Shown: positions 1 through 64,000 of the stretch, one piece after another
How positions within the stretch are numbered: the first letter of the stretch is position 1
How the letters are laid out: each line of letters begins with the position of its first letter
NCBI GenBank assembly: GCA_050084515.1
Contig: CM114271.1
Span: forward strand, 5,580,001-5,644,000
Direction of reading: 5' to 3'
Source: Blasia pusilla
Taxonomy: Eukaryota
DNA: 64,000 nt
Made by a program: the position numbers and the translations under genes
The notes under the pieces: generated by a model
What the model saw: only the letters and a program-made list of their open reading frames with translations
The model's database searches: none
What the model was told of the DNA's origin: nothing

Positions 1-3000
1 TGGAATGCAGGCTCATATCCATGTTCACCAGAACTTTGAAATACCTGGATTTATGAACAGTGTGTCAGATCAGCCCTTGTTTCTAGAAAAACTGAAGTTG
101 GCACTAAATTTAAAAATCCATCTTACTGATTACATGGACATTAAACTGCCACATGTGCTGTTATCATCAGATGTACTGGTTAATCTACTATTGGCCACCA
201 TCTGTGAGAACAATTTTGTGAGGCATATCAGGAAACCCAACAAATTTACTAGAACTAGAACACTGCTTCAAATACGAATAATTTTGACATTCGGCAGCAG
301 AAGTTCAAAGACTTTATCTTCACCTAGTGTGCCAAATATTTTGAGAAACCATCTACAATAACACATGATTAGACACAGGTAGGCTTCCTACTACAATCCA
401 CCTAATGAAATCGAGTTCTCACTCAGGACTTACTCAGTGATCTGGACAGAATTCATAAGCTTAAGAAGAACTTCAACCGCAATCACAGGATTATTCTCCA
501 CCAACTCCTGCATATGTACAAACATATAACCAATAGAACATCTGTACCAATACTCCAACCATGTCTCTAATTGAAAGGTCTGTTGATGCAATCGGCCAAA
601 CTTAAATTCATGAGTTACTAAAGGCCCCAACAAAAGAAACCAAATGCACTGTTTACTTCGTAGTTCACCCATCTTGGTTCTCTGCTGTACGATGTGAATG
701 ATCCCCACTAGCCTCAATTAGTCTTCAAAGTTCTTCTTTCTCAAAATGTGGAGACATGAAAAAATAAGAAGCCTCTAGCTCCACTGAACCTAAAAAGCGG
801 AGCAGATCTAAAACAAAGATCAACTAACCCGAGCAGAGTGCGAAGTATTGCAGTAATTCAAACAAAAACATTGGCCTAAACCTTGGAGATCATTAATTAA
901 AGAACTTTGGTGCCACATATTCCGGGAAATTCTGTACAATACTTACTGGTAGCCGTCGTGGAGTCAAGCCACAATGATACACAAGCTTGGGATCAGCTTC
1001 CAGTTCCATTAGAACTTGCTGTTTCAGAAACAACAAAACCTGGTCAATTTTGCCTGATAAAACTAGGCTAGACACACTTCAAATTGTAATTACCTTGTTC
1101 AGAAAACTCTGGAAATTTGTGGAAAAGCATTGATCTTAGAATCCAAAAGAAAAAAATAAAATGAGTATAGCATACTGTAATTGGGATGCTCAGCGACACC
1201 ATGAAACCACCCCTACCATAAATCCAACTAATGTTATACAGCCACTAAATACTAAATTTAGAAAGATATTGAATAGGGCAGACCTGCTGCTGAGCTGGAG
1301 CTAAGGCTCCCTTCAATGCCCTAGCTATGAGTTCTCGCACAGCTGCACCTCTGCTTGTATCAGCACACATGTCATGGTCCCACAACAGTTCATGACTGTT
1401 TTCTGGGTTCAGCCATATCATCTGCCAGGTAATATTGATGGCACGTTCAGACTCTCATGAATTGCCTTACTTGAGTTCTTTAGGACTCACCAGTATTTTG
1501 AAGTAAAGATCCTGGGAGGGAAACCTCAATTGACTCAGGAGGTGCATGACATGATCCTAGCCATCATGCTGTACTTAAGTGGGAATAATGTACAATGAGA
1601 CAGTAGTATACACGAAACGGTTCTGAATTGTACATTCATCTGACCCAACTGGTTTAGCAAGTTAGATGGAGCATTCATTGGATAATTAGTAACCGGCCAA
1701 GCTACCACCTTAAATCTGTTTCATTCATAACCATGGGACAACATATTTTCTTTGAAGTAGAACAAAAGATAAACTTTTCAAAGCCAGAAACCAGACGTGG
1801 TGGCAATACTCTACTGTCATCTTACCTCCCCTTCTTGCACTGGGAGCCTGGGAGGAGGAAGACGAACCCAAGGAGGTTCCAGTCCCTTCAATGATGCTGA
1901 CTGTACTATGTCAACTGCTGTGGCATCTCTGTTGCCCCCTCCAATTCGCTGAGGACCTCCTGGCACACCCAATCTGTCAGCCACACCGCCATACTAGTCA
2001 AACAAACTTGCTCGCTGTTCACAATGAGTTCAATACTCTGAACTTGATTGTAAAAGGCCCAAGTTTCCCCCATGCAGTCTTATTACATTGATGTGAACAA
2101 AGTTAAGGCCCTTATGTTTGGAATAACTTCCCAGGTTTGGAGGGTCAGTGTTATCAGACGGTCCATATTCACGAAGTATAGTGTCTATCATAGACTTGCT
2201 ACTGTGGAGGAAGAGTGAATGTGAACCTGAAACATTGAAAATTCAATGTGTATACGAGCAATTGGCTTGCGTGCTATGGAACTGAGGCAAGACAAGAATA
2301 AGAAACAGAAACTAAAAGTGCTGCTGACGACCAATCACCAACCATGTCCTCAAACCAGCCAAATAATTCTAAAAACAACTAGTTTACTGCATTTATTGCT
2401 AGATGACAATTGATGTGCCTTCAGGTCAGACAGCGAGTATACACACTTCAAGTTCTTACCAATTATACTAATGCATAGGTTAGGAAAGTTGCTCGTTCTG
2501 ACTACCTAAACAGCAATGATGCAGGCATGAACAACTTACTCTGGAGTATCGAGATCGTAGCCTTCTGGAACATCTGGATCAGCCACAATGTTGTTAATGG
2601 CAGCTCTCTTGAAGCTGCTCACTTTCGGTTCAGACGGCAATTTCTCAGCAAACTGTCGTCGGAGCTCTCCTCGAGAAACTAGATTCTGGAACAAGGCCAA
2701 TCTGATTACTTTTATGATAACGGTCTACTCCAAATTTCTGTACATTGGCTCTGGACAATGAGTGATGCCGTAAAGAAAAGTGTTCAAAGAGGGGACATAC
2801 ATACTGGATGATCTCTTAAAAACTGTAAAGAGAAGAAGACCTACATGAGCAGTGGCATCGAAAGTGGAAATAAACTCAGCTGCTGTCTTTCTTGAAATCT
2901 GCGATGATCAAATAGTTCATCAGTTGCTGCAGGTTTTGTTTCTTCTCGTTTAAAATGGACGAATCCTACTCTATTCATTGAACACAGCCTTTGGGACACA

Positions 3001-4136
3001 GCGACTCTTCTGGTGTTTTGCTTACATCTTTGGTACTATTGCTGAGGGATTGCAGGAGTTGAAGGATAAATGCACGCTCAAGTTTCTCTGCTGTTTCATC
3101 TGTAGCTGCCTGTGCACAATGTTTTCTCAGAATCAGCAAGGATTACCAGGTCAGAAAATTCGTATTCATGTAAAGGTGACCGATTCTTCCGAGTCCAGTT
3201 AGGAATGAAGCTTAAGCCCTAGAATCCGTAGTGACGACCAAGCAGTTATGAGGGAAGTTCGTCTCAGCACTGATAATGCTGCATGCTAGAGGTAAACTAA
3301 AGCTAAACAATCTCCATAAAGATACCGGTTGTTCTAAGCAGTGATAAGTTCCACCGAGAAAGTAGGCCATACCGCAGTTTTTACCTGTTTCCGTAAATGT
3401 CAGCCACAATGATATATCAACTAGATACTCCAGTAAGGACAGATTTAAATAGATATAAATTCAGTAGTGGATGATAGTGGATAAATAATAACACTCACAT
3501 CAACTAGTATTGACATGAAGGGGTTGGTACTGGGCTGCTCCACGCGGTACAGATCATTGAGAATGTAGAAGGCCACCAGGCGCTGCGGTTGTGCCAATAC
3601 TCGTCGATCCTGAACAAGAATGACTGTAGAATAAGGTTTTGCTACAGCATTTCATGCACCAAAAGGCGATGTATTCCATTTATGACTTTGTGAGAGCATC
3701 ACAATAATCACTCAGTCCCGGGACGTGAACATAGAGCTAAAGGATGCAGAAAGCCTCCAAAAAGCGAAATTTCCAAACCGTTGCAAGTTCTCGCCACTAT
3801 TCATTCACTCTAAAATTCGAAGGTCCTGGACTTCAAGTCAGACACGCAGGCGCAGGGCTGACCGATCTGAAAACACGCGCTCCAACATCAATAATACCAT
3901 GGTCCCGCAACTACATTGTATTTCTCGCGGCGATCGCCACGGCAACCGACTTCACAACGTCCAGAAATTATTTCCAACCCTAACGTACTCACCTCCAAAA
4001 GCAACACGAGACAGCAGCAAGATTTGAAGTGCAAGGGCCGCTGAAAAGTGGCAGTGAATGATGCCGCGCAACTCTCCAGCGATCTTCCATCGCTCAGAAT
4101 CGAGAGCAGCGTTGCTGTGTCCCTCACGCTCAGCAT
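1..4136 (-). CDS. CNOT11: CCR4-NOT complex subunit 11 (NOT11/C2orf29 family), multi-exon, 3' end runs off the window
   Basis: Manually spliced GT-AG exons: 4136-3993 (MLSVRDTATLLSILSDGRSLES...LVLLLE), 3609-3499 (QRLVAFYILNDLY...NPFMSILVD), 3109-3026 (AATDETAEKLERAFILQLL), 2898-2845, ~2685-2540, ~1972-1825 (LEPPWVRLPPPRLP), ~1422-1284 (IWLNPENSHELLWDHDMCADTSRGAAVRELIARALKG), ~1020-946 (LEADPKLVYHCGLTPRRLP), ~508-433 (ELVENNPVIAVEVLLKL), ~44-1 (YFKVLVNMDMSLHS). These match recalled plant NOT11 sequence motifs. Confidence 0.92.
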
Positions 4137-6723
4137 CGTTCCCTCCGTCCAGACACCTTCGTTTCCTTTACTCTCCCCGCTGCAGGAAAACACTAGAGAG
4201 AACGCGGATGTCTTGTGGCTTTCGCATAGTCCGGGCCTGCCGTAGGAAAGCTTTAGTCCCCGGGTGGACGTCCATCGGGAACGACCTGTTACCCTGCATA
4301 TAGATGTCATCGATAAATTGTAGAAGCAGAGATGGTAGAGCGGAGAAAAGGGTTTCGTCTATTTTATTTTATTTTATTTTTAAAGAATTTTGTCGTCAAT
4401 GTCCTTTTTTATAAGCTTTGTGTCCCGAGTCTTCTTTCAATTTTTTCTATGAATATTGTTAAAATTTTTAGGTTTCTTTTGGACATTTTCTCATGAGTAG
4501 TGTGGTGTTGTGATTAGTAGCTTGTGCATCACCGCATAACATATATCATTCTCTAAAAAAGAAAGTCATACACAATATAAATAAATAAATCATCACACAA
4601 TAAACCTTAATTGGGAAAACATCGAATAACCCTATAATCCATCTAATAGTCCAAAAATATCTTGATCCATGATCAATCACATAAAATGAATAACTTGATC
4701 GTCAACACTTTAATCTTCCCTACTCCGCTTTCTCCTTATCCTTCTTGCCCATATTTTCTACCACAAGGGAAAACTTGGTGAAAAAAATTCAAACCATGCA
4801 CCCAAGCTACAACAACCTACAAAAATTTTCACTCCAAATTCTCTCTTGGAGGCTAAATAAAAAATTGGAAACCCTAGAATTCGTCTCAAAATTTTCATTT
4901 AATGAACATCTATCCCTTATTGTTCCTTTACATTTGACAAAGTCAAATGTTTGTGAGAGGTTTTAGTCTAAAGTAGGAGGGATGTTTGGTGATGAACGAA
5001 ACATGATTTTGGCACCCTTTTAGATTCAGCGGCAAGATTAAATCCATTGGAATCACTAAATTTTGGAGATCAGGGCCTAAAATTAAAGAGAGCCCAAATG
5101 AAAATGGTTATAATTTGGCATAAATTAGATCCATTTCTCCCTTTTTAATTTCCAATATCCCTTGAAGACTCTAACAATGTATCTACAAATGAAAAATTGG
5201 TGCAAGCTTTGAAAAGAGGATTGAGGGAGGCTCATAATATGTATACTATTCTTGAGATGAATCACTATATCTCTGAATTGATAGAACATAATGGTGGTTT
5301 AGCCAATGGATCAGAGAGAAACAAGTTTGAAAGAAGTACTCTATTGCTATTTGGAATATATAAGAATTTATAGATGACCAAGATCTTCTTGTAAGCCCAA
5401 CCCTCTATAAGTATAAAAATAGATGTAAGTGATTGAGGGGGGTTAACCCAATATAGATTTGTATTTATGGCATAATCAAGAAAGGAGGTTGAATGTTTGC
5501 AAGGAGGAGATGTATGTGGATGACTACTATGAACTTGACATTATTGGTAATTAACTTAGGCATGCAGTGTTTGATCTTTTTGGTCCTAGATGATAATTTG
5601 AAAAGAATATTGTTCCATTGATGACTTTTGAGGGCAACCAAATCTATAAGAGTGCATTTGTGAGTCTCTTGGTTGGAAATCCATAGCTCCTAAAACATAG
5701 ATTGAAGAGAATAGGCCAAGGCATAGGTCTGAGTGAAAATATGGGGGCAGATTAACCAACACGTACGTGACAGACGACTAAATGGCATCTCAAAGTGCTA
5801 CAGCTTGTAGGCGATACTGGCAAGGTCCAGTCGACTAGGCGGGTTGGAAGTCAGAAGGCCATAGTATCCTCCTAAACCTTCGTTTTGGAAAGAGGGAAGG
5901 CAGTAGAAACACCAATAATCAAGAAATTATCCTACGTATCTACGTAATCTAAGCATATCTAACTCTACACATCTTACCAAAGAAACTCCCACGGATCCCA
6001 TATTGGATATATGTGATCGACACAGTACGGTATGGGGGTTTTTGCATGTCTGTAAGGCCTTTCCGCCTTTGGATCTTTAGCTATAAAAAAAAGTGAACGG
6101 GCGGATAAGGTGGCGTTGAAATTTCTCTAGCTTCTCTATCAAGCTATAGAGAACGACGAATCACAAAATAGTTTTCATTCACTCGGTCCACTTGCCCGTG
6201 CTTTCTTGGAAAAACTCTTGTATATGTACGGTAGTTGTCTTCCAATGTGTCCCACTCATTTTTCAACCCGAAAAGCAGGAGGCGATGGATGGGGAGAAGG
6301 TCGCGATTCCCGCCGATGACATGATGGATGGGCCAAGGCCATAGCCAAACTGAGTGGAATAACTCCAGTAGACCTCCAAGACAATCCATAGAATATGGGT
6401 GAAGCAAATAGCTTTGCCCCTCTCTTTTTTATAATTGATGAGTTGCTAAGAAGCTCTATGTAATTTTTTGGAGAAAGGTAGCCAATTGACTACTAATTTG
6501 CTTAGTGATGTTTTTTTTTTGTACAATAGCAAAAAGTGTACAAGGGTCAATAGATTTCAATAGCTCTTGTTCATATTACGCTATGAGAACGGCGGGTATT
6601 TGGTCTAAGTAACCTTTGAAAGTTGCATAAATAACCACGATTTGTTTTTTAATAGGAATTGGGCTATATTGTGCTTTTTTAAGTAGCCCAGCCCATAAGG
6701 GCCATATAGACTTGACATCATCC

Positions 6724-7465
6724 TCACCTTCCTCCAATATATCATTGGTAGTTTTTGTGAGTGCAGCACATGGATTGGAGTGTCAATCATTTTGACTAAG
6801 ATTGAGTTCCTCAGTGTAAAGTGTACAATGCTCTAAGAGCTTGGCGAAACTTGCCAAGGATGCTCAAACTCTACAAGACGATAAGTATAAACTCTAAAAT
6901 TGTTATAAAAATGGAGAAACCTGTCAAATACGAGATCACTCTATTACCTGCCTTGTGTGGCTCAACTCAAAAGGTTGTTCAACACTACATAGGTTTTGCG
7001 CTATCTAGATATCAACAGAGAGCATGGAATGGAATCATGCTTTTGATACAAAGAAACCTATTCTATTTATCAGACGATACCACCCAACTAGAAGGCCCAT
7101 GAGGAAAACCTAGAGAAGATAATCGATTTTCGAAAGCTGAAATTTTTTCGGGGTTTTCGATTATTTGATTCACGGCTTCTTGCAAAGCGATCATCGTTTT
7201 GTCCGAACGTGTGGGTGACTTGAGCAGGATTTTTTTATTACCCTCTCTAATCGTTGCGTACTAAAAACAAGGGAGAGGGATATAGAAAGAAAAAAGTTAT
7301 AAAAAACAGTGATTGCTAGTAGTATTGGTGTTTCTCGACAAAAAAAACTCTTATAGCATTATACACTTCACATTGAGGAACTCAATCTTAGCCAAAATGA
7401 TTGACACTCCAAGCCATGTGCTGCACTCACAAAAAATTTCCAGTGATATGTGGAGGATGGTAAGA
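6724..7465. mobile_element. MITE/foldback-like non-autonomous DNA transposon with ~110-bp terminal inverted repeats
   Basis: 6752-6830 (tttttgtgagtgcagcacatggattggagtgtcaatcattttgactaagattgagttcctcagtgtaaagtgta) is the near-perfect reverse complement of 7356-7436; weaker similarity extends to ~6724 and ~7465. No TSD could be fixed. Confidence 0.65.
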
Positions 7466-8393
7466 GTCCAATAAGTACAAAAAGAAAAAGGTGGCTTTAT
7501 ATTGGAATACCACTAGAATGGGGAAGGCAGATGATCAAGAAAGAATAATGCTTGATTGTGCAGTTGTATTTGATGATGGGTAAGTGGCAAAGGAGGTTTG
7601 AACAACCAAGGCTTATTCTTGTAGAGATAAGGTTAGAAAAGCAAGCACTTAGGCCTTGTACAAGGGCCTCCATTCAAGTTGGAGCTAAACGAGTCATTTG
7701 GAGTATCTAGGTAAGAGAAAGATCTTTAGAAAAAACCTATATTTGTTATAAAAGGTAGTTTATCAAAATGTAAAATAGTATGTAACTACTATGAGCCCTT
7801 AGTAAATAGTAAAGTGAAATTCAAATACACAAAGCCTAATTCACAATGGATAGACATAGAGAGTGTTGTCTATTTGGTAACTATGAAAGCCACCACAGAT
7901 GTCATGGTAAGCACTTGGACATTGGATAAGCATGATAGATTAGCTTTGTATAGTTTCATAGAGGGGAATAGTCGAATCACTATATATATATAATGATCAT
8001 ATTGTTATACTAGTGAATATACCCTTGATTGAAATTTGTGATTATTGTCAATGATAGATTGATTCATGATGATAATGATGGTCTCACTTCATTCTAGAGA
8101 GACCAAAAAGTGTATTATTTTTATTTGCACTTGGTTTTGATCTTTTTTTTTGTCTATTTATTAAATATTGGATACGTTCTCATATTCATGTTGGGTTGCT
8201 AAACTCCTTGAGATCATGCTTGACATGTATTTATGTGTTGATGGATTTATCTAGACATCATTAGTCTTATTTGAATGCACAAAGATTACATACTAGATTC
8301 TTTGAATTTAGTCCTTTTATGGTATGGTTCTTATTGCTTCAATACACAAAGATCATTTATTGCTTTTCTTGTGGTTTGGTTTTCTAAATTCAA

Positions 8394-8958
8394 CTAGTTA
8401 GCATGTCCGTGCTGTGCACGGAGAGAGGTTTTATTGCAAAGAATTATTAGCAAAGAAAATAAAATTAAAGAGTGGACATTCGTTTTTAACCCATTCCTCA
8501 CATACATAAAATCATCACTAAACCATTCCCCTTATAAATATGACCCCCACCAATCAAATTAAACCCCACCACTTCCTATAATAATTACTACCCAAGTTTT
8601 AACCCACTCCTCCCATACATAAAATCACCACTAAATCACTCCCCCATAAATATAACCTCCACCAATCAAATTAAACCCCACTACTTCCTACAATAATACC
8701 TACCAAGTTTTAATCCATTCCTCGCATACATAAAATCACCACTAAACCACTCCCCCATAAATATAACTCCTACGAATTAAATTAAACCCCACTACTTCCT
8801 ACAATAATTACTACCCGAGGATTTTCACTTCTTCTCGAACCCATAGCAAGTTACAATATGAATACATGAAGAAAAAATAGTAATATGTTACTATTTTGTC
8901 TTATTATAGTTGTTATCTTGTCTTATTCTACTTGTGGGGTTGCGTAATATAGTATGGA
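8394..8958 (-). mobile_element. Probable short non-autonomous Helitron
   Basis: On the minus strand a perfect hairpin TCCGTGC-aca-GCACGGA (8406-8422) lies 8 nt before a terminal CTAG|T (8394-8397). A candidate 5' end TCCATACTATATT is at 8958, but it is preceded by G rather than the canonical A. Confidence 0.55.
8483..8818. repeat. Tandem repeat, ~112-bp unit x3, inside the putative Helitron
   Basis: Unit start ttttaacccattcctc..catacataaaatcaccactaaacc recurs at ~8483, ~8597 and ~8708. Confidence 0.85.
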
Positions 8959-9249
8959 CAGACAGGTTGATTCAATGATGAGTTTGAAGATTCTAATGTT
9001 ACAATGAAAGATTCATATGAAATTTGTGCCACAATAGCGCTCGGTTGGGATTTGTTTTGGGGTTGACTTGTGAGAAAGGGAAACGTGTTATTTGAGTCAT
9101 CTTCTAAGATATGGCAACAAAAATTAGTTGAAAATTATAAGATAGGACTTCAAAATATCTGAAAAAAGGTGTAATATACATCCTTTTAATAGGGGTTTTT
9201 CCGCACATATCCTTGGACCCCCTAAGAATAGTGAACTCCCCTAGCTAGG

Positions 9250-11300
9250 GTCTAACTATTATGACCTTCAAGGTTGAGAATCACTAAACACTTGATCAAA
9301 TTCCAAGCTAGCTAGGTTACAACCTCCTTGAAGTCTAACTCTTGTGGGTCTCGAGGTCTTCTCAAGTTCCACCTTGCTTTTGGTTTTTCTCTTTCGAGTA
9401 TCAGCAACTATCATTCAAGACACCAATTAGGGCTTGAGTCTCGCTACTACAACTTATACCTTGTTCATAAGACTTCGAATGTTTCTTTCTTGGTATGAAC
9501 CTACTATAGTTATAATGTTTTGCGTTGGCACGTGTTTAGTAATGAGGGTCGCCACATCACTATTCTTGCCTCAACCAAGTTGTGGCTCCCACTTTGAATC
9601 AAGGACCTCTACATAACACTATAAGTGTAGGGTCATTAAAAGATAAACATATCACTAACCAACTTAATGCATTGAGAATCTTTTGGCCCTTCAATATACC
9701 CAAATCATGTATGCCAAATGCAACAAAACTTTTGTTATTCCTCAAGTAATACTCAACGCCGCTCTTTACTTATCAAATGGGGTTCAATCTCTAGCACCCA
9801 AGTCTCCATCATGACTATGATGGAAGCCTACTCTTTCATGTTACCCCAGTCCTCAACAAGTTATTCTTGACTTTGTGAGATTTTCCTCGGACCTCCTCGA
9901 AGGCACCCAATGGATATTCTTTGATGCACAACAAAATATGTGACAACTCTCTTGTCTATATTGCCTCTATATGCATGTAAGGGGATTACAAGTGCTTGAT
10001 AAACTAGGGATGTGTCTTGAGTGCATCTAATATTGTTCAACCATTCCTAGACTAACAATCCATGCGAAGTAGTTCAAGTCGATCACTTAAGTTGTCCTCA
10101 ACTTACCGAGATTGAAATATAGTCTCCCTAAATGCACTAGTAAAATTACTCTTTGCTCGAATCTAGACCTAATAGCCCTCTTTCTAACCGTGAAAGGTGT
10201 GAAAGCTTGCCAATGTTGATAGTGTTGTACATGGCATGCCTACTTTATTGACCACTATTAATGAGATCAATATTTATGTGGCATTGCCTATCATGAATGC
10301 CCTTGATCTAAAATAGAATCCACCATAAACAAGGAGGCTCGCTCCACTCTAGTATGTGCTTTCCTCAACACCTCATGCGGTATCAAGTTTGTCCATCATA
10401 GGTGAGGACAATATGCTTATGAACCCATCTAACATCTAGAAATAGAATCAATCCAATCCTTGCCTTAATTTGGCATACACTTGTTACCATTCGTTCCCAA
10501 GGATCACCCAACAATAGTAAATTCTCCATGATGTATGATATAGAATGAGATTGATGCTCCCACATGTCATAAGATTCACTTCATCTTCTAAAACAACCTA
10601 GATTTTGGGTCTCTAAAACCACCCCTTCGTCGAGCACTTGCCCATCCTTAACATAGCTAGCTTACAATCACCAAATGAATGGTACTCATTTGGTCCAAAT
10701 CTTACGCCTCAATAGTGAGATGTCCTTACGTAACAAACTCTAATAACCCTCGATTGATGTTTCTTATAAGAGATGTGGAAACCCTAACATCAATTGAGCT
10801 ACATGTCGAAGTGAGACTCGGCTTGCAATCTCATCTTGCTCCACGTACATGTGTTAATGTACGCAAATACCTACCTATAACATAGTTATCAATCTAGTGT
10901 TGATCCTTCTAAAGACATCGAACACTCTCACACCCTCTTATGGATCTTTCCACATAATCAGTGTGATGTCCAAGGACGACAACATAGCACTCCCTAGTAC
11001 CTTGGGCCCCTCTAACCCATCTTGACTTAGTGCAAAGGCCTTACTCCAAGTCGCTTGTCAACAATATGTCAAAGGTTCTTAATCAAATCTTATAATAGTT
11101 GTTATGCTAGTTCTATTCAAGTAATAATAGATGGTATAGACCAATATAAGGGTTACATGTGTGGCTAGAAGTGGAACGGCCATATAGACTTGTTGACCTC
11201 CCTTAATGATACGTGTGCACATGTCACTTCTACGTGCTTTCTTGGGACCTTGTTAAAGATTTATTGAAATTCTTAGTTTACTTAGGAACCTACTATGCAG
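9250..11300 (-). mobile_element. Highly decayed Ty3/Gypsy fragment (3' LTR plus integrase remnants)
   Basis: The minus strand from 9556 reads tgtggcgaccctcattactaaacacgtgccaacgcaaaaca, similar to the LTR starts at 30329 and 48545, and is preceded by a purine-rich tract. Remnants resembling integrase (GDPWERM; LLxMVD) lie at 10300-10560. Boundaries are approximate. Confidence 0.5.
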
Positions 11301-12819
11301 GTTATGGTGACCGATATGTTGAGATCACCTTCATGTAGCCTTTACTCCATGAACCTTATAGGTTTCCCTTTACCCTCTAAAAGAGCATTTGGAGTGAAAA
11401 ATTTTGGATTATGTTCTTGTGGCTTAGGTTCATGGTTTGAAAAATTTCCACTTGTTTTTCCTTTGTGGAAGAAAAGATGAGCAAGAAGGAGAAGAAGAAT
11501 TGAAGAGTCATGCAGCATTATATTCGACATCGAGATTAGAGGGAGAGTCCTTAGATCTAGACGTCGATGAGGAGCCAATAAATGGTTGAGATATTCATGA
11601 GGATAGGGAAGTCTTGGAGTGCTTGTGGATTAGGAATATAGTGAGAATAGTGGATGCCAAAGAGTGGGATGAGATCATATATTTAGTTAGGCGACTTAAG
11701 TGGGATGGAACATGCATTTTAAGATTCTCAGAGAATAGTGGAGTATGAATGGTGACTCATCTTTTGCAATGAGCACAAACGGTGTAATATACCTATAAGT
11801 AGTTGGGATATTTTGGAGTGATGGAGACTATAGCTTTCTTAAAGTACAATATTGGTGGTATGGCATGAGAGAATAGATAAAATCTTTTGTCTCTAGGCAC
11901 ATTATGTGTAATAAAGTCAAAATATCTTTTAATGCTCCAACTCCATCTTGCATGCATACCTAATCATGGATTTAGGCAGTTGATGGAGTTTTTATTTTGC
12001 AAGGTCTTTACCATTGATGAAGTCTCATAGTTGATATGTGTTGGTGATGGTTGAGGATTTTTTTGAAATAGATAGACTTGGTTTCGTTTCCACAAAAAGA
12101 AAGCGAGGGAGTAGCACATGTATTCTTAGATCAAATGATACAAGTAGTGCTAGGTCAATATGACACATAAATAAAGGTCTTGATATGTTGGTCTAGAGAG
12201 GTCACCAATGACATTGGGACCAACATGTGTTGTGGTTGGTCATGGATTACAAGTTTGGCATGAAGGAATCCTTTTCACTCCAGTTTTTGCTCTATGTACA
12301 AGAGATAGATTTATGTGCGACAATTCACAAGGTTACAAGCATACAAATTTTGTGTCTAGAAACTTAAGTCTATCATATGGGAGGACAAGCCCATTGAAAT
12401 TTCTAAAGTCAATGATTAGGATGGAAACACCATGTCTTTTCATGCTTATGGTATGGAGAGACTTGTTTGTTTCTATGCAATAATGGCCTATTGGTATTGA
12501 TGTTGGTGATGCGTTGAATCTCAATGATCTAGATGTGTGGGTACAAGTATGATCATAATGGATCGAGGTATTTTGGAGAGTCATGCCCATGGCATTTGGG
12601 AGTCTGGCTATTGCACTACATGAGGACATATTGAGGTATACAACTATTGGTAGAGGAGGCTATTGATAAAAAATCTCTATATTTCATCATTAGGGAGACT
12701 ATGCTTATAATTTATTTGCAGTAGAAGTGACCAACAATGCTAGATGTTATAGTAAGGCATATTGTTTTGAGAGTACATAGGTTTTTCTATTAGGAATTCT
12801 CTTGTTTGACGAATATGAT

Positions 12820-15640
12820 GACAGGTTTAATCGAGCAGATAAAAAAATCACTTACATATTTTAGGTCTTTTGGTCACCATTCCATCTCTATTGAAACTTT
12901 GCAGGAAGCTTAGATATACTTGAATTATCAAATGTCCAAAATTTTAGATCAAAATCAAATACTTGGATAAGATGAAAAATGGAATTACCCTCTTTCCTTA
13001 GAAGGTTTAATTGAGCAGGTCAAAAAACCACTTGCATATTTGGGGGCTTTTGGTCATAATTCCATTTTCATTGAAACTTTGGAAGAAGCTTAGATACACT
13101 TTGATAATCAAGTGTCCCAAATTTTAGATCAAGATGAAATACTTGGACAAGATGAAAAATGTAAGGACCCTCTTTTCTCATATGGTTTACTTACGTAGAT
13201 AACCAAAATCACTCATATATTTTTGGGCTTTTCATAACAACTACAAAAGCTTGAAAATTTGTAAATAGTTTATTTCTACCCAAATGATGAGGTCTCCAAA
13301 ATTTCAGATTAAGACCACATAGTTGAACAAGGTAAAAAATGGATGTATCCTATTTTGCTAGAAGGTTTAATGAAACAGATAAAGAAAGCACTTATATATA
13401 TATATTTGGCATTTTTTCGTAACTCCATTTTTCTTGGAAATTTGTAAGTAGCTTAGATACACTTGGATGATGAGGTCTCCCAAATTTAAGATAAAAACCA
13501 CATATTTCAACAAGGTGAAAAATGGACATATCCTCTTTTGCTAGAAGGTTTAGTGGAGCGAGTCCAAATATCACTTTTATGTTTTTGCGCATTTGGTCAG
13601 AACTCAATTTTCCTTAAAAATTTGTTGATAGCTTAGATAAAATTTGTTCGTAACTCCATTTTTCTTGGAAATTTGTAAGTAGCTTAGATACACTTGGATG
13701 ATGAGGTCTCCCAAATTTAAGATAAAAACCACATATTTCAACAAGGTGAAAAATGGACACATCCTCTTTTGCTAGAAGGTTTAGTGGAGCGAGTCCAAAA
13801 ATCACTTTTATGTTTTTGCGCATTTGGTCAGAACTCAATTTTCCTTAAAAATTTGTTGATGGCTTAGATAAAATTGAGTGATCAAGTTTCTTAAATTTCA
13901 GATCAAGAGGAAATACTTGGACAAGATGAAAAATTCACACACCTTCTTTCCTTGGAAGGTTTAATATATTGTGCAGACCAAAAAACGAAACATTTTTGGG
14001 GCTTTAAATCACAACTCCATTTTCCTTAAAACTTTGTAGGTAGCTTAGAAAAACTAAAATGATCAAGTATCCCAAATCTCATATAAAGGCCACATAGATG
14101 AAAGTTTAATATTTGAGTAGTCCAAAAATTAATTTTATATTTTTGGGCATTTGGTTGTAATTATATTTTCCTCAAAAATTTAGAGGTTTCAAATCAAGAT
14201 CAAATAGTTGGACAAAATGTACATACCCTTGTTCCTTACAAGGTTAAGTGTGCCTATCCAAAATTCACTCATATATTTTTCGGCTTTTAGTCATAACTTC
14301 ATTTTTCATTGAAACTTCTTAGGAAGCTTTAATTTTATGGAAGATCAAATGTGCCAAATTTTAAATCAAGATCAAATACTTAGATGAGATGAAAAATGGA
14401 TAGACCTTCTCCTTAGAAGGTTAAGTATGTGGCTCTTAAAACCATTTATATATATTTGGGCTTTAATTCACAATTCCATTTCATTGATATTTTGTAGTAA
14501 TGTTAGATACACTTGAATGATCAAATGTCCAAAATTACACATCAAGATCAAATACTTAGACAAGATTAAGAATGGATACATCCTCTTTCCTTAGAATGTT
14601 TAATTGCGCGAGTCCAGAAATCATTTACATATTTTTGGGATCTTCATCACAATTCCATTTTCCTTAAAAGTTTGTGGGTAGCTTGAATACACTTGGATGA
14701 TCAAGTTACCTAAATTTTAGATCAAAACCACATACATATTTGAATTAGATAAGAAAATGGACAGACGCTCTTTGTTGAGAAGGTTTAATTGTGCAAGTCC
14801 AAAAATCACTTATAGATTTTTGGGCAATTGGTCAAAATTTCATTTTTTTGGAAACTTTTTAGGTTGTTTAGTTACTTTGGAATGGTGAGTTGTCCCAAAT
14901 TTGACATTAAGATGATATTTATGAATAAGGTGAAAAATGGGCATAATCACTTTTGCTAGAAGGTTTAATCGCACAAATAAAAAAACCACTTATATATTTG
15001 TGGGATTTTGGTTATAACTCCATATTCCTTGAAATTTTTTATATAGCTTAGTTACATATTGATGAGATATCTCAAATTTCACAAGAGGATGAAATTTATG
15101 AAGAGGATGAAAAATGGACACACCCTCTTCCCTTAGATTGTTTAATCGCTTATAACGAAAACCACTTCGATCTATACTTTTGGGCTTTAGGTCAGAACTT
15201 CATTTTCCTTGAAAATTTGTAAATAGCTTAGTTACACTTGTATGATGAGATCTCCCAAATCTTAGATGAAGACCACACAATTGAACATGATGAAAAATGA
15301 TCACATCCTTTTTCTCTAGAAGGTTTAATGGAACATATCCAAAAATTAGATACATATTTTTGGTTATTTGTTCAGAATTTCTTTTTTCTTGAAAATTTGT
15401 AGACAGGTTAGAAAAAATTAGGTGATGAGAAGTTCCAAATTTTAGATCAAGTCCCACATTGTTGAGCATGATGAAAAAATGCATCCACCCTCTTTTGCTA
15501 GAAGATTTAATTGAGTGAGTCAAAAAATTACTTATAAATTTTTGGGCATTTGGTCATGAGTCAATTTTCCTGAAGAAATTTTAGATAGCTTAAATACACT
15601 TGGATGATGAGTTTGCCCAAATTTTAGATTAAGATCACAT
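12820..15640. repeat. Diverged ~180-bp satellite/tandem array (about 15 monomers) with a recent 231-bp internal duplication
   Basis: The motif agaaggtttaat...aaaatcactt...tagatacacttg...aaaatgga recurs at 12821, 13001, 13181, 13361, 13543 etc. Near-identical 231-bp copies start at ~13417 and ~13648, which produces the duplicate ORFs 13392-13607 and 13614-13838. Confidence 0.85.
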
Positions 15641-17134
15641 ATATAGTTTATTGGAACGTTATTAACCTTTTCATTCACATTCATAGAATCCCTTCTAAAT
15701 TAATAGTTTTGCATAATTCTATTATTTCATATGCGGAGTCATGATTAAGACAATATTTTAATTAATTAATCATCTAGTTGTGCAAATCAACATTGTATCG
15801 TTTCTTTCATTGGTGTATTTTAATTTTCTGAATCATGGGCATTCCTCCCATCCCACGTGTCCCTCCCCACAGCAGCAAACTTTATGGCTCGTCTGGAACC
15901 GGTCGACAAATTTTAGAGGTTTATGATACGAGACCCTATCTCCTCTCTATCCACCTTCTCGAAATGCGTTATATGCGTATGGACTTTTCTTTTTCTACAA
16001 GATTGAGCATATAACATCCATACTAGTTTTTCAGTAACATTTCATGGTTAGATGAGATCATGAAAGACAAAATAGAGTGTAAAAACTTATGGCCGAATCA
16101 CTTTCAAAATTTTGATCATTTACATGGACTAAGAGATTTTTTAAAGCATTTATTAATTATATATGATAATATATATTAATGTACTCAAGTTTAAATTACT
16201 TTCCAAAATGATATAATACTCCCCATATTATAACTACCAGTTTTAACTATTTTGAATTTGAACTACTCTTATAAGATTGCTTTGGTTTAGTGTGAAATAT
16301 TAAAAAAGGAGCAGAATTCGAAAAAATAAAAGGCATCCTCCAATAATAAAAAAAAATACTAAATTCTTTTTCAATTCTTTTTTTTCCATATGGATTTTCT
16401 TTTATCGGCTTTTTATCCAAGTAGACAGGAATGAATGAGGGGAAGTCCCATGTATTTCAAAATAACACGTGATAGTAGACGGTCCCGTACCGGCGCTTGA
16501 AGCTTGGGATGTGAAAGAAACTATGGAATTAATTGTAAGCTGTCGGAGGTACGGAGGATCATTTCCCGAGACGTACGAACCCTTTCTGTTTCATTTTATA
16601 ATACGAACTCTCGCAAGCGATGAAAAATACAAGCCCATCTCTCGGACAGCCAGACCGGTCTCGGATAGTCGGCATTTCGAATTTCACGCGCTGTTTGTGA
16701 GTAGGTTCCCGTCGATGGAGGTAGCTGAGTTGATGGTGAGGCCGGGAGCAGAACCAATGTTGGAGATTGGAGACTTATATTGATCGAATGTGACATGGAT
16801 TCTCTTCATCCATTAGGAACGCTACTCTTCTTGTGAGTGGTAACGCTGCCCTTCACTTGATTTTTTACGACGATGATGTTTACTGTCACTAACCAACACA
16901 CCGCCAGCCATCTCTTCTTAGGTGCTCATGCCTGCCTCGTTCAGATGTCGCACTTGCTCCCGATGAGAGATCTGTAGATGCACTTTCTGTGTGGTTTGAT
17001 GAGTGTTCAGTGTTGACGTTGAAGGTGGTGTTTGCCGTGTAGCGACGAAAGTACTGTATTCGTCTGTCTTGTTGTTGACTGCTGGATTCTGTTTGAGCTC
17101 GTCTGAGCTGGATGTTCCTCGGAGCTCGCGCGTT

Positions 17135-26685
<9,551 letters not shown>

Positions 26686-28226
26686 CGATGGACTCCTCCA
26701 GATCTCGCACTGCCACTCGACGGATTCCAAATTCTTCGCTGAAATGGATTCAAAAGTATTCTAGGTCCTGGATTGAAACCTTCGATCCTTGCATCCACTC
26801 AACATTAATCAGTCGAGTCCTTCGTCTGATTCTTCGTCACTCGATGGCAAACGAACGTAGAGACTTGCCGTCTCTTCGATCGACATTGCCGGACCTTGAG
26901 ACTCACGTGCTGTGGCGACGTGCCCCGCGCGAGTTCACTTCGATCTTCACTTGTGACCACCGTTTTCCATCGCTCAACAACGTTCATCTCCAGTAAAAAT
27001 GGGATCCGCACATCCGGCGATTGCCCCGCAACAACTGTAGATTCTTACACGGGGCGGTGATTGAAGACTAGAGGATTGCAAACGTCCTCGACTCCTCGGA
27101 ACCGGCGGAACGGGGGAGTTCTGTCTAATGCGCCGCCATGACGAAAACTCGTTCAGCGTTCAGGAAGGACGTCGTCACGCGTACGGCAGTGCAAGGAAGC
27201 AGAACATCCCATGCGCGCGCGCCTCACACCCTCTTACAAGTCGCCAAAGTAAACAAAGATGCACTTCGGTGAAAACGAGTGATGGAAAACCCATCGGAAG
27301 TACAAAAGAGGGGGACTCAAAAAGAGGGGGACTCAAAGAGTCAAAACCTGAAGGCCACAACACGACCAGAAAAGGAAGAAGGGGGCATTCCCCCTAACGA
27401 CGAAACTCACCAACAGCAGAGACAATATCACCAAAATTAAGGTTTGACTTGCGAAGCCGGTCGTCCGCTTTGTCCCGACGCTCAATAGGCTCTGATCCGA
27501 CCTCTCACCGGCTGGCATTACAACGAGTGCCGGTTCCAGCGCACGTAGTCAGTGCGAAGATCCGTGACTAGGGTTCCGTAACCTGGTTCTCCCCGGACAC
27601 GTCGGCTTTTATCTGCATCCATGGATCTGATTAGCTGCAGTTTATCGGCGGATTTCGCCCCCCGCTTTGCAAAAGCGCAACTTAATCGGCCCAAAACTCC
27701 AGATTAGCAAGGTCGCCGTCAAAATTTTAAAACTCTTTCGATCCCTATGTAGGTGTCCCTGTCAGCCGTATCCCATGGCCTTAGAGGGAGGGACTCCTCC
27801 TACATATGCACCCAGCGGGCGGGTCCAAAAAGCTTTTGTTAAGAATTGATGGCTACGAGTTTAGGTTACCACTAGTGGCAGCACATCCACATGGCAGAAT
27901 TAAGGATATTGCACACAGTGTTTTTTCATGCCGGTTGAGCAAAATATTTTCTTGTTGTGACATAAAAAAAAACGTTTGCAAATTAAAAAGCACTTTCCAA
28001 TCCGATAGTGGGCTGGCAAGAGATTAATAATATTGCCCATTAAGAGAAAATATTTTCTTGTTGTAAGGGCACTAGGTACCTTCCTCAACACAAAATAAAA
28101 GTTAAAATGGGTTACTTCCGAACACGATTTCCCTGGGTCGTAGAACTAATTTCCGTGCTCAAAGCACCCTAAGGGCTGCCTCAAACTCAAAACTAGACTC
28201 CCAACCATTTCTTTGGCGTACTAGTT

Positions 28227-28712
28227 ACGTAAATCACAAGTATGTCACCTTGGGAAATCGTAAACCCTCTATAAGAATAAAATAGGATAACATCCACACG
28301 CGGGGACCTGAGGTATGTTTTATGTCACAAGACGCAAGCTTGCCACCACCCATGCGTTAGTGATCAATGCATATATGAACATAAATATGGAGCGACCGAA
28401 GGCTATGCGTTGAAATTATGGCATGGATGAGATTCCTATCATGTGGATGGGGGGAGGGGATTGAATTAAACCATCATAGGAGAGGATATTTTCTTATGTT
28501 TCTATTTTGTATTAGATTTCAAACATTGAAAGAGAGGGGAATTTAAGAAAATATCCTCTCCTATGATATTTATTCACCGACCCTGCGTATGTGACATGAA
28601 ACATGTGTAAACCAGTCTTATAGAGGGTCTACGATTTTCCAAGGTGTCATACTTGTGATTAGTGTTATAAAGGGATTACGATTTTCCAAGGTGGCACACT
28701 TGTGATTTACGT
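28227..28712. mobile_element. MITE/foldback-like element upstream of the ABCC gene
   Basis: The left arm acgtaaatcacaagtatgtcaccttgggaaatcgt is inverted at 28678-28712 and again at ~28615-28660. There is also an inner inverted repeat, cataggagaggatattttctta / taagaaaatatcctctcctatg. Confidence 0.65.
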
Positions 28713-30328
28713 CCCTGTTGAGTTGGGATTGTTAAGAGATCAGAATTACAAATACATGAATGTTTCATCCCTAGTCTTTGGATCATCTTCAAGCTCACCG
28801 CATGCATTTTCTGAATAGGACTCCTAAGGTAACATGCATGTTTGCTCAGGCCGAAATCCGAGTTAAGAGAATTTGCCACAATGCCATTTGTATTCTAACC
28901 TACAGGCCATAGCAAGTAGGAATGTTGCATAAGAATCTTATTGAAATAACAAACACACCTACTAGTATGAACACCAAGATCAATCATGCTATGCTTCCCT
29001 CATGAGTTTCATTTTATTTCAAGTCCATGTAATAGTGGGCATCTAGCACACCACTCCCATCATATACTATATATTCCATGCTCTCTATTACATTATGCGG
29101 CCCTTTGAGGTCTTTTGGTTCTTATTTAAATGGATGTTTTCTTTATTCTTCGTAGGAAAGAAAAAAAAAGGGGTTAGAAGGGTTGTATTTAAAATCACAC
29201 AAGTGGAATAAAGGGGAGTCACACAAAAGAATAACTAGCTCACACGGATCGATATCACTTGTGACTTCTCATGGAAAAATGTACTTCTCAAGACGAAGGC
29301 CGAATCAGTGGTGGATAAGAAAACACACGAATCGAAATGATGAGATTACCTCTATATAGTACCTATGATCTCTTTTAGGGTTCCTTCCAAAGTTGAAGTC
29401 TACAAAACCCTCCTCATTGTTGTATTCCTTGTTGCACAAATATCTCAAAATTTATTCTAGCTTGTTTTCTATAGTCACTAATCCTTTACTATGACCAAAA
29501 TCCTCCCAATTTCTCCATGGGTTCACTCTTAAACTTACCAAGGTTGTAAAAATGATGGAAAATGTTTTCTTTTGGACACACCCCTATCATACCATTTGCT
29601 AAATTTGCTTGCTAGATTGAATTTTGCAAATGGTGTGACGAGTTTATGCCTTTGAGGGTGAATCCTAAGGCTACAATTTCAATCAACTAGTTGGTGCCTG
29701 TGCACGACACGAGTGAAGGAATCCCTCCTTCGTTGCATTCATTGCTAGTTAGATGAATTTAAGCTATTAGAAAGGACATGTATCATAACCAGAGGCCATC
29801 CAAAAAGACATGTGTCAAATAGGGAGATGTTTTTTTATCGAGACCATTGTTGCTAGTAATATTATAGATGGCTTGGATTTAATTCTTCGAGGATATTTGA
29901 GATGCAATCACCTTCCCCAACCTACATTTACCTACCCTAAGCTTCCACTGTTCCACATACCATCCTACCCGCACTTGGGGTCTAGTATTTGATTTGATGA
30001 AGGACTTGGGATTTCAACCCTTAAATTCCTATGAAATCGACCCTAAACCCATTCAACGCTTCATCCATCCCCCTTTTTTATTTCCATCTTGTTCACTTAT
30101 GGAGCACTAATTCAATTTTGACAAGTGAGATTTTCCATGTGGCAGAAAAGATCTTAATAGTTCACTTTATCCAACACTTTCTCATTCCAAATGCTAAGAA
30201 AGTTTAAGTCTATTCAATGGTACTTTAAGATTTTATCTCCACATCAAATTTTTTTACAAGATATGGTGCTTTGAAGAAAAGATCAATCTTGTAATATAGG
30301 CTTGACGATATAATTTCACATTCTTGAA

Positions 30329-31431
30329 TGTCACGATCCTCATAACCAAACAAGCGCCAATGCAAAACATCAAGACTCTTGTAGGCTTACTTGAGGATGG
30401 ATGTGCATCGAAGAAGTCTCTTGAAGAAGACAAGAGATGTGATACGCAAGCAAGATTGAGCGTTTCATATGTTAGCCGTTGCAACTCAGAGAACCTAGAC
30501 CAAACGCGGACCAAGACTTGAGAAGAGTCAAGTCTAGAAGAGTGGGTTGCAAACAAGGTTGCACGGAAACGGACAAGTCCGTCCATGGGACTGACATGTC
30601 CAGACATGACCACAGACATTCAACACCGGGCGCGAGCACGGGTTTTTGTGGCGCCCAAATCGACCGCGCAGGCTCCATTTGCGGGCCACCGGTGGGGGCT
30701 CCGATGAAGGGTACGGGCCATGGTGTGGGCATAGGTCGCGACGGGGGCTGCAAGCAAGCGCGACGTGTGGGCTAGGGTGCGGGCGTTGAAGCCCACGTCC
30801 GGGCTGCTTGCGGGCCTTGGAGCCCGCATGTGGGCTCCTAGGCCCGCATGCAGCCTAGGAGCCTGCTTCAGGGCCCGCGGGCTTCAGGGCCCGCGTCCAG
30901 GCTACTTGCGGGCCGCCAAGCCCGCGCGTGGGCTCGTTGCGGGCTAGGGTGCAGGCCCTGAAGCCCGCGTCCGGGCTGCTTGTGGGCTGGCTGCGGGCCT
31001 TGGAGCCCACCTACGGGCTAGGTCACGTGCTCATTGCTGACCTTGAAGTGCGCATTCAGGATGATAACGGGCCCTTTGTAGGCCTAGTAGCTCGCATGTG
31101 GTCTAGGGTGCAGGCCCTAAAACCCCGCCTGCATGCACGCTAGGGCGCGGGCTTGCATGCAGGCCGTCAAGCTTGCGTACGGGATCGTTGCGAGCTTTGG
31201 AGCCCGCTTGCGGGCTATGTCACGGGCCATCGATCCCTTGCACAGGCTCATTGCGGGCTGGGGTGCGCGCTCCGACACGGGCTTGTATGCGGATCGCCAA
31301 GCCCACAAGTGCGGGCTAGTTGCGGGCCTTGGAGCCCACATAGAGTCTGTGCCCTCCAAGGCTCTCGAAGAAGAGCAACAACGGAGGACTTCAAGAGAAG
31401 CCAATCTGCCCAGCACTTCTCCTAACACGAC
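30329..31431 (+). mobile_element. Solo or truncated LTR related to the chromovirus LTR family, with a GC-rich internal tandem region
   Basis: Starts tgtcacgatcctcataaccaaacaa and shares acctagaccaaacgcg..gacttgaga..gagt with the LTR at 48545. GC-rich repeats (gggctagggtgcaggccc..aagcccgcgtccgggctgcttg) span 30770-31340. It ends near aacacgac; no TSD was seen. Confidence 0.55.
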
Positions 31432-31914
31432 CTACGATCCTCACATTGTTGCACCAGTAGGAGTTTAGAATCATTCCACCGAGTCTAGTGAACCTTTGCG
31501 GGATACTCCTCTCCAATCTTTGAGTGCTGAAACGGTGGACTTAGTTGATGAGCCTACTGATAATGATGTTCTCACCCCTATGGTTCCAAACTCTCAACCC
31601 ATCAATCATGGCATGGATAGTTCATACATATCCTCCGATGATGAAACAACTGCAATAGGAACTTGTGGCGGATCCACCTGACTTCGAACTATTGAGCCGC
31701 CAAATTACCGCTTACATCTTAATCCGCCGGACCCAACCATAGACCTAGACTAGAAGAGTAATTACAAAATTTAGTGAGACGGATTAGTAGTTAGTTGTAG
31801 CAAACTTGTTTTGTATTGACTATTTTAAGAATGTCATTTTTATGACATTCCTTTTTGTATACTTCTTGCAAATAAAGCATTTATTTTTACATTGAAGGTG
31901 AAATTGGTAAGTGT

Positions 31915-32608
31915 GATTTTTGAGCTCGTGGTCACAACTCCATTTTGCTCAAAACCTTGCCAGAGTGCTACAAACGCAACTTGGGAAAGTTTGACATGAT
32001 GAAAAATGAAAAAACCTTCTTTCCATTAGTGGTTCGGGGCCAAAAGGTACTTACATATTTTGAGGTTTTCCTCACATCTCCATTTTGGTTGAAACTTGGC
32101 AAGAGTGGAACATGCACCTTGGAAATCATGTAGAAAAACTTTCAGCTCAAGATGGGAAAGTTAGACAAGGTGACAAATGAAAAAACCTTATTTTGATAGA
32201 AGGTCTGATGGTTCAGGTCCAAAAAGGAGTTAGAAAGTTTTGAGCTTTTGGCCATGACTTTATTTTGCCTAAAACTTGGCAAGAGTGCTAGGATCACCAT
32301 AGAGACCATGTTGGCTAAATTGCAGCTCAAGATGACAAAGTTGGACCAGCTGAAAAATGGAAAAACCTTATTTTGATAGAAGGTCTAATAATTCGGGTCC
32401 AAAAAGGAGTTAGTAATTTTTTAGCTTTTGCTCACAAGTTTATTTTGCCTGAAACTTGGCAAGAGTGCTAGATGCACATGTTGACCATGTCGTACAAATT
32501 TCAGTTCAAGATAAAAATTTGGACAAGATGAAAAATGAAAAAACCTTATTTTGGTAGAAGGTCTAATGGGTCGGGTCCAAAAAGAAGTTAGAAATTTTTG
32601 AGCTTTTA
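31915..32608. repeat. ~179-bp satellite monomers (about 4), same family and orientation as 12820-15640, cut at 32609 by a retroelement
   Basis: aaaaccttattttgatagaaggtct...ggtccaaaaaggagttag...aaacttggcaagagtgcta recurs with a ~179-bp period (gaaggtct at ~32200, ~32379, ~32558). Confidence 0.8.
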
Positions 32609-35600
32609 TGTCACGTCCTTTAGGATAGATCGGTGAGATCTAGTAGAGCTCCTTTGTGAGTAGTGGAGGACAGGCTCAGTAGGTCGAGGATGACCTGATG
32701 AGGCCCCGAAAGACCTGAGAGAGCAGGTTTCTCCTTCGTTGCGGCTCATTTGGAGCCATATTGAGGAACTTGCTATTTTAAGTAAGTACCATTTTGAGTA
32801 TATGATCGAATTGATATTTTTGATAAGTGGCCCTTGACCTCCTACATCAAGTCAAGATCCAAGGAGATGACTTGGGAGCATAGGTTGCCATGGAGAGAGC
32901 TTGGGAGAGGGGAGGGGTATACCTCAAGGAGAGAGAGCTTGAGAGTTCATTCTCTCTTTGTTGAACCTCTTGGCACGAGGCGCCAGAGTTATGGTCCCTT
33001 GCCTTGTGAGTGTAACCCAAACCTCTTATTAGGAGAGTGGGTTTGGTTTGACATTGAGAGAGACATGTGAGAGTGCACACATTTGAGAGCTATGGTGTTG
33101 AGAGAGATTGGATCTTATTTTACAAAGAGAGAATGAGTGATTGAGAGAGCTTCATGGGGGAGCTCGCTGGTCACTCGCTGGTTTTGCAGGTTGGGGATCA
33201 TATTCCCCATTCAGCGATTCATGGAAGTGCTCGCCGGAGCAAGAGCCGCTTACTTGTGATGTTTCCTTTGTGCAATTTTTCGTGTGGAAGAGTGGCGCGC
33301 GGAAGCGCTGCCCAATTTTTGATAGGGATTGAGTATGGGGATGGATTGCTCCATGCCGATGCTCTCGGGAGCACCATGTAGCTTGCTGATTTGTGTTCTC
33401 ACAAGTTTTACATTTGCGTTGGGAGAAATGAGTGCGGAAGCGCTACCAAATTTTGTGTAGGAGAAAAAGACGTTGGGTTTTACAATAGTCCTTGTCAATT
33501 TTATTGGAATGTCTGATTCCAAATATTTTTTGACGCTGTTGTAGACCGTGAAGTTGTGCATGCTGTGCAACAAATACTACACAATTTGGATTTGTGAGAA
33601 AAAAAGTTATGGTCAATCTTGCAAAAGTGCCACTATTAGGCGATTTTTAGGGTTAAATTATTCAAACCCTAAACCAGCCGATGCACCAACGGCGGCTATC
33701 GCCATCATAGTCACCGTCAACAGTTTGCCATCAACGGTCAATCATCACCATCGATGGTCGACCGTCATCATCAATGGTCAACCGCCCATCGTTGGCTGCT
33801 GCCGTTGCCTAGCGCTGCTCAGAGCCGCGTTCGGTCGTTGTCCGCCCTTTGGTTGCCATTTCCGCCATGATGGAGTGGAGGGTCTTCCACGACCACCGTT
33901 GATTCTCTGTCTTGCATCGCCACCATGTACTTTGGTTTGGCTGCCACCATCATCACAGTTTTGTCATCAACTAGTGATGGCAGGTGACATCGGGTTATGG
34001 TGTTTGAGTTTTCATTTCATGTTGTTATGTTGTGATTGGTAGCCACAATGCACCGTCGATTGTCACGCCGTGCCGCTTGTGGCCGCACCGCATTGTCTGA
34101 ATCGCAGAGACGCTCCTTCACTAAGGAGTAGAGCGTGTGAATTTCTGATTGAGGAGGATATGCTGTCGAGTGTCGCACCCCATTTCCGAGTGCCGTGTCG
34201 TTTATAGGCGTTCCGTGCTGCCAGTGCCGCACCGGACCGCTCAACCTGCATCACACATCGAGGAGGTTTGAGCAACGTCAATACGAGGGGAGTACGACTT
34301 GCTGATTGGAGGAGTTGTCTTCACGATTGAGTTAGGGTTGAGATTTGCAGTTAGCGAGGAGTGACATCGACATTATTTTCAGGTTATCCATTCTGGTCTC
34401 TTACCCTGCACGTGGGAGAGATTTCCGGATATTGGGAAGTTATTTGAGATATTTTTTAGGATGCTGATGCTGAGAGCATCAATGATGTATGGGTTTAGGG
34501 GACATAGACCTGTGTGGGATGTCCAGAGTTGAGGATGGTTTGTCGATGAGACAATAAATCAGTTGATTTGCGGGACCGCGCCGCTTGTTGCCGCACAACA
34601 CATGGCTCAATGAGAGAGTGTAGATTGAGTGCCGCATATTTAGTTTTAGTGATTGAGGGATTACTTGCAAGATTGAGAGTGATCGTGTGAGAGGGGCACA
34701 AGGGCCATCACGGCGTCCTTTCGGGATTTTGAGAGACGAGGTAGTGGACCTGAGAGTAGCTATAGAGGGTTTACTTGGAGTGGTACGAGGTTTCGAGGGT
34801 CTCCACGTGAGAGACCACCTCGATCTCCTTCTGTGTCGTCTTCAAACGAGGGGGAGTATGTAGAGGAGTGTGTTAGTGATACACCATACATATTGAGTGG
34901 TCCTACCAGTTGGGCGTACGAGATGAACGACTGGGGTAGAGGACCGCTTAGGTTTTCGGGTGTTGTAGGCACTATAGAGCTACACGACTTCATTGCGGAG
35001 TTTAGGAGTTGATAAGACTCACAACGGGCTAAGAACTCTAGAGAGTTCAACCCGTTTACAGCATGGAACGGTATGTTCCAGCATTTAGAGGGAGTGCCCA
35101 TGGACGATTATCATGAGTTCTCCCACAGATATGCCCAGGAGATTGAGGCATTTCGACTCTATTATGACCCACACTATGTGTCATGGATGGAGCCGTTCCC
35201 AGATGAGGAGGAGGAGTCAAGAGAGGCTACTTCCTCTTCCACTAGTGATGTTTTAGGAGGGGTCACTCGTAGTGGAGCAGTTGCACTATCTAGTAGGTTC
35301 ATCTTAGGTTCATCCTCGTGGTTGAGTTCTTCGCTGAGTTGAGGGCAAGCTACCAAGGGGTACGGATGGAGAAGTTGCGTAGCATCCACGACTTCCAGAG
35401 GCACCCGGGTGAGAGTTTGGGTGAGGCTTACACTCGCTTGCGCCGGTTGATCAACATCACTTAGGGGGTGATGGAGGCTCAGGCTATCCAATCATGGTAC
35501 GCGATGCTGGACCCTGCGGATAGGGGTACGGGAGAGGGTGCTTCTTATGAACACCTTCCCTACGTTGAGAGATGTTTTTAAGACCGCCGAGAACATTGAG

Positions 35601-38600
35601 CGCAACATGGCGGAGGAGAGCGTAGCCACCATGGGTTCTAGGTGAGGCCATGCCATAGAGACCTGCGCCTTCATATGACGCTCAGCTGCAGCCACCTACG
35701 ATTACTTGTTGGTCATGTCGTGGAGCCCATCATCAACGTGATTGGACTCGTCAGGGGCATGGACGTGTGCCTCAACATGGATGAGGATATGGTGCTGCAC
35801 CAGGAGGTTATAAGTGTGACTATTGTTAGAGGTATGGTTATACATGCGCCAGATGTTTCAGTTCACATCTTGAGTTACATCCGAACCGAGCGCCAGAGAG
35901 GGCACCAGAGCGAGTAGCCGGTTCGGGTGGGCCTAGAGATCGTGCACTAGGTGGTCCTGTTGGGGGACGAGGAGCTGGAGTTGCTCGACAGGGTGGTGGA
36001 GCTGCCCGTGGAGGAGGTAGAGTCCCACCACCTAGATGCATCGAGGGAGACGCCATGCATGAGGCTCGGATGGCTGCTTAGATACAGCAGCTACAGGAGC
36101 AGATTTCCGCTATGGCATTGAGGTCACCCAATGTCGGATCCGTGGCATCGACATCATATGGAGCAGCGAGAGATGTGGAGGATCTTGGTTGGATATGGGG
36201 GGTTGCCCACATGGAGGCCGCCGCAATTGTGAAGCGTGAAGCTGCTGTAGAGTTGGATCCACAGCAAGGGGAAGCCAGGAAACAAACCAGGCTTCCTCAG
36301 TCTTTCACGTTGTCCGAGGCCATGAGGATCCCATTGATGGGTCTTGATCAGAGTTCTTGGTGAGTTGGTGATGTTTTTGGTATGCAAGCAAGGAGGGCGA
36401 TGGGAGAAGCGAGTACAAAGAATCCTATTGCTGATGCTCAAGAGGGGCATATATCGAGCATGTTATTGGGGGCGACCACTGTTGTGTACAACGCTCCTTT
36501 ATTTTCTGCTTTTGATGTTATCACGTTGGGAGGTACACCCACCCGAGGTTTTTCGGTTGGCCGCTACGCTATGTGAGCGTGGAGTTGGAGTTCTTGCATC
36601 ACGTTCAAAGGTGATTGCAGAGGAGGTGATGGAACTGCCCTTGGAACGGATGCTTGGGCCGTCCATGTCATATTCATGGCAGATTGCGGCAGCTAGGATG
36701 GCGGAGATGCCCACTAGACCCGTGATAGAGCGTGCCATATCTTCTCCTAGTATTGTGTTGCTGGATAACTGGGGAGAGGTCTTTCAGTTGGTGCGAAGGG
36801 CTTTACCGAGAGTGGAGCATCCCCCCGATTTTTTGGTGGATTCTATGATGGATCTGGGTTGTCGATCACACGCAGTGAGGCACGATGATCGACCGCGTTG
36901 ATCGTGGTATATAGGATTGGAATGCCATGAGCAGCCTTTCCCACATGGCTGAGTTTTCTCGCTTCTCATGCACTCAAGGAGGCCGGACCTAGCTTGGTTT
37001 GGGAGGTTGGTGGAGCCCAATGTCGATGAGCAAGAGGGAACGATGGGATTCCCCACAGGAGTGACGACAGTACCATCACTATCGTAGGCATCACAACGTC
37101 ATGTCTTGGGTCAGGCGATGGACCTGAACTGCTTGACATGGATTTTCGGCTTAGGAGTAGCTGAGCAAGGTCGTTTGAGGATGCGACAGATCATAAAATT
37201 TGCGTTGATCAGCCCCATACCTACCGAGACGGTTGAGGCAGTGGTTGGGGGCGAGACCCGAGGAGATCGATACACTAGGGATGATTGGGAGAGACACCCT
37301 TCGACTTCTTGGGATGTTTTGCAGGTACGTCAGGAGATGATAACCACAACATCGAGGGTGGTTTCAGGTACTGCACATGGAGATGAGAGTTCTATTCTCC
37401 GAGACAGGGTTGGACCATAGCAACCACCGACATCCGCGTTGGAGAATCCTATTGTAGTCACGATGGAGACTTGGAAGCCAGATATGGGTCCTAAGTTGAT
37501 AAGAGGAGAGCGACGTCAGATACACCAATTCCTTAGAAGTTATAGGAGCAGTTTTGCATATAGTTGCATGATTTGGGTACGCTGAAGGGTCGAGGGATCC
37601 ACATTGAGTTGTCAAGTGACACGCCAATCTTGGACGACCCTACAGGTATAGTGACATGGAGAGGGATTTGATTCAAAGTAGGAGCCAAGAGTTGGTTGGA
37701 GAAGGACTAGTGGAGATGTCGCATAAGTAAGCATCTGCTACTATCATTCCCACCAAGAAGGATGTGCATGGCAACTAGACGGATAGGCGGATATGTGGAG
37801 ATTACCGACCTATCAATCGGCAGACGAAGTCCGATAGGTATGCCATGCCGACCCGTGAGGAGATCTTTGATGCGATTGGGCATGCAAAGGTCTTCAATTC
37901 ATTGGATTTGCAAGCCGGATGCCATCAGCTACCTATCAAATTGGAGGACAGACAGAAGATGGCATGTTGGGGCATCGATCCTCATGGGAAGGATTTTTTG
38001 TACCAATGGCGGTTCTTACCATTCGGGTTAAAGAACGTTATGGCTGAATTTCAAAGGGTTATTGATAGGATCTTGGCATGTCTGGATTTTTCTAGGTGTT
38101 ATATTGATAACATCGTAGTCTTTAGCAATGTCGTATAGTAAAATCAGCCAATGTGTAAACTCCTTCCTTGTTAAGTGTTAGAAAGAGTTTTATTAATATT
38201 AAATAAATTAGCTTAGGAAAAGGAAATTCACATATTTAAACCTCTTTATGGTGCCTCTTTTATGCAGGCCCAACTTTAGGAAAAAGAGATAATAAATAAA
38301 AGATGACTTTATAAAAGTAAAGTAGTGAGGTTGGTGTTTTAATGAAAAGAAAAAGTAGGCTTGGTTGGTGGCTAGGTTAGTTGGGGTAATTTGGAAAATA
38401 TCAAGTGGATAAAAGAGGATATTTTGGAAGAGATAAGAGGAAATCTATTTGTGTTAAAATGTGATTGGCTAAACCTTGAGAGGAAGCCATGTGGCACAAA
38501 ATAAGATTAGCTATATTTCGTACTCTTGTGGATCACTTGTGAGTATATAAAGAGGATGGAACTTCAAGGTTTCATCACCTTTTATTCCACATCTTGAGTC

Positions 38601-39689
38601 TCTCGTGTCACTCTTGAATGTATGGCTTTGAGATTTTTTGCTCTTCCAATGAGAGTGGATCATCCGTCTTGGAGAGTAACTTGACCATGGTCTATTCTTT
38701 GAGAGGTTTCTAGAGTGTGGTGTGTGTGTGGAGATGAGAGGTTTGTCACCTTAGAAGAGTTTGGTCATACTAAAATAGTGAATGTTTTGGCTTGTTACTT
38801 TCCCAATGAGAGTGGATTATCCCTCTTGGGAGAATAACTCCGCCAAAACTTATTCTTGAGGAGAGTAGAGAATGTTTGTCAAACATGGATAGGGATGGAG
38901 CAGGAGTTGTGACCGACTTTCCTTTCCTCAATCCATACCATGTCTACCACTGGTTCACTCACTATTTAGTTTATCATTTTCGAGAGGCGTTCATGAACCA
39001 TGTCATTCAATCTCCAACTCCGGTGATTCTTCCTATCGTCACATATTGAAGGACATGGGATTGTGCTTTGTATGTCCTTATATAACGATCCATGGACATC
39101 AATAGGCTTGCTCAAGTAGGGTTTAACACTGGTTGTACTATCTTCCTCGTGTACAAGCGTAAGGTAGTTTATAGGGACTTTATAGTTAGAAATTTTGGGG
39201 TCCGATGTTACGAAGAAGTGATCGCCTCGACACTTTCATTTGTGATACCTATCGTGAGAGAATGGAGAGTATACATAATAATTTTGTATTGAAAAAGGAG
39301 AACTTCTTAGAGAGTTCACCTTGCATCGACCATGTCTGCCGCAGCTAGAAGGCCTACCCTTACTCGAAGAAAGGCTCTCGACATGACAATGTCACATTTG
39401 AGGAGCATGAGCGACATCTAGAGGAGATGCTTCGACGATTACAGTTATATGGGCTGAAGCTACATCAAGGCAAGTGCAAGTTCTTCTACAACTAGATTGA
39501 GTACTTGAGTCATACGATATACCCAGGAGGCCTTGGTGTGCAACAGACGAAGATAGAGGCTATTTCACGCATTCTACGCCCTACAGATATGAGTCGAGTT
39601 CGTGCATTCATAAGATTGGCAAACTTCTATCGACAGTACGTCAAGGGTTTCAGTTTGATTGTAAAGCCGCTAACCTTGATGACCAAGGT
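32609..39689 (+). mobile_element. Degenerate, 3'-truncated relative of the DNMT-bearing Ty3/Gypsy element
   Basis: Starts TGTCAC. Gag contains MFQHLEGVPMDDYHEF (35073) and two decayed zinc knuckles (~35705-35855). PEVFRLAATLCE...SIVLLDN lies at 36540-36770. An internal deletion at ~36800 removes the protease and DNMT motifs I-VIII, but DNMT motifs IX-X remain (MGFPTG...VLGQAMDLNCLTW, ~37010-37150). RT (MPTREEIFDAIGHAKVFNSLDL...YIDN, 37845-38128) resumes after 39388. Confidence 0.85.
38129..39388. mobile_element. ~1.26-kb solo LTR inserted in the RT of the 32609 element
   Basis: Begins TGTCGTAT and ends ACATGACA (TG...CA with imperfect inverted ends), with a TATA-like gagtatataaag at ~38543. 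The host RT (..VFS / ..TFEEHERHL) continues across it. A direct repeat caatgtc overlaps both junctions, so the exact TSD is ambiguous. Confidence 0.7.
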
Positions 39690-40155
39690 CGTCGTATGCC
39701 TACTCTCCTTGAACATCAATCTTAGTATTGGGGAAGCGTACGTTCAGTAGGACACACTCTCATCACCAACCTGCACCCAAACACACTCACGTTAGTCTGG
39801 CTTAGGATCAAGCGGCCTTCCAACCCACCGAGTCCTCAACTTGGCATCTCATCTAGCTCAACCTTCCCTCATTCCTAGGTTCCCTACACAGGCGAGCCTT
39901 CTGAGACTTGGGACAAACTTTCTGGTTATTTCGGGCATCTGAAACGGCCTTTGTGCGCCTAGCGGTCCCAACTGTCCAACAGACCTTGCATGAGCCCCGA
40001 ACCAAGACTCAAAAATATGAGTCGTAAGTTGGAATCCAATAGGGATCTCCGAAATCCCTCTATTGAACTTGGTTTGGGTTTTGAAGCCCAACACCAAACT
40101 CACGATCCGTTCTGTGCCCTTGGGTCACCACGCAGCGCCCAAAGTGGGGTTTCGG
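39690..40155 (-). mobile_element. Partial LTR (3' part) related to the nested chromovirus LTR; truncates the 32609 element
   Basis: gtcgtatgcctactctccttgaacatcaatc...gcgcccaaagtggggtttcg is a diverged reverse complement of the last ~470 bp of the LTR 52491-53511. Confidence 0.8.
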
Positions 40156-40719
40156 AGTACAATTCAAACCAAATCTATTCATTCTCCATTAAAATTCAAT
40201 TTCCCTTTCCATTATGTATGAATCGAGGCACCTATAAATTTATTTATCTAACATTTTCAAATCTATGCAAATCTTCCATTATTTTCCTTTACAATTCAAT
40301 TCAAACATAACTTTTCCTTCATTAATCTTGGAAAAAAATTTCATCCCTTTTCCAATCCCCATATTTCAGAAAATAAGAGAAATCACTTATTTTGATGAGT
40401 TAGTAATAAAAAATTTAAATTTATATCAAAAAAATTATTGAATTATGGTATCTTCCACCTTATCCAAGGATGTATAACCCAAGAGAAAATTTTCATCCAT
40501 TTCATGAACTCACTTCATGGACAACATTTGTGATGGGCTCACATTTACAAGTTTCCTTAGTGGAATATTTTGATTTTTTTTGAAAAAGTTTTAACAACAA
40601 ATAAGGAGTACCCCACAGAACATCTGGATTGAGAGGAACCCACTACAAAAAAACATTACAAAGATATAAATATCAGCTCATTCTCTCTAATCATATTCAT
40701 TGTCTGATATATGTAATAT

Positions 40720-42463
40720 TTATGTCGACGTCTCACCATTTCTTCCTCCTCTTCCCCTACCTCTTGTCACGCGCGTCCCACCTCCACGAAGAATAGTCCA
40801 ACTCAACATCAACTTCACCATCATCAGTTTCTTGTGTTGGTTGTGTCGAAAACATCTCCCACTCTCTCTTGAAGAATCCAAAGAGTTCCTTCTGCATTCG
40901 ACAAGGGTAATAGTATGTTCGAGGATATCCGCCTTCAGTCCTTTCAGGAATATCTTGCCAAAAGAAAGTGGCAAGATCAATTCGAGTCTCTTCAAAACAA
41001 GCCCATCCATCAATGGATTTTGATGGTGGTTTAGCACAAGTTTTCGAGTTGTGTTGAGGGCGTCTCAAACTTCTTGTAAATTCAACCCTTGAGCAAAGAA
41101 GAAGTTTTCCGCCTCTCGATTTTGGAGATTAATGGTTGTTCCGTGGATAAGCTCTCCTCGATCGTACATGTCAATGAAGCGAACCAACCACGCTTCCATT
41201 GCTCGATTAATCCTCCGCTAGCAAGGGATTTCTGCTTGAACCACCCCTTCTGTGTTCATTTCGGGGTTATAGTTCGATCGAGGGCTACGATGTCCCAAAC
41301 TTAAAGTGAAATTTTCTTGCTCTTGGGTTAATTTGCGATAAGTGGGTGATGTATTCTCATGAAGAGCGCGGAAAGATATGCCGAAAAGGTGATAGAGTCT
41401 TCCTCACCAAGCTTGTCTAGAAGTTGGACACTTGTGAGATAGTAGCATGGCCTTTTGAAGACAATATGGATGCCAATAACAAGCTTTACATGTGTCTCTC
41501 ACGTAACATCCTTCTGCAATGATGGGGTTAAAGCATATCATGCATTTGGGCCAGTTGTTTGGCATGAGGGCCCCTCCTTCACATACTGCAATTGCCTTCA
41601 TTCAATCCGGAAGATCTTGCATTGGTGTGTTCAGATTAAGAGGCGTTGGTGCCAACATCATAGAGGCATAGTTCGCAACGTTTGGATCTACGACATTGTC
41701 CCATACTGCACGTAGAGCTGGAGGCCACAATTGCTCGATAGGTTGAAATAAGATCATATCAACCTTCTTCACGAGACGAACCTCAAGTAGGGTTGTCTCA
41801 GGGGTGAATCCTCCCACGTGGCCTCTTGCTCTCCATTGCAACAATTCATCCATTTCTTGATGTCATCTTGCCATGATGTTCTCGTATGCTCTCCTCCACT
41901 ACTCTGTGTGGTCAACCATTACAACTCTTTGCCTTCTATGGAGGTCATCTCTGGTAATAGATTCATTCAAAAGCCTCTCCATCTCTTTCTTCAATCTGAT
42001 GTGCTCCTCACATAGCTGTTGATACTTCCTCTTCAAAACGTTGAATTCTGCGGCCAAATCAAAATTGCGTTGGGAATTTGTTACTAAACTCTCCAACTAT
42101 GATAGACGAGACATTACCTCTTTATTATCTGGAGCACTCTCCCCATGAAAGGTTTGGGGAGGAGCATCGCTATGCATAGGGCCATCAGAATTCTCCCCGG
42201 GCTCATCAAAGCTCGTACTATGACCTACATAGAGGTTATTCAAACCATCTCATCTATTCTCCGCCCCTATCTGTGCTCGCCCTTCATCTCCACGCTCGTC
42301 TTGTATATATTCTTCAGCACGACGATTTCTTCTTTGACCATCCAAGGAAGATAGTATGGATCCAAGGCTCTTTGACAATCCACCTTTCTTATAAAAGCAT
42401 GATGAAGCTTCCACTCTTGCTTGTTTAAAGTATTGTCGTGGTCTTCTACTATCTTCTTCTCTT
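40720..42463 (-). pseudogene. 3' part of a decayed ORF with a coiled-coil segment and a RING-like zinc finger; 5' part at 56813-57236
   Basis: CMICFNPIIAEGCYVRDTCKACYWHPYCLQKAMLLSHKCPTS (~41413-41544) has RING-like Cys/His spacing. A coiled-coil-like segment FNVLKRKYQQLCEEHIRLKKEMERLL lies at 41899-42096. There are many stops. Confidence 0.5.
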
Positions 42464-42940
42464 TGTCACATCTCAGTAGCCGATAGGTCGAGATCTATCG
42501 TAGGTAGGGCGTAGGAGCCAGCGGACTATCTTGAGCATAACTTTGTCCCACGATGTCGGATGAGGTTGAGGATAGGTCCATTGTGTCAGGAACGTCGTTT
42601 TTGACAACTTTCATGTTGAGGTCTTTTATAGCCGGGTGACTTGTTGACCAGGTCACCCGCCCCTGGTAACCTGTGCGCGGGTTACCAAGGGAGGGCTATT
42701 TTTAGGGGAAGAGCCTTTTGGCTCTTCCCAACCCTATATAAGAGAGGAAGATGGCTTTTCTAAGCCATCTTTCTCATGTTGGGCCGTTGGAGCACCTCCC
42801 TTGTATGTGTGTGAGCTGGGACTAGGGTGCTAGCGTCCGGATTCCTTGATAGCACAGGGTGGACGAGGCTCGATATGCCGATGTAGATTGAGGAGTGGAG
42901 TTTTAGGCCGGGTGTGCCGTTTTTACTACTCTTTATTTTT
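42464..42940 (+). repeat. Terminal repeat A1 (LTR-like, ~477 bp) with TATA box
   Basis: About 95% identical by manual count to 56194-56672; tatataag at 42735. Confidence 0.92.
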
Positions 42941-43870
42941 ACATGAGAAAGATGCCAGGGGGCTGGCGGGAATTCATTTTTTGCAGGTAGGCAAGCAAGT
43001 TGCCTTGTTTGGGAGCCCCAGGAGACGCGTGTGTTGCGGGTGTTGTTCATTTTTATGTTCGGAAGGCCGTGGACGGAAGCACTGTCCATTTTTCTCAGAT
43101 TTTGCTGGTACGAATTGACGTGGGACAGCAGCCGAGTGTAGTGTGTGGTGGAGCGTCGGGTGTACGCGAGTGAGGGTGTCGAGAGAGAGAAGAAAAGAGA
43201 GCTGACGGGCGGCGACGGGAGCTGACGGGTGGCGACAGCGGACAGCGGACGGCGGACGGCGAGCCCCCCTTCCCCCTCTCTCCTCTCTCCTTCCGTAGGC
43301 AGGCGCGCAGGGAGGCCACGGGCCGGACGGGCCCCCCCCCCACCGTCAACATGCACTCATGTGGAGGAGTGCATGTTGACGGTGCAGCAAGTTGGAGGGC
43401 GTGATCAGGTTACCCATTCGATTCACTTATCGTGTGTGATTGAGAGTGATGGGTATCGGGTAGTAGCTGGTGCTAGATGGGATCAGTGATGGTGACGAGT
43501 GTAGATTCTTTTCATGTGTAGTATGTTGGTGGATATATGGCGGTTGTCGAGTAGTGGTCGCGTGTATGACCCTAGAGAGTGTTGCTAGGTTAGGTGAGTC
43601 AGTTGGGAGGCTCATGGTGAGCCCGAGTGTTGAGCGTGCGTGAGGGCGGGTATGTCATCATGAGATTGATGTTAGCAGAGGTGAGCTAGTGAGGCGTGTG
43701 GGAGAGTCTTGGTAAGTCTGAGTGCTTGAGCGGGTGAGACAGGGTTTGTCATCATGGCGTTCTTCCAGGGTTCGGAAGAACGGGGTAGTACGAGCAGTAG
43801 TAGTGGTGTGACACGGAGTGGAGTAAGATACCGAGGGGTTACCAGTGAGGAGCTCCCTTGACATCCATCC

Positions 43871-45003
43871 ATGGTTGGATCGTCATCACTAGACACTGGG
43901 TCTGGTGACGAGATCACAGATAGAGACAGTAGTACGTGGCAGGAGATGGACGAGATGGGCCATCGGGGCATGCGTCGTTTCTCGGGTGAAGTGGGCACCA
44001 TTGACTTAGATGATTTTATCCAGGAGTTCGACACATGGTGCGACTTCCAGGAGATACGGACCCCGACACGGTTCAACCCTTTCATGGCATGGAAGGGGTT
44101 GTTCCAGCACTTGGAGGGTCCCCCGATGGATGACTACATGGAGTTTCGATCACTATATTCAGTAGAGATCGATGCTTGGAGGATGTATTGGGCTCCAGGG
44201 TATGTGTCCACTAGTGGTCGCGAGGCATATGATGGGATTGTTAGAGGAGAGAGACCCATACCATCAGCCCTGAGACTAGATGGAGAGGAGGGCAGTGAGA
44301 CAGGCGATGTGGCAGAGACCTCTGGTGGTAGAGGGCTACCTAGCTTCAGCCCCACAGTGGAGTTCTTCTGACAGTTGGGGAAGAGCTACCAGGGCGTACG
44401 CACCAACAAGCTGAATAGTCTACAGGATTTTCAGCGACGATCGGGTGAGAGTCTGAGAGAGGCATTCACACGCATGAGGAGGCTGATCATTGCTACGTTT
44501 GGAGTGACTGAGGTGCAATCAGTCCAGTATTGGTACGGGGTTCTGGACCGAGAACTACGGAGGAGAGTCCGAGATGTGGTGCTGATTCACACAGCGAAGC
44601 CCACATTGAAGGTGGTCTTTGAGTTGTCTGAGCGTATTGAGCTCAACATGAGTGAGGAGCAGGTAGTGACCGCTGGATTTTCTCGAGAGTCGACGGGTCC
44701 ACGAGCGACGGTGATCCCACAGGTGCCACAACGAGCACCAGTTCCACGGGAGCGGGCCAGTGTGCTAGAGAGTAGGGCGCGTACCGTGAGCCTATGAGGC
44801 AACGACCTACACCTACATATGTTGCCCAACAGGGATCGATGTGGTCTTGTTGGACGTGTGGAGGGGCCCATAGGCAGAGAGACTGCCCACAGCATGGGAG
44901 AGGACCACCAACGCCTCTGATTGCTCAGGAGCCACTGAGGATGGCCCCACCACAGCACTAGTGTGACTATTGCCACAGATATGGTCACACTAGGGAAAGA
45001 TGT
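43871..45003 (+). pseudogene. Gag with two zinc knuckles (decayed)
   Basis: ORFs 43871-44371 and 44375-44797 are in the same frame, separated by a TGA. Knuckles CWTCGGAHRQRDC (44848-44886) and CDYCHRYGHTRERC (44962-45003). Confidence 0.85.
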
Positions 45004-45869
45004 TTTGACCTTCGCCGAGGGGCACGTCCAGAGCTAGGCCGAGGGCCTGGGGGCGGTCGTCCTGGAGGAGGTTGGGGAGTTCTTCTTGGACGTGGTGGTA
45101 GAGGACCACCACCAGCCAGAGGAGATGGAGCAGGAGCACCATAGCCGACACTTCTCTCACGCATCGATCAGTTGGAGCAGAGGATTGCTGTCATGACGAT
45201 GATGCAGCTTAGGGAAGGCACGGAGCTGCGAGCAACTAGTGTGACTCTAGCTTCTACCTCTTACCCTGACCCGGGTGAGGATCTCGCCATTATGGGATTT
45301 ATGTGTAGTGCAGCCCAGGTTGAGGCACCTGCAGTGGTGACTCGGGGTGCTTTAAGAGGCACCGAGCCATCGAGAGGTGGAGTTGAGATTGACCCACAAG
45401 AGGGGACCGATGGGCGGCAGGCCAGGGTTCCACAGTCGTTCACATTGTCGGAGGCACTACACACACCATTGATGGTGCCTTGACGACTAGCAATGCCTAC
45501 AATTCAGGCACCTACGTGGACGTCACGAGGAGCTGGAGTGAAAACTCCTATGCCGGCTCGAGTGGAGTCAATGTCGACCATAGTGTTGGAGGTGGGCACC
45601 AGAGTGAGTCAGACTCCACTATTTTCCGCCATAGAGTTGGCGACGTTGGGAGTTGGACCAGTTGAGGTGTTCCGGTTGGCCGCCACGTTGTGTGAGCATG
45701 GAGAGATGATTGCTTCTTGTTCAGAGGTAGTTGAGGAGGTGGTGGACTTGCCCTCAGAGCCGGTGCTTGGGATGTTCCCCACAGAGTCATGGCATGCGGC
45801 GGCGGTGAAGTTGGTAGATATGCCAGCTCGATCGGCCATAGAGCAAGCAGTGGTGACACCTGGAGTAGT

Positions 45870-46290
45870 GTTACTGGATAACCGAGCTGGAGTATTTTGC
45901 TTGGTTAGTCCAACGGGGACAGTAAACCACCCGCAACGCGTCCTACTTGATTCGGGAGCGCAACCCTTGATGTTAGGGAAGGCGGCGTGTTTAGCGTTGG
46001 GGTTACGGAAGGCGGACATTGAGCCTTGTCCCTTCCAGATACAGACCTTGATTGGGGGCGTATCACCCACTCAGTATATGACTCGAGAGGAGATTGTTGT
46101 CAGAGTCCAGCCAGAGCATGCAACGGATAGTGCTATGGTGCGCACACATGCGATTACGACACCAGCTGAGTCGTACGATGTGTTGGTGGGGAGTACAGTG
46201 TTATATCCCCTAGGATTCATCCTTGACTTCTAGGAGGAGACTATTGCTTATCGGCCAGGATGGCGGTCAGGTGACAGCCGGATGAGTGAG
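45870..46290 (+). pseudogene. Retropepsin (aspartic protease) domain
   Basis: RVLLDSGAQPLMLG (DSG at 45949-45957) and C-terminal YDVLVG...LGFILDF. Confidence 0.88.
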
Positions 46291-46659
46291 TTACCCGTGC
46301 AGTTTGCGGGACAAGGTGGTCGATCACGAGGCGAGTCTGTGACCACGTTGGCAGCTTTCACAGGTAGTGTTAGCTGGCCAAGAGAGTTTTTGGAGGGGAA
46401 CGGACATGCGGAGGATGTCCCAGTAGCGGATAGTCCCACGGAGAGACAGGCCATGGCCGGTGTCTCTTCCCATGTTGGCGAGGCCTCTTCACCATTGTGG
46501 GGTACGACTCGAGAGCTACAGAGGAGTGCCGACGACCTCGTGAGGCAGGCGTGGAGTCATGTTTTTATCCCAAAGCCGGGAGAGTCACGTGGCGATCGGG
46601 ATCTTAGAGTGGAGACGATGACCCCACTAGATACCATACCTGTTGTGTGGCAGTGCCCA

Positions 46660-47625
46660 GAGGAGGGTGTTAGGGTGTTAGATCTCTTTGGAGGGATAAG
46701 CACCGGATTGGATGTACTATTGCAGGCGGGCATACGGGTGCATCAGTACCTTTATGTGGAGAGAGATGAGACCGCGCGGCGAGTGTCATTACGTCACGTG
46801 GCGAGATTGGTCTAGAGGTATCCTGAGTTGTTTTCGGTATCTGCAATACGGGGATACCAGCATACGCTACCCGCCGACATCTCTTTGGTGGGGGCGCAGG
46901 ATCTGGATAGAGTTGGCACCATTCATTTGGTGATTTCTGGATGGCCATGTCAGGGTCATTCATCAGCTGGCTGAGGATTTGGATTGCAGGATCCGAGGTC
47001 ATGGATGTTTTGGGAGATGTTGCGAGTATTACGACACTTGCAGGAGAGTTAGATATGTTCTCCAGCGTATATTTTGGAGAACGTGCCATTTTTGGGAGAC
47101 ACACGTGCCCGTGTGACGAGTGTACATCAGGTGAGGTCTTGGTTGGGACCTGCTGTGTTGTTAGATGCAGCGAGAGTTGGGTCACGTGCCCATCGTCCAA
47201 GACTATGGTGGACAAACCTGATACCATCAAAGGTACTGAGTCGAGTATACAGTGGAGTCCAGAGAGCACCACATCTCACAGTGGATGCTATTTTGGGCTC
47301 AAGGCGTCGATTTCAGGTGGTGACACGGTAGACCACCGTTGGCCATGGCCAATAGGGTGGGGGAGTTGAGGGCAGCCTTACCTACGTTGGTGAGCTTCCC
47401 AGCATCCCTTTCGTCAAGGAGGTGCCTTTCGTCAAGGAGGGCCAGGCATGATATGGGATAAGGTGATCGGAGCATTGGAGGAGCCTACAGTAGATGAGCG
47501 CGAGCGCGCCATGGGGTTCACTACCGGTACTACGGCGGAGCCAGGGATGACTGAGGCATCACGGAGACAGGTGTTGGGGCAGGCGATGGACCTCAACTGT
47601 CTCACATGGGTAGTCAGCCTAGGTA
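46660..47625 (+). pseudogene. DNMT3-like C5 cytosine DNA methyltransferase domain embedded in Pol
   Basis: In the protease frame: motif I VLDLFGGISTG (46675), II YLYVERD, III ADIS, IV ISGWPCQG (PC at 46945-46950), VI YILENV (ENV at 47077-47085) and VIII DAARVGSRAHRPRLWWTNL (to 47220). After a frameshift come IX-X, ERERAMGF...SRRQVLGQAMDLNCLTWVV. In-frame stops occur at 46813, 46972 and 47050. Confidence 0.9.
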
Positions 47626-48544
47626 TAGCTGAGCAGAGGTGGATGCGAGTGTCATCCATACTGTCACGTCCACGAGTTGCACCATTGCCTACAGGGTCTG
47701 TACAGGCATTGGCTTGGGGCGAGACGAGGAGAGATAGGCACCCATGGACTTCCTCGGATGTCGTTCGAGCAGAGAGTGCAAAGGCGGCTAGAGTAGCACA
47801 TGTTCATTTTTTGGATGTGGAGCATGGTGTAGGAGGTCAGAGTGGAGTGGCTGTTGCGGAGATGGCTAGGGTTGCTACATAGCAACCAAAGCCGGAGGTT
47901 ACGTCCTCTCCGAGTGAGGTCACGATGGAGACTTGGGAGCGTGTGATAGGTCTCAAGTTGATAGGAGGAGAGCGACGGCGAGTTCATAGGTTTCTGAGAG
48001 GGCATGTTAGTTGTTTTGCCTTCAGTATGAGAGACTTGGGTACGCTGAAGGGTCCCGGGATACGGATTGAGTTGGCTAGTGATACGCCGATCTTTCGTCG
48101 ACCCTACAGGTATTCTGATATGGAGCGAGCCTTGATTTGAGCAAGAGTCGAGGACTAGTTGGAGGCAGGACTTGTGGAGTTATCACATGGGGAGTATGCA
48201 TCCGCCAGTATGTCATGCCGGCGAAGAAGGATATGTATGGCAATTGGACGGATAGGCGGATGTGTGGAGATTACCGTCCTATCAATCGACAGACGAGGTC
48301 AGACCGGTACGCCATGCGTACTCCTGAGGAGATCTTTGATGCGGTAGGGCATGCAAAGATCTTCAGTACTTTAGATCTCCGTGCTGGCTATCATCAGCTT
48401 CCTATCAGGTTGGAGGATAGGGAGAAGACAACATTCTGGGGGATAGATTGGTTCGGGAGAGATTGCTTGTATTAGTGGCGGTTCTTACCATTTGGGTTGA
48501 AGAATGCGCCTGTAGAGTTTCAGAGAGTGATGGATAGGATTCTG

Positions 48545-51500
48545 TGTCGCGACCCTCATAACCAAACAACACCAAATACGCGCCAAGCGAAACATCAGAA
48601 CTCAAAGGAACTCACGCCGCGAGGTTTGCGCTTTGGAGAGGCGTTTGGTAGAGTCTCTTGGAAAAGTCTAAGAGACGAAACGCGGAACAGAGTTGTGCGT
48701 TTCATGCGTTAGTGGTCGCGACCAGGAAACCTAGACCAAACGCGAGCCGAGACTTGAGATGAGTTGAGTCTTGGAGGTTGGTTGCCAAAGAGGTGAGAAC
48801 CAGTTTGGAACATGACTAGCGTTTGGGAGAATCTGACTGTGTTTAGGACCATAACGTTGAGCTCCAAGATGCGTTCGGGACAAGTAAGGGCGCGTTGGAA
48901 AGCTGATCTTGAGACGCTTCCAACGCACCAAAGATCTCAGCAAACGCATAAGTACAGGCTGAGATATTGGCCGAAAACAATTCAGAGAGCAATCGGGTTG
49001 AGGGCCAATTGGAGGGGCCCGGGTGTCTTTCCCTAAATGTAGGGGGCCCCGGAGATCCCCAGAAGTACTAGTAAGGGGAGTACCTTCTTTGAGATGTCTC
49101 GGGAAATGAAACCCCACTTTGGCGCCAAACGGCGTTTGAGGCACGGATGAAACGGGAGTTTGGCGCGGAAACCCAAACCCAAACCTGATCCAAGGGAGTG
49201 GACTTTTACGCCACACTTGGATTCCAACCGAGATTCACCGTGCGAGTCTTGGTGAGGAACTCATTGGATGTTCATCGGACGATTGGAACCGCTAGGCGTG
49301 AGACGCCGTTTCAGGTTCCTGAACCGACCAGAAAGTCTGTCCCAAGTCTTTCGAGACTTGCCCGTGTTGGAAACCGCGAAACTAGGAAGGTTGAGCTTGA
49401 AGAGAGAGTCCGAGACGAGAACTCGGAAAGTAATCCCGCTGATTGATCCAAGACCCGACTAACCGGTGCGTGTTTGGATGCAGATCAGCGTTGAGAGCGT
49501 GACCTCATCGAACGCACGCTTCCGCAACAAACAAGATTAACGTTCAAGGAGAGTAGGCGCACGACACGTGGTATCAGAGCTAGAGGCTCCATTTCCTTGA
49601 TGAGCGTGAACTTGGGGTCGTTGAAGATCTAGACGTTTGGGGAGAACTCAAGGTTGCCGGAAGACCGCGACGCCGAGGAGGAACGCAAGAGGCGAGGAGG
49701 AGATCTGAGAAAAGGCGACGACTCGCAAATGGCGACCAAGGACGAAGAACCGAGGAAACCGCGAGTCAAAGCAAAGAAGCCAAGAGATTTAATCAATGAC
49801 GGACCGAGAGCCGGAGGTGGAATTTTGCGACTCGAAGTGCGAGTCCCGGACATGAGGATGTTCCAACCGAAAATCTTTCCGCGGGACCTTCGGGTCCAAA
49901 CTTAAACAATCCGGCCTTTTATACCCAAATGATGGGATTGATGAAGGTGATGGCGGACCAGATGGCTGAACAGAGTAAGGTGATCTCGGAATTCAAGTCA
50001 AAGGAGACTCAGAGCATACGAAAGCAAGAAGTCGACCGACACCGAAAGGAGATGGCCTACTCATGAGAAAGAGTTGTTTGCGGTGGTTCATTGCTTGAGG
50101 AAGTGGCGTCACTATTTGGGACTTCACAGACTCGAGTATTCACCGATAACATATCGCTCAAGTATTTTGAGACCAGGATCGCGTGGACGCCAAAACAACC
50201 GGTGGCATGATACCTTGGCGTTGATGAATGTGGAGCTAATCCACAAGCCGGGAAGGACAATGTCATTCCAGATCGTTAAGTCGCAGGATGAACACATGCC
50301 ATCGGCGACACAAGTGTTGAGAGCAATGTTCCCTAATGAAACAGACACTGGAAAGAAGGATTCGTGAAGGATACATGAAGGATGAGCAAGCGAGGAGTAC
50401 CTTGGGAAGTTAAAGCGGGGAGAAGGTGGCCAATCTGAGTTTGAGACACGGCTTGCTAAGGTTTAAGCAGAGCAGGATCTATGTAGGCCAAGGCAAGCTA
50501 CGAACCAAGGTGTTTGTTGTGGAATGTCATGATGGACCTTTGGCGGGACACAAAGGGGAGAAATCCACTCTTGCTGTTTTGTCTAAGAGGTTCTTCTGGC
50601 CCAACATGAAGGAAGATGTTGCTCAATATGTGAAAACATGCGTGACTGCCAAAGTAACGCGTGTCTTATGCGAAGAAACAAGGTTTACTTCATCCTTTGC
50701 CAATCCCGGAGGGACCCTTGCAAAGCATTAGCATGGATTTCATTACGAGTCTTCCAGAATCTGAGGGATACAACGCTATACTTGTGATAGTTGATCGGTT
50801 TAGCAAGTTGGGGAGGTTTGTGCCGACGAGAGAGTCTGCGACGGCCTACGCGACTTCCCGACTATTCCTGGATGGTTGGTGGCGTGCGCACGGATTGCCT
50901 AGGAGCATTGTGTCCGATCGGGATCCGAAGTTTACCAGTGCCTTTTGGAAACATCTATTCAGGAGGTTCCGGACCAAACTCAGCTTTAGTACGGCCTTCC
51001 ATCCTCAAACGGATGGGCAAACGGAAAAAGTAAACTCGGTCGTAAACCAATACTTACGGAATTACGTGAGTGCGGACCAAAGAGATTGGGCCAAGTGGTT
51101 AAGTATGGCTGAGTATTGTTACAACTCGACTAAGCATTCTGCAACCGGAGAATCTCCGTTTCTTCTGGCGTATCAAAGAGAACCAGAAGGGCCTCTTGAC
51201 TTAGCTCTTTCGAAGGGCAATACATCGACACACACTCGTCAAGCAACGGCGGAATGTTTGTTAGTGGAAATGCAGGAACGACAAGAGCGAGCGAGAGAAA
51301 GTCTCGCCAAGGCTCAACTAAGGTACGTAAAGCATGCTAACAAAAGTCGGCGCCATGTGAGTTTCCAAGTTGGGGAACAAGTGTGGTTGAGTGTTAAGAA
51401 TCTCACTCTTCCGAAAGAATTGTTCATGAAATTGTCACCAAGTATCTTCGGACCGTATGTGATCAAGGCAAAGCCGTTTGAGGATGTGTACACGTTGAGC

Positions 51501-53511
51501 CGCTAATCGAGTTCAAGATTCACTCGACTTTCCATGTGTCATTATTGAAGAAGTATCTTCAAGACAATGCGCCCGGAGCAAAGGAGGATGTTGAGACCAC
51601 AACCGGTCATCGAAATGAGGAACCGAGTTCGAGGTTGAGACTATTCTGCGCCCAGACGTAGGGGCCACCAAGCACGAGTACTTGGTCAAGTGGAAAGGCT
51701 ATCATGTGAAAGAGGCGACTTGGATTGCGGAGGCGGATCTAGAACATGCGCAAGAAGCATTGCGTGACTTCAGATGGATGCAAGAAAGGCACGTGCGTTA
51801 GTACATGGTGAAGCAATGGACATAACTTGTGACCGGAAAGCTTGGGCCGATAACCCGTTGTAACTAGAAAGGTTTAGTTGTTGCAATAAAGAAGACATGG
51901 ATTTGGAGATTCGATGCTTGTATTGTAATTTTGAGTTTGGTTTGTGCAAGGCAATGAGTAGTTCTTCATATGCTTAGGATGTAAGTCAAGGAGACCAAAC
52001 AATGAGTATTTGAGGTGAGAGCTTGTATTCAGATAAGGCATCTAGATCAGGACCAAGTGTTGAAGTACTAGCATTTGGGCTCGCCCTAACGTCGGCGGGG
52101 CAGATGAGTCTGTCTTGGGGTTTGTGGTGATCTCATTCATGTTTCATGACTGAACTTAGTGACGCGCCTAGGTGGAATACAGGTGACCCAAAAGTAGTAC
52201 GAGTTGGCTAGGTAGACAGGCGGTTGTTTACAAATAGTGAGTGAAGTGTTAGGTTGCAGACTTAGTGAGCTTATTTTGATAGTTAGATTAGTTTGGCAGA
52301 ACTAGTCTAGGCTCATCGTAGCGAAGCTAATAAGTCTAAGTGCCGCAAGCGACAAACCTAAGACTTAAGCCAAAAAGAGGAATGCGGGTTAGCTACGTAA
52401 CGCGATTACGTGTTAAGGGTCGGCTTCCCAGAACTTAACATCAATAAGGTTTGCGTTGATGAGGACATCAACCTTCTAAGGAGGGGTGAGTGTCGCGACC
52501 CTCATAACCAAACAACACCAAATACGCGCCAAGCGAAACATCAGAACTCAAAGGAACTCACGCGCGAGGTTTGCGCTTTGAGAGGCGTTTGGTAGAGTCT
52601 CTTGAAAAGTCTAAGAGACGAAACGCGAACATAGTTGTGCGTTTCATGCGTTAGTGGTCGCGACCAGAAACCTAGACCAAACGCGAGCCGAGACTTGAGA
52701 TGAGTTGAGTCTTGGAGGTTGGTTGCCAAAGAGGTGAGAACCGATTTGGAACATGACTAGCGTTTGGGAGAATCTGACTGTGTTTAGGACCATAACGTTG
52801 AGCTCCAAGATGCGTTCGGGACAAGTAAGGGCGCGTTGGAAAGCTGATCTTGAGACGCTTCCAACGCACCAAAGATCTCAGCAAACGCATAAGTACAGGC
52901 TGAGATATTGGCCGAAAACAATTCAGAGAGCAATCGGGTTGAGGGCCAATTGAGGGGCCAGGTGTCTTTTCCTAAATGTAGGGGGCCCCGGAGATCCCCA
53001 GAAGTACTAGTAAGGGGAGTACCTTCTCTGAGATGTCTCGGGAAACGAAACCCCACTTTGGGCGCCAAACGGCGTTTTGAGGCACGGATGAAACGGGAGT
53101 TTGGCGCGAAACCCAAACCCAAACCTGATCCAAGGGAGTGGACTTTGTACGCCACACTTGGATTCCAACCCGAGATTCACTTCGTGCGAGTCTTGGTGAG
53201 GAACTCATTGGATGTTCATCGGACAGTTGGAACCGCTAGGCGTGAGACGTCGTTTCAGGTTCCTGAACCGACCAGAAAGTCTGTCCCAAGTCTTTCGAGA
53301 CTTGCCCGTGTTGGAAACCGCGAAACTAGGAAGGTTGAGCTTGAAGAGAGAGTCCGAGACGAGAACTCGGAAAGTAATCCCGCTGATTGATCCAAGACCC
53401 GACTAACCGAAGTGCGTGTTTGGATGCAGATCAGCGTTGAGAGCGTGACCTACTGAACGCACGCTTCCGCAACAAACAAGATTAACGTTCAAGGAGAGTA
53501 GGCGCACGACA
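48545..53511 (+). mobile_element. Nested chromovirus (Ty3/Gypsy), internally deleted (no PR or RT), recent insertion
   Basis: LTRs 48545-49566 and 52491-53511 (TGTCGCG...CACGACA); TSD TTCTG at 48540-48544 and 53512-53516; PBS TGGTATCAGAGC at 49569-49580 (tRNA-iMet); PPT aaggaggggtgag at 52478-52490. Confidence 0.95.
50055..51775 (+). pseudogene. RNase H C-terminus, integrase and chromodomain of the nested chromovirus (frameshifted)
   Basis: HEKELFAVVHCLRKWRHYL; CHDGPLAGHKG; ISMDFITSLP, SIVSDRDPKFTS, HPQTDGQTEKVN; GPY; chromodomain EFEVETIL...EYLVKWKGYHVKEATWIAEADLEHA (~51625-51770). Confidence 0.9.
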
Positions 53512-53980
53512 TTCTGGCTGGCTTGGATTTTTGTACGATGTTACATAGATCATATTCTTATCTTCAGTTCCACGGTTGAGGAGCATGAGAGACACTTGGA
53601 GGAGGTGTTTCGGGGATTGCAGTTACATGGACAGAAGTTACATCTAGGCAAGTGCAGATTCTTTCAGGAGCAGATTGAGTACTTGGGACACACCATATAC
53701 CCGAGTGGGTTAGGCGTTCAGCAGACGAAGGTAGAGGCTATTGCGTAGATTCCACGCCCCATGATGTGAGTCGAGTCCGAGCATTTCTTGGAGTGGCGAA
53801 CTTCTATCGACGGTATGTCAAAGGTTTTAGTGCGATCGCAAAGTCTTTGACCTTGTTGACGAGACTTGATCAGGTTTGGTTGTGGGGGGATGATCAGGAG
53901 CGAGCATTTCAGGAGCTCAAGGATAGGTTGACGTCCTCACCCATTTTACAGAGACCGGTTAGGGGTCGCCCATTCTAGTT

Positions 53981-55800
53981 ACATACGGATTGGAGCATGT
54001 TGGGTCTAGGAGCAGTGCTTACTCAGAGGGATGACGAGGAGAGGGAGTTCGTTGTGGCTTACGCCAGCCGATTGAACAACATTGCCGAGGCAAAGTACAA
54101 CTCCTACGAGGGAGAGTGCTTGGCTGTAGTGTGGATTGTGGCACATTTCAGGTGCTATTTATTTGGTAACCCTTTCACACTTATCACTGATCATCAGCCG
54201 TTGAGGTGGTTGATGGAGTCCGAAAAGCTTATGGGCAAGCTTGCCAGGTGGGCTCTATTACTACAGGAGTATGAGTTTGAGGTGGTTCATAGGCCAGGTT
54301 GGTGAAGCAGGATGGGGATGGGTTGAGTCATAACCCATGTCCGAGTCAGAGAGACGATACAAGAGCTCGATGGCACGGAGAGAGTGATGAGGAGATGGTG
54401 CATGGTTGGCATGCATCTGCCTATCTTTGTTGGTTGACTATGGCAGGTCAGCCACACGTAATGACTCCAATGGTGGGGTTGAATGATGAGTCCTTAGATC
54501 CGGAGGTTAGTGAGGAGGCGACAGATGATCGTGATATCCATGATGACGTGGAGGTTGTGGAGTTCTTGCGCACTGGCGTCATTGCGAGTACAGTGAGTGC
54601 TAGGGAGCGGGATCGGATCCTACAGAGAGCCAAGAGGTTCAGGTGGGAGGGGACTCATATTTTGCGGGTATGGGGAGATGGTAGGATACGAGTGGTATCT
54701 CATCCTTCCCAGCGAGCACGTGTAGTGCAACATGCTCATGAGAAGTTGGGACATTTCGGAGTAAAGCGTACTTACAGCTTACTCCAGGTTCAGTATTGGT
54801 GGCGCGGCATGCATACTGGGGTACAGGAGTTTCTGGCCAGATGTATGGTATGTGACACAGTGCGAGCATCCTTCAATGCTCCCACTCCGCAGTTACATCC
54901 TTTGCCGATTATGGGTTTAGGGTATCGGTGGAGTTTAGACTTTGCAGGACCTTTGCCATTGACGAGACGTCATCACAGGTATGTGTTGGTCATGGTGGAG
55001 CATTTTTCCATGTGGATAGAGTTGGTGGCACTACCAGACAAGGCGAGCGAGGGAACAGCTTATGCGTTTCTAGATCGTGTGCTTAGTCACTTTGGTGCAC
55101 CGGCGGAGGTGTTGACTGAGCAGGGTACCGAGTTCAGGGGAGAGTTTCAGGCCTTGTGTGATGAGGCGATGATAGATCACCACACCACCTCCAGAGATCA
55201 TCCTGAGGCGGATGGGTTGGCGGAGAGAGTGGTAGATACGGTGAAGAGAGGATTGCACAAGTATGGCTTGCAGCGGGGACAGTTGAGGGAGTGGGACCTA
55301 CAGTTGCCATGGTTGGCTATGGGTTATCGCTTTAGTCGGCAGGCATCCTTGGCATCATTTTCACCGTAATTTTTGCTCTTTGGGAGAGAGCCAGATTTAC
55401 CTGCAGCGATTCGACGTGACATGGTGGAGGTGTTAGATGTTGATGATCGAGATGTGTGGGTACAAGCATGTTCTCAGAGGGCACAAGTTTTTCGTCGAGT
55501 TATGCCTATGGCCTTTGAGAACTTAGCTATTGCCCAGCATAGAGATACATTGAGGTACGCGACCATTCGTGGAGGAGGTTATCGTCCAGGGATTAGGAGG
55601 TTTCATCCTGGAGATTACGTGTATTTACAGTAAGCGGCATCCATGACGCTAGATGTCACTGCAGGGCGCACGATCCTACGTGTGCGCGAGGTATTACGGA
55701 CCGGAGTCCTCATGTTGGAGGGACGGGATGGTATGGTTTGGAAGGATCATGTGTGCAATTATGCGCCATGTTATCTTCCGAACGTAGATGGGACGGTGGA
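53981..55800 (+). pseudogene. RNase H and DDE integrase of the DNMT element
   Basis: HTDWSMLGLGAVL, VAYASR, YEGECLAVVW, ITDHQPL; HHCC (HEKLGHFG...CMVC); catalytic core WSLDFAGP / VLTEQGTEF (D>E) / DGLAERVV. Confidence 0.92.
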
Positions 55801-55834
55801 TCCGAGCTTGGCAGTGGTACCTGCAGGCTTGAGG

Positions 55835-55978
55835 TGTATGTTGTGCGGATCTGCGAGGGGTGCAGCCACCATGTTGGTATGTGATGGTTGTTCTCGAGGG
55901 TGGCATATGTCATGTATGACCCCCCCCCCTCTTGATGTGGTTCCCACAGGACGATGGATGTGTCTGAGATGTGTATAG
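55835..55978 (+). other. PHD finger at the integrase C-terminus
   Basis: CMLC-GSARGAATMLV-CDGC-SRGW-H-MS-C-MTPPPLDVVPTGRWM-CLRC is a C4HC3 pattern with the typical P-x-G-x-W motif. Confidence 0.9.
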
Positions 55979-56045
55979 GATAGTAGGTCATGTCAAAGAG
56001 ATGTGATATTTTCTATCTGGAGTTGGGGGGATCCAACTGCCAACT

Positions 56046-56056
56046 AGGGGGGCGGT
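56046..56056 (+). promoter_or_regulatory. Polypurine-tract-like sequence immediately before repeat B1
   Basis: A purine-rich, G-run tract (46046-type PPT pattern A-G-run-CGGT) directly followed by TG at 56057. Confidence 0.6.
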
Positions 56057-56812
56057 TGTGTGATCTCCATGTATATGTATGAGTTGATTTTTTGTACATG
56101 TGTGGATTGACCCGTGTGTGGGGAAGATCGGTGGTGTGGTGAAGATTTGACCAGCGATGTATATTGTGTAGCGATATGTATGCGCACGACAGCTGTCACA
56201 TCTGAATAGCCGATAGGTCGAGATCTATCGTAGATAGGGCGTAGGAGCCTGCGGACTATCTTGAGTGTAACTTTGTCCCACGGTGTCAGATGAGGTTGAG
56301 GATAGATCCATTGTGTCAGGAACGTCGTTTCTGACAACTTTCATTTTGAGGTCTTTTACAGCCGGGTGACTTGTTGACTAGGTCACCCATCCCTGGTAAC
56401 CTGTGCACGCAGGTTACCAAGGGGAGGGCTATTTTTAGGGGAAGAGCTTTTTGGCTCTTCCCAACCCTATATAAGAGAGGAAGATGGCTTTCCTAAGCCA
56501 TCTTTCTCATGTTGGGCCGTTGGAGCACCTGCCTTGTATGTGTGTGAGCTAGGACTAGGGTGCTAGCGTCCGGATTCCTTGATAGCACAGGGTGGACGAG
56601 GCTCGATGTGCCGATGTAGATTGAGGAGTGGAGTTTTAGGCCGGGTGTGCCGATTTTACGACTCTTTATTTTTGTTGTGTGATATCCATGTATATGTATC
56701 AGTTGATTTTTTGTACATCTGTGGATCGACCCATGTGTGGGGAAGATCGATGTTGTGTGGTGTAGATATGACCAGCGATGTATGTTGTGTAGCGATATGT
56801 ATGCGCACGACA
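56057..56812 (+). repeat. 3' terminus: B1 (56057-56191), gc, A2 (56194-56672), B2 (~56676-56812)
   Basis: B1 and B2 are ~135-bp direct repeats (tgtgtgat(c/a)tccatgtatatgtat...gcgatatgtatgcgcacgaca) that flank A2. B is absent after A1. Confidence 0.9.
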
Positions 56813-57236
56813 TCTTGGTCTCTTATCTCTTCTCAAAGAGACCCCTCATCCACATTGCCATACTGGACCTCCATATCCTTCATCAACTCCACGACTTTGA
56901 GCTAAACAAATATCTTGCTCACTAACTTCATCTTCCTCTTGGGGAGATCCTCGTACTTCCGACGCTATTGAATAAAACCTGATCCTTTGTCCAATCATTC
57001 TCTTCCACTTTCCTTGCAAATTCTCCAATTGCACGCTCCGGCCACTTAAGCCGCGACTTTTTGAACTCTCCTTTCAAAACTTTTGGGTCAATGGTGCTAT
57101 CCAAGCGCGCCTTCAATTTATCTACCCTGACGAATTGCGAGACCGTCTTCTTGTTCACCTTCGGAGGGATCTCTGGTGTTGGTATATCGAGGGGTTCTTC
57201 CGTCATCATGATTGTCGTGAGGGCTACGATCTTCAT
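56813..57236 (-). pseudogene. 5' part of the RING/coiled-coil pseudogene split by the 42464-56812 insertion
   Basis: ORF 56928-57236 plus decayed frames run to the junction. Removing one TCTT copy joins them to 42463 without an immediate stop (e.g. EEIRDQ|EKKIVEDHD). Confidence 0.45.
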
Positions 57237-57624
57237 GAGGTGGCAACTCCATCTTATCTTTTACCTAAATACAAAAAGAAAGACGATTTAGAAATGATTC
57301 CAATAATAGGGATATGATGGCACACGATACATCCGCGCATCAATTAAGATTCATCATTTACAAAATTTCATAGTAACACATTCATCTTTTTGAACCAAGT
57401 CCTTCATTTCTCATGAAAAATATCCAATCCTCAAACTTGTTTACAATCATCGTCTACACCTAATACTTAATCGGGATGATGTAGATTCGAGATCATCGTC
57501 TATACCTAATATTTTCGCATTTACTCTGATATATGCAATAAGAAACTCTAAGCTTTTGCCTACTTTCTAATCATTTCTTAATAAGTAAATCTCACGTTTG
57601 CTTGGGCATTCTTGACAGAGAGGT

Positions 57625-60180
57625 CTCTAGTACAAAAACCGCCTCTAGATGACTTAGAAAAATGACTAGATGTTACTCAAACCGGGCCTTTGTGTGACTA
57701 AGTAATTACTTAACTAGACGCTAGTAATAAAAATTGCTCCTAGTCGTATAAGTTGTTACTAAAACCGAGGGTAGTCGTATGTGAGTCTCTTTTTTGTTAT
57801 TCAACATAGTCACTAAAGATGACTTGATCTAGTATTTTTTTATGACTAGGTTAAGTCATAAAAAATGACTAGACGAGTCATAAAGAATGACTGGACGAGT
57901 AATAAAGAATGACTAGACGAGTCATTAATAATGACTTGGTGAGTCCTTAAGAGTGACTTCTCAGAGTAATAAATATTGACTTCATGTGTCATAAAAGAAT
58001 AACTAAGAGTCATTAAAATGACTTGTCCATGTCATTTACAATCTTATTCACTAACAATATCCAAATAACAACTATACCAGTCATTAGGTATGATATATTG
58101 TTTTATTACTGACAGAAATATGTACATGAAATTGGCATTTTAGTCCATTGTATCCATGAATATGAATTACTCCTTCCTACATATCCTCCCTACACCTATC
58201 GCTACTTCTCTTATATCCATGCAACGAAGATGCCAGTATGTATCTGTTGTACAGTCCTAATTCTACCAGCATCGTGTGAAAACATACAAGCATATTACTC
58301 ATGTACCAACCCATCCATGTTGTAGCATCTGATCACATTAGTTTTTCACAGTAAAAAATCCTTATCTATTGAAAGATACAGATAGCAAATGTTTCTTACA
58401 TCCAATTGTGGCCATAAGTCCAAAGCTACAAAATGTATCCATACATCTTGAAATGGAATATTTTCTTACGTCAAAAGAATGCCTAGTGAATTATAGTGAA
58501 AGATGGTCATCAATGGAAGAACACAAAATCTACTTCTCAATGCAAACTCCCCCTCTGATATTGAGGAGTTGATCACCACAACTTTAGGTAGCCAATACTT
58601 TTATCGACTCAATAATAGCACTCCATAAATGTATGGACAGCCTCAATGGTTGGGGCTAGGACCCATTCAAGGAGTGGAAATGACAAAGGCTACATGTAAC
58701 AGCAAGTCACATATATATAAAGAAGTATTTGGCACCGCATGAGAGGGTCCCTCGGTGTAGTTGGAGAATCCACCCTGCATAGAGTCTACACATGACATAT
58801 ATGTCAGTGTAGTACAAACACATCACACAACCTTCCCACCATCATCCTATGATGTATAATGAAAGAGAAATTTGAGATTGCAAATCAATAGATTCGTACT
58901 ATTCCACTCTTGCCCCGTTGGACAATATCCACCGTATAACAAACTTGGCTTGGAGTTCTGTGCATAGGATCCATCCCTACCGCCTTGAGACATGCTTGCA
59001 TGTCTCTCTCCACTATATTGTACACCCACTTGCTGTTTGAGAGGAATACGACTTTCAAGTAGACGCCCGGGTGCAACATCCCTTGCCCAAGTAGCTTGCC
59101 CCCTAACTATCCCTTTCTGCCAATGCAATGCAACCCACCAATTAGAGGAAATTTCTTTCAAATTCCACTAACCTTGAAACAAAATTATAGACACACATCC
59201 TGTCTAATTGAAACGGAGAAATTATCTGCTCCTTCTTTCCCCCAATAGTTGATAGACAAGGCTTCTTAGGAGCCGGAAGCTCATCTGAGCCTTATTGATG
59301 CTCTTCACCAAAGTCTGCAACAAACTCTGGATCACAAGTGGGAGATTTTTCACCTCCAGTATGAGCATCAATGTGATCAGTAGATTTTTTCATCACTTTG
59401 ATGTACCACAAGGAAGTGGTTTCCATAGGCTTGCATTCTCTTGTAAGCTAAGACGGACATTCAAGGTAGAGCTGACACAAGGTAGACATCCCGGTCCAAA
59501 TTTGGGTGGAAAGCCCCCCGCAAGATCATGGTAAAGATCTTGACCTTCACTTCAAAAGGAAGGCTCCTTAATGTGGACAAAAAGTACCCTCAGTCATTTT
59601 GAACCATTGGTTGAAACGAAACACCCGCCATCACTCTGATGCCATCCAAAGACATGAAGGATGTTACATTCCTAAGACTTCTCTCTCCATAGTGCACAAC
59701 GCTACAACTGCCCGGTATTTAATGACAACAAAACTTCTCTCTCCATTCAAGTGAATACCCCAAATATTTACTAAAGTATAAAAGAGTAGTTAGAACTAAG
59801 TATCAAAGAAGTTACCATACAGATCGTCCACCTTTCCCTCAGGTATCCACCTATGGATCTTTTCATGGATTGGTATAGGGGATCTCTGATATTGAGGAGG
59901 GATTGCTTTTGTATGGGAGATTTTTATTATTGCACTATATGACGCAAATGTCCATTAAGATATCCAATAAGTTCCTACGAAAAAATCCCATGAATTTCAA
60001 TCAGATTTCATACCTTTTTAACCGTGTCCAGGGAAAATGTAGATTCCATATTTTTATACCTGCTTTCTATATGCTCTGAGTCTTTCAAAGCTCTACGAGC
60101 CACCAACAATTATAACACTTGAAACTCTACACCAACACTTTAGAGAGAGAGAGTATCCATTAACTTGCGACCATAGACCC
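57625..60180 (-). mobile_element. CACTA-like DNA transposon relic
   Basis: The terminus ctctagtacaaaaaccg resembles CACTAGTACAAAA. Subterminal ~22-bp repeats (aatgactagacgagtcataaag) span ~57862-58020. Decayed minus-strand transposase-like remnants include RMQAYGNHFLV at ~59410-59440. Confidence 0.45.
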
Positions 60181-60187
60181 CCTGCCA

Positions 60188-63100
60188 TGGTTGGTTAAGC
60201 AAGATTAAGCTTCCCTCACACGAAGTAGGGAAGCTTAATCTTGGTCATTCAGTTAAGCACGATTATCTTAACTAGGATTAGTTTAACTCGAGACTATAGT
60301 TAAGATGAGGGTTAGGGTTGCTTGAACATACCCTAAATAATTGAGAAGGAGACCAGCCTCCACTCATTCTCTCATTGCAAAATTATTTTCTCCATGGTGG
60401 TGTGTGAGTGTGAGAGTCATTTTCCACCAGTTATGCTTCTTTAGCAATTTTCTACATAGTGTCAGAGCGATAGGAGAACATCACTTGAAATTCTTGATGT
60501 TTTAGGAGAGAAGAGAGGCAAGAGAAGGCACAATTTCAGTTTGGGAGAAGGAAATTTGTTCATAGCTCACTGGATGCAAATTTCAGATGGAGCTTTGACG
60601 ATGATAAAACTTTGGAGGTCGATTTTTATTTAGGAGTGGTCTATACTTCAATTGGAGGAGTGGAGAGCCTAAAATCATATTTTTTTGAGTGAAATAGTTT
60701 GTCATGGAATATTCCTCAATAACAATCATAGATGAGAAGCTAGATACGTAAAATTACAATGTTTGGAAGTTTCATATGAAACAATTTCGCATGGATCAAG
60801 AACAATGGGAGCTTTTCATAGGTAATGAGGCCAAACCAGAAGGTGACTCAACAGACTTGAATGTTCGCTCTTGGAACAAACATATAAGGCAAGTAATCCA
60901 CTACATTTCAATAATGATTAATTCTCCAATGATAGGACACATTCAAGATGTTGATATTTTGAAGGAGGCTTGGGATGCATTGGAAAAGCTATTCTAGAAA
61001 TCTACGAAGGCCAAAAAACTTCAATTGAAACAATAATTGAACAAAGTGAGGAAATGATCCCAGAGCATCGATGATTATATTTTGAGTATCAAACATATTG
61101 TTGATCGGTTGAATAGCATTGGAGTCATAGTAGAAGATGATGATATGATTTTTTTCACTCTTCAATGTCTTCCAAAGGATTACAAGTCCTTTGAAATCTC
61201 TATCTCTGTGAGAAAGAAATATCCAACCTTTCAAGAGTTAGTTCGAGTGTTAATGAGTGAAGAGATGCGCCTAGTAGGCACCAATATCTCATTTAGTCTA
61301 CAAGAGAGTGTGTTATTTCCACGTTATGGATCAAACATAGGCAGAGATCATGGTAGAAGCTTCCGTCGTCATGGTGCATAGGCACTCAATATAATTTCAC
61401 TCAATCAACTACGAATCAATATCAGACACAATTACAAGGTCATGAAGGTAGAAACCGTTAGGGTCGAGGTCAACAGTAGAAGATCCCTTGATCTTGCAAT
61501 TACTTTCGGATAAAGGGTCACTATGCAAAGTTTTGCTTGAAGATGAAGGCAGATATAAGAACATGAGCCTTGCAGCAATAAAATTATTTGGAGCAACAAC
61601 ACCAAGGGCAATACCAAGAACAAAAACATTCACAAACTTAGCACCTCTTGGTTATGACTCATCATATGGGAGCAATGATCAAGAAAGATTCGACATCAGA
61701 TTGGTACATTGACTTTGGTGCATCAAATCATATGATTTCACAAGCTAATTGGTTCAGTAGTATGTAGTTGATGAAACATCCTGTAATTGTGCTCATAGGA
61801 GATGATACTCAATATCATATCACGCATACCGGTAAAGTTCAAATAGCTTCAGATGATCTTTGTGCTCCTGGAAATATTCTTTATGTTCCCTATCATTACA
61901 AGAAACTTGATCTTTGTAGGACAGATAGTAGAACAGGGTTATCAAGTGAAGTTTAACATAGATGGTTGTTTCATTGAAACAATGGATGACCAGACTATGA
62001 TAGCCAAAGGAACTAGATATGGCTAAATGTTCAAATTAGATGTTTCTATGCTAGAGATTCAAACAATAATGTATGGTCAAACTCGCCAACTACTTACATA
62101 TCTAAATGTGTAGCATAAGAGAATTAGACATATGAATCTTCAAAGATTACAGAGTCTCATCATGTAATCTAGTAATAGGATTTGCTAAATTAGCAAGTCC
62201 TGCTACATTAGAGGTATGTCTTGCTTGCTAATTTGAAAAACAAGCTAGATTTCCATTTCGAAAGCAAGGTAGAAGAGCATCCAAGATATTGGAGTTGATT
62301 CACAGTAATATATGGACAACATAGCGTTAGTGCTTTACAGTACTTTGTTTTATTTATTGATGACTTCTCTAGGTGTATATGGGTATATTTTTTGAAAGCC
62401 AAGTGAAAGGTATTCTCAGGGTTCCAAACATTCAGAGCTCTAGTAGAGAAGCAAAGTGGAGAACACATTATGAAATTGCGTTTTAATGGAGGAGGAGAAT
62501 ATTTCTCAATAGAGTTTGATGACTACTTACGTCAGAATGATATCCAACGTCAAGTAACTTGCCGTTATATTCCACAACAAAATAGAGAGGCTGAGAGGAA
62601 GAATCGACATATTGCTGAGGCGGCACGAGCTATGCTGAATGAGAAGAACATGCCTAAGGTATATTGGGCAGAGGCTGTAGCGTGTATAGTCTTCTTAATC
62701 AATCGAACTCCAACAACATGAATTCATGATAAGACTATATTCAAAGTCTTCACAGGAAGTAAACTTGATTTTTCCTTCCTAAAAGTATTTGATTATATTT
62801 GTTATGCTCATGTTCCTTCTGAAAGACGTCAAAAATTAGACCCCGAATCTGAAAGATTTATATTGATTGGCTACGTTGATGGAACTAAGGAATACGAGTA
62901 TTACATTCCATCTTCTAGGAAACTTATTATTAGTCGCGATGTTGTCTTTGATGAGCTAAAGTCATGGTATGCTCCATCTGAGCCTACTTCACCTCTAAAC
63001 TCGTCTGTTGAGGGGGATAATAGGACTGTAAACCAACAGACATTGTTTTCAAATTCCCCAAGTACTAATGCAGGATTAGGAGAGGTCCTAGATTCATCAG

Positions 63101-64000
63101 TTAAATCTGTGGGTCATGGACAGGAAGAGTATGTATTGAGTATGTTGACACTAGTCACAACTTAAGTCATGTGTCAGAGGCATCTACCTCTCAACAACAA
63201 CTTCGTAGATCAAGTAGAGTCACACATCATGTTGATAGATTCATAAATGAAGGTTTCCTTGCAACACATCATAGTAGTCATCATACATATATGATGACTA
63301 CCCTTTAAGAACATGAGCCAAGTTATTTTGAAGAAGTTACAAATAAAGTCGAATGGATTGAAGCTATGGAGGAAGAGTTTATTCCTTTTAGACATCAACA
63401 AACGTGAGAGTTGGTTGATATATCTTCCAATAAGGAAGCCATTGGTTGCAAATGGATTTACAAAATCAAGCGCAATCAAGATGTTACAACTAACATATAG
63501 AAAGTGAGATTGATGGCTAAGGGCTATGCATAACAATACGGCAACGATTATGAGGAAATATTTAGCCCTCTTGCAAAGATGGCGACTACGAGAACAGTGG
63601 TTCCTGTTGTAGAAAGTAAAAAGTGGGGATTACATTATATGGACGTCAAGAATGCCTTCTTGAATGGAAATCTATATGAGGAGGTATATATGACTTAACC
63701 ACTTGGATATGAGCATCCCAAGTTTCTATTTCGGGTATGTAGGTTTAAGAAAGCCGTATACGGGCTCTAACAAGCTCCAAGAGCTTGGTATGGCAAGATT
63801 ACATACATCCCACAAGAGTTGGGTTTTAGGGTAAGTGATTATGACTCCTCGTTATCTGTCTTTAAAGGACAAGATCATATGGTTATCATTGTGTTGTACT
63901 AAGCCCTCTTGATTATTGGGAGTACTAAGGATATGATACAACAACTCAAGCTAAAATTACATGCTGAATTTGATATAAAGGACATAGGAGAACTAAAGTA
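60188..64000 (+). mobile_element. Decayed Ty1/Copia retrotransposon, continuing beyond the window
   Basis: The LTR ends ctaca (60456) and is followed by a degenerate PBS tagtgtcagagc. Gag (NYNVWKF; KEAWDALEKLF; LPKDY), protease WYIDFGASNHM (~61700), integrase (FIDDFSR; GGEYFS; PQQNREAERKNRHI) and then RT (YEEIFSP; MDVKNAFLNG; KAVYGL) give the Copia order. LTR start is approximate. Confidence 0.9.

Follow-up and report, generated by a model that had tools for sequence, protein, structure and literature searches.

Split direct repeats in a streptophyte Ty3/gypsy lineage with a DDE integrase, with predicted self-priming and a possible origin by circular permutation of the LTR

Introduction

How does a retroelement with Ty3/gypsy enzymes come to carry its repeats in the order A1-internal-B1-A2-B2, and does this arrangement belong to one copy or to a lineage? 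The question is raised by an element in a 64,000-nt stretch of Blasia pusilla DNA (GCA_050084515.1 CM114271.1:5580001-5644000; this whole stretch is called the window). The layout is that of the DIRS order (PAT, Ngaro, kangaroo and TOC-type elements), whose members rely on a tyrosine recombinase and, according to the available text of PMC8969392, leave no duplication of the target. Prior art for such A...BAB repeats on a Gypsy element is one figure legend, that of Fig. 4c in de Mendoza et al. (2018; PMC5890265), which gives DIRS-like repeats for KnitGypsy-Dnmt3 of Klebsormidium nitens; Gypsy domains and DIRS-like A...BAB repeats are what that element, as described there, has in common with the window element. 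The available text of the same paper gives no analysis of a primer binding site (PBS), polypurine tract (PPT), junction, duplication or mechanism and does not mention bryophytes, although its supplements may hold more. The original prediction for the Blasia locus proposed either a family that combines Gypsy enzymes with a DIRS-like, possibly tRNA-independent replication scheme, or a rearrangement of this single copy.

Repeats and Ends of the Window Copy

The repeats, ends and joints of the window element are as follows (identified by BLAST and repeat search for A1, B1 and A2, by BLAST and sequence for B2, and by sequence for the right duplication).

42460-42463, + strand: left target-site duplication TCTT, the same 4 nt as after B2
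42464-42940, + strand: repeat A1, 477 bp, starting TGTCACA (left integrase end)
56044-56054, + strand: polypurine-type tract TAGGGGGGCG, adjoining B1, kept as ..CTAGGGGGGCG(AG) in relatives
56055-56191, + strand: repeat B1, ending in CGCACGACA
56187-56198, no strand: junction J, CGACA-GC-TGTCA, a palindrome in which the right integrase end abuts the left
56194-56673, + strand: repeat A2
56674-56812, + strand: repeat B2, ending in CACGACA (right integrase end)
56813-56816, + strand: right target-site duplication TCTT

A1 and A2 are 94.6% identical over 480 columns and B1 and B2 92.1% identical over 139 columns, as measured by repeat search and BLAST, neither of which found A or B anywhere else in the 64-kb window. 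The element is not bounded by two equal long terminal repeats (LTRs): the 5′ end consists of A only, with no B adjoining, and the 3′ end of B-J-A-B preceded by the PPT, as the original prediction had described them. The outer ends TGTCACA...CACGACA were likewise confirmed in the sequence, where TGTCACATC, the first letters of A1, lies immediately 3′ of ...CTCTT, and B2 terminates in GCGCACGACA followed by TCTTGG. TCTT is thus present at both element ends, a 4-nt agreement that is weak by itself in this CT-rich flank. At the 3′ end, the G-rich tract GGGGGGCG (56047-56054) adjoins B1, and the core of the B1/A2 joint, GACAGCTGTC, is a perfect 10-nt palindrome. The end of A coincides to the base with the start of the predicted primer site, and the start of B with the end of the PPT, so that in the window the A2|B2 joint places the last base before the PBS beside the first base after the PPT.

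Coding Region

Between the repeats lie the following features.

42955-48118, + strand: degenerate leader and gag/protease region with many stops
48119-48543, + strand: N-terminal part of reverse transcriptase, split by a nested insertion (RVT_1, E 6.7e-4, under cut-off)
48544-53511, + strand: canonical Ty3/gypsy element from a different family, truncated and nested in reverse transcriptase
53512-54302, + strand: C-terminal part of reverse transcriptase and RNase H (RVT_1, E 5.2e-12; RT_RNaseH, E 1.4e-33)
54293-55366, + strand: integrase, H2C2 zinc finger and DDE core (Integrase_H2C2, E 2.5e-15; rve, E 2.2e-12)
55835-55972, + strand: PHD finger, C-terminal in the integrase region (PF00628, E 3.8e-10)

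Pfam matches on the + strand of the element run in the order RVT_1, RT_RNaseH, Integrase_H2C2, rve and PHD. No tyrosine recombinase (Phage_integrase) was found in 29 ORFs on both strands or in the two long ORFs of the intact relative L044, in agreement with the Gypsy enzymes and DDE integrase that had been predicted. The nearest solved structure is Ty3 Gag-Pol (7q5b, E 4.4e-98). Upstream, 42955-48118 gave no reliable Pfam match on either strand, Rubredoxin and DUF5852 remaining under the cut-offs. Reverse transcriptase resumes at 53512, and RNA and DNA reads from other copies connect 48544 with 53529. The nested element has 1023-bp LTRs that are 97% alike, the PBS TGGTATCAGAGC, a PPT and the duplication TTCTG; it is foreign to the split-repeat element and did not figure in the original prediction.

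In L044, whose integrase is ~61% identical to that of the window, ORF matches comprise Asp_protease_2, RVT_1, RT_RNaseH, Integrase_H2C2 and rve, with a PHD finger in ORF2, and residues 940-1086 of ORF1 match a C5 methylase (PF00145, E 1.8e-13). The methylase, the RT-RH-IN-PHD order and a 3′ end of PPT-B-J-A liken L044 to KnitGypsy-Dnmt3, with which it is not equated here. The window element shows no PF00145 match, an apparent difference from KnitGypsy-Dnmt3, but its ORFs are degenerate in the upstream part of gag-pol. The PR-RT-RH-IN order, the DDE integrase with its H2C2 finger, the PPT, the TG...CA tips and a 4-bp target duplication (class criterion 4-5 bp) are all as in Ty3/gypsy (Metaviridae). 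The lineage differs from Ty3/gypsy in lacking two equal LTRs and a tRNA PBS, and in having a PHD finger in place of a chromodomain, for which no match was found at the C-terminus in the window or L044. The window element is an old, inactivated Ty3/gypsy copy, with ~5% repeat divergence, many stops and one nested insertion as signs of age, and the lineage to which it belongs is one of streptophytes (liverworts, mosses and a Klebsormidium-like alga).

Recurrence of the Layout in Related Loci

Among 80 related metagenome loci, 49 extend at least 1500 nt beyond the integrase. PPT-B1-J-A2-B2 is present in 20 of these 49 rows, corresponding to 15 distinct loci once duplicates are merged, and is distributed over at least four lineages (the main moss-type family, L056, L068/L070 and L074/L075, plus the window). 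The complete A1...B1-A2-B2 is held in four loci (L009, L022, L055 and L072). Three of these four long full-length copies have clear target duplications, AAGG in L009, TCTC in L022 and AATC in L055; the fourth, without a clear one, has an eroded 5′ end. Conversely, B was found on neither side of the 5′ A in any of 15 distinct 5′ ends (17 rows). The split repeats A...B-A-B are therefore the normal architecture in the lineage rather than a peculiarity of the window copy, and the general layout of a copy is A-internal-PPT-B-J-A-B with tips TGTCA...CGACA and 4-bp target duplications. From these tips and duplications it follows that the copies were inserted by a DDE integrase.

A rearrangement of one copy, in which an element with A+B LTRs lost its 5′ B and PBS and duplicated its 3′ B, or an assembly artefact to the same effect, would be a natural reading of the window copy viewed alone, with its TCTT match in CT-rich DNA. 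It is made very improbable by the 15 distinct loci in at least four lineages, with their duplications, by the lack of A followed by B at all 15 5′ ends, and by junction breakpoints that match PBS and PPT to the base. B1 and B2, moreover, are 92% alike rather than identical, and an 8% divergence excludes a recent duplication in assembly. What had been offered as a family trait, A...BAB with a 4-bp duplication, thus recurs, while the alternative of a copy-specific loss is refuted.

Not all copies have the full 3′ end. A short form, PPT-B|flank without A2-B2, accounts for 20 rows, 18 of them distinct, a number that falls to 15 when near-duplicate flanks are counted once. Of seven full-length copies of this form, five have perfect 4-bp duplications, one matches at 3 of 4 positions and one has no match. 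Such copies may be direct products, deletions between B1 and B2, or assembly collapses; metagenome contigs may be chimeric, as L003 appears to be against L002.

Conservation of J extends over seven sequences representing at least four lineages, and the last ~40 nt of B are likewise conserved between lineages. The J spacer is always 2 nt, and every variant of it can be derived from GC through C>T changes. The A2|B2 joint again unites the base before the PBS with the base after the PPT in the moss family, where, as in the window, both boundaries can be seen; in L056 and L068, which hold no 5′ end and allow a check of the PPT side alone, the start of B2 is the start of B1 after the PPT. The joint itself varies among copies: AG, GAG or CGAG may be carried over from the PPT side, L016/L022 have a 17-nt templated filler, and in the window's own species eight A-to-B joint variants occur among the matches listed.

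Predicted Self-Priming

No exact or near match to a tRNA-iMet PBS, and no TGG... PBS, follows A1, in keeping with the original prediction; the sole exact tRNA-iMet match in the search belongs to the nested element, and ARAGORN found no tRNA genes in the 64-kb window. The following features point to a different primer.

42735-42741, + strand: TATA box TATATAA within A1 (from sequence)
42748-42775, + strand: hairpin of PBS-like arm, TTCT loop and primer arm (read from sequence)
42766-42779, + strand: predicted self-primer CATCTTTCTCATGT at the predicted transcript start, 31 nt 3′ of the TATA box
42941-42954, + strand: predicted self-primer binding site ACATGAGAAAGATG, immediately after A1 (complementarity, fold)

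The 14 nt at 42766-42779 are the perfect reverse complement of 42941-42954, and the minimum-energy fold pairs the two. Comparable complementarity extends over 17 nt in L009 and 16 nt in L044, and the moss family consensus has the primer ..TAGTTCTTTGAGT and the PBS ACTCAAAGAAC... Pairing is thus retained across three lineages (14, 17 and 16 nt) despite differing sequences, which amounts to covariation. Folds in which the transcript 5′ end pairs with the PBS have z-scores of -3.1, -2.9 and -5.2, with fold start points chosen from the primer/PBS complementarity and the transcript start inferred from the TATA box together with that complementarity. The hairpin at 42748-42775 lies between the TATA box and the predicted start, a layout also seen, with different sequences, in the moss family, L044 and L068. 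In L022, where the hairpin is deleted, and in L072, a search for exact matches of 9 nt or more gave no complementary stretch where one would be expected.

We infer from these sequence patterns that minus-strand synthesis may be self-primed as in Tf1, by the first 14-17 nt of the predicted transcript, whose start would lie about 30 nt past a TATA box in A, on the PBS, and self-priming of this kind would explain the missing tRNA primer site. The tRNA-independent priming that had been suggested is consistent with this covariation. Self-priming Ty3/gypsy elements are described in Tf1/sushi and the plant Tcn1 clade, the latter from mosses and club-mosses (Neumann et al., 2019; PMC6317226, available text). 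By that description, rather than by phylogeny, they resemble the present lineage in having a PBS after the 5′ repeat that is complementary to the transcript start (here predicted) and no tRNA PBS; they differ in having ordinary LTRs and chromodomains.

Origin of the Split Repeats

Because A ends at the PBS and B begins after the PPT, an LTR of B+A is expected. We lean towards a permuted-LTR model in which such an LTR would be made by reverse transcription, integration would take place at the internal J and the cDNA tips would be joined. Ordinary strand transfers would yield the linear cDNA [B-J-A]-internal-[B-J-A]. Integrase would then bypass the cDNA tips and act on the palindrome J of the left LTR. 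The integrated ends lie one B length, 105-140 bp, away from those set by PBS and PPT, a further difference from Ty3/gypsy. The tips themselves, the end of A and the start of B, would be joined either before integration, in a 2-LTR circle, or at integration by end joining. With the tips joined to each other, A2|B2 would mark where the circle closed, and what is integrated would be a circularly permuted cDNA. Circular intermediates are accordingly possible in the replication of the element. The replicating masters would be A...BAB copies, as only these can give an RNA with U3 (B plus the 5′ portion of A) and a 3′ R.

Several points count against the permuted-LTR model. A symmetric 2-LTR circle, if cut at either J, should also yield A-B-A...B; as no such copy turned up among 15 distinct 5′ ends, the model needs an extra directional step. 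Nor does it predict the share of PPT-B|flank copies. DNA tips, furthermore, are the normal site of action for retroviral-type integrases. Cleavage of a palindromic LTR-LTR junction by retroviral integrases nevertheless has a precedent, as reported in the available parts of PMC1180852 and PMC1905944.

The element is covered by sense-strand RNA reads. Those spanning A into B number 2 and 2, and those running from the end of B through the 2-nt spacer into the start of A in a related subfamily 63 and 98, from which it follows that B1 is read through. With both joints present in RNA, a DIRS/PAT-type scheme with a DDE enzyme has to be weighed: RNA would extend from within A1 to within B2, internal B1-J-A2 would serve, like an internal complementary region, as the template that closes the cDNA into a circle, and integrase would open the closure junction, the A2|B2 joint being inherited via RNA rather than remade. 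Both complete ends would be found only at J in such an RNA, and split-direct-repeat DIRS elements have their repeats in this same order (PMC8969392, available text; PMC5890265, legends of Fig. 1e and 4c). We consider this scheme unlikely. It leaves unexplained why, in several lineages, the end of A should fall exactly at a self-primer PBS and the start of B exactly behind a PPT, boundaries that fit ordinary LTR-type strand transfers with an LTR of B+A. The lineage also has a DDE integrase, TG...CA tips and target duplications, the last of which DIRS elements lack in the account of PMC8969392, and on both grounds the DIRS-like replication first proposed is disfavored. Two identical J sites would pose the same symmetry problem, and the indels and fillers that vary at A|B suit a newly made joint somewhat better.

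Directionality would be accounted for if non-canonical reverse transcription gave a linear A-internal-B-J-A-B whose tips are already the integrase ends, without a circle or internal cleavage, either through an end-to-end template switch of the plus strand (end of A to start of B) or through priming at J. The right end alone would then be extended, as at the 15 5′ ends without A-B-A, integrase would keep acting on DNA tips, and template switching, too, typically leaves small variable letters such as those at A|B. Nothing primer-like lies beside J, however, as the end of B is not purine-rich and the start of A has no PBS; the left tip would still need trimming from the start of B to J, and the route is conjectural throughout. 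It appears rather improbable.

Returning to circular permutation, we suggest only tentatively that the whole streptophyte DDE-integrase lineage may replicate with a circularly permuted LTR and a built-in palindromic circle junction as its integration site. If so, it would be the first retroelement with an abutted-end junction as obligatory integration substrate, like the circles of IS elements, and its cDNA tips would have to be joined in every cycle. The position of the insertion site with respect to PBS and PPT, rather than reliance on a tyrosine recombinase, would then account for the split-direct-repeat architecture of DIRS-type elements. Retroviral LTR-LTR junctions arise in dead-end or side products only. 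Like the 2-LTR circles of PFV and HIV-1, as covered in the available literature, the lineage has a palindrome of two abutted integrase ends on which integrase could act; unlike them, it carries the corresponding junction in every copy, within the LTR defined by reverse transcription.

Structure of the window copy

The host element, an old Ty3/gypsy copy at window positions 42464-56812, carries two pairs of split direct repeats, A1/A2 and B1/B2, in the layout A1-internal-PPT-B1-J-A2-B2, where J is the junction between B1 and A2. This A...B-A-B arrangement was confirmed at the positions of the original prediction, and no further copies of A or B were found elsewhere in the 64-kb window.

Repeats of the host element and the element nested within it (window positions)
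42464-42940: repeat A1, 94.6% identical to A2
48544-53511: nested element, canonical Ty3/gypsy, internally truncated, with two 1023-bp LTRs (97% alike), a PPT and a TTCTG duplication
56055-56191: repeat B1, 92.1% identical to B2
56194-56673: repeat A2, 94.6% identical to A1
56674-56812: repeat B2, 92.1% identical to B1

A1 starts with TGTCACATC and B2 ends with GCGCACGACA. TCTT flanks the element on both sides, a match that is weak by itself because the flank is CT-rich. The G-run GGGGGGCG adjoins B1, and the B1/A2 joint reads CGACA-GC-TGTCA, with the core GACAGCTGTC forming a perfect palindrome. Divergence between B1 and B2 (8%) is similar to that between A1 and A2, which fits an A pair and a B pair that were each identical at the time of insertion. 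Duplication of B during assembly was ruled out, as B1 and B2 are 92% alike and such divergence excludes a recent artifact.

Pfam matches on the + strand of the host element comprise RT, RNase H, Integrase_H2C2, rve and a C-terminal PHD finger, while the gag-protease region is degenerate. The RT is in two pieces, interrupted by the nested element, and its N-terminal piece gives a weak match (E 6.7e-4, below the cut-off). Neither a tyrosine recombinase nor, with confidence, any other family was matched by Pfam in the remaining ORFs of both strands. The nested element has a tRNA-iMet PBS (TGGTATCAGAGC) two bases 3′ of its 5′ LTR, and it is an internal contrast: an ordinary gypsy element looks ordinary in the same genome. 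Its LTR shares its last 10 nt (GCGCACGACA) with repeat B and starts with TGTCG, like A. The integrase of the nested element was too distant to be matched by tblastn at 1e-5 from the host integrase.

Recurrence of the split repeats in relatives

The host integrase had 168 relatives at E ≤ 1e-3 among 2663 candidates, including sequences from the liverworts Riccia, Calypogeia and Marchantia as well as from Sphagnum, Closterium and Chlamydomonas eustigma; many of these relatives carry rve plus PHD, and the Protein Atlas match was to a generic IN-PHD cluster only. DNA of relatives was taken from metagenome contigs, where 322 of 348 pattern matches were confirmed. The best 80 of the 322 confirmed loci were kept (50-80% amino-acid identity; numbered with the prefix L), forming 62 clusters at ≥97% identity over ≥1 kb, and 49 of the 80 have at least 1500 nt beyond the integrase. 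Nine rows, unclassified or with another 3′ structure, stand outside the 3′-end counts (L010, L025, L042, L044, L051, L054, L066, L067, L076).

The long form of the 3′ end, PPT-B1-J-A2-B2, occurs in 20 rows representing 15 distinct loci among the 49, in the main moss-type family (hereafter the moss family) and in the separate lineages L056, L068/L070 and L074/L075. The entire A1...B1-J-A2-B2 structure lies within L009, L022, L055 and L072; the first three are bounded by 4-bp duplications (AAGG, TCTC and AATC, respectively), so that the predicted architecture recurs together with its target duplication, and the 5′ end of L072 is eroded. The 17 rows with a 5′ end (15 distinct) never show B before or after A. 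A1 of L068 was not found in the 10 kb upstream. J is constant as ...CGACA-NN-TGTCA..., with GC, AC, GT or AT as NN, and all of these spacer variants derive from GC through C>T decay. Conservation of J, and of B over its final ~40 nt, extends from the liverwort window to the other lineages.

The alternative first offered for the window copy was a rearrangement specific to it, in which the 5′ LTR lost B along with the PBS and B was duplicated at the 3′ end. With 15 distinct long-form 3′ ends, B beside A at 0 of 15 distinct 5′ ends and no canonical A+B or B+A LTR copies in this metagenome sample, that explanation is refuted.

A second form, in which PPT-B is followed by unrelated flank without A2-B2, was present in 20 further rows (18 distinct loci, or 15 when near-duplicate flanks are merged). 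Of its seven full-length copies, five have perfect 4-bp duplications (TACA, ATTA, TGTG, TACA and TGTT), one has a duplication matched at 3/4 positions and one is unmatched. Several second-form loci are reproduced in contigs from different samples. These loci may be direct integration products, B1-B2 deletions or assembly collapses. L003, of the second form, shares 99.5% identity with the long-form L002 along 2597 nt as far as B, then departs from it across the final 20 nt of B and the flank; it looks chimeric. The 3′ flanks of L002 (3168-4600) and L018 (4279-5637) match in reverse at 88% identity, which indicates two elements tail to tail ~1.4 kb apart, in paralogous or orthologous regions. 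L051/L052 carry a copy of repeat A at an internal position (8979-9315), ~690 nt upstream of the integrase, and may represent a rearranged or chimeric contig.

Predicted self-priming

In the window, the 14 nt directly 3′ of A1 (ACATGAGAAAGATG) are the exact reverse complement of positions 42766-42779, which lie 31 nt downstream of a TATA box inside A1. The moss-family counterpart of this site (ACTCAAAGAAC...) is complementary to ...GTTCTTTGAGT in the corresponding position; L009 matches over 17 nt and L055 over 10 nt, and a 17-row alignment shows the family consensus. The site is gone from degraded copies, among them L022. The apparently intact L044 has a 16-nt pairing. The sequences differ across the three lineages and the geometry is the same, which amounts to covariation. 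The primer/PBS pair is a predicted Tf1-type self-primer. Such a self-primer was earlier predicted for the Tcn1 clade of mosses and club-mosses (PMC6317226). A tRNA PBS for the host element was rejected; none had been recognizable in the original prediction because the putative self-primer site occupies its place. The suggestion of tRNA independence is largely right, with complementarity of 14, 17 and 16 nt in three lineages. When folded, the RNA segment that begins at the predicted start and reaches to the PBS is closed by the primer/PBS stem (z-scores -3.1, -2.9 and -5.2); these folds are non-independent evidence, because their start points were chosen from the complementarity. A search by eye for complements of the self-primer within B, as for minus-strand priming on B or J, gave only weak matches of 5-6 nt.

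In every lineage a hairpin is also kept between the TATA box and the predicted start. One of its arms is a second PBS-like sequence, the other is the primer, and 3-4 nt form the loop. The hairpin lies just upstream of, and extends over, the predicted transcript start, and its sequence covaries from lineage to lineage.

Positions of the hairpin
Window: 42748-42775
L009: ~1832-1858
L044: ~8822-8850
L068: ~12130-12165

Repeat boundaries and a proposed replication scheme

The last base of A directly precedes the PBS, and the first base of B directly follows the PPT. In both the window and the moss family, the A2|B2 joint puts precisely these two bases side by side: the window joint ...TTATTTTT|GTTGTGTG compares with GGGGGGCG|GTTGTGTG on the PPT side and ...TTATTTTT|ACATGAG on the PBS side, and the moss-family joint is ...CATTTTC|AGTTGTGG. 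The contigs of L056 and L068 contain no 5′ end and bear on the PPT side only; there, B2 starts as B1 does after the PPT. Since the PBS follows A and the PPT precedes B, the usual pair of strand transfers would produce a linear cDNA, [B-J-A]-internal-[B-J-A], of which the integrated copy would be a circular permutation, its tips joined (A|B) and the molecule opened at J of the left LTR. Retroviral integrases are described as able to cut such palindromic junctions (PMC1180852, PMC1905944).

The A|B joint is variable, with AG, GAG or CGAG carried over from the PPT side, and in L016/L022 it holds a 17-nt filler copied from 30 nt upstream. At least eight A-to-B joint variants occur in the window's species among the 15 of 105 joints listed (canonical joints may lie among the rest), where the T-run and GT-run at A|B are also slippage-prone. 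This variation resembles that of circle junctions. If a symmetric 2-LTR circle were cut at either J by chance, A-B-A...B would be expected as often as A...B-A-B. The long form accounts for 15 of ~33 distinct classified 3′ ends and A-B-A for 0 of 15 5′ ends, the latter having a probability of about 1e-4 under equal shares; symmetric cutting is therefore disfavored and the process would be directional. One idea is that integrase commits to the left-LTR J, which is first to become double-stranded, and the freed B is end-joined to the right tip; another is an extra template switch limited to the right tip. DIRS-like templated closure of the cDNA is a less likely route and does not account for the coincidence with PBS and PPT. 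Of the original prediction, the architecture and the tRNA independence largely stand; for the replication scheme, a permuted LTR is a better reading than a DIRS-like one.

RNA from the window's species

Two raw RNA runs under the label of the window's species were compared with the host element, and copies in the same genome were judged indirectly, from contigs. The host-element family is very abundant (187,609 contig pieces from run X1), and its other copies lack the nested insertion. Coverage by sense-strand RNA extends across the entire element, at low depth. Reads spanning A into B number 2 and 2; 63 and 98 reads leave the end of B, cross two bases and enter the start of A in a related subfamily. 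Transcription therefore continues from B1 into A2, which replicating RNA requires. With 5-9 molecules at each beginning and ending place, neither a transcript start nor a poly(A) site was readable, and the 24 loose ends listed, of 3414, include none with poly(A).

Relation to known elements

DIRS-type elements are described as having the same repeat layout with a tyrosine recombinase and no target duplications (PMC8969392), whereas the host element has duplications and lacks a tyrosine recombinase match. KnitGypsy-Dnmt3 of Klebsormidium nitens combines DIRS-like repeats with Gypsy domains in a figure legend (PMC5890265), its sole mention in the literature searched. L044 (976-8226; also L043), an apparently intact relative with PPT-B-J-A, resembles it. 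ORF1 of L044 (1369 aa) encodes a protease and a C5 cytosine DNA methylase domain (PF00145, residues 940-1086), and a single stop separates it from ORF2 (1047 aa; RT-RH-IN-PHD); the contig wraps round within repeat A, and the closest solved structure is Ty3. The methylase, the RT-RH-IN-PHD order and PPT-B-J-A together tie the window's family to the KnitGypsy-Dnmt3 kind. The split-repeat Gypsy architecture is therefore already on record, and beyond that legend the searchable papers (without supplements or Repbase) yielded no other description of split repeats with an integrase. The same papers did not contain the bryophyte spread, the self-primer or the base-exact PBS/PPT relation, nor the palindromic junction, the duplications or the two integrated forms.

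Textbook models and LTR-finding programs alike expect an element to have two equal LTRs, with the LTR tips serving as integrase substrates. The present lineage departs from that rule systematically, so annotation of bryophyte and algal genomes will probably misread or overlook it. That the A and B boundaries coincide to the base with PBS and PPT turns a figure-legend curiosity of the searchable papers into a testable model, covering in vivo use of an internal palindromic junction by a retroviral-type integrase, how cDNA tips become joined and the possible evolution of split-repeat (DIRS-like) architectures from LTR elements. Intact relatives such as L044 and the transcribed copies in the window's species offer experimental material.

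Other repeats in the window

Two fragments, at 39691-40010 (-) and 30329-30559 (+), are 72-75% similar to the nested-element LTR and are probably old solo-LTR remnants of related families. A degenerate integrase-like stretch at 11536-12140 (+) is 35-40% identical to the host integrase. The blocks at 16-20, 22-28 and 30-38 kb are GC-rich and G-skewed, which suggests further transposon relics. About 1 kb downstream of the host element, at 57854-58008, lies a tandem array of a 22-bp AGTCATAAAAAATGACTAGACG-like unit, each unit of which is itself an inverted repeat.

Follow-up and report, generated by a model that had tools for sequence, protein, structure and literature searches.

Positions 46660 to 47625 of the window (the whole 64,000-nucleotide stretch of DNA analyzed here) very probably hold a methyltransferase domain, now decayed, that belongs to a dead Ty3/gypsy-like retrotransposon copy at positions 42464 to 56812, and we hold the identity and architecture of the element and the domain with still greater confidence. 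The domain is an integral, selected, and widely shared part of the element, and other copies are transcribed in the sense orientation. The copy itself is a few million years old. As read from sequence, the layout of the family is Gag, protease, and DNMT3-type C5 methyltransferase, followed by a leaky-type stop and then reverse transcriptase (RT), RNase H, integrase, and PHD finger, and we assign the family, as a land-plant member, to the Gypsy-DNMT3 kind published in 2018.

The stretch from 46660 to 47625 is a C5 cytosine methyltransferase domain with motifs I to X in DNMT3 order. An initial annotation, made from the sequence alone, had reported these motifs in order, with the catalytic cysteine of PCQ intact and ENV at motif VI, and all could be read in translation on the forward strand: LDLFGGISTG (46678-46707), GWPCQG (catalytic Cys codon at 46948-46950), ENV (47077-47085), AHRPRLWWTN (about 47185-47220), ERERAMGF (47497-47520), and RRQVLGQAMD (47562-47591), with the motifs numbered by convention and from a DNMT3A alignment. 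The catalytic PCQ and ENV are undamaged. The HMM search proposed in that annotation gave a significant match to PF00145 (DNA_methylase) in the frame from 46234 to 47394 with stops read as X (E = 2.6e-9; 37.4 bits, with the cut-off at 22), and this match spans the motif IV-VI part only. In a tblastn search, an open protein from the liverwort Calypogeia fissa (P0004) recovered the entire domain in three frames with a joint E of 9e-165. Its residues 140-533 correspond to 46150-47322 (59% identity, spanning 396 residues between the window domain and this open homologue), residues 538-562 to 47330-47404, and residues 565-686 to 47424-47789. Motifs I-VIII thereby fall in 46660-47322, and the target-recognition part with motifs IX-X falls in 47330-47625, divided between two more frames (47330-47404, then from 47424). 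The damage to the domain consists of three stops (46813, 46972, and 47050), two frameshifts (near 47322-47330 and 47404-47424), and an 18-bp tandem duplication near 47405-47440. The copy is thus dead and carries three stops, as first described, but it has two frameshifts rather than the one originally counted. Motifs I-VIII share the frame of the protease, since a single continuous tblastn segment (44683-47322, matching Marchantia P0007 residues 254-1099) covers both, as in the earlier description, which took the methyltransferase for a Pol domain.

Both sequence and predicted fold support a DNMT3-like assignment for the domain, as its motifs had originally suggested. In a phmmer search against solved structures, DNMT3A, 3B, and 3C were the best matches (E = 8e-11 to 5e-9) and DRM came next (4e-7 to 2e-4), while bacterial enzymes and DNMT2 were weaker than DNMT3 and DRM; no match to DNMT1 or CMT was found among the solved methyltransferases at E <= 0.01. 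Across residues 305-640 of the predicted model of an open homologue, most 10-residue blocks had a pLDDT of 82-97, and no block fell below 70. The Foldseek matches listed for this model (33 rows, to rank 48) were all DNMT3A, 3B, or 3C, and among them the TM scores to DNMT3 catalytic-domain chains were 0.79-0.83. Motifs I to X follow the same linear order as in DNMT3A, and identity as a DRM was rejected because the motif order of DRM is rearranged whereas that of the window domain is intact. An open relative of the element (L014) matched PF00145 with an E of 1.8e-13. Two other readings, a host DNMT3 pseudogene and an assembly chimera, were considered and rejected.

The remaining parts of the element, all on the forward strand, surround the domain in the order expected of Ty3/gypsy elements: Gag, protease, RT, RNase H, and DDE integrase, with RVT_1, H2C2, and rve identified by Pfam and Gag, protease, and RNase H by tblastn. 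Gag spans 43946-45144, with a frameshift near 44700 and a CCHC knuckle in another frame (44776-44961); residues 1-258 of Marchantia P0007 match 43946-44731 and its residues 254-1099 the segment given above, alongside the open reading frames (ORFs) of the region. The protease region (45484-46233) lies in the frame of DNMT motifs I-VIII within the continuous tblastn segment. A Pfam search of the window Gag and protease translations returned nothing, and both were recognized through homologues only; even in L014, the protease match to Asp_protease_2 is weak (22.4 bits, under the cut-off of 24.3). Downstream of motif X, a tail of about 80 residues (47626-47879) runs to the end of ORF1, as judged from the window translation and from the homologues Calypogeia P0004 and Marchantia P0007 and P0010, which stop 78-81 residues past motif X. 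The first part of RT (47919-48543; RVT_1 E = 4.5e-12, and tblastn) is split from the second by a nested, internally deleted 5-kb LTR element of another family at 48544-53511. This insertion has LTRs at 48544-49566 and 52490-53511 (97.2% identical over 1031 bp) and carries an integrase and a chromodomain-like ORF (ORFs 50658-51506 and 51619-51801; tblastn). The second part of RT and RNase H follow at 53512-54299 (RVT_1 E = 4.8e-11; P0008 residues 864-1107 match 53530-54299 by tblastn). Integrase and a C-terminal PHD finger (about 55835-55972) occupy 54533-55972, with matches to Integrase_H2C2 (2.5e-15), rve (2.2e-12), and PHD PF00628 (3.8e-10). This integrase-PHD part is 42.7% identical to the corresponding part of P0038 over 485 residues (tblastn, E = 2.7e-107), and the window copy has two stops between the integrase and the PHD finger. 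The tblastn results bear out the original placement of the methyltransferase between protease and RT. In L014 the same parts form two unbroken ORFs with one TAG between them: the first (1369 aa) holds Gag-PR-DNMT and the second (1047 aa) RT-RH-INT-PHD. A PHD finger on the integrase of a DNMT-bearing element was not found in the literature searched.

The RVT_1, Integrase_H2C2, and rve matches, together with TG...CA ends and a 4-bp target duplication, support a Ty3/gypsy-type element, in line with the LTR-type retrotransposon first proposed. The target-site duplication, TCTT, immediately flanks the TG...CA ends on both sides (42460-42463 and 56813-56816). Instead of an ordinary LTR...LTR layout, the terminal repeats follow the order A1-body-B1-A2-B2 (A...B-A-B), both in the window and in two other copies (L020 and L018). 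Repeat A1 (42464-42940), whose 5' end starts TGTCA, is 94.6% identical over 480 bp to A2 (56194-56673). Repeat B1 (56055-56191), which ends ACGACA and is separated from A2 by a 2-nt spacer (56192-56193), is 91.5% identical to 56674-56815, and B2 (56674-56812) brings the element to its 3' end, again ACGACA. All three complete copies have TGTCA...ACGACA ends and 4-bp duplications (TCTT in the window, CATA in L020, and AAGG in L018, where B1 and B2 were located with the L020 repeat as query). Among the other loci, L010 is without A2, L006 has B without A, and the 9.3-kb contig of L014 has no terminal repeats. A purine run, AGGGGGG (56046-56052), three bases ahead of B1 resembles a polypurine tract and may function as one, and a similar run precedes B1 of L020. 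No TGG-type primer-binding site was seen by eye after A1, and there is no tRNA gene in the 64-kb window. Split direct repeats in the same A1-body-B1-A2-B2 order are a feature of Ngaro and PAT-like DIRS elements, in which the element ends abut inside, and which use a tyrosine recombinase and are not known to make a target duplication. The window family differs from these in its DDE integrase, TG...CA ends, and 4-bp duplications, and the literature searched did not contain such an element combining split direct repeats with TG...CA ends and 4-bp target duplications.

ORF1 closes with an in-frame TAG whose context, TAG CAA CCA (47880-47888), is of the leaky type known from tobamoviruses, and the RT frame begins directly after it. 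The same nine letters occur at 37418-37426 in a second member of the family in the window (element B), within an 11-nt island identical between the two copies. Of the 12 Gag-PR-DNMT/RT junctions read, a set that leaves out L016, which is not readable in frame, 11 have CAR YYN directly after the stop. The type I leaky motif of tobamoviruses is UAG CAR YYA (Firth and Brierley 2012, PMC3542737); the stop and the six letters after it fit this exactly in both window copies and in L014, whereas at 8 of the 11 the last triplet is CCC or CCT and so departs from the consensus A. From these letters we infer readthrough of the ORF1 stop. Because DNMT ends ORF1 ahead of this conserved leaky-type stop, it would be made with Gag and not only with RT. 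A stop ahead of the polymerase recalls gag-pol readthrough in gammaretroviruses, but here it lies past the protease and DNMT rather than past Gag. A Gag-PR-DNMT ORF1 closed by a conserved leaky-type stop was not found in the literature searched.

The domain recurs both in the window and far beyond it. Element B (34938-39687, forward strand), a diverged and truncated member with 66-77% nucleotide identity (blastn and tblastn), retains only the C-terminal part of DNMT (36785-37339), the counterpart of P0004 residues 139-502 being missing. A third, strongly decayed DNMT remnant lies on the reverse strand at 10297-11057 (tblastn with P0004 residues 271-528, 31-38% identity, E = 2e-25), with an ENL remnant in its ORF. 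Relatives are present in Marchantia (15 annotated proteins), Calypogeia, Sphagnum, Closterium, and Klebsormidium nitens, and 20 metagenome loci match P0004 at 45-67% identity. DNMT holds the same position in the Marchantia, Closterium, K. nitens, and further polyproteins; in green-algal relatives it lies between RNase H and integrase (the RH-DNMT-INT-PHD group). The Marchantia polyprotein pieces are annotated as "hypothetical protein," and one UniRef name begins "DNA (cytosine-5." The connection to a Klebsormidium retrotransposon DNMT drawn in the initial annotation holds, given that the K. nitens protein KFL_013780020, in which a Gag zinc knuckle precedes the DNMT, matches over the whole domain with an E of 9.3e-52 and 38% identity, compared with about 1e-10 for cellular DNMT3.

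In a DNMT tree with one animal DNMT3 (P0024) and the DIRS-like protein P0022 as outgroups, the window domain groups with Calypogeia and eight Marchantia rows at an SH-aLRT of 100, with the Marchantia rows forming one clade (99). These nearest relatives are from land plants, consistent with the earlier proposal that the lineage persists there; the land-plant placement rests on the relatives of the element. The Gypsy-borne rows together are separated from the animal and DIRS-like ones (SH-aLRT of 90), and the closest outgroup to them is P0022, which has DNA_methylase and Dam domains. How K. nitens, the RH-DNMT-INT-PHD group, and the Gag-PR-DNMT-RT group branch relative to one another is not settled by the tree.

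Selection has preserved the domain across these relatives. In their alignment, the catalytic Cys is present in 100 of 100 filled rows, the Glu of ENV in 101 of 101, and each of the two motif VIII Arg residues in 100 of 101. The green-algal group has E-C in place of P-C at motif IV (56 of the 101 alignment rows), and the window's own group keeps PCQ, ENV, the motif VIII R-x-R, and motifs IX and X. Two open copies, L014 and L015, gave a dN/dS of 0.126 (326 codons, dS of 0.26). Over 26 deep pairs, the median for DNMT was 0.20, next to 0.13 for RT, 0.18 for Gag, and 0.36 for protease. Shallow copy pairs gave DNMT values of 0.56-0.62, as expected from decay after insertion, so that most of the copies seen are dead; the DNMT part is free of stops in 3 of the 22 copies scored (L002, L014, and L015). 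The architecture, the leaky-type stop, and the split repeats are common across deep divergence (dS above 2). The copies are also numerous and expressed. In two DNA runs, 44162 and 4907 contig pieces aligned to the region, and in two RNA runs with the same species label (400 and 348 reads), reads filled 30 of 30 bins. Nearly all RNA reads had the first mate on the minus strand, which corresponds to sense transcription. Only nine reads per run were at least 99% alike to the window copy, indicating that the RNA comes mostly from other copies.

These observations are compatible with the following working model. ORF1 (Gag-PR-DNMT) would be the main translation product, with occasional UAG readthrough in the CAA-CCA context yielding the full polyprotein. 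The methyltransferase would then be made at Gag levels and enter the particle within the precursor, whether or not protease release follows. It could carry out S-adenosylmethionine-dependent de novo cytosine methylation on the double-stranded cDNA of the element, or at or around the new insertion, while the PHD finger of the integrase might read the state of the histone H3 tail and steer the choice of landing site. New copies would arrive premarked, do less harm to the host, and allow the lineage to last longer. Live copies probably encode an active de novo DNA methyltransferase. That its purpose is self-marking of cDNA is possible but less likely than not. More tentative still, and on balance doubtful, is the complete picture: an ancient Gypsy-like lineage running from green algae to land plants, with a DNMT3-type writer, a PHD reader, split repeats, and a polymerase made by readthrough, which is live and transcribed in liverworts including Marchantia polymorpha and whose Gag-linked enzyme methylates the cDNA or the insertion sites of the element, so that bryophyte genomes acquire transposon-made de novo methylation.

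A one-off capture, in which a host DNMT3 fragment or other mobile element landed by chance in one copy as a passenger or nested chimera, had been named at the outset as the reading that a single copy with a dN/dS near 1 would favor. Chimeras do occur here, as the true nested insertion at 48544-53511 in this heavily damaged copy attests. Against capture, the position and frame of the domain do not vary among Calypogeia, Sphagnum, and 15 proteins from Marchantia, it is found in 20 metagenome loci, in two more window remnants, and in the open ORFs of L014, and its dN/dS is well below 1. The shared position and frame, the many copies, and the constraint refute this explanation, which we regard as extremely improbable. 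It is quite unlikely, by comparison, that the domain is selected for something other than DNA methylation, such as an RNA target (as proposed for SymbioLINE-Dnmt) or a module with which the Gag-PR precursor would assemble or would bind DNA or chromatin. The E-C at motif IV in the green-algal group would fit such a role, as it is unusual among active C5 enzymes; the group of the window element retains the complete catalytic set (PCQ, ENV, R-x-R, IX, and X), and its fold and best matches are those of the DNA enzymes DNMT3A/B/C, not DNMT2. In PMC5890265, the K. nitens Gypsy DNMT produced no DNA methylation in yeast, a test called inconclusive there, and RNA methylation was raised for LINE-borne DNMTs.

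Acquisition of the liverwort elements by horizontal transfer from green algae to bryophytes, as opposed to vertical survival of a charophyte lineage, is also unlikely, if less so. It draws on the unplaced relationships among K. nitens and the two architecture groups and on the finding of land-plant relatives in some groups only, namely liverworts and Sphagnum. Transposon proteins are often masked before annotation, however, so their absence from other plants is weak evidence. The single liverwort clade (SH-aLRT of 100), with a single Marchantia clade (99) within it, is as expected under descent within hosts, and the architecture, leaky-type stop, and split repeats held in common over deep divergence likewise speak for vertical survival.

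The role of retrotransposon-borne cytosine methyltransferases has been in question since 2018, with the sole streptophyte example coming from an alga with few copies. Here, a liverwort-like genome harbors the same kind of element in many copies, and the family is transcribed. Its annotated relatives in the genetically tractable Marchantia polymorpha make the question testable, through methylation of cDNA and insertion sites, steering by the PHD finger, and the DNMT:RT ratio set via the stop. The finding also suggests a long history and a broad spread across the green lineage for Gypsy elements with both writer and reader, which bears on how far transposons, besides hosts, shape methylation landscapes. 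For annotation, the Marchantia polyprotein pieces could be miscounted as host DNMT genes. The literature searched, which for the 2018 paper comprised parts of its text, described no retrotransposon with a DNMT from any land plant, liverworts included.

Among known systems, the closest is KnitGypsy-Dnmt3 of Klebsormidium nitens, a DNMT3-type domain in a Gypsy-type element (de Mendoza et al. 2018, PMC5890265), and the K. nitens relatives fall within DNMT3 in that study. Both it and the window family have an unrearranged DNMT3-type domain within a Gypsy polyprotein, with purifying selection on that domain, and both have a DIRS-like layout of the terminal repeats (according to the legend to Fig. 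4c for KnitGypsy-Dnmt3; A...B-A-B here). They differ in host (a charophyte, as opposed to liverworts and a moss for the window family's relatives) and in copy number (few in K. nitens, high here); the portions of PMC5890265 considered make no mention of the leaky stop, PHD finger, or 4-bp target duplications. SymbioDIRS-Dnmt3 of dinoflagellates is likewise a retrotransposon-borne DNMT3-like domain, in a DIRS element distant from Gypsy (PMC5890265), whereas the window element has a DDE integrase. Of these two systems, only SymbioDIRS-Dnmt3 domains gave de novo CG methylation in yeast (PMC5890265). Cellular DNMT3 enzymes (animal DNMT3A/3B/3C and moss DNMT3, Yaari et al. 2019, PMC6453930) share the catalytic fold and motif order with the window family at about 23% identity; the latter lacks PWWP and ADD, sits inside a Gag-protease polyprotein, and has a separate PHD finger on the integrase. 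Chromoviruses and the PHD-bearing Chlamydomonas elements Gypsy-7a_cRei and REM1 (PMC9940879, PMC8557442) also have a histone reader in Pol as a proposed insertion guide, but they carry no methyltransferase, and the abbreviation list in the Gypsy-7a_cRei legend puts PHD before INT, whereas PHD is C-terminal to the integrase here. A 2025 paper labels the streptophyte elements "Copia," at odds with the 2018 text (PMC5890265). Finally, EpiLTRs (bioRxiv 10.64898/2026.05.21.726589) are, like the window family, LTR elements with a DNMT and a chromatin reader. Unlike it, they have a DNMT sister to DNMT4 plus an adenine methylase and chromodomain, and that preprint, citing only the 2018 work in the part available, treats "streptophyte Gypsy-DNMT3" as a separate acquisition.

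An initial annotation of the window had placed a DNMT3-like cytosine methyltransferase domain inside an LTR-type retrotransposon; this observation was confirmed, and its interpretation was supported with corrections. All of the motif strings that it listed are found in the window in DNMT3 order, and the HMM check that it proposed was significant: the 46234-47394 frame, with X at the stops, matched PF00145 (DNA_methylase) at E 2.6e-9 (37.4 bits; cut-off 22). In a tblastn search, P0004, an open homologue from Calypogeia fissa, spanned the entire domain in three frames with a joint E-value of 9e-165: 46150-47322 (59% identity over 396 columns), 47330-47404, and 47424-47789. Because this alignment changes frame twice, the domain carries two frameshifts and not the single one originally counted; the three stops (46813, 46972, and 47050) stood. 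Gag, protease, and the methyltransferase up to motif VIII lie in one tblastn segment (44683-47322) with the Marchantia protein P0007, which bears out the assignment of motifs I to VIII to the protease frame. In the target-recognition region, an 18-bp tandem duplication at 47405-47440 comprises two units of the CCTTTCGTCAAGGAGG type, so FRQGG is doubled in the translation.

By sequence, the solved structures closest to P0004 are DNMT3A, 3B, and 3C (E 8e-11 to 5e-9), ahead of DRM, bacterial enzymes, and DNMT2; in this search of solved structures, neither DNMT1 nor CMT yielded a chain at E ≤ 0.01. An AlphaFold model of P0004, built from a 13-row alignment, was confident in the domain (residues 305-640: pLDDT 82-97 for most blocks and no lower than 70) and poor outside it. 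Among the Foldseek matches listed for it (33 rows, to rank 48), every chain is DNMT3A, 3B, or 3C, with TM scores of 0.79-0.83 against catalytic-domain chains.

The copy that carries the domain, element A, has the layout A1 - body - B1 - A2 - B2. The long repeats A1 (42464-42940) and A2 (56194-56673) are 94.6% identical, and the short 140-bp repeats B1 (56055-56194) and B2 (56674-56815), which lie on either side of A2, are 91.5% identical. If a seed-plant substitution rate applied here, the 5.4% divergence of A1 and A2 would correspond to a few million years. The termini are TGTCA...ACGACA, with TCTT directly outside at both ends; a G-rich stretch of purines is found three bases upstream of B1, and at the B1-A2 joint the 3' end of the element adjoins its 5' end with two letters between. 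The A...B-A-B order recurs, with the same ends, in two related loci on metagenome contigs, L020 and L018 (L017 and L018 represent a single insertion site), each with its own 4-bp duplication (CATA and AAGG, respectively). Partial copies consistent with split repeats are L002, which ends at its contig end, and L013, which has A-B at its 3' side; A2 is absent from L010 and L006. In these copies, the split direct repeats form the transposed unit. Pfam domains along element A are RVT_1 on either side of a nested insertion, Integrase_H2C2, and rve, with a PHD finger (PF00628; E 3.8e-10) downstream of rve in the integrase frame. The nested insertion (48544-53511), which sits in the RT, is an internally deleted LTR element of a second family, with LTRs 97.2% identical and an integrase plus chromodomain-like ORF. 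By tblastn, element A switches frame seven times or more, so this copy is thoroughly dead.

A diverged second copy, element B (34938-39687; 66-77% nucleotide identity to element A), retains the C-terminal part of the DNMT and has no equivalent of P0004 residues 139-502. It is cut off by an LTR-like fragment of the second family (39691-40154, minus strand), and another such fragment lies further upstream (30415-30559; 70-77% identity for these fragments). A third, much decayed DNMT remnant was found by tblastn on the opposite strand at 10297-11057. Closely behind a fragment of a DNMT-element-related integrase (11545-12663) comes an array (12689-15648) of an AT-rich tandem repeat of ~180 bp (72-98% matches), which also occurs at 32030-32607. 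The sole clear host gene seen in the window is an ABC transporter (exons within 22593-26760, minus strand; ABC_membrane and ABC_tran).

A word-indexed protein search with the window domain gave 22 matches: 15 from Marchantia polymorpha (55-72% identity), several of which also have RT and RNase H, one from C. fissa, one from Sphagnum fallax with rve, four unnamed proteins (one DIRS-like), and a firefly DNMT3 (E 6.7e-8). An exhaustive HMMER search with P0004 returned 4631 representatives at E ≤ 0.001, of which 281 were at E ≤ 1e-30; many matches are polyproteins between 1000 and 3400 residues long. Among the relatives with a name are Closterium species and Klebsormidium nitens KFL_013780020, which combines a Gag knuckle with a DNMT (E 9.3e-52; 38% identity). 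The DNMT domain is a trait of the family and no accident.

Across a 101-row DNMT alignment, the catalytic Cys is retained in all 100 filled rows, the Glu of ENV in 101/101, and each of the two motif VIII Arg residues in 100/101. Motif IV reads E-C in 56 rows, including P0038 and P0130 (Haematococcus) from the RT-RH-DNMT-INT-PHD group, and P-C in P0004 and 35 others; E-C is unusual for C5 methyltransferases and may alter the chemistry. We calculated dN/dS by the Nei-Gojobori method among 22 copies (elements A and B and 20 metagenome loci), with codons mapped via tblastn, stops skipped, and pairs with <40 codons or dS ≤ 0.05 dropped. The dN/dS check proposed for the DNMT domain gave a value well below 1: 0.126 for the open DNMT parts of L014 and L015 (326 codons; dS 0.26), with 0.063 for RT and 0.18 for protease. 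Deep pairs, which are saturated (dS >1), gave 0.20 for DNMT (26 pairs), 0.13 for RT, 0.18 for Gag, and 0.36 for protease, while shallow pairs gave 0.56-0.62 for DNMT, as expected for decay after insertion. Elements A and B gave 0.23 over 119 codons of their common C-terminal DNMT part.

Domains marked with single-sequence seeds on 212 proteins fell into two layouts. Gag-(PR)-DNMT-RT-RH-INT occurs in liverworts, Closterium, K. nitens, and a number of proteins without a name; members of the other, RT-RH-DNMT-INT-PHD, include proteins named from three green algae, Haematococcus, Monoraphidium, and Chromochloris. The window element has the first order plus a PHD finger, and its integrase-PHD region aligns with a member of the second layout over 485 residues (42.7% identity; E 2.7e-107). 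For a quick maximum-likelihood tree (101 DNMT rows, LG+G4, SH-aLRT support only), we took from 136 near-complete domains all named rows and, of the unnamed ones, those that had a further domain besides DNMT, leaving out unnamed rows with DNMT alone, and included one animal DNMT3 and the first part of the window DNMT. The window row clusters with Calypogeia and eight Marchantia rows (support 100), and the second layout is recovered as a single group of 74 rows (support 96). The Gypsy-borne rows as a whole are split from the DIRS-like and animal sequences (support 90), both outgroup rows being long branches, and the tree gives no firm order for the K. nitens row between the two layout groups.

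ORF1 of element A is closed by a TAG at 47880-47882, 81 residues past motif X, with the RT frame immediately behind it and in phase. Element B is built alike at this point, and the two share CA TAG CAA CCA within an 11-nt identical island whose flanks are poorly conserved; Marchantia and Calypogeia protein models terminate at the equivalent position. Among 12 junctions read (elements A and B and 10 metagenome loci), in 11 an in-frame stop precedes CAA CCN or CAG TTA, and L016 was not readable in frame. In L014, an apparently intact relative on a 9317-bp contig within which no terminal repeats were seen, a single TAG separates two uninterrupted ORFs of 1369 residues (DNA_methylase, with Asp_protease_2 below threshold) and 1047 residues (RT, RNase H, integrase, and PHD). 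Tobamoviruses use UAG CAR YYA as their type I readthrough signal, a context that is effective with UAA and UGA as well (PMC3542737). We infer the mechanism of the DNMT element, and from sequence we infer that its ORF1 stop would be read through.

At ≥88% likeness, two DNA runs yielded 44162 and 4907 contig pieces; the source sample may be among these runs, so they do not count as independent support. From stranded RNA, two runs carrying the same species label contributed 400 and 348 reads, with 30/30 bins covered; nearly all reads have the first mate on the minus strand, which in most stranded libraries denotes coding-strand RNA. Because only 9 reads per run were ≥99% alike to the window copy, the RNA comes mainly from other copies. 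Almost all other copies differ at the stop at 46972 (3308/3453 and 3005/3005 by depth), so this stop is private to the window copy. At sites of difference, C or G in the family is mostly replaced by T or A in the window copy, the pattern that decay of methylated cytosines would be expected to leave.

We file the window element under the Gypsy-DNMT3 kind because that kind was described in 2018 in K. nitens, where a Gypsy polyprotein contains a DNMT3-type domain that is subject to purifying selection (PMC5890265, available text). In a yeast assay of the K. nitens Gypsy DNMT, no methylation was seen, a result that the paper counted neither way (PMC5890265). In the accessible portions of the later literature searched, the kind is named only through citation of the 2018 work, and the main texts searched gave no description of DNMT-bearing retrotransposons in liverworts or other land plants. 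Within that coverage, four features seem to be unreported: a host range that takes in land plants, along with a high copy number; a leaky-type stop downstream of the DNMT; the combination of PHD finger and DNMT; and target duplications flanking a split-repeat unit. PHD fingers in algal retroelements were already known (PMC9940879 and PMC8557442, in part). The Marchantia relatives make the question of retroelement-borne DNMTs testable, which is of note to transposon and epigenetics specialists. In its available text, a 2025 paper (PMC12344493) terms streptophyte DNMT3-bearing elements "LTR Copia," citing the 2018 paper, which says Gypsy; the domains of the window element are Gypsy-type. According to the legend of Fig. 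4c (PMC5890265), Gypsy-type domains are combined with DIRS-like repeats in the K. nitens elements, which by that description stand beside the A...B-A-B arrangement of the window element.
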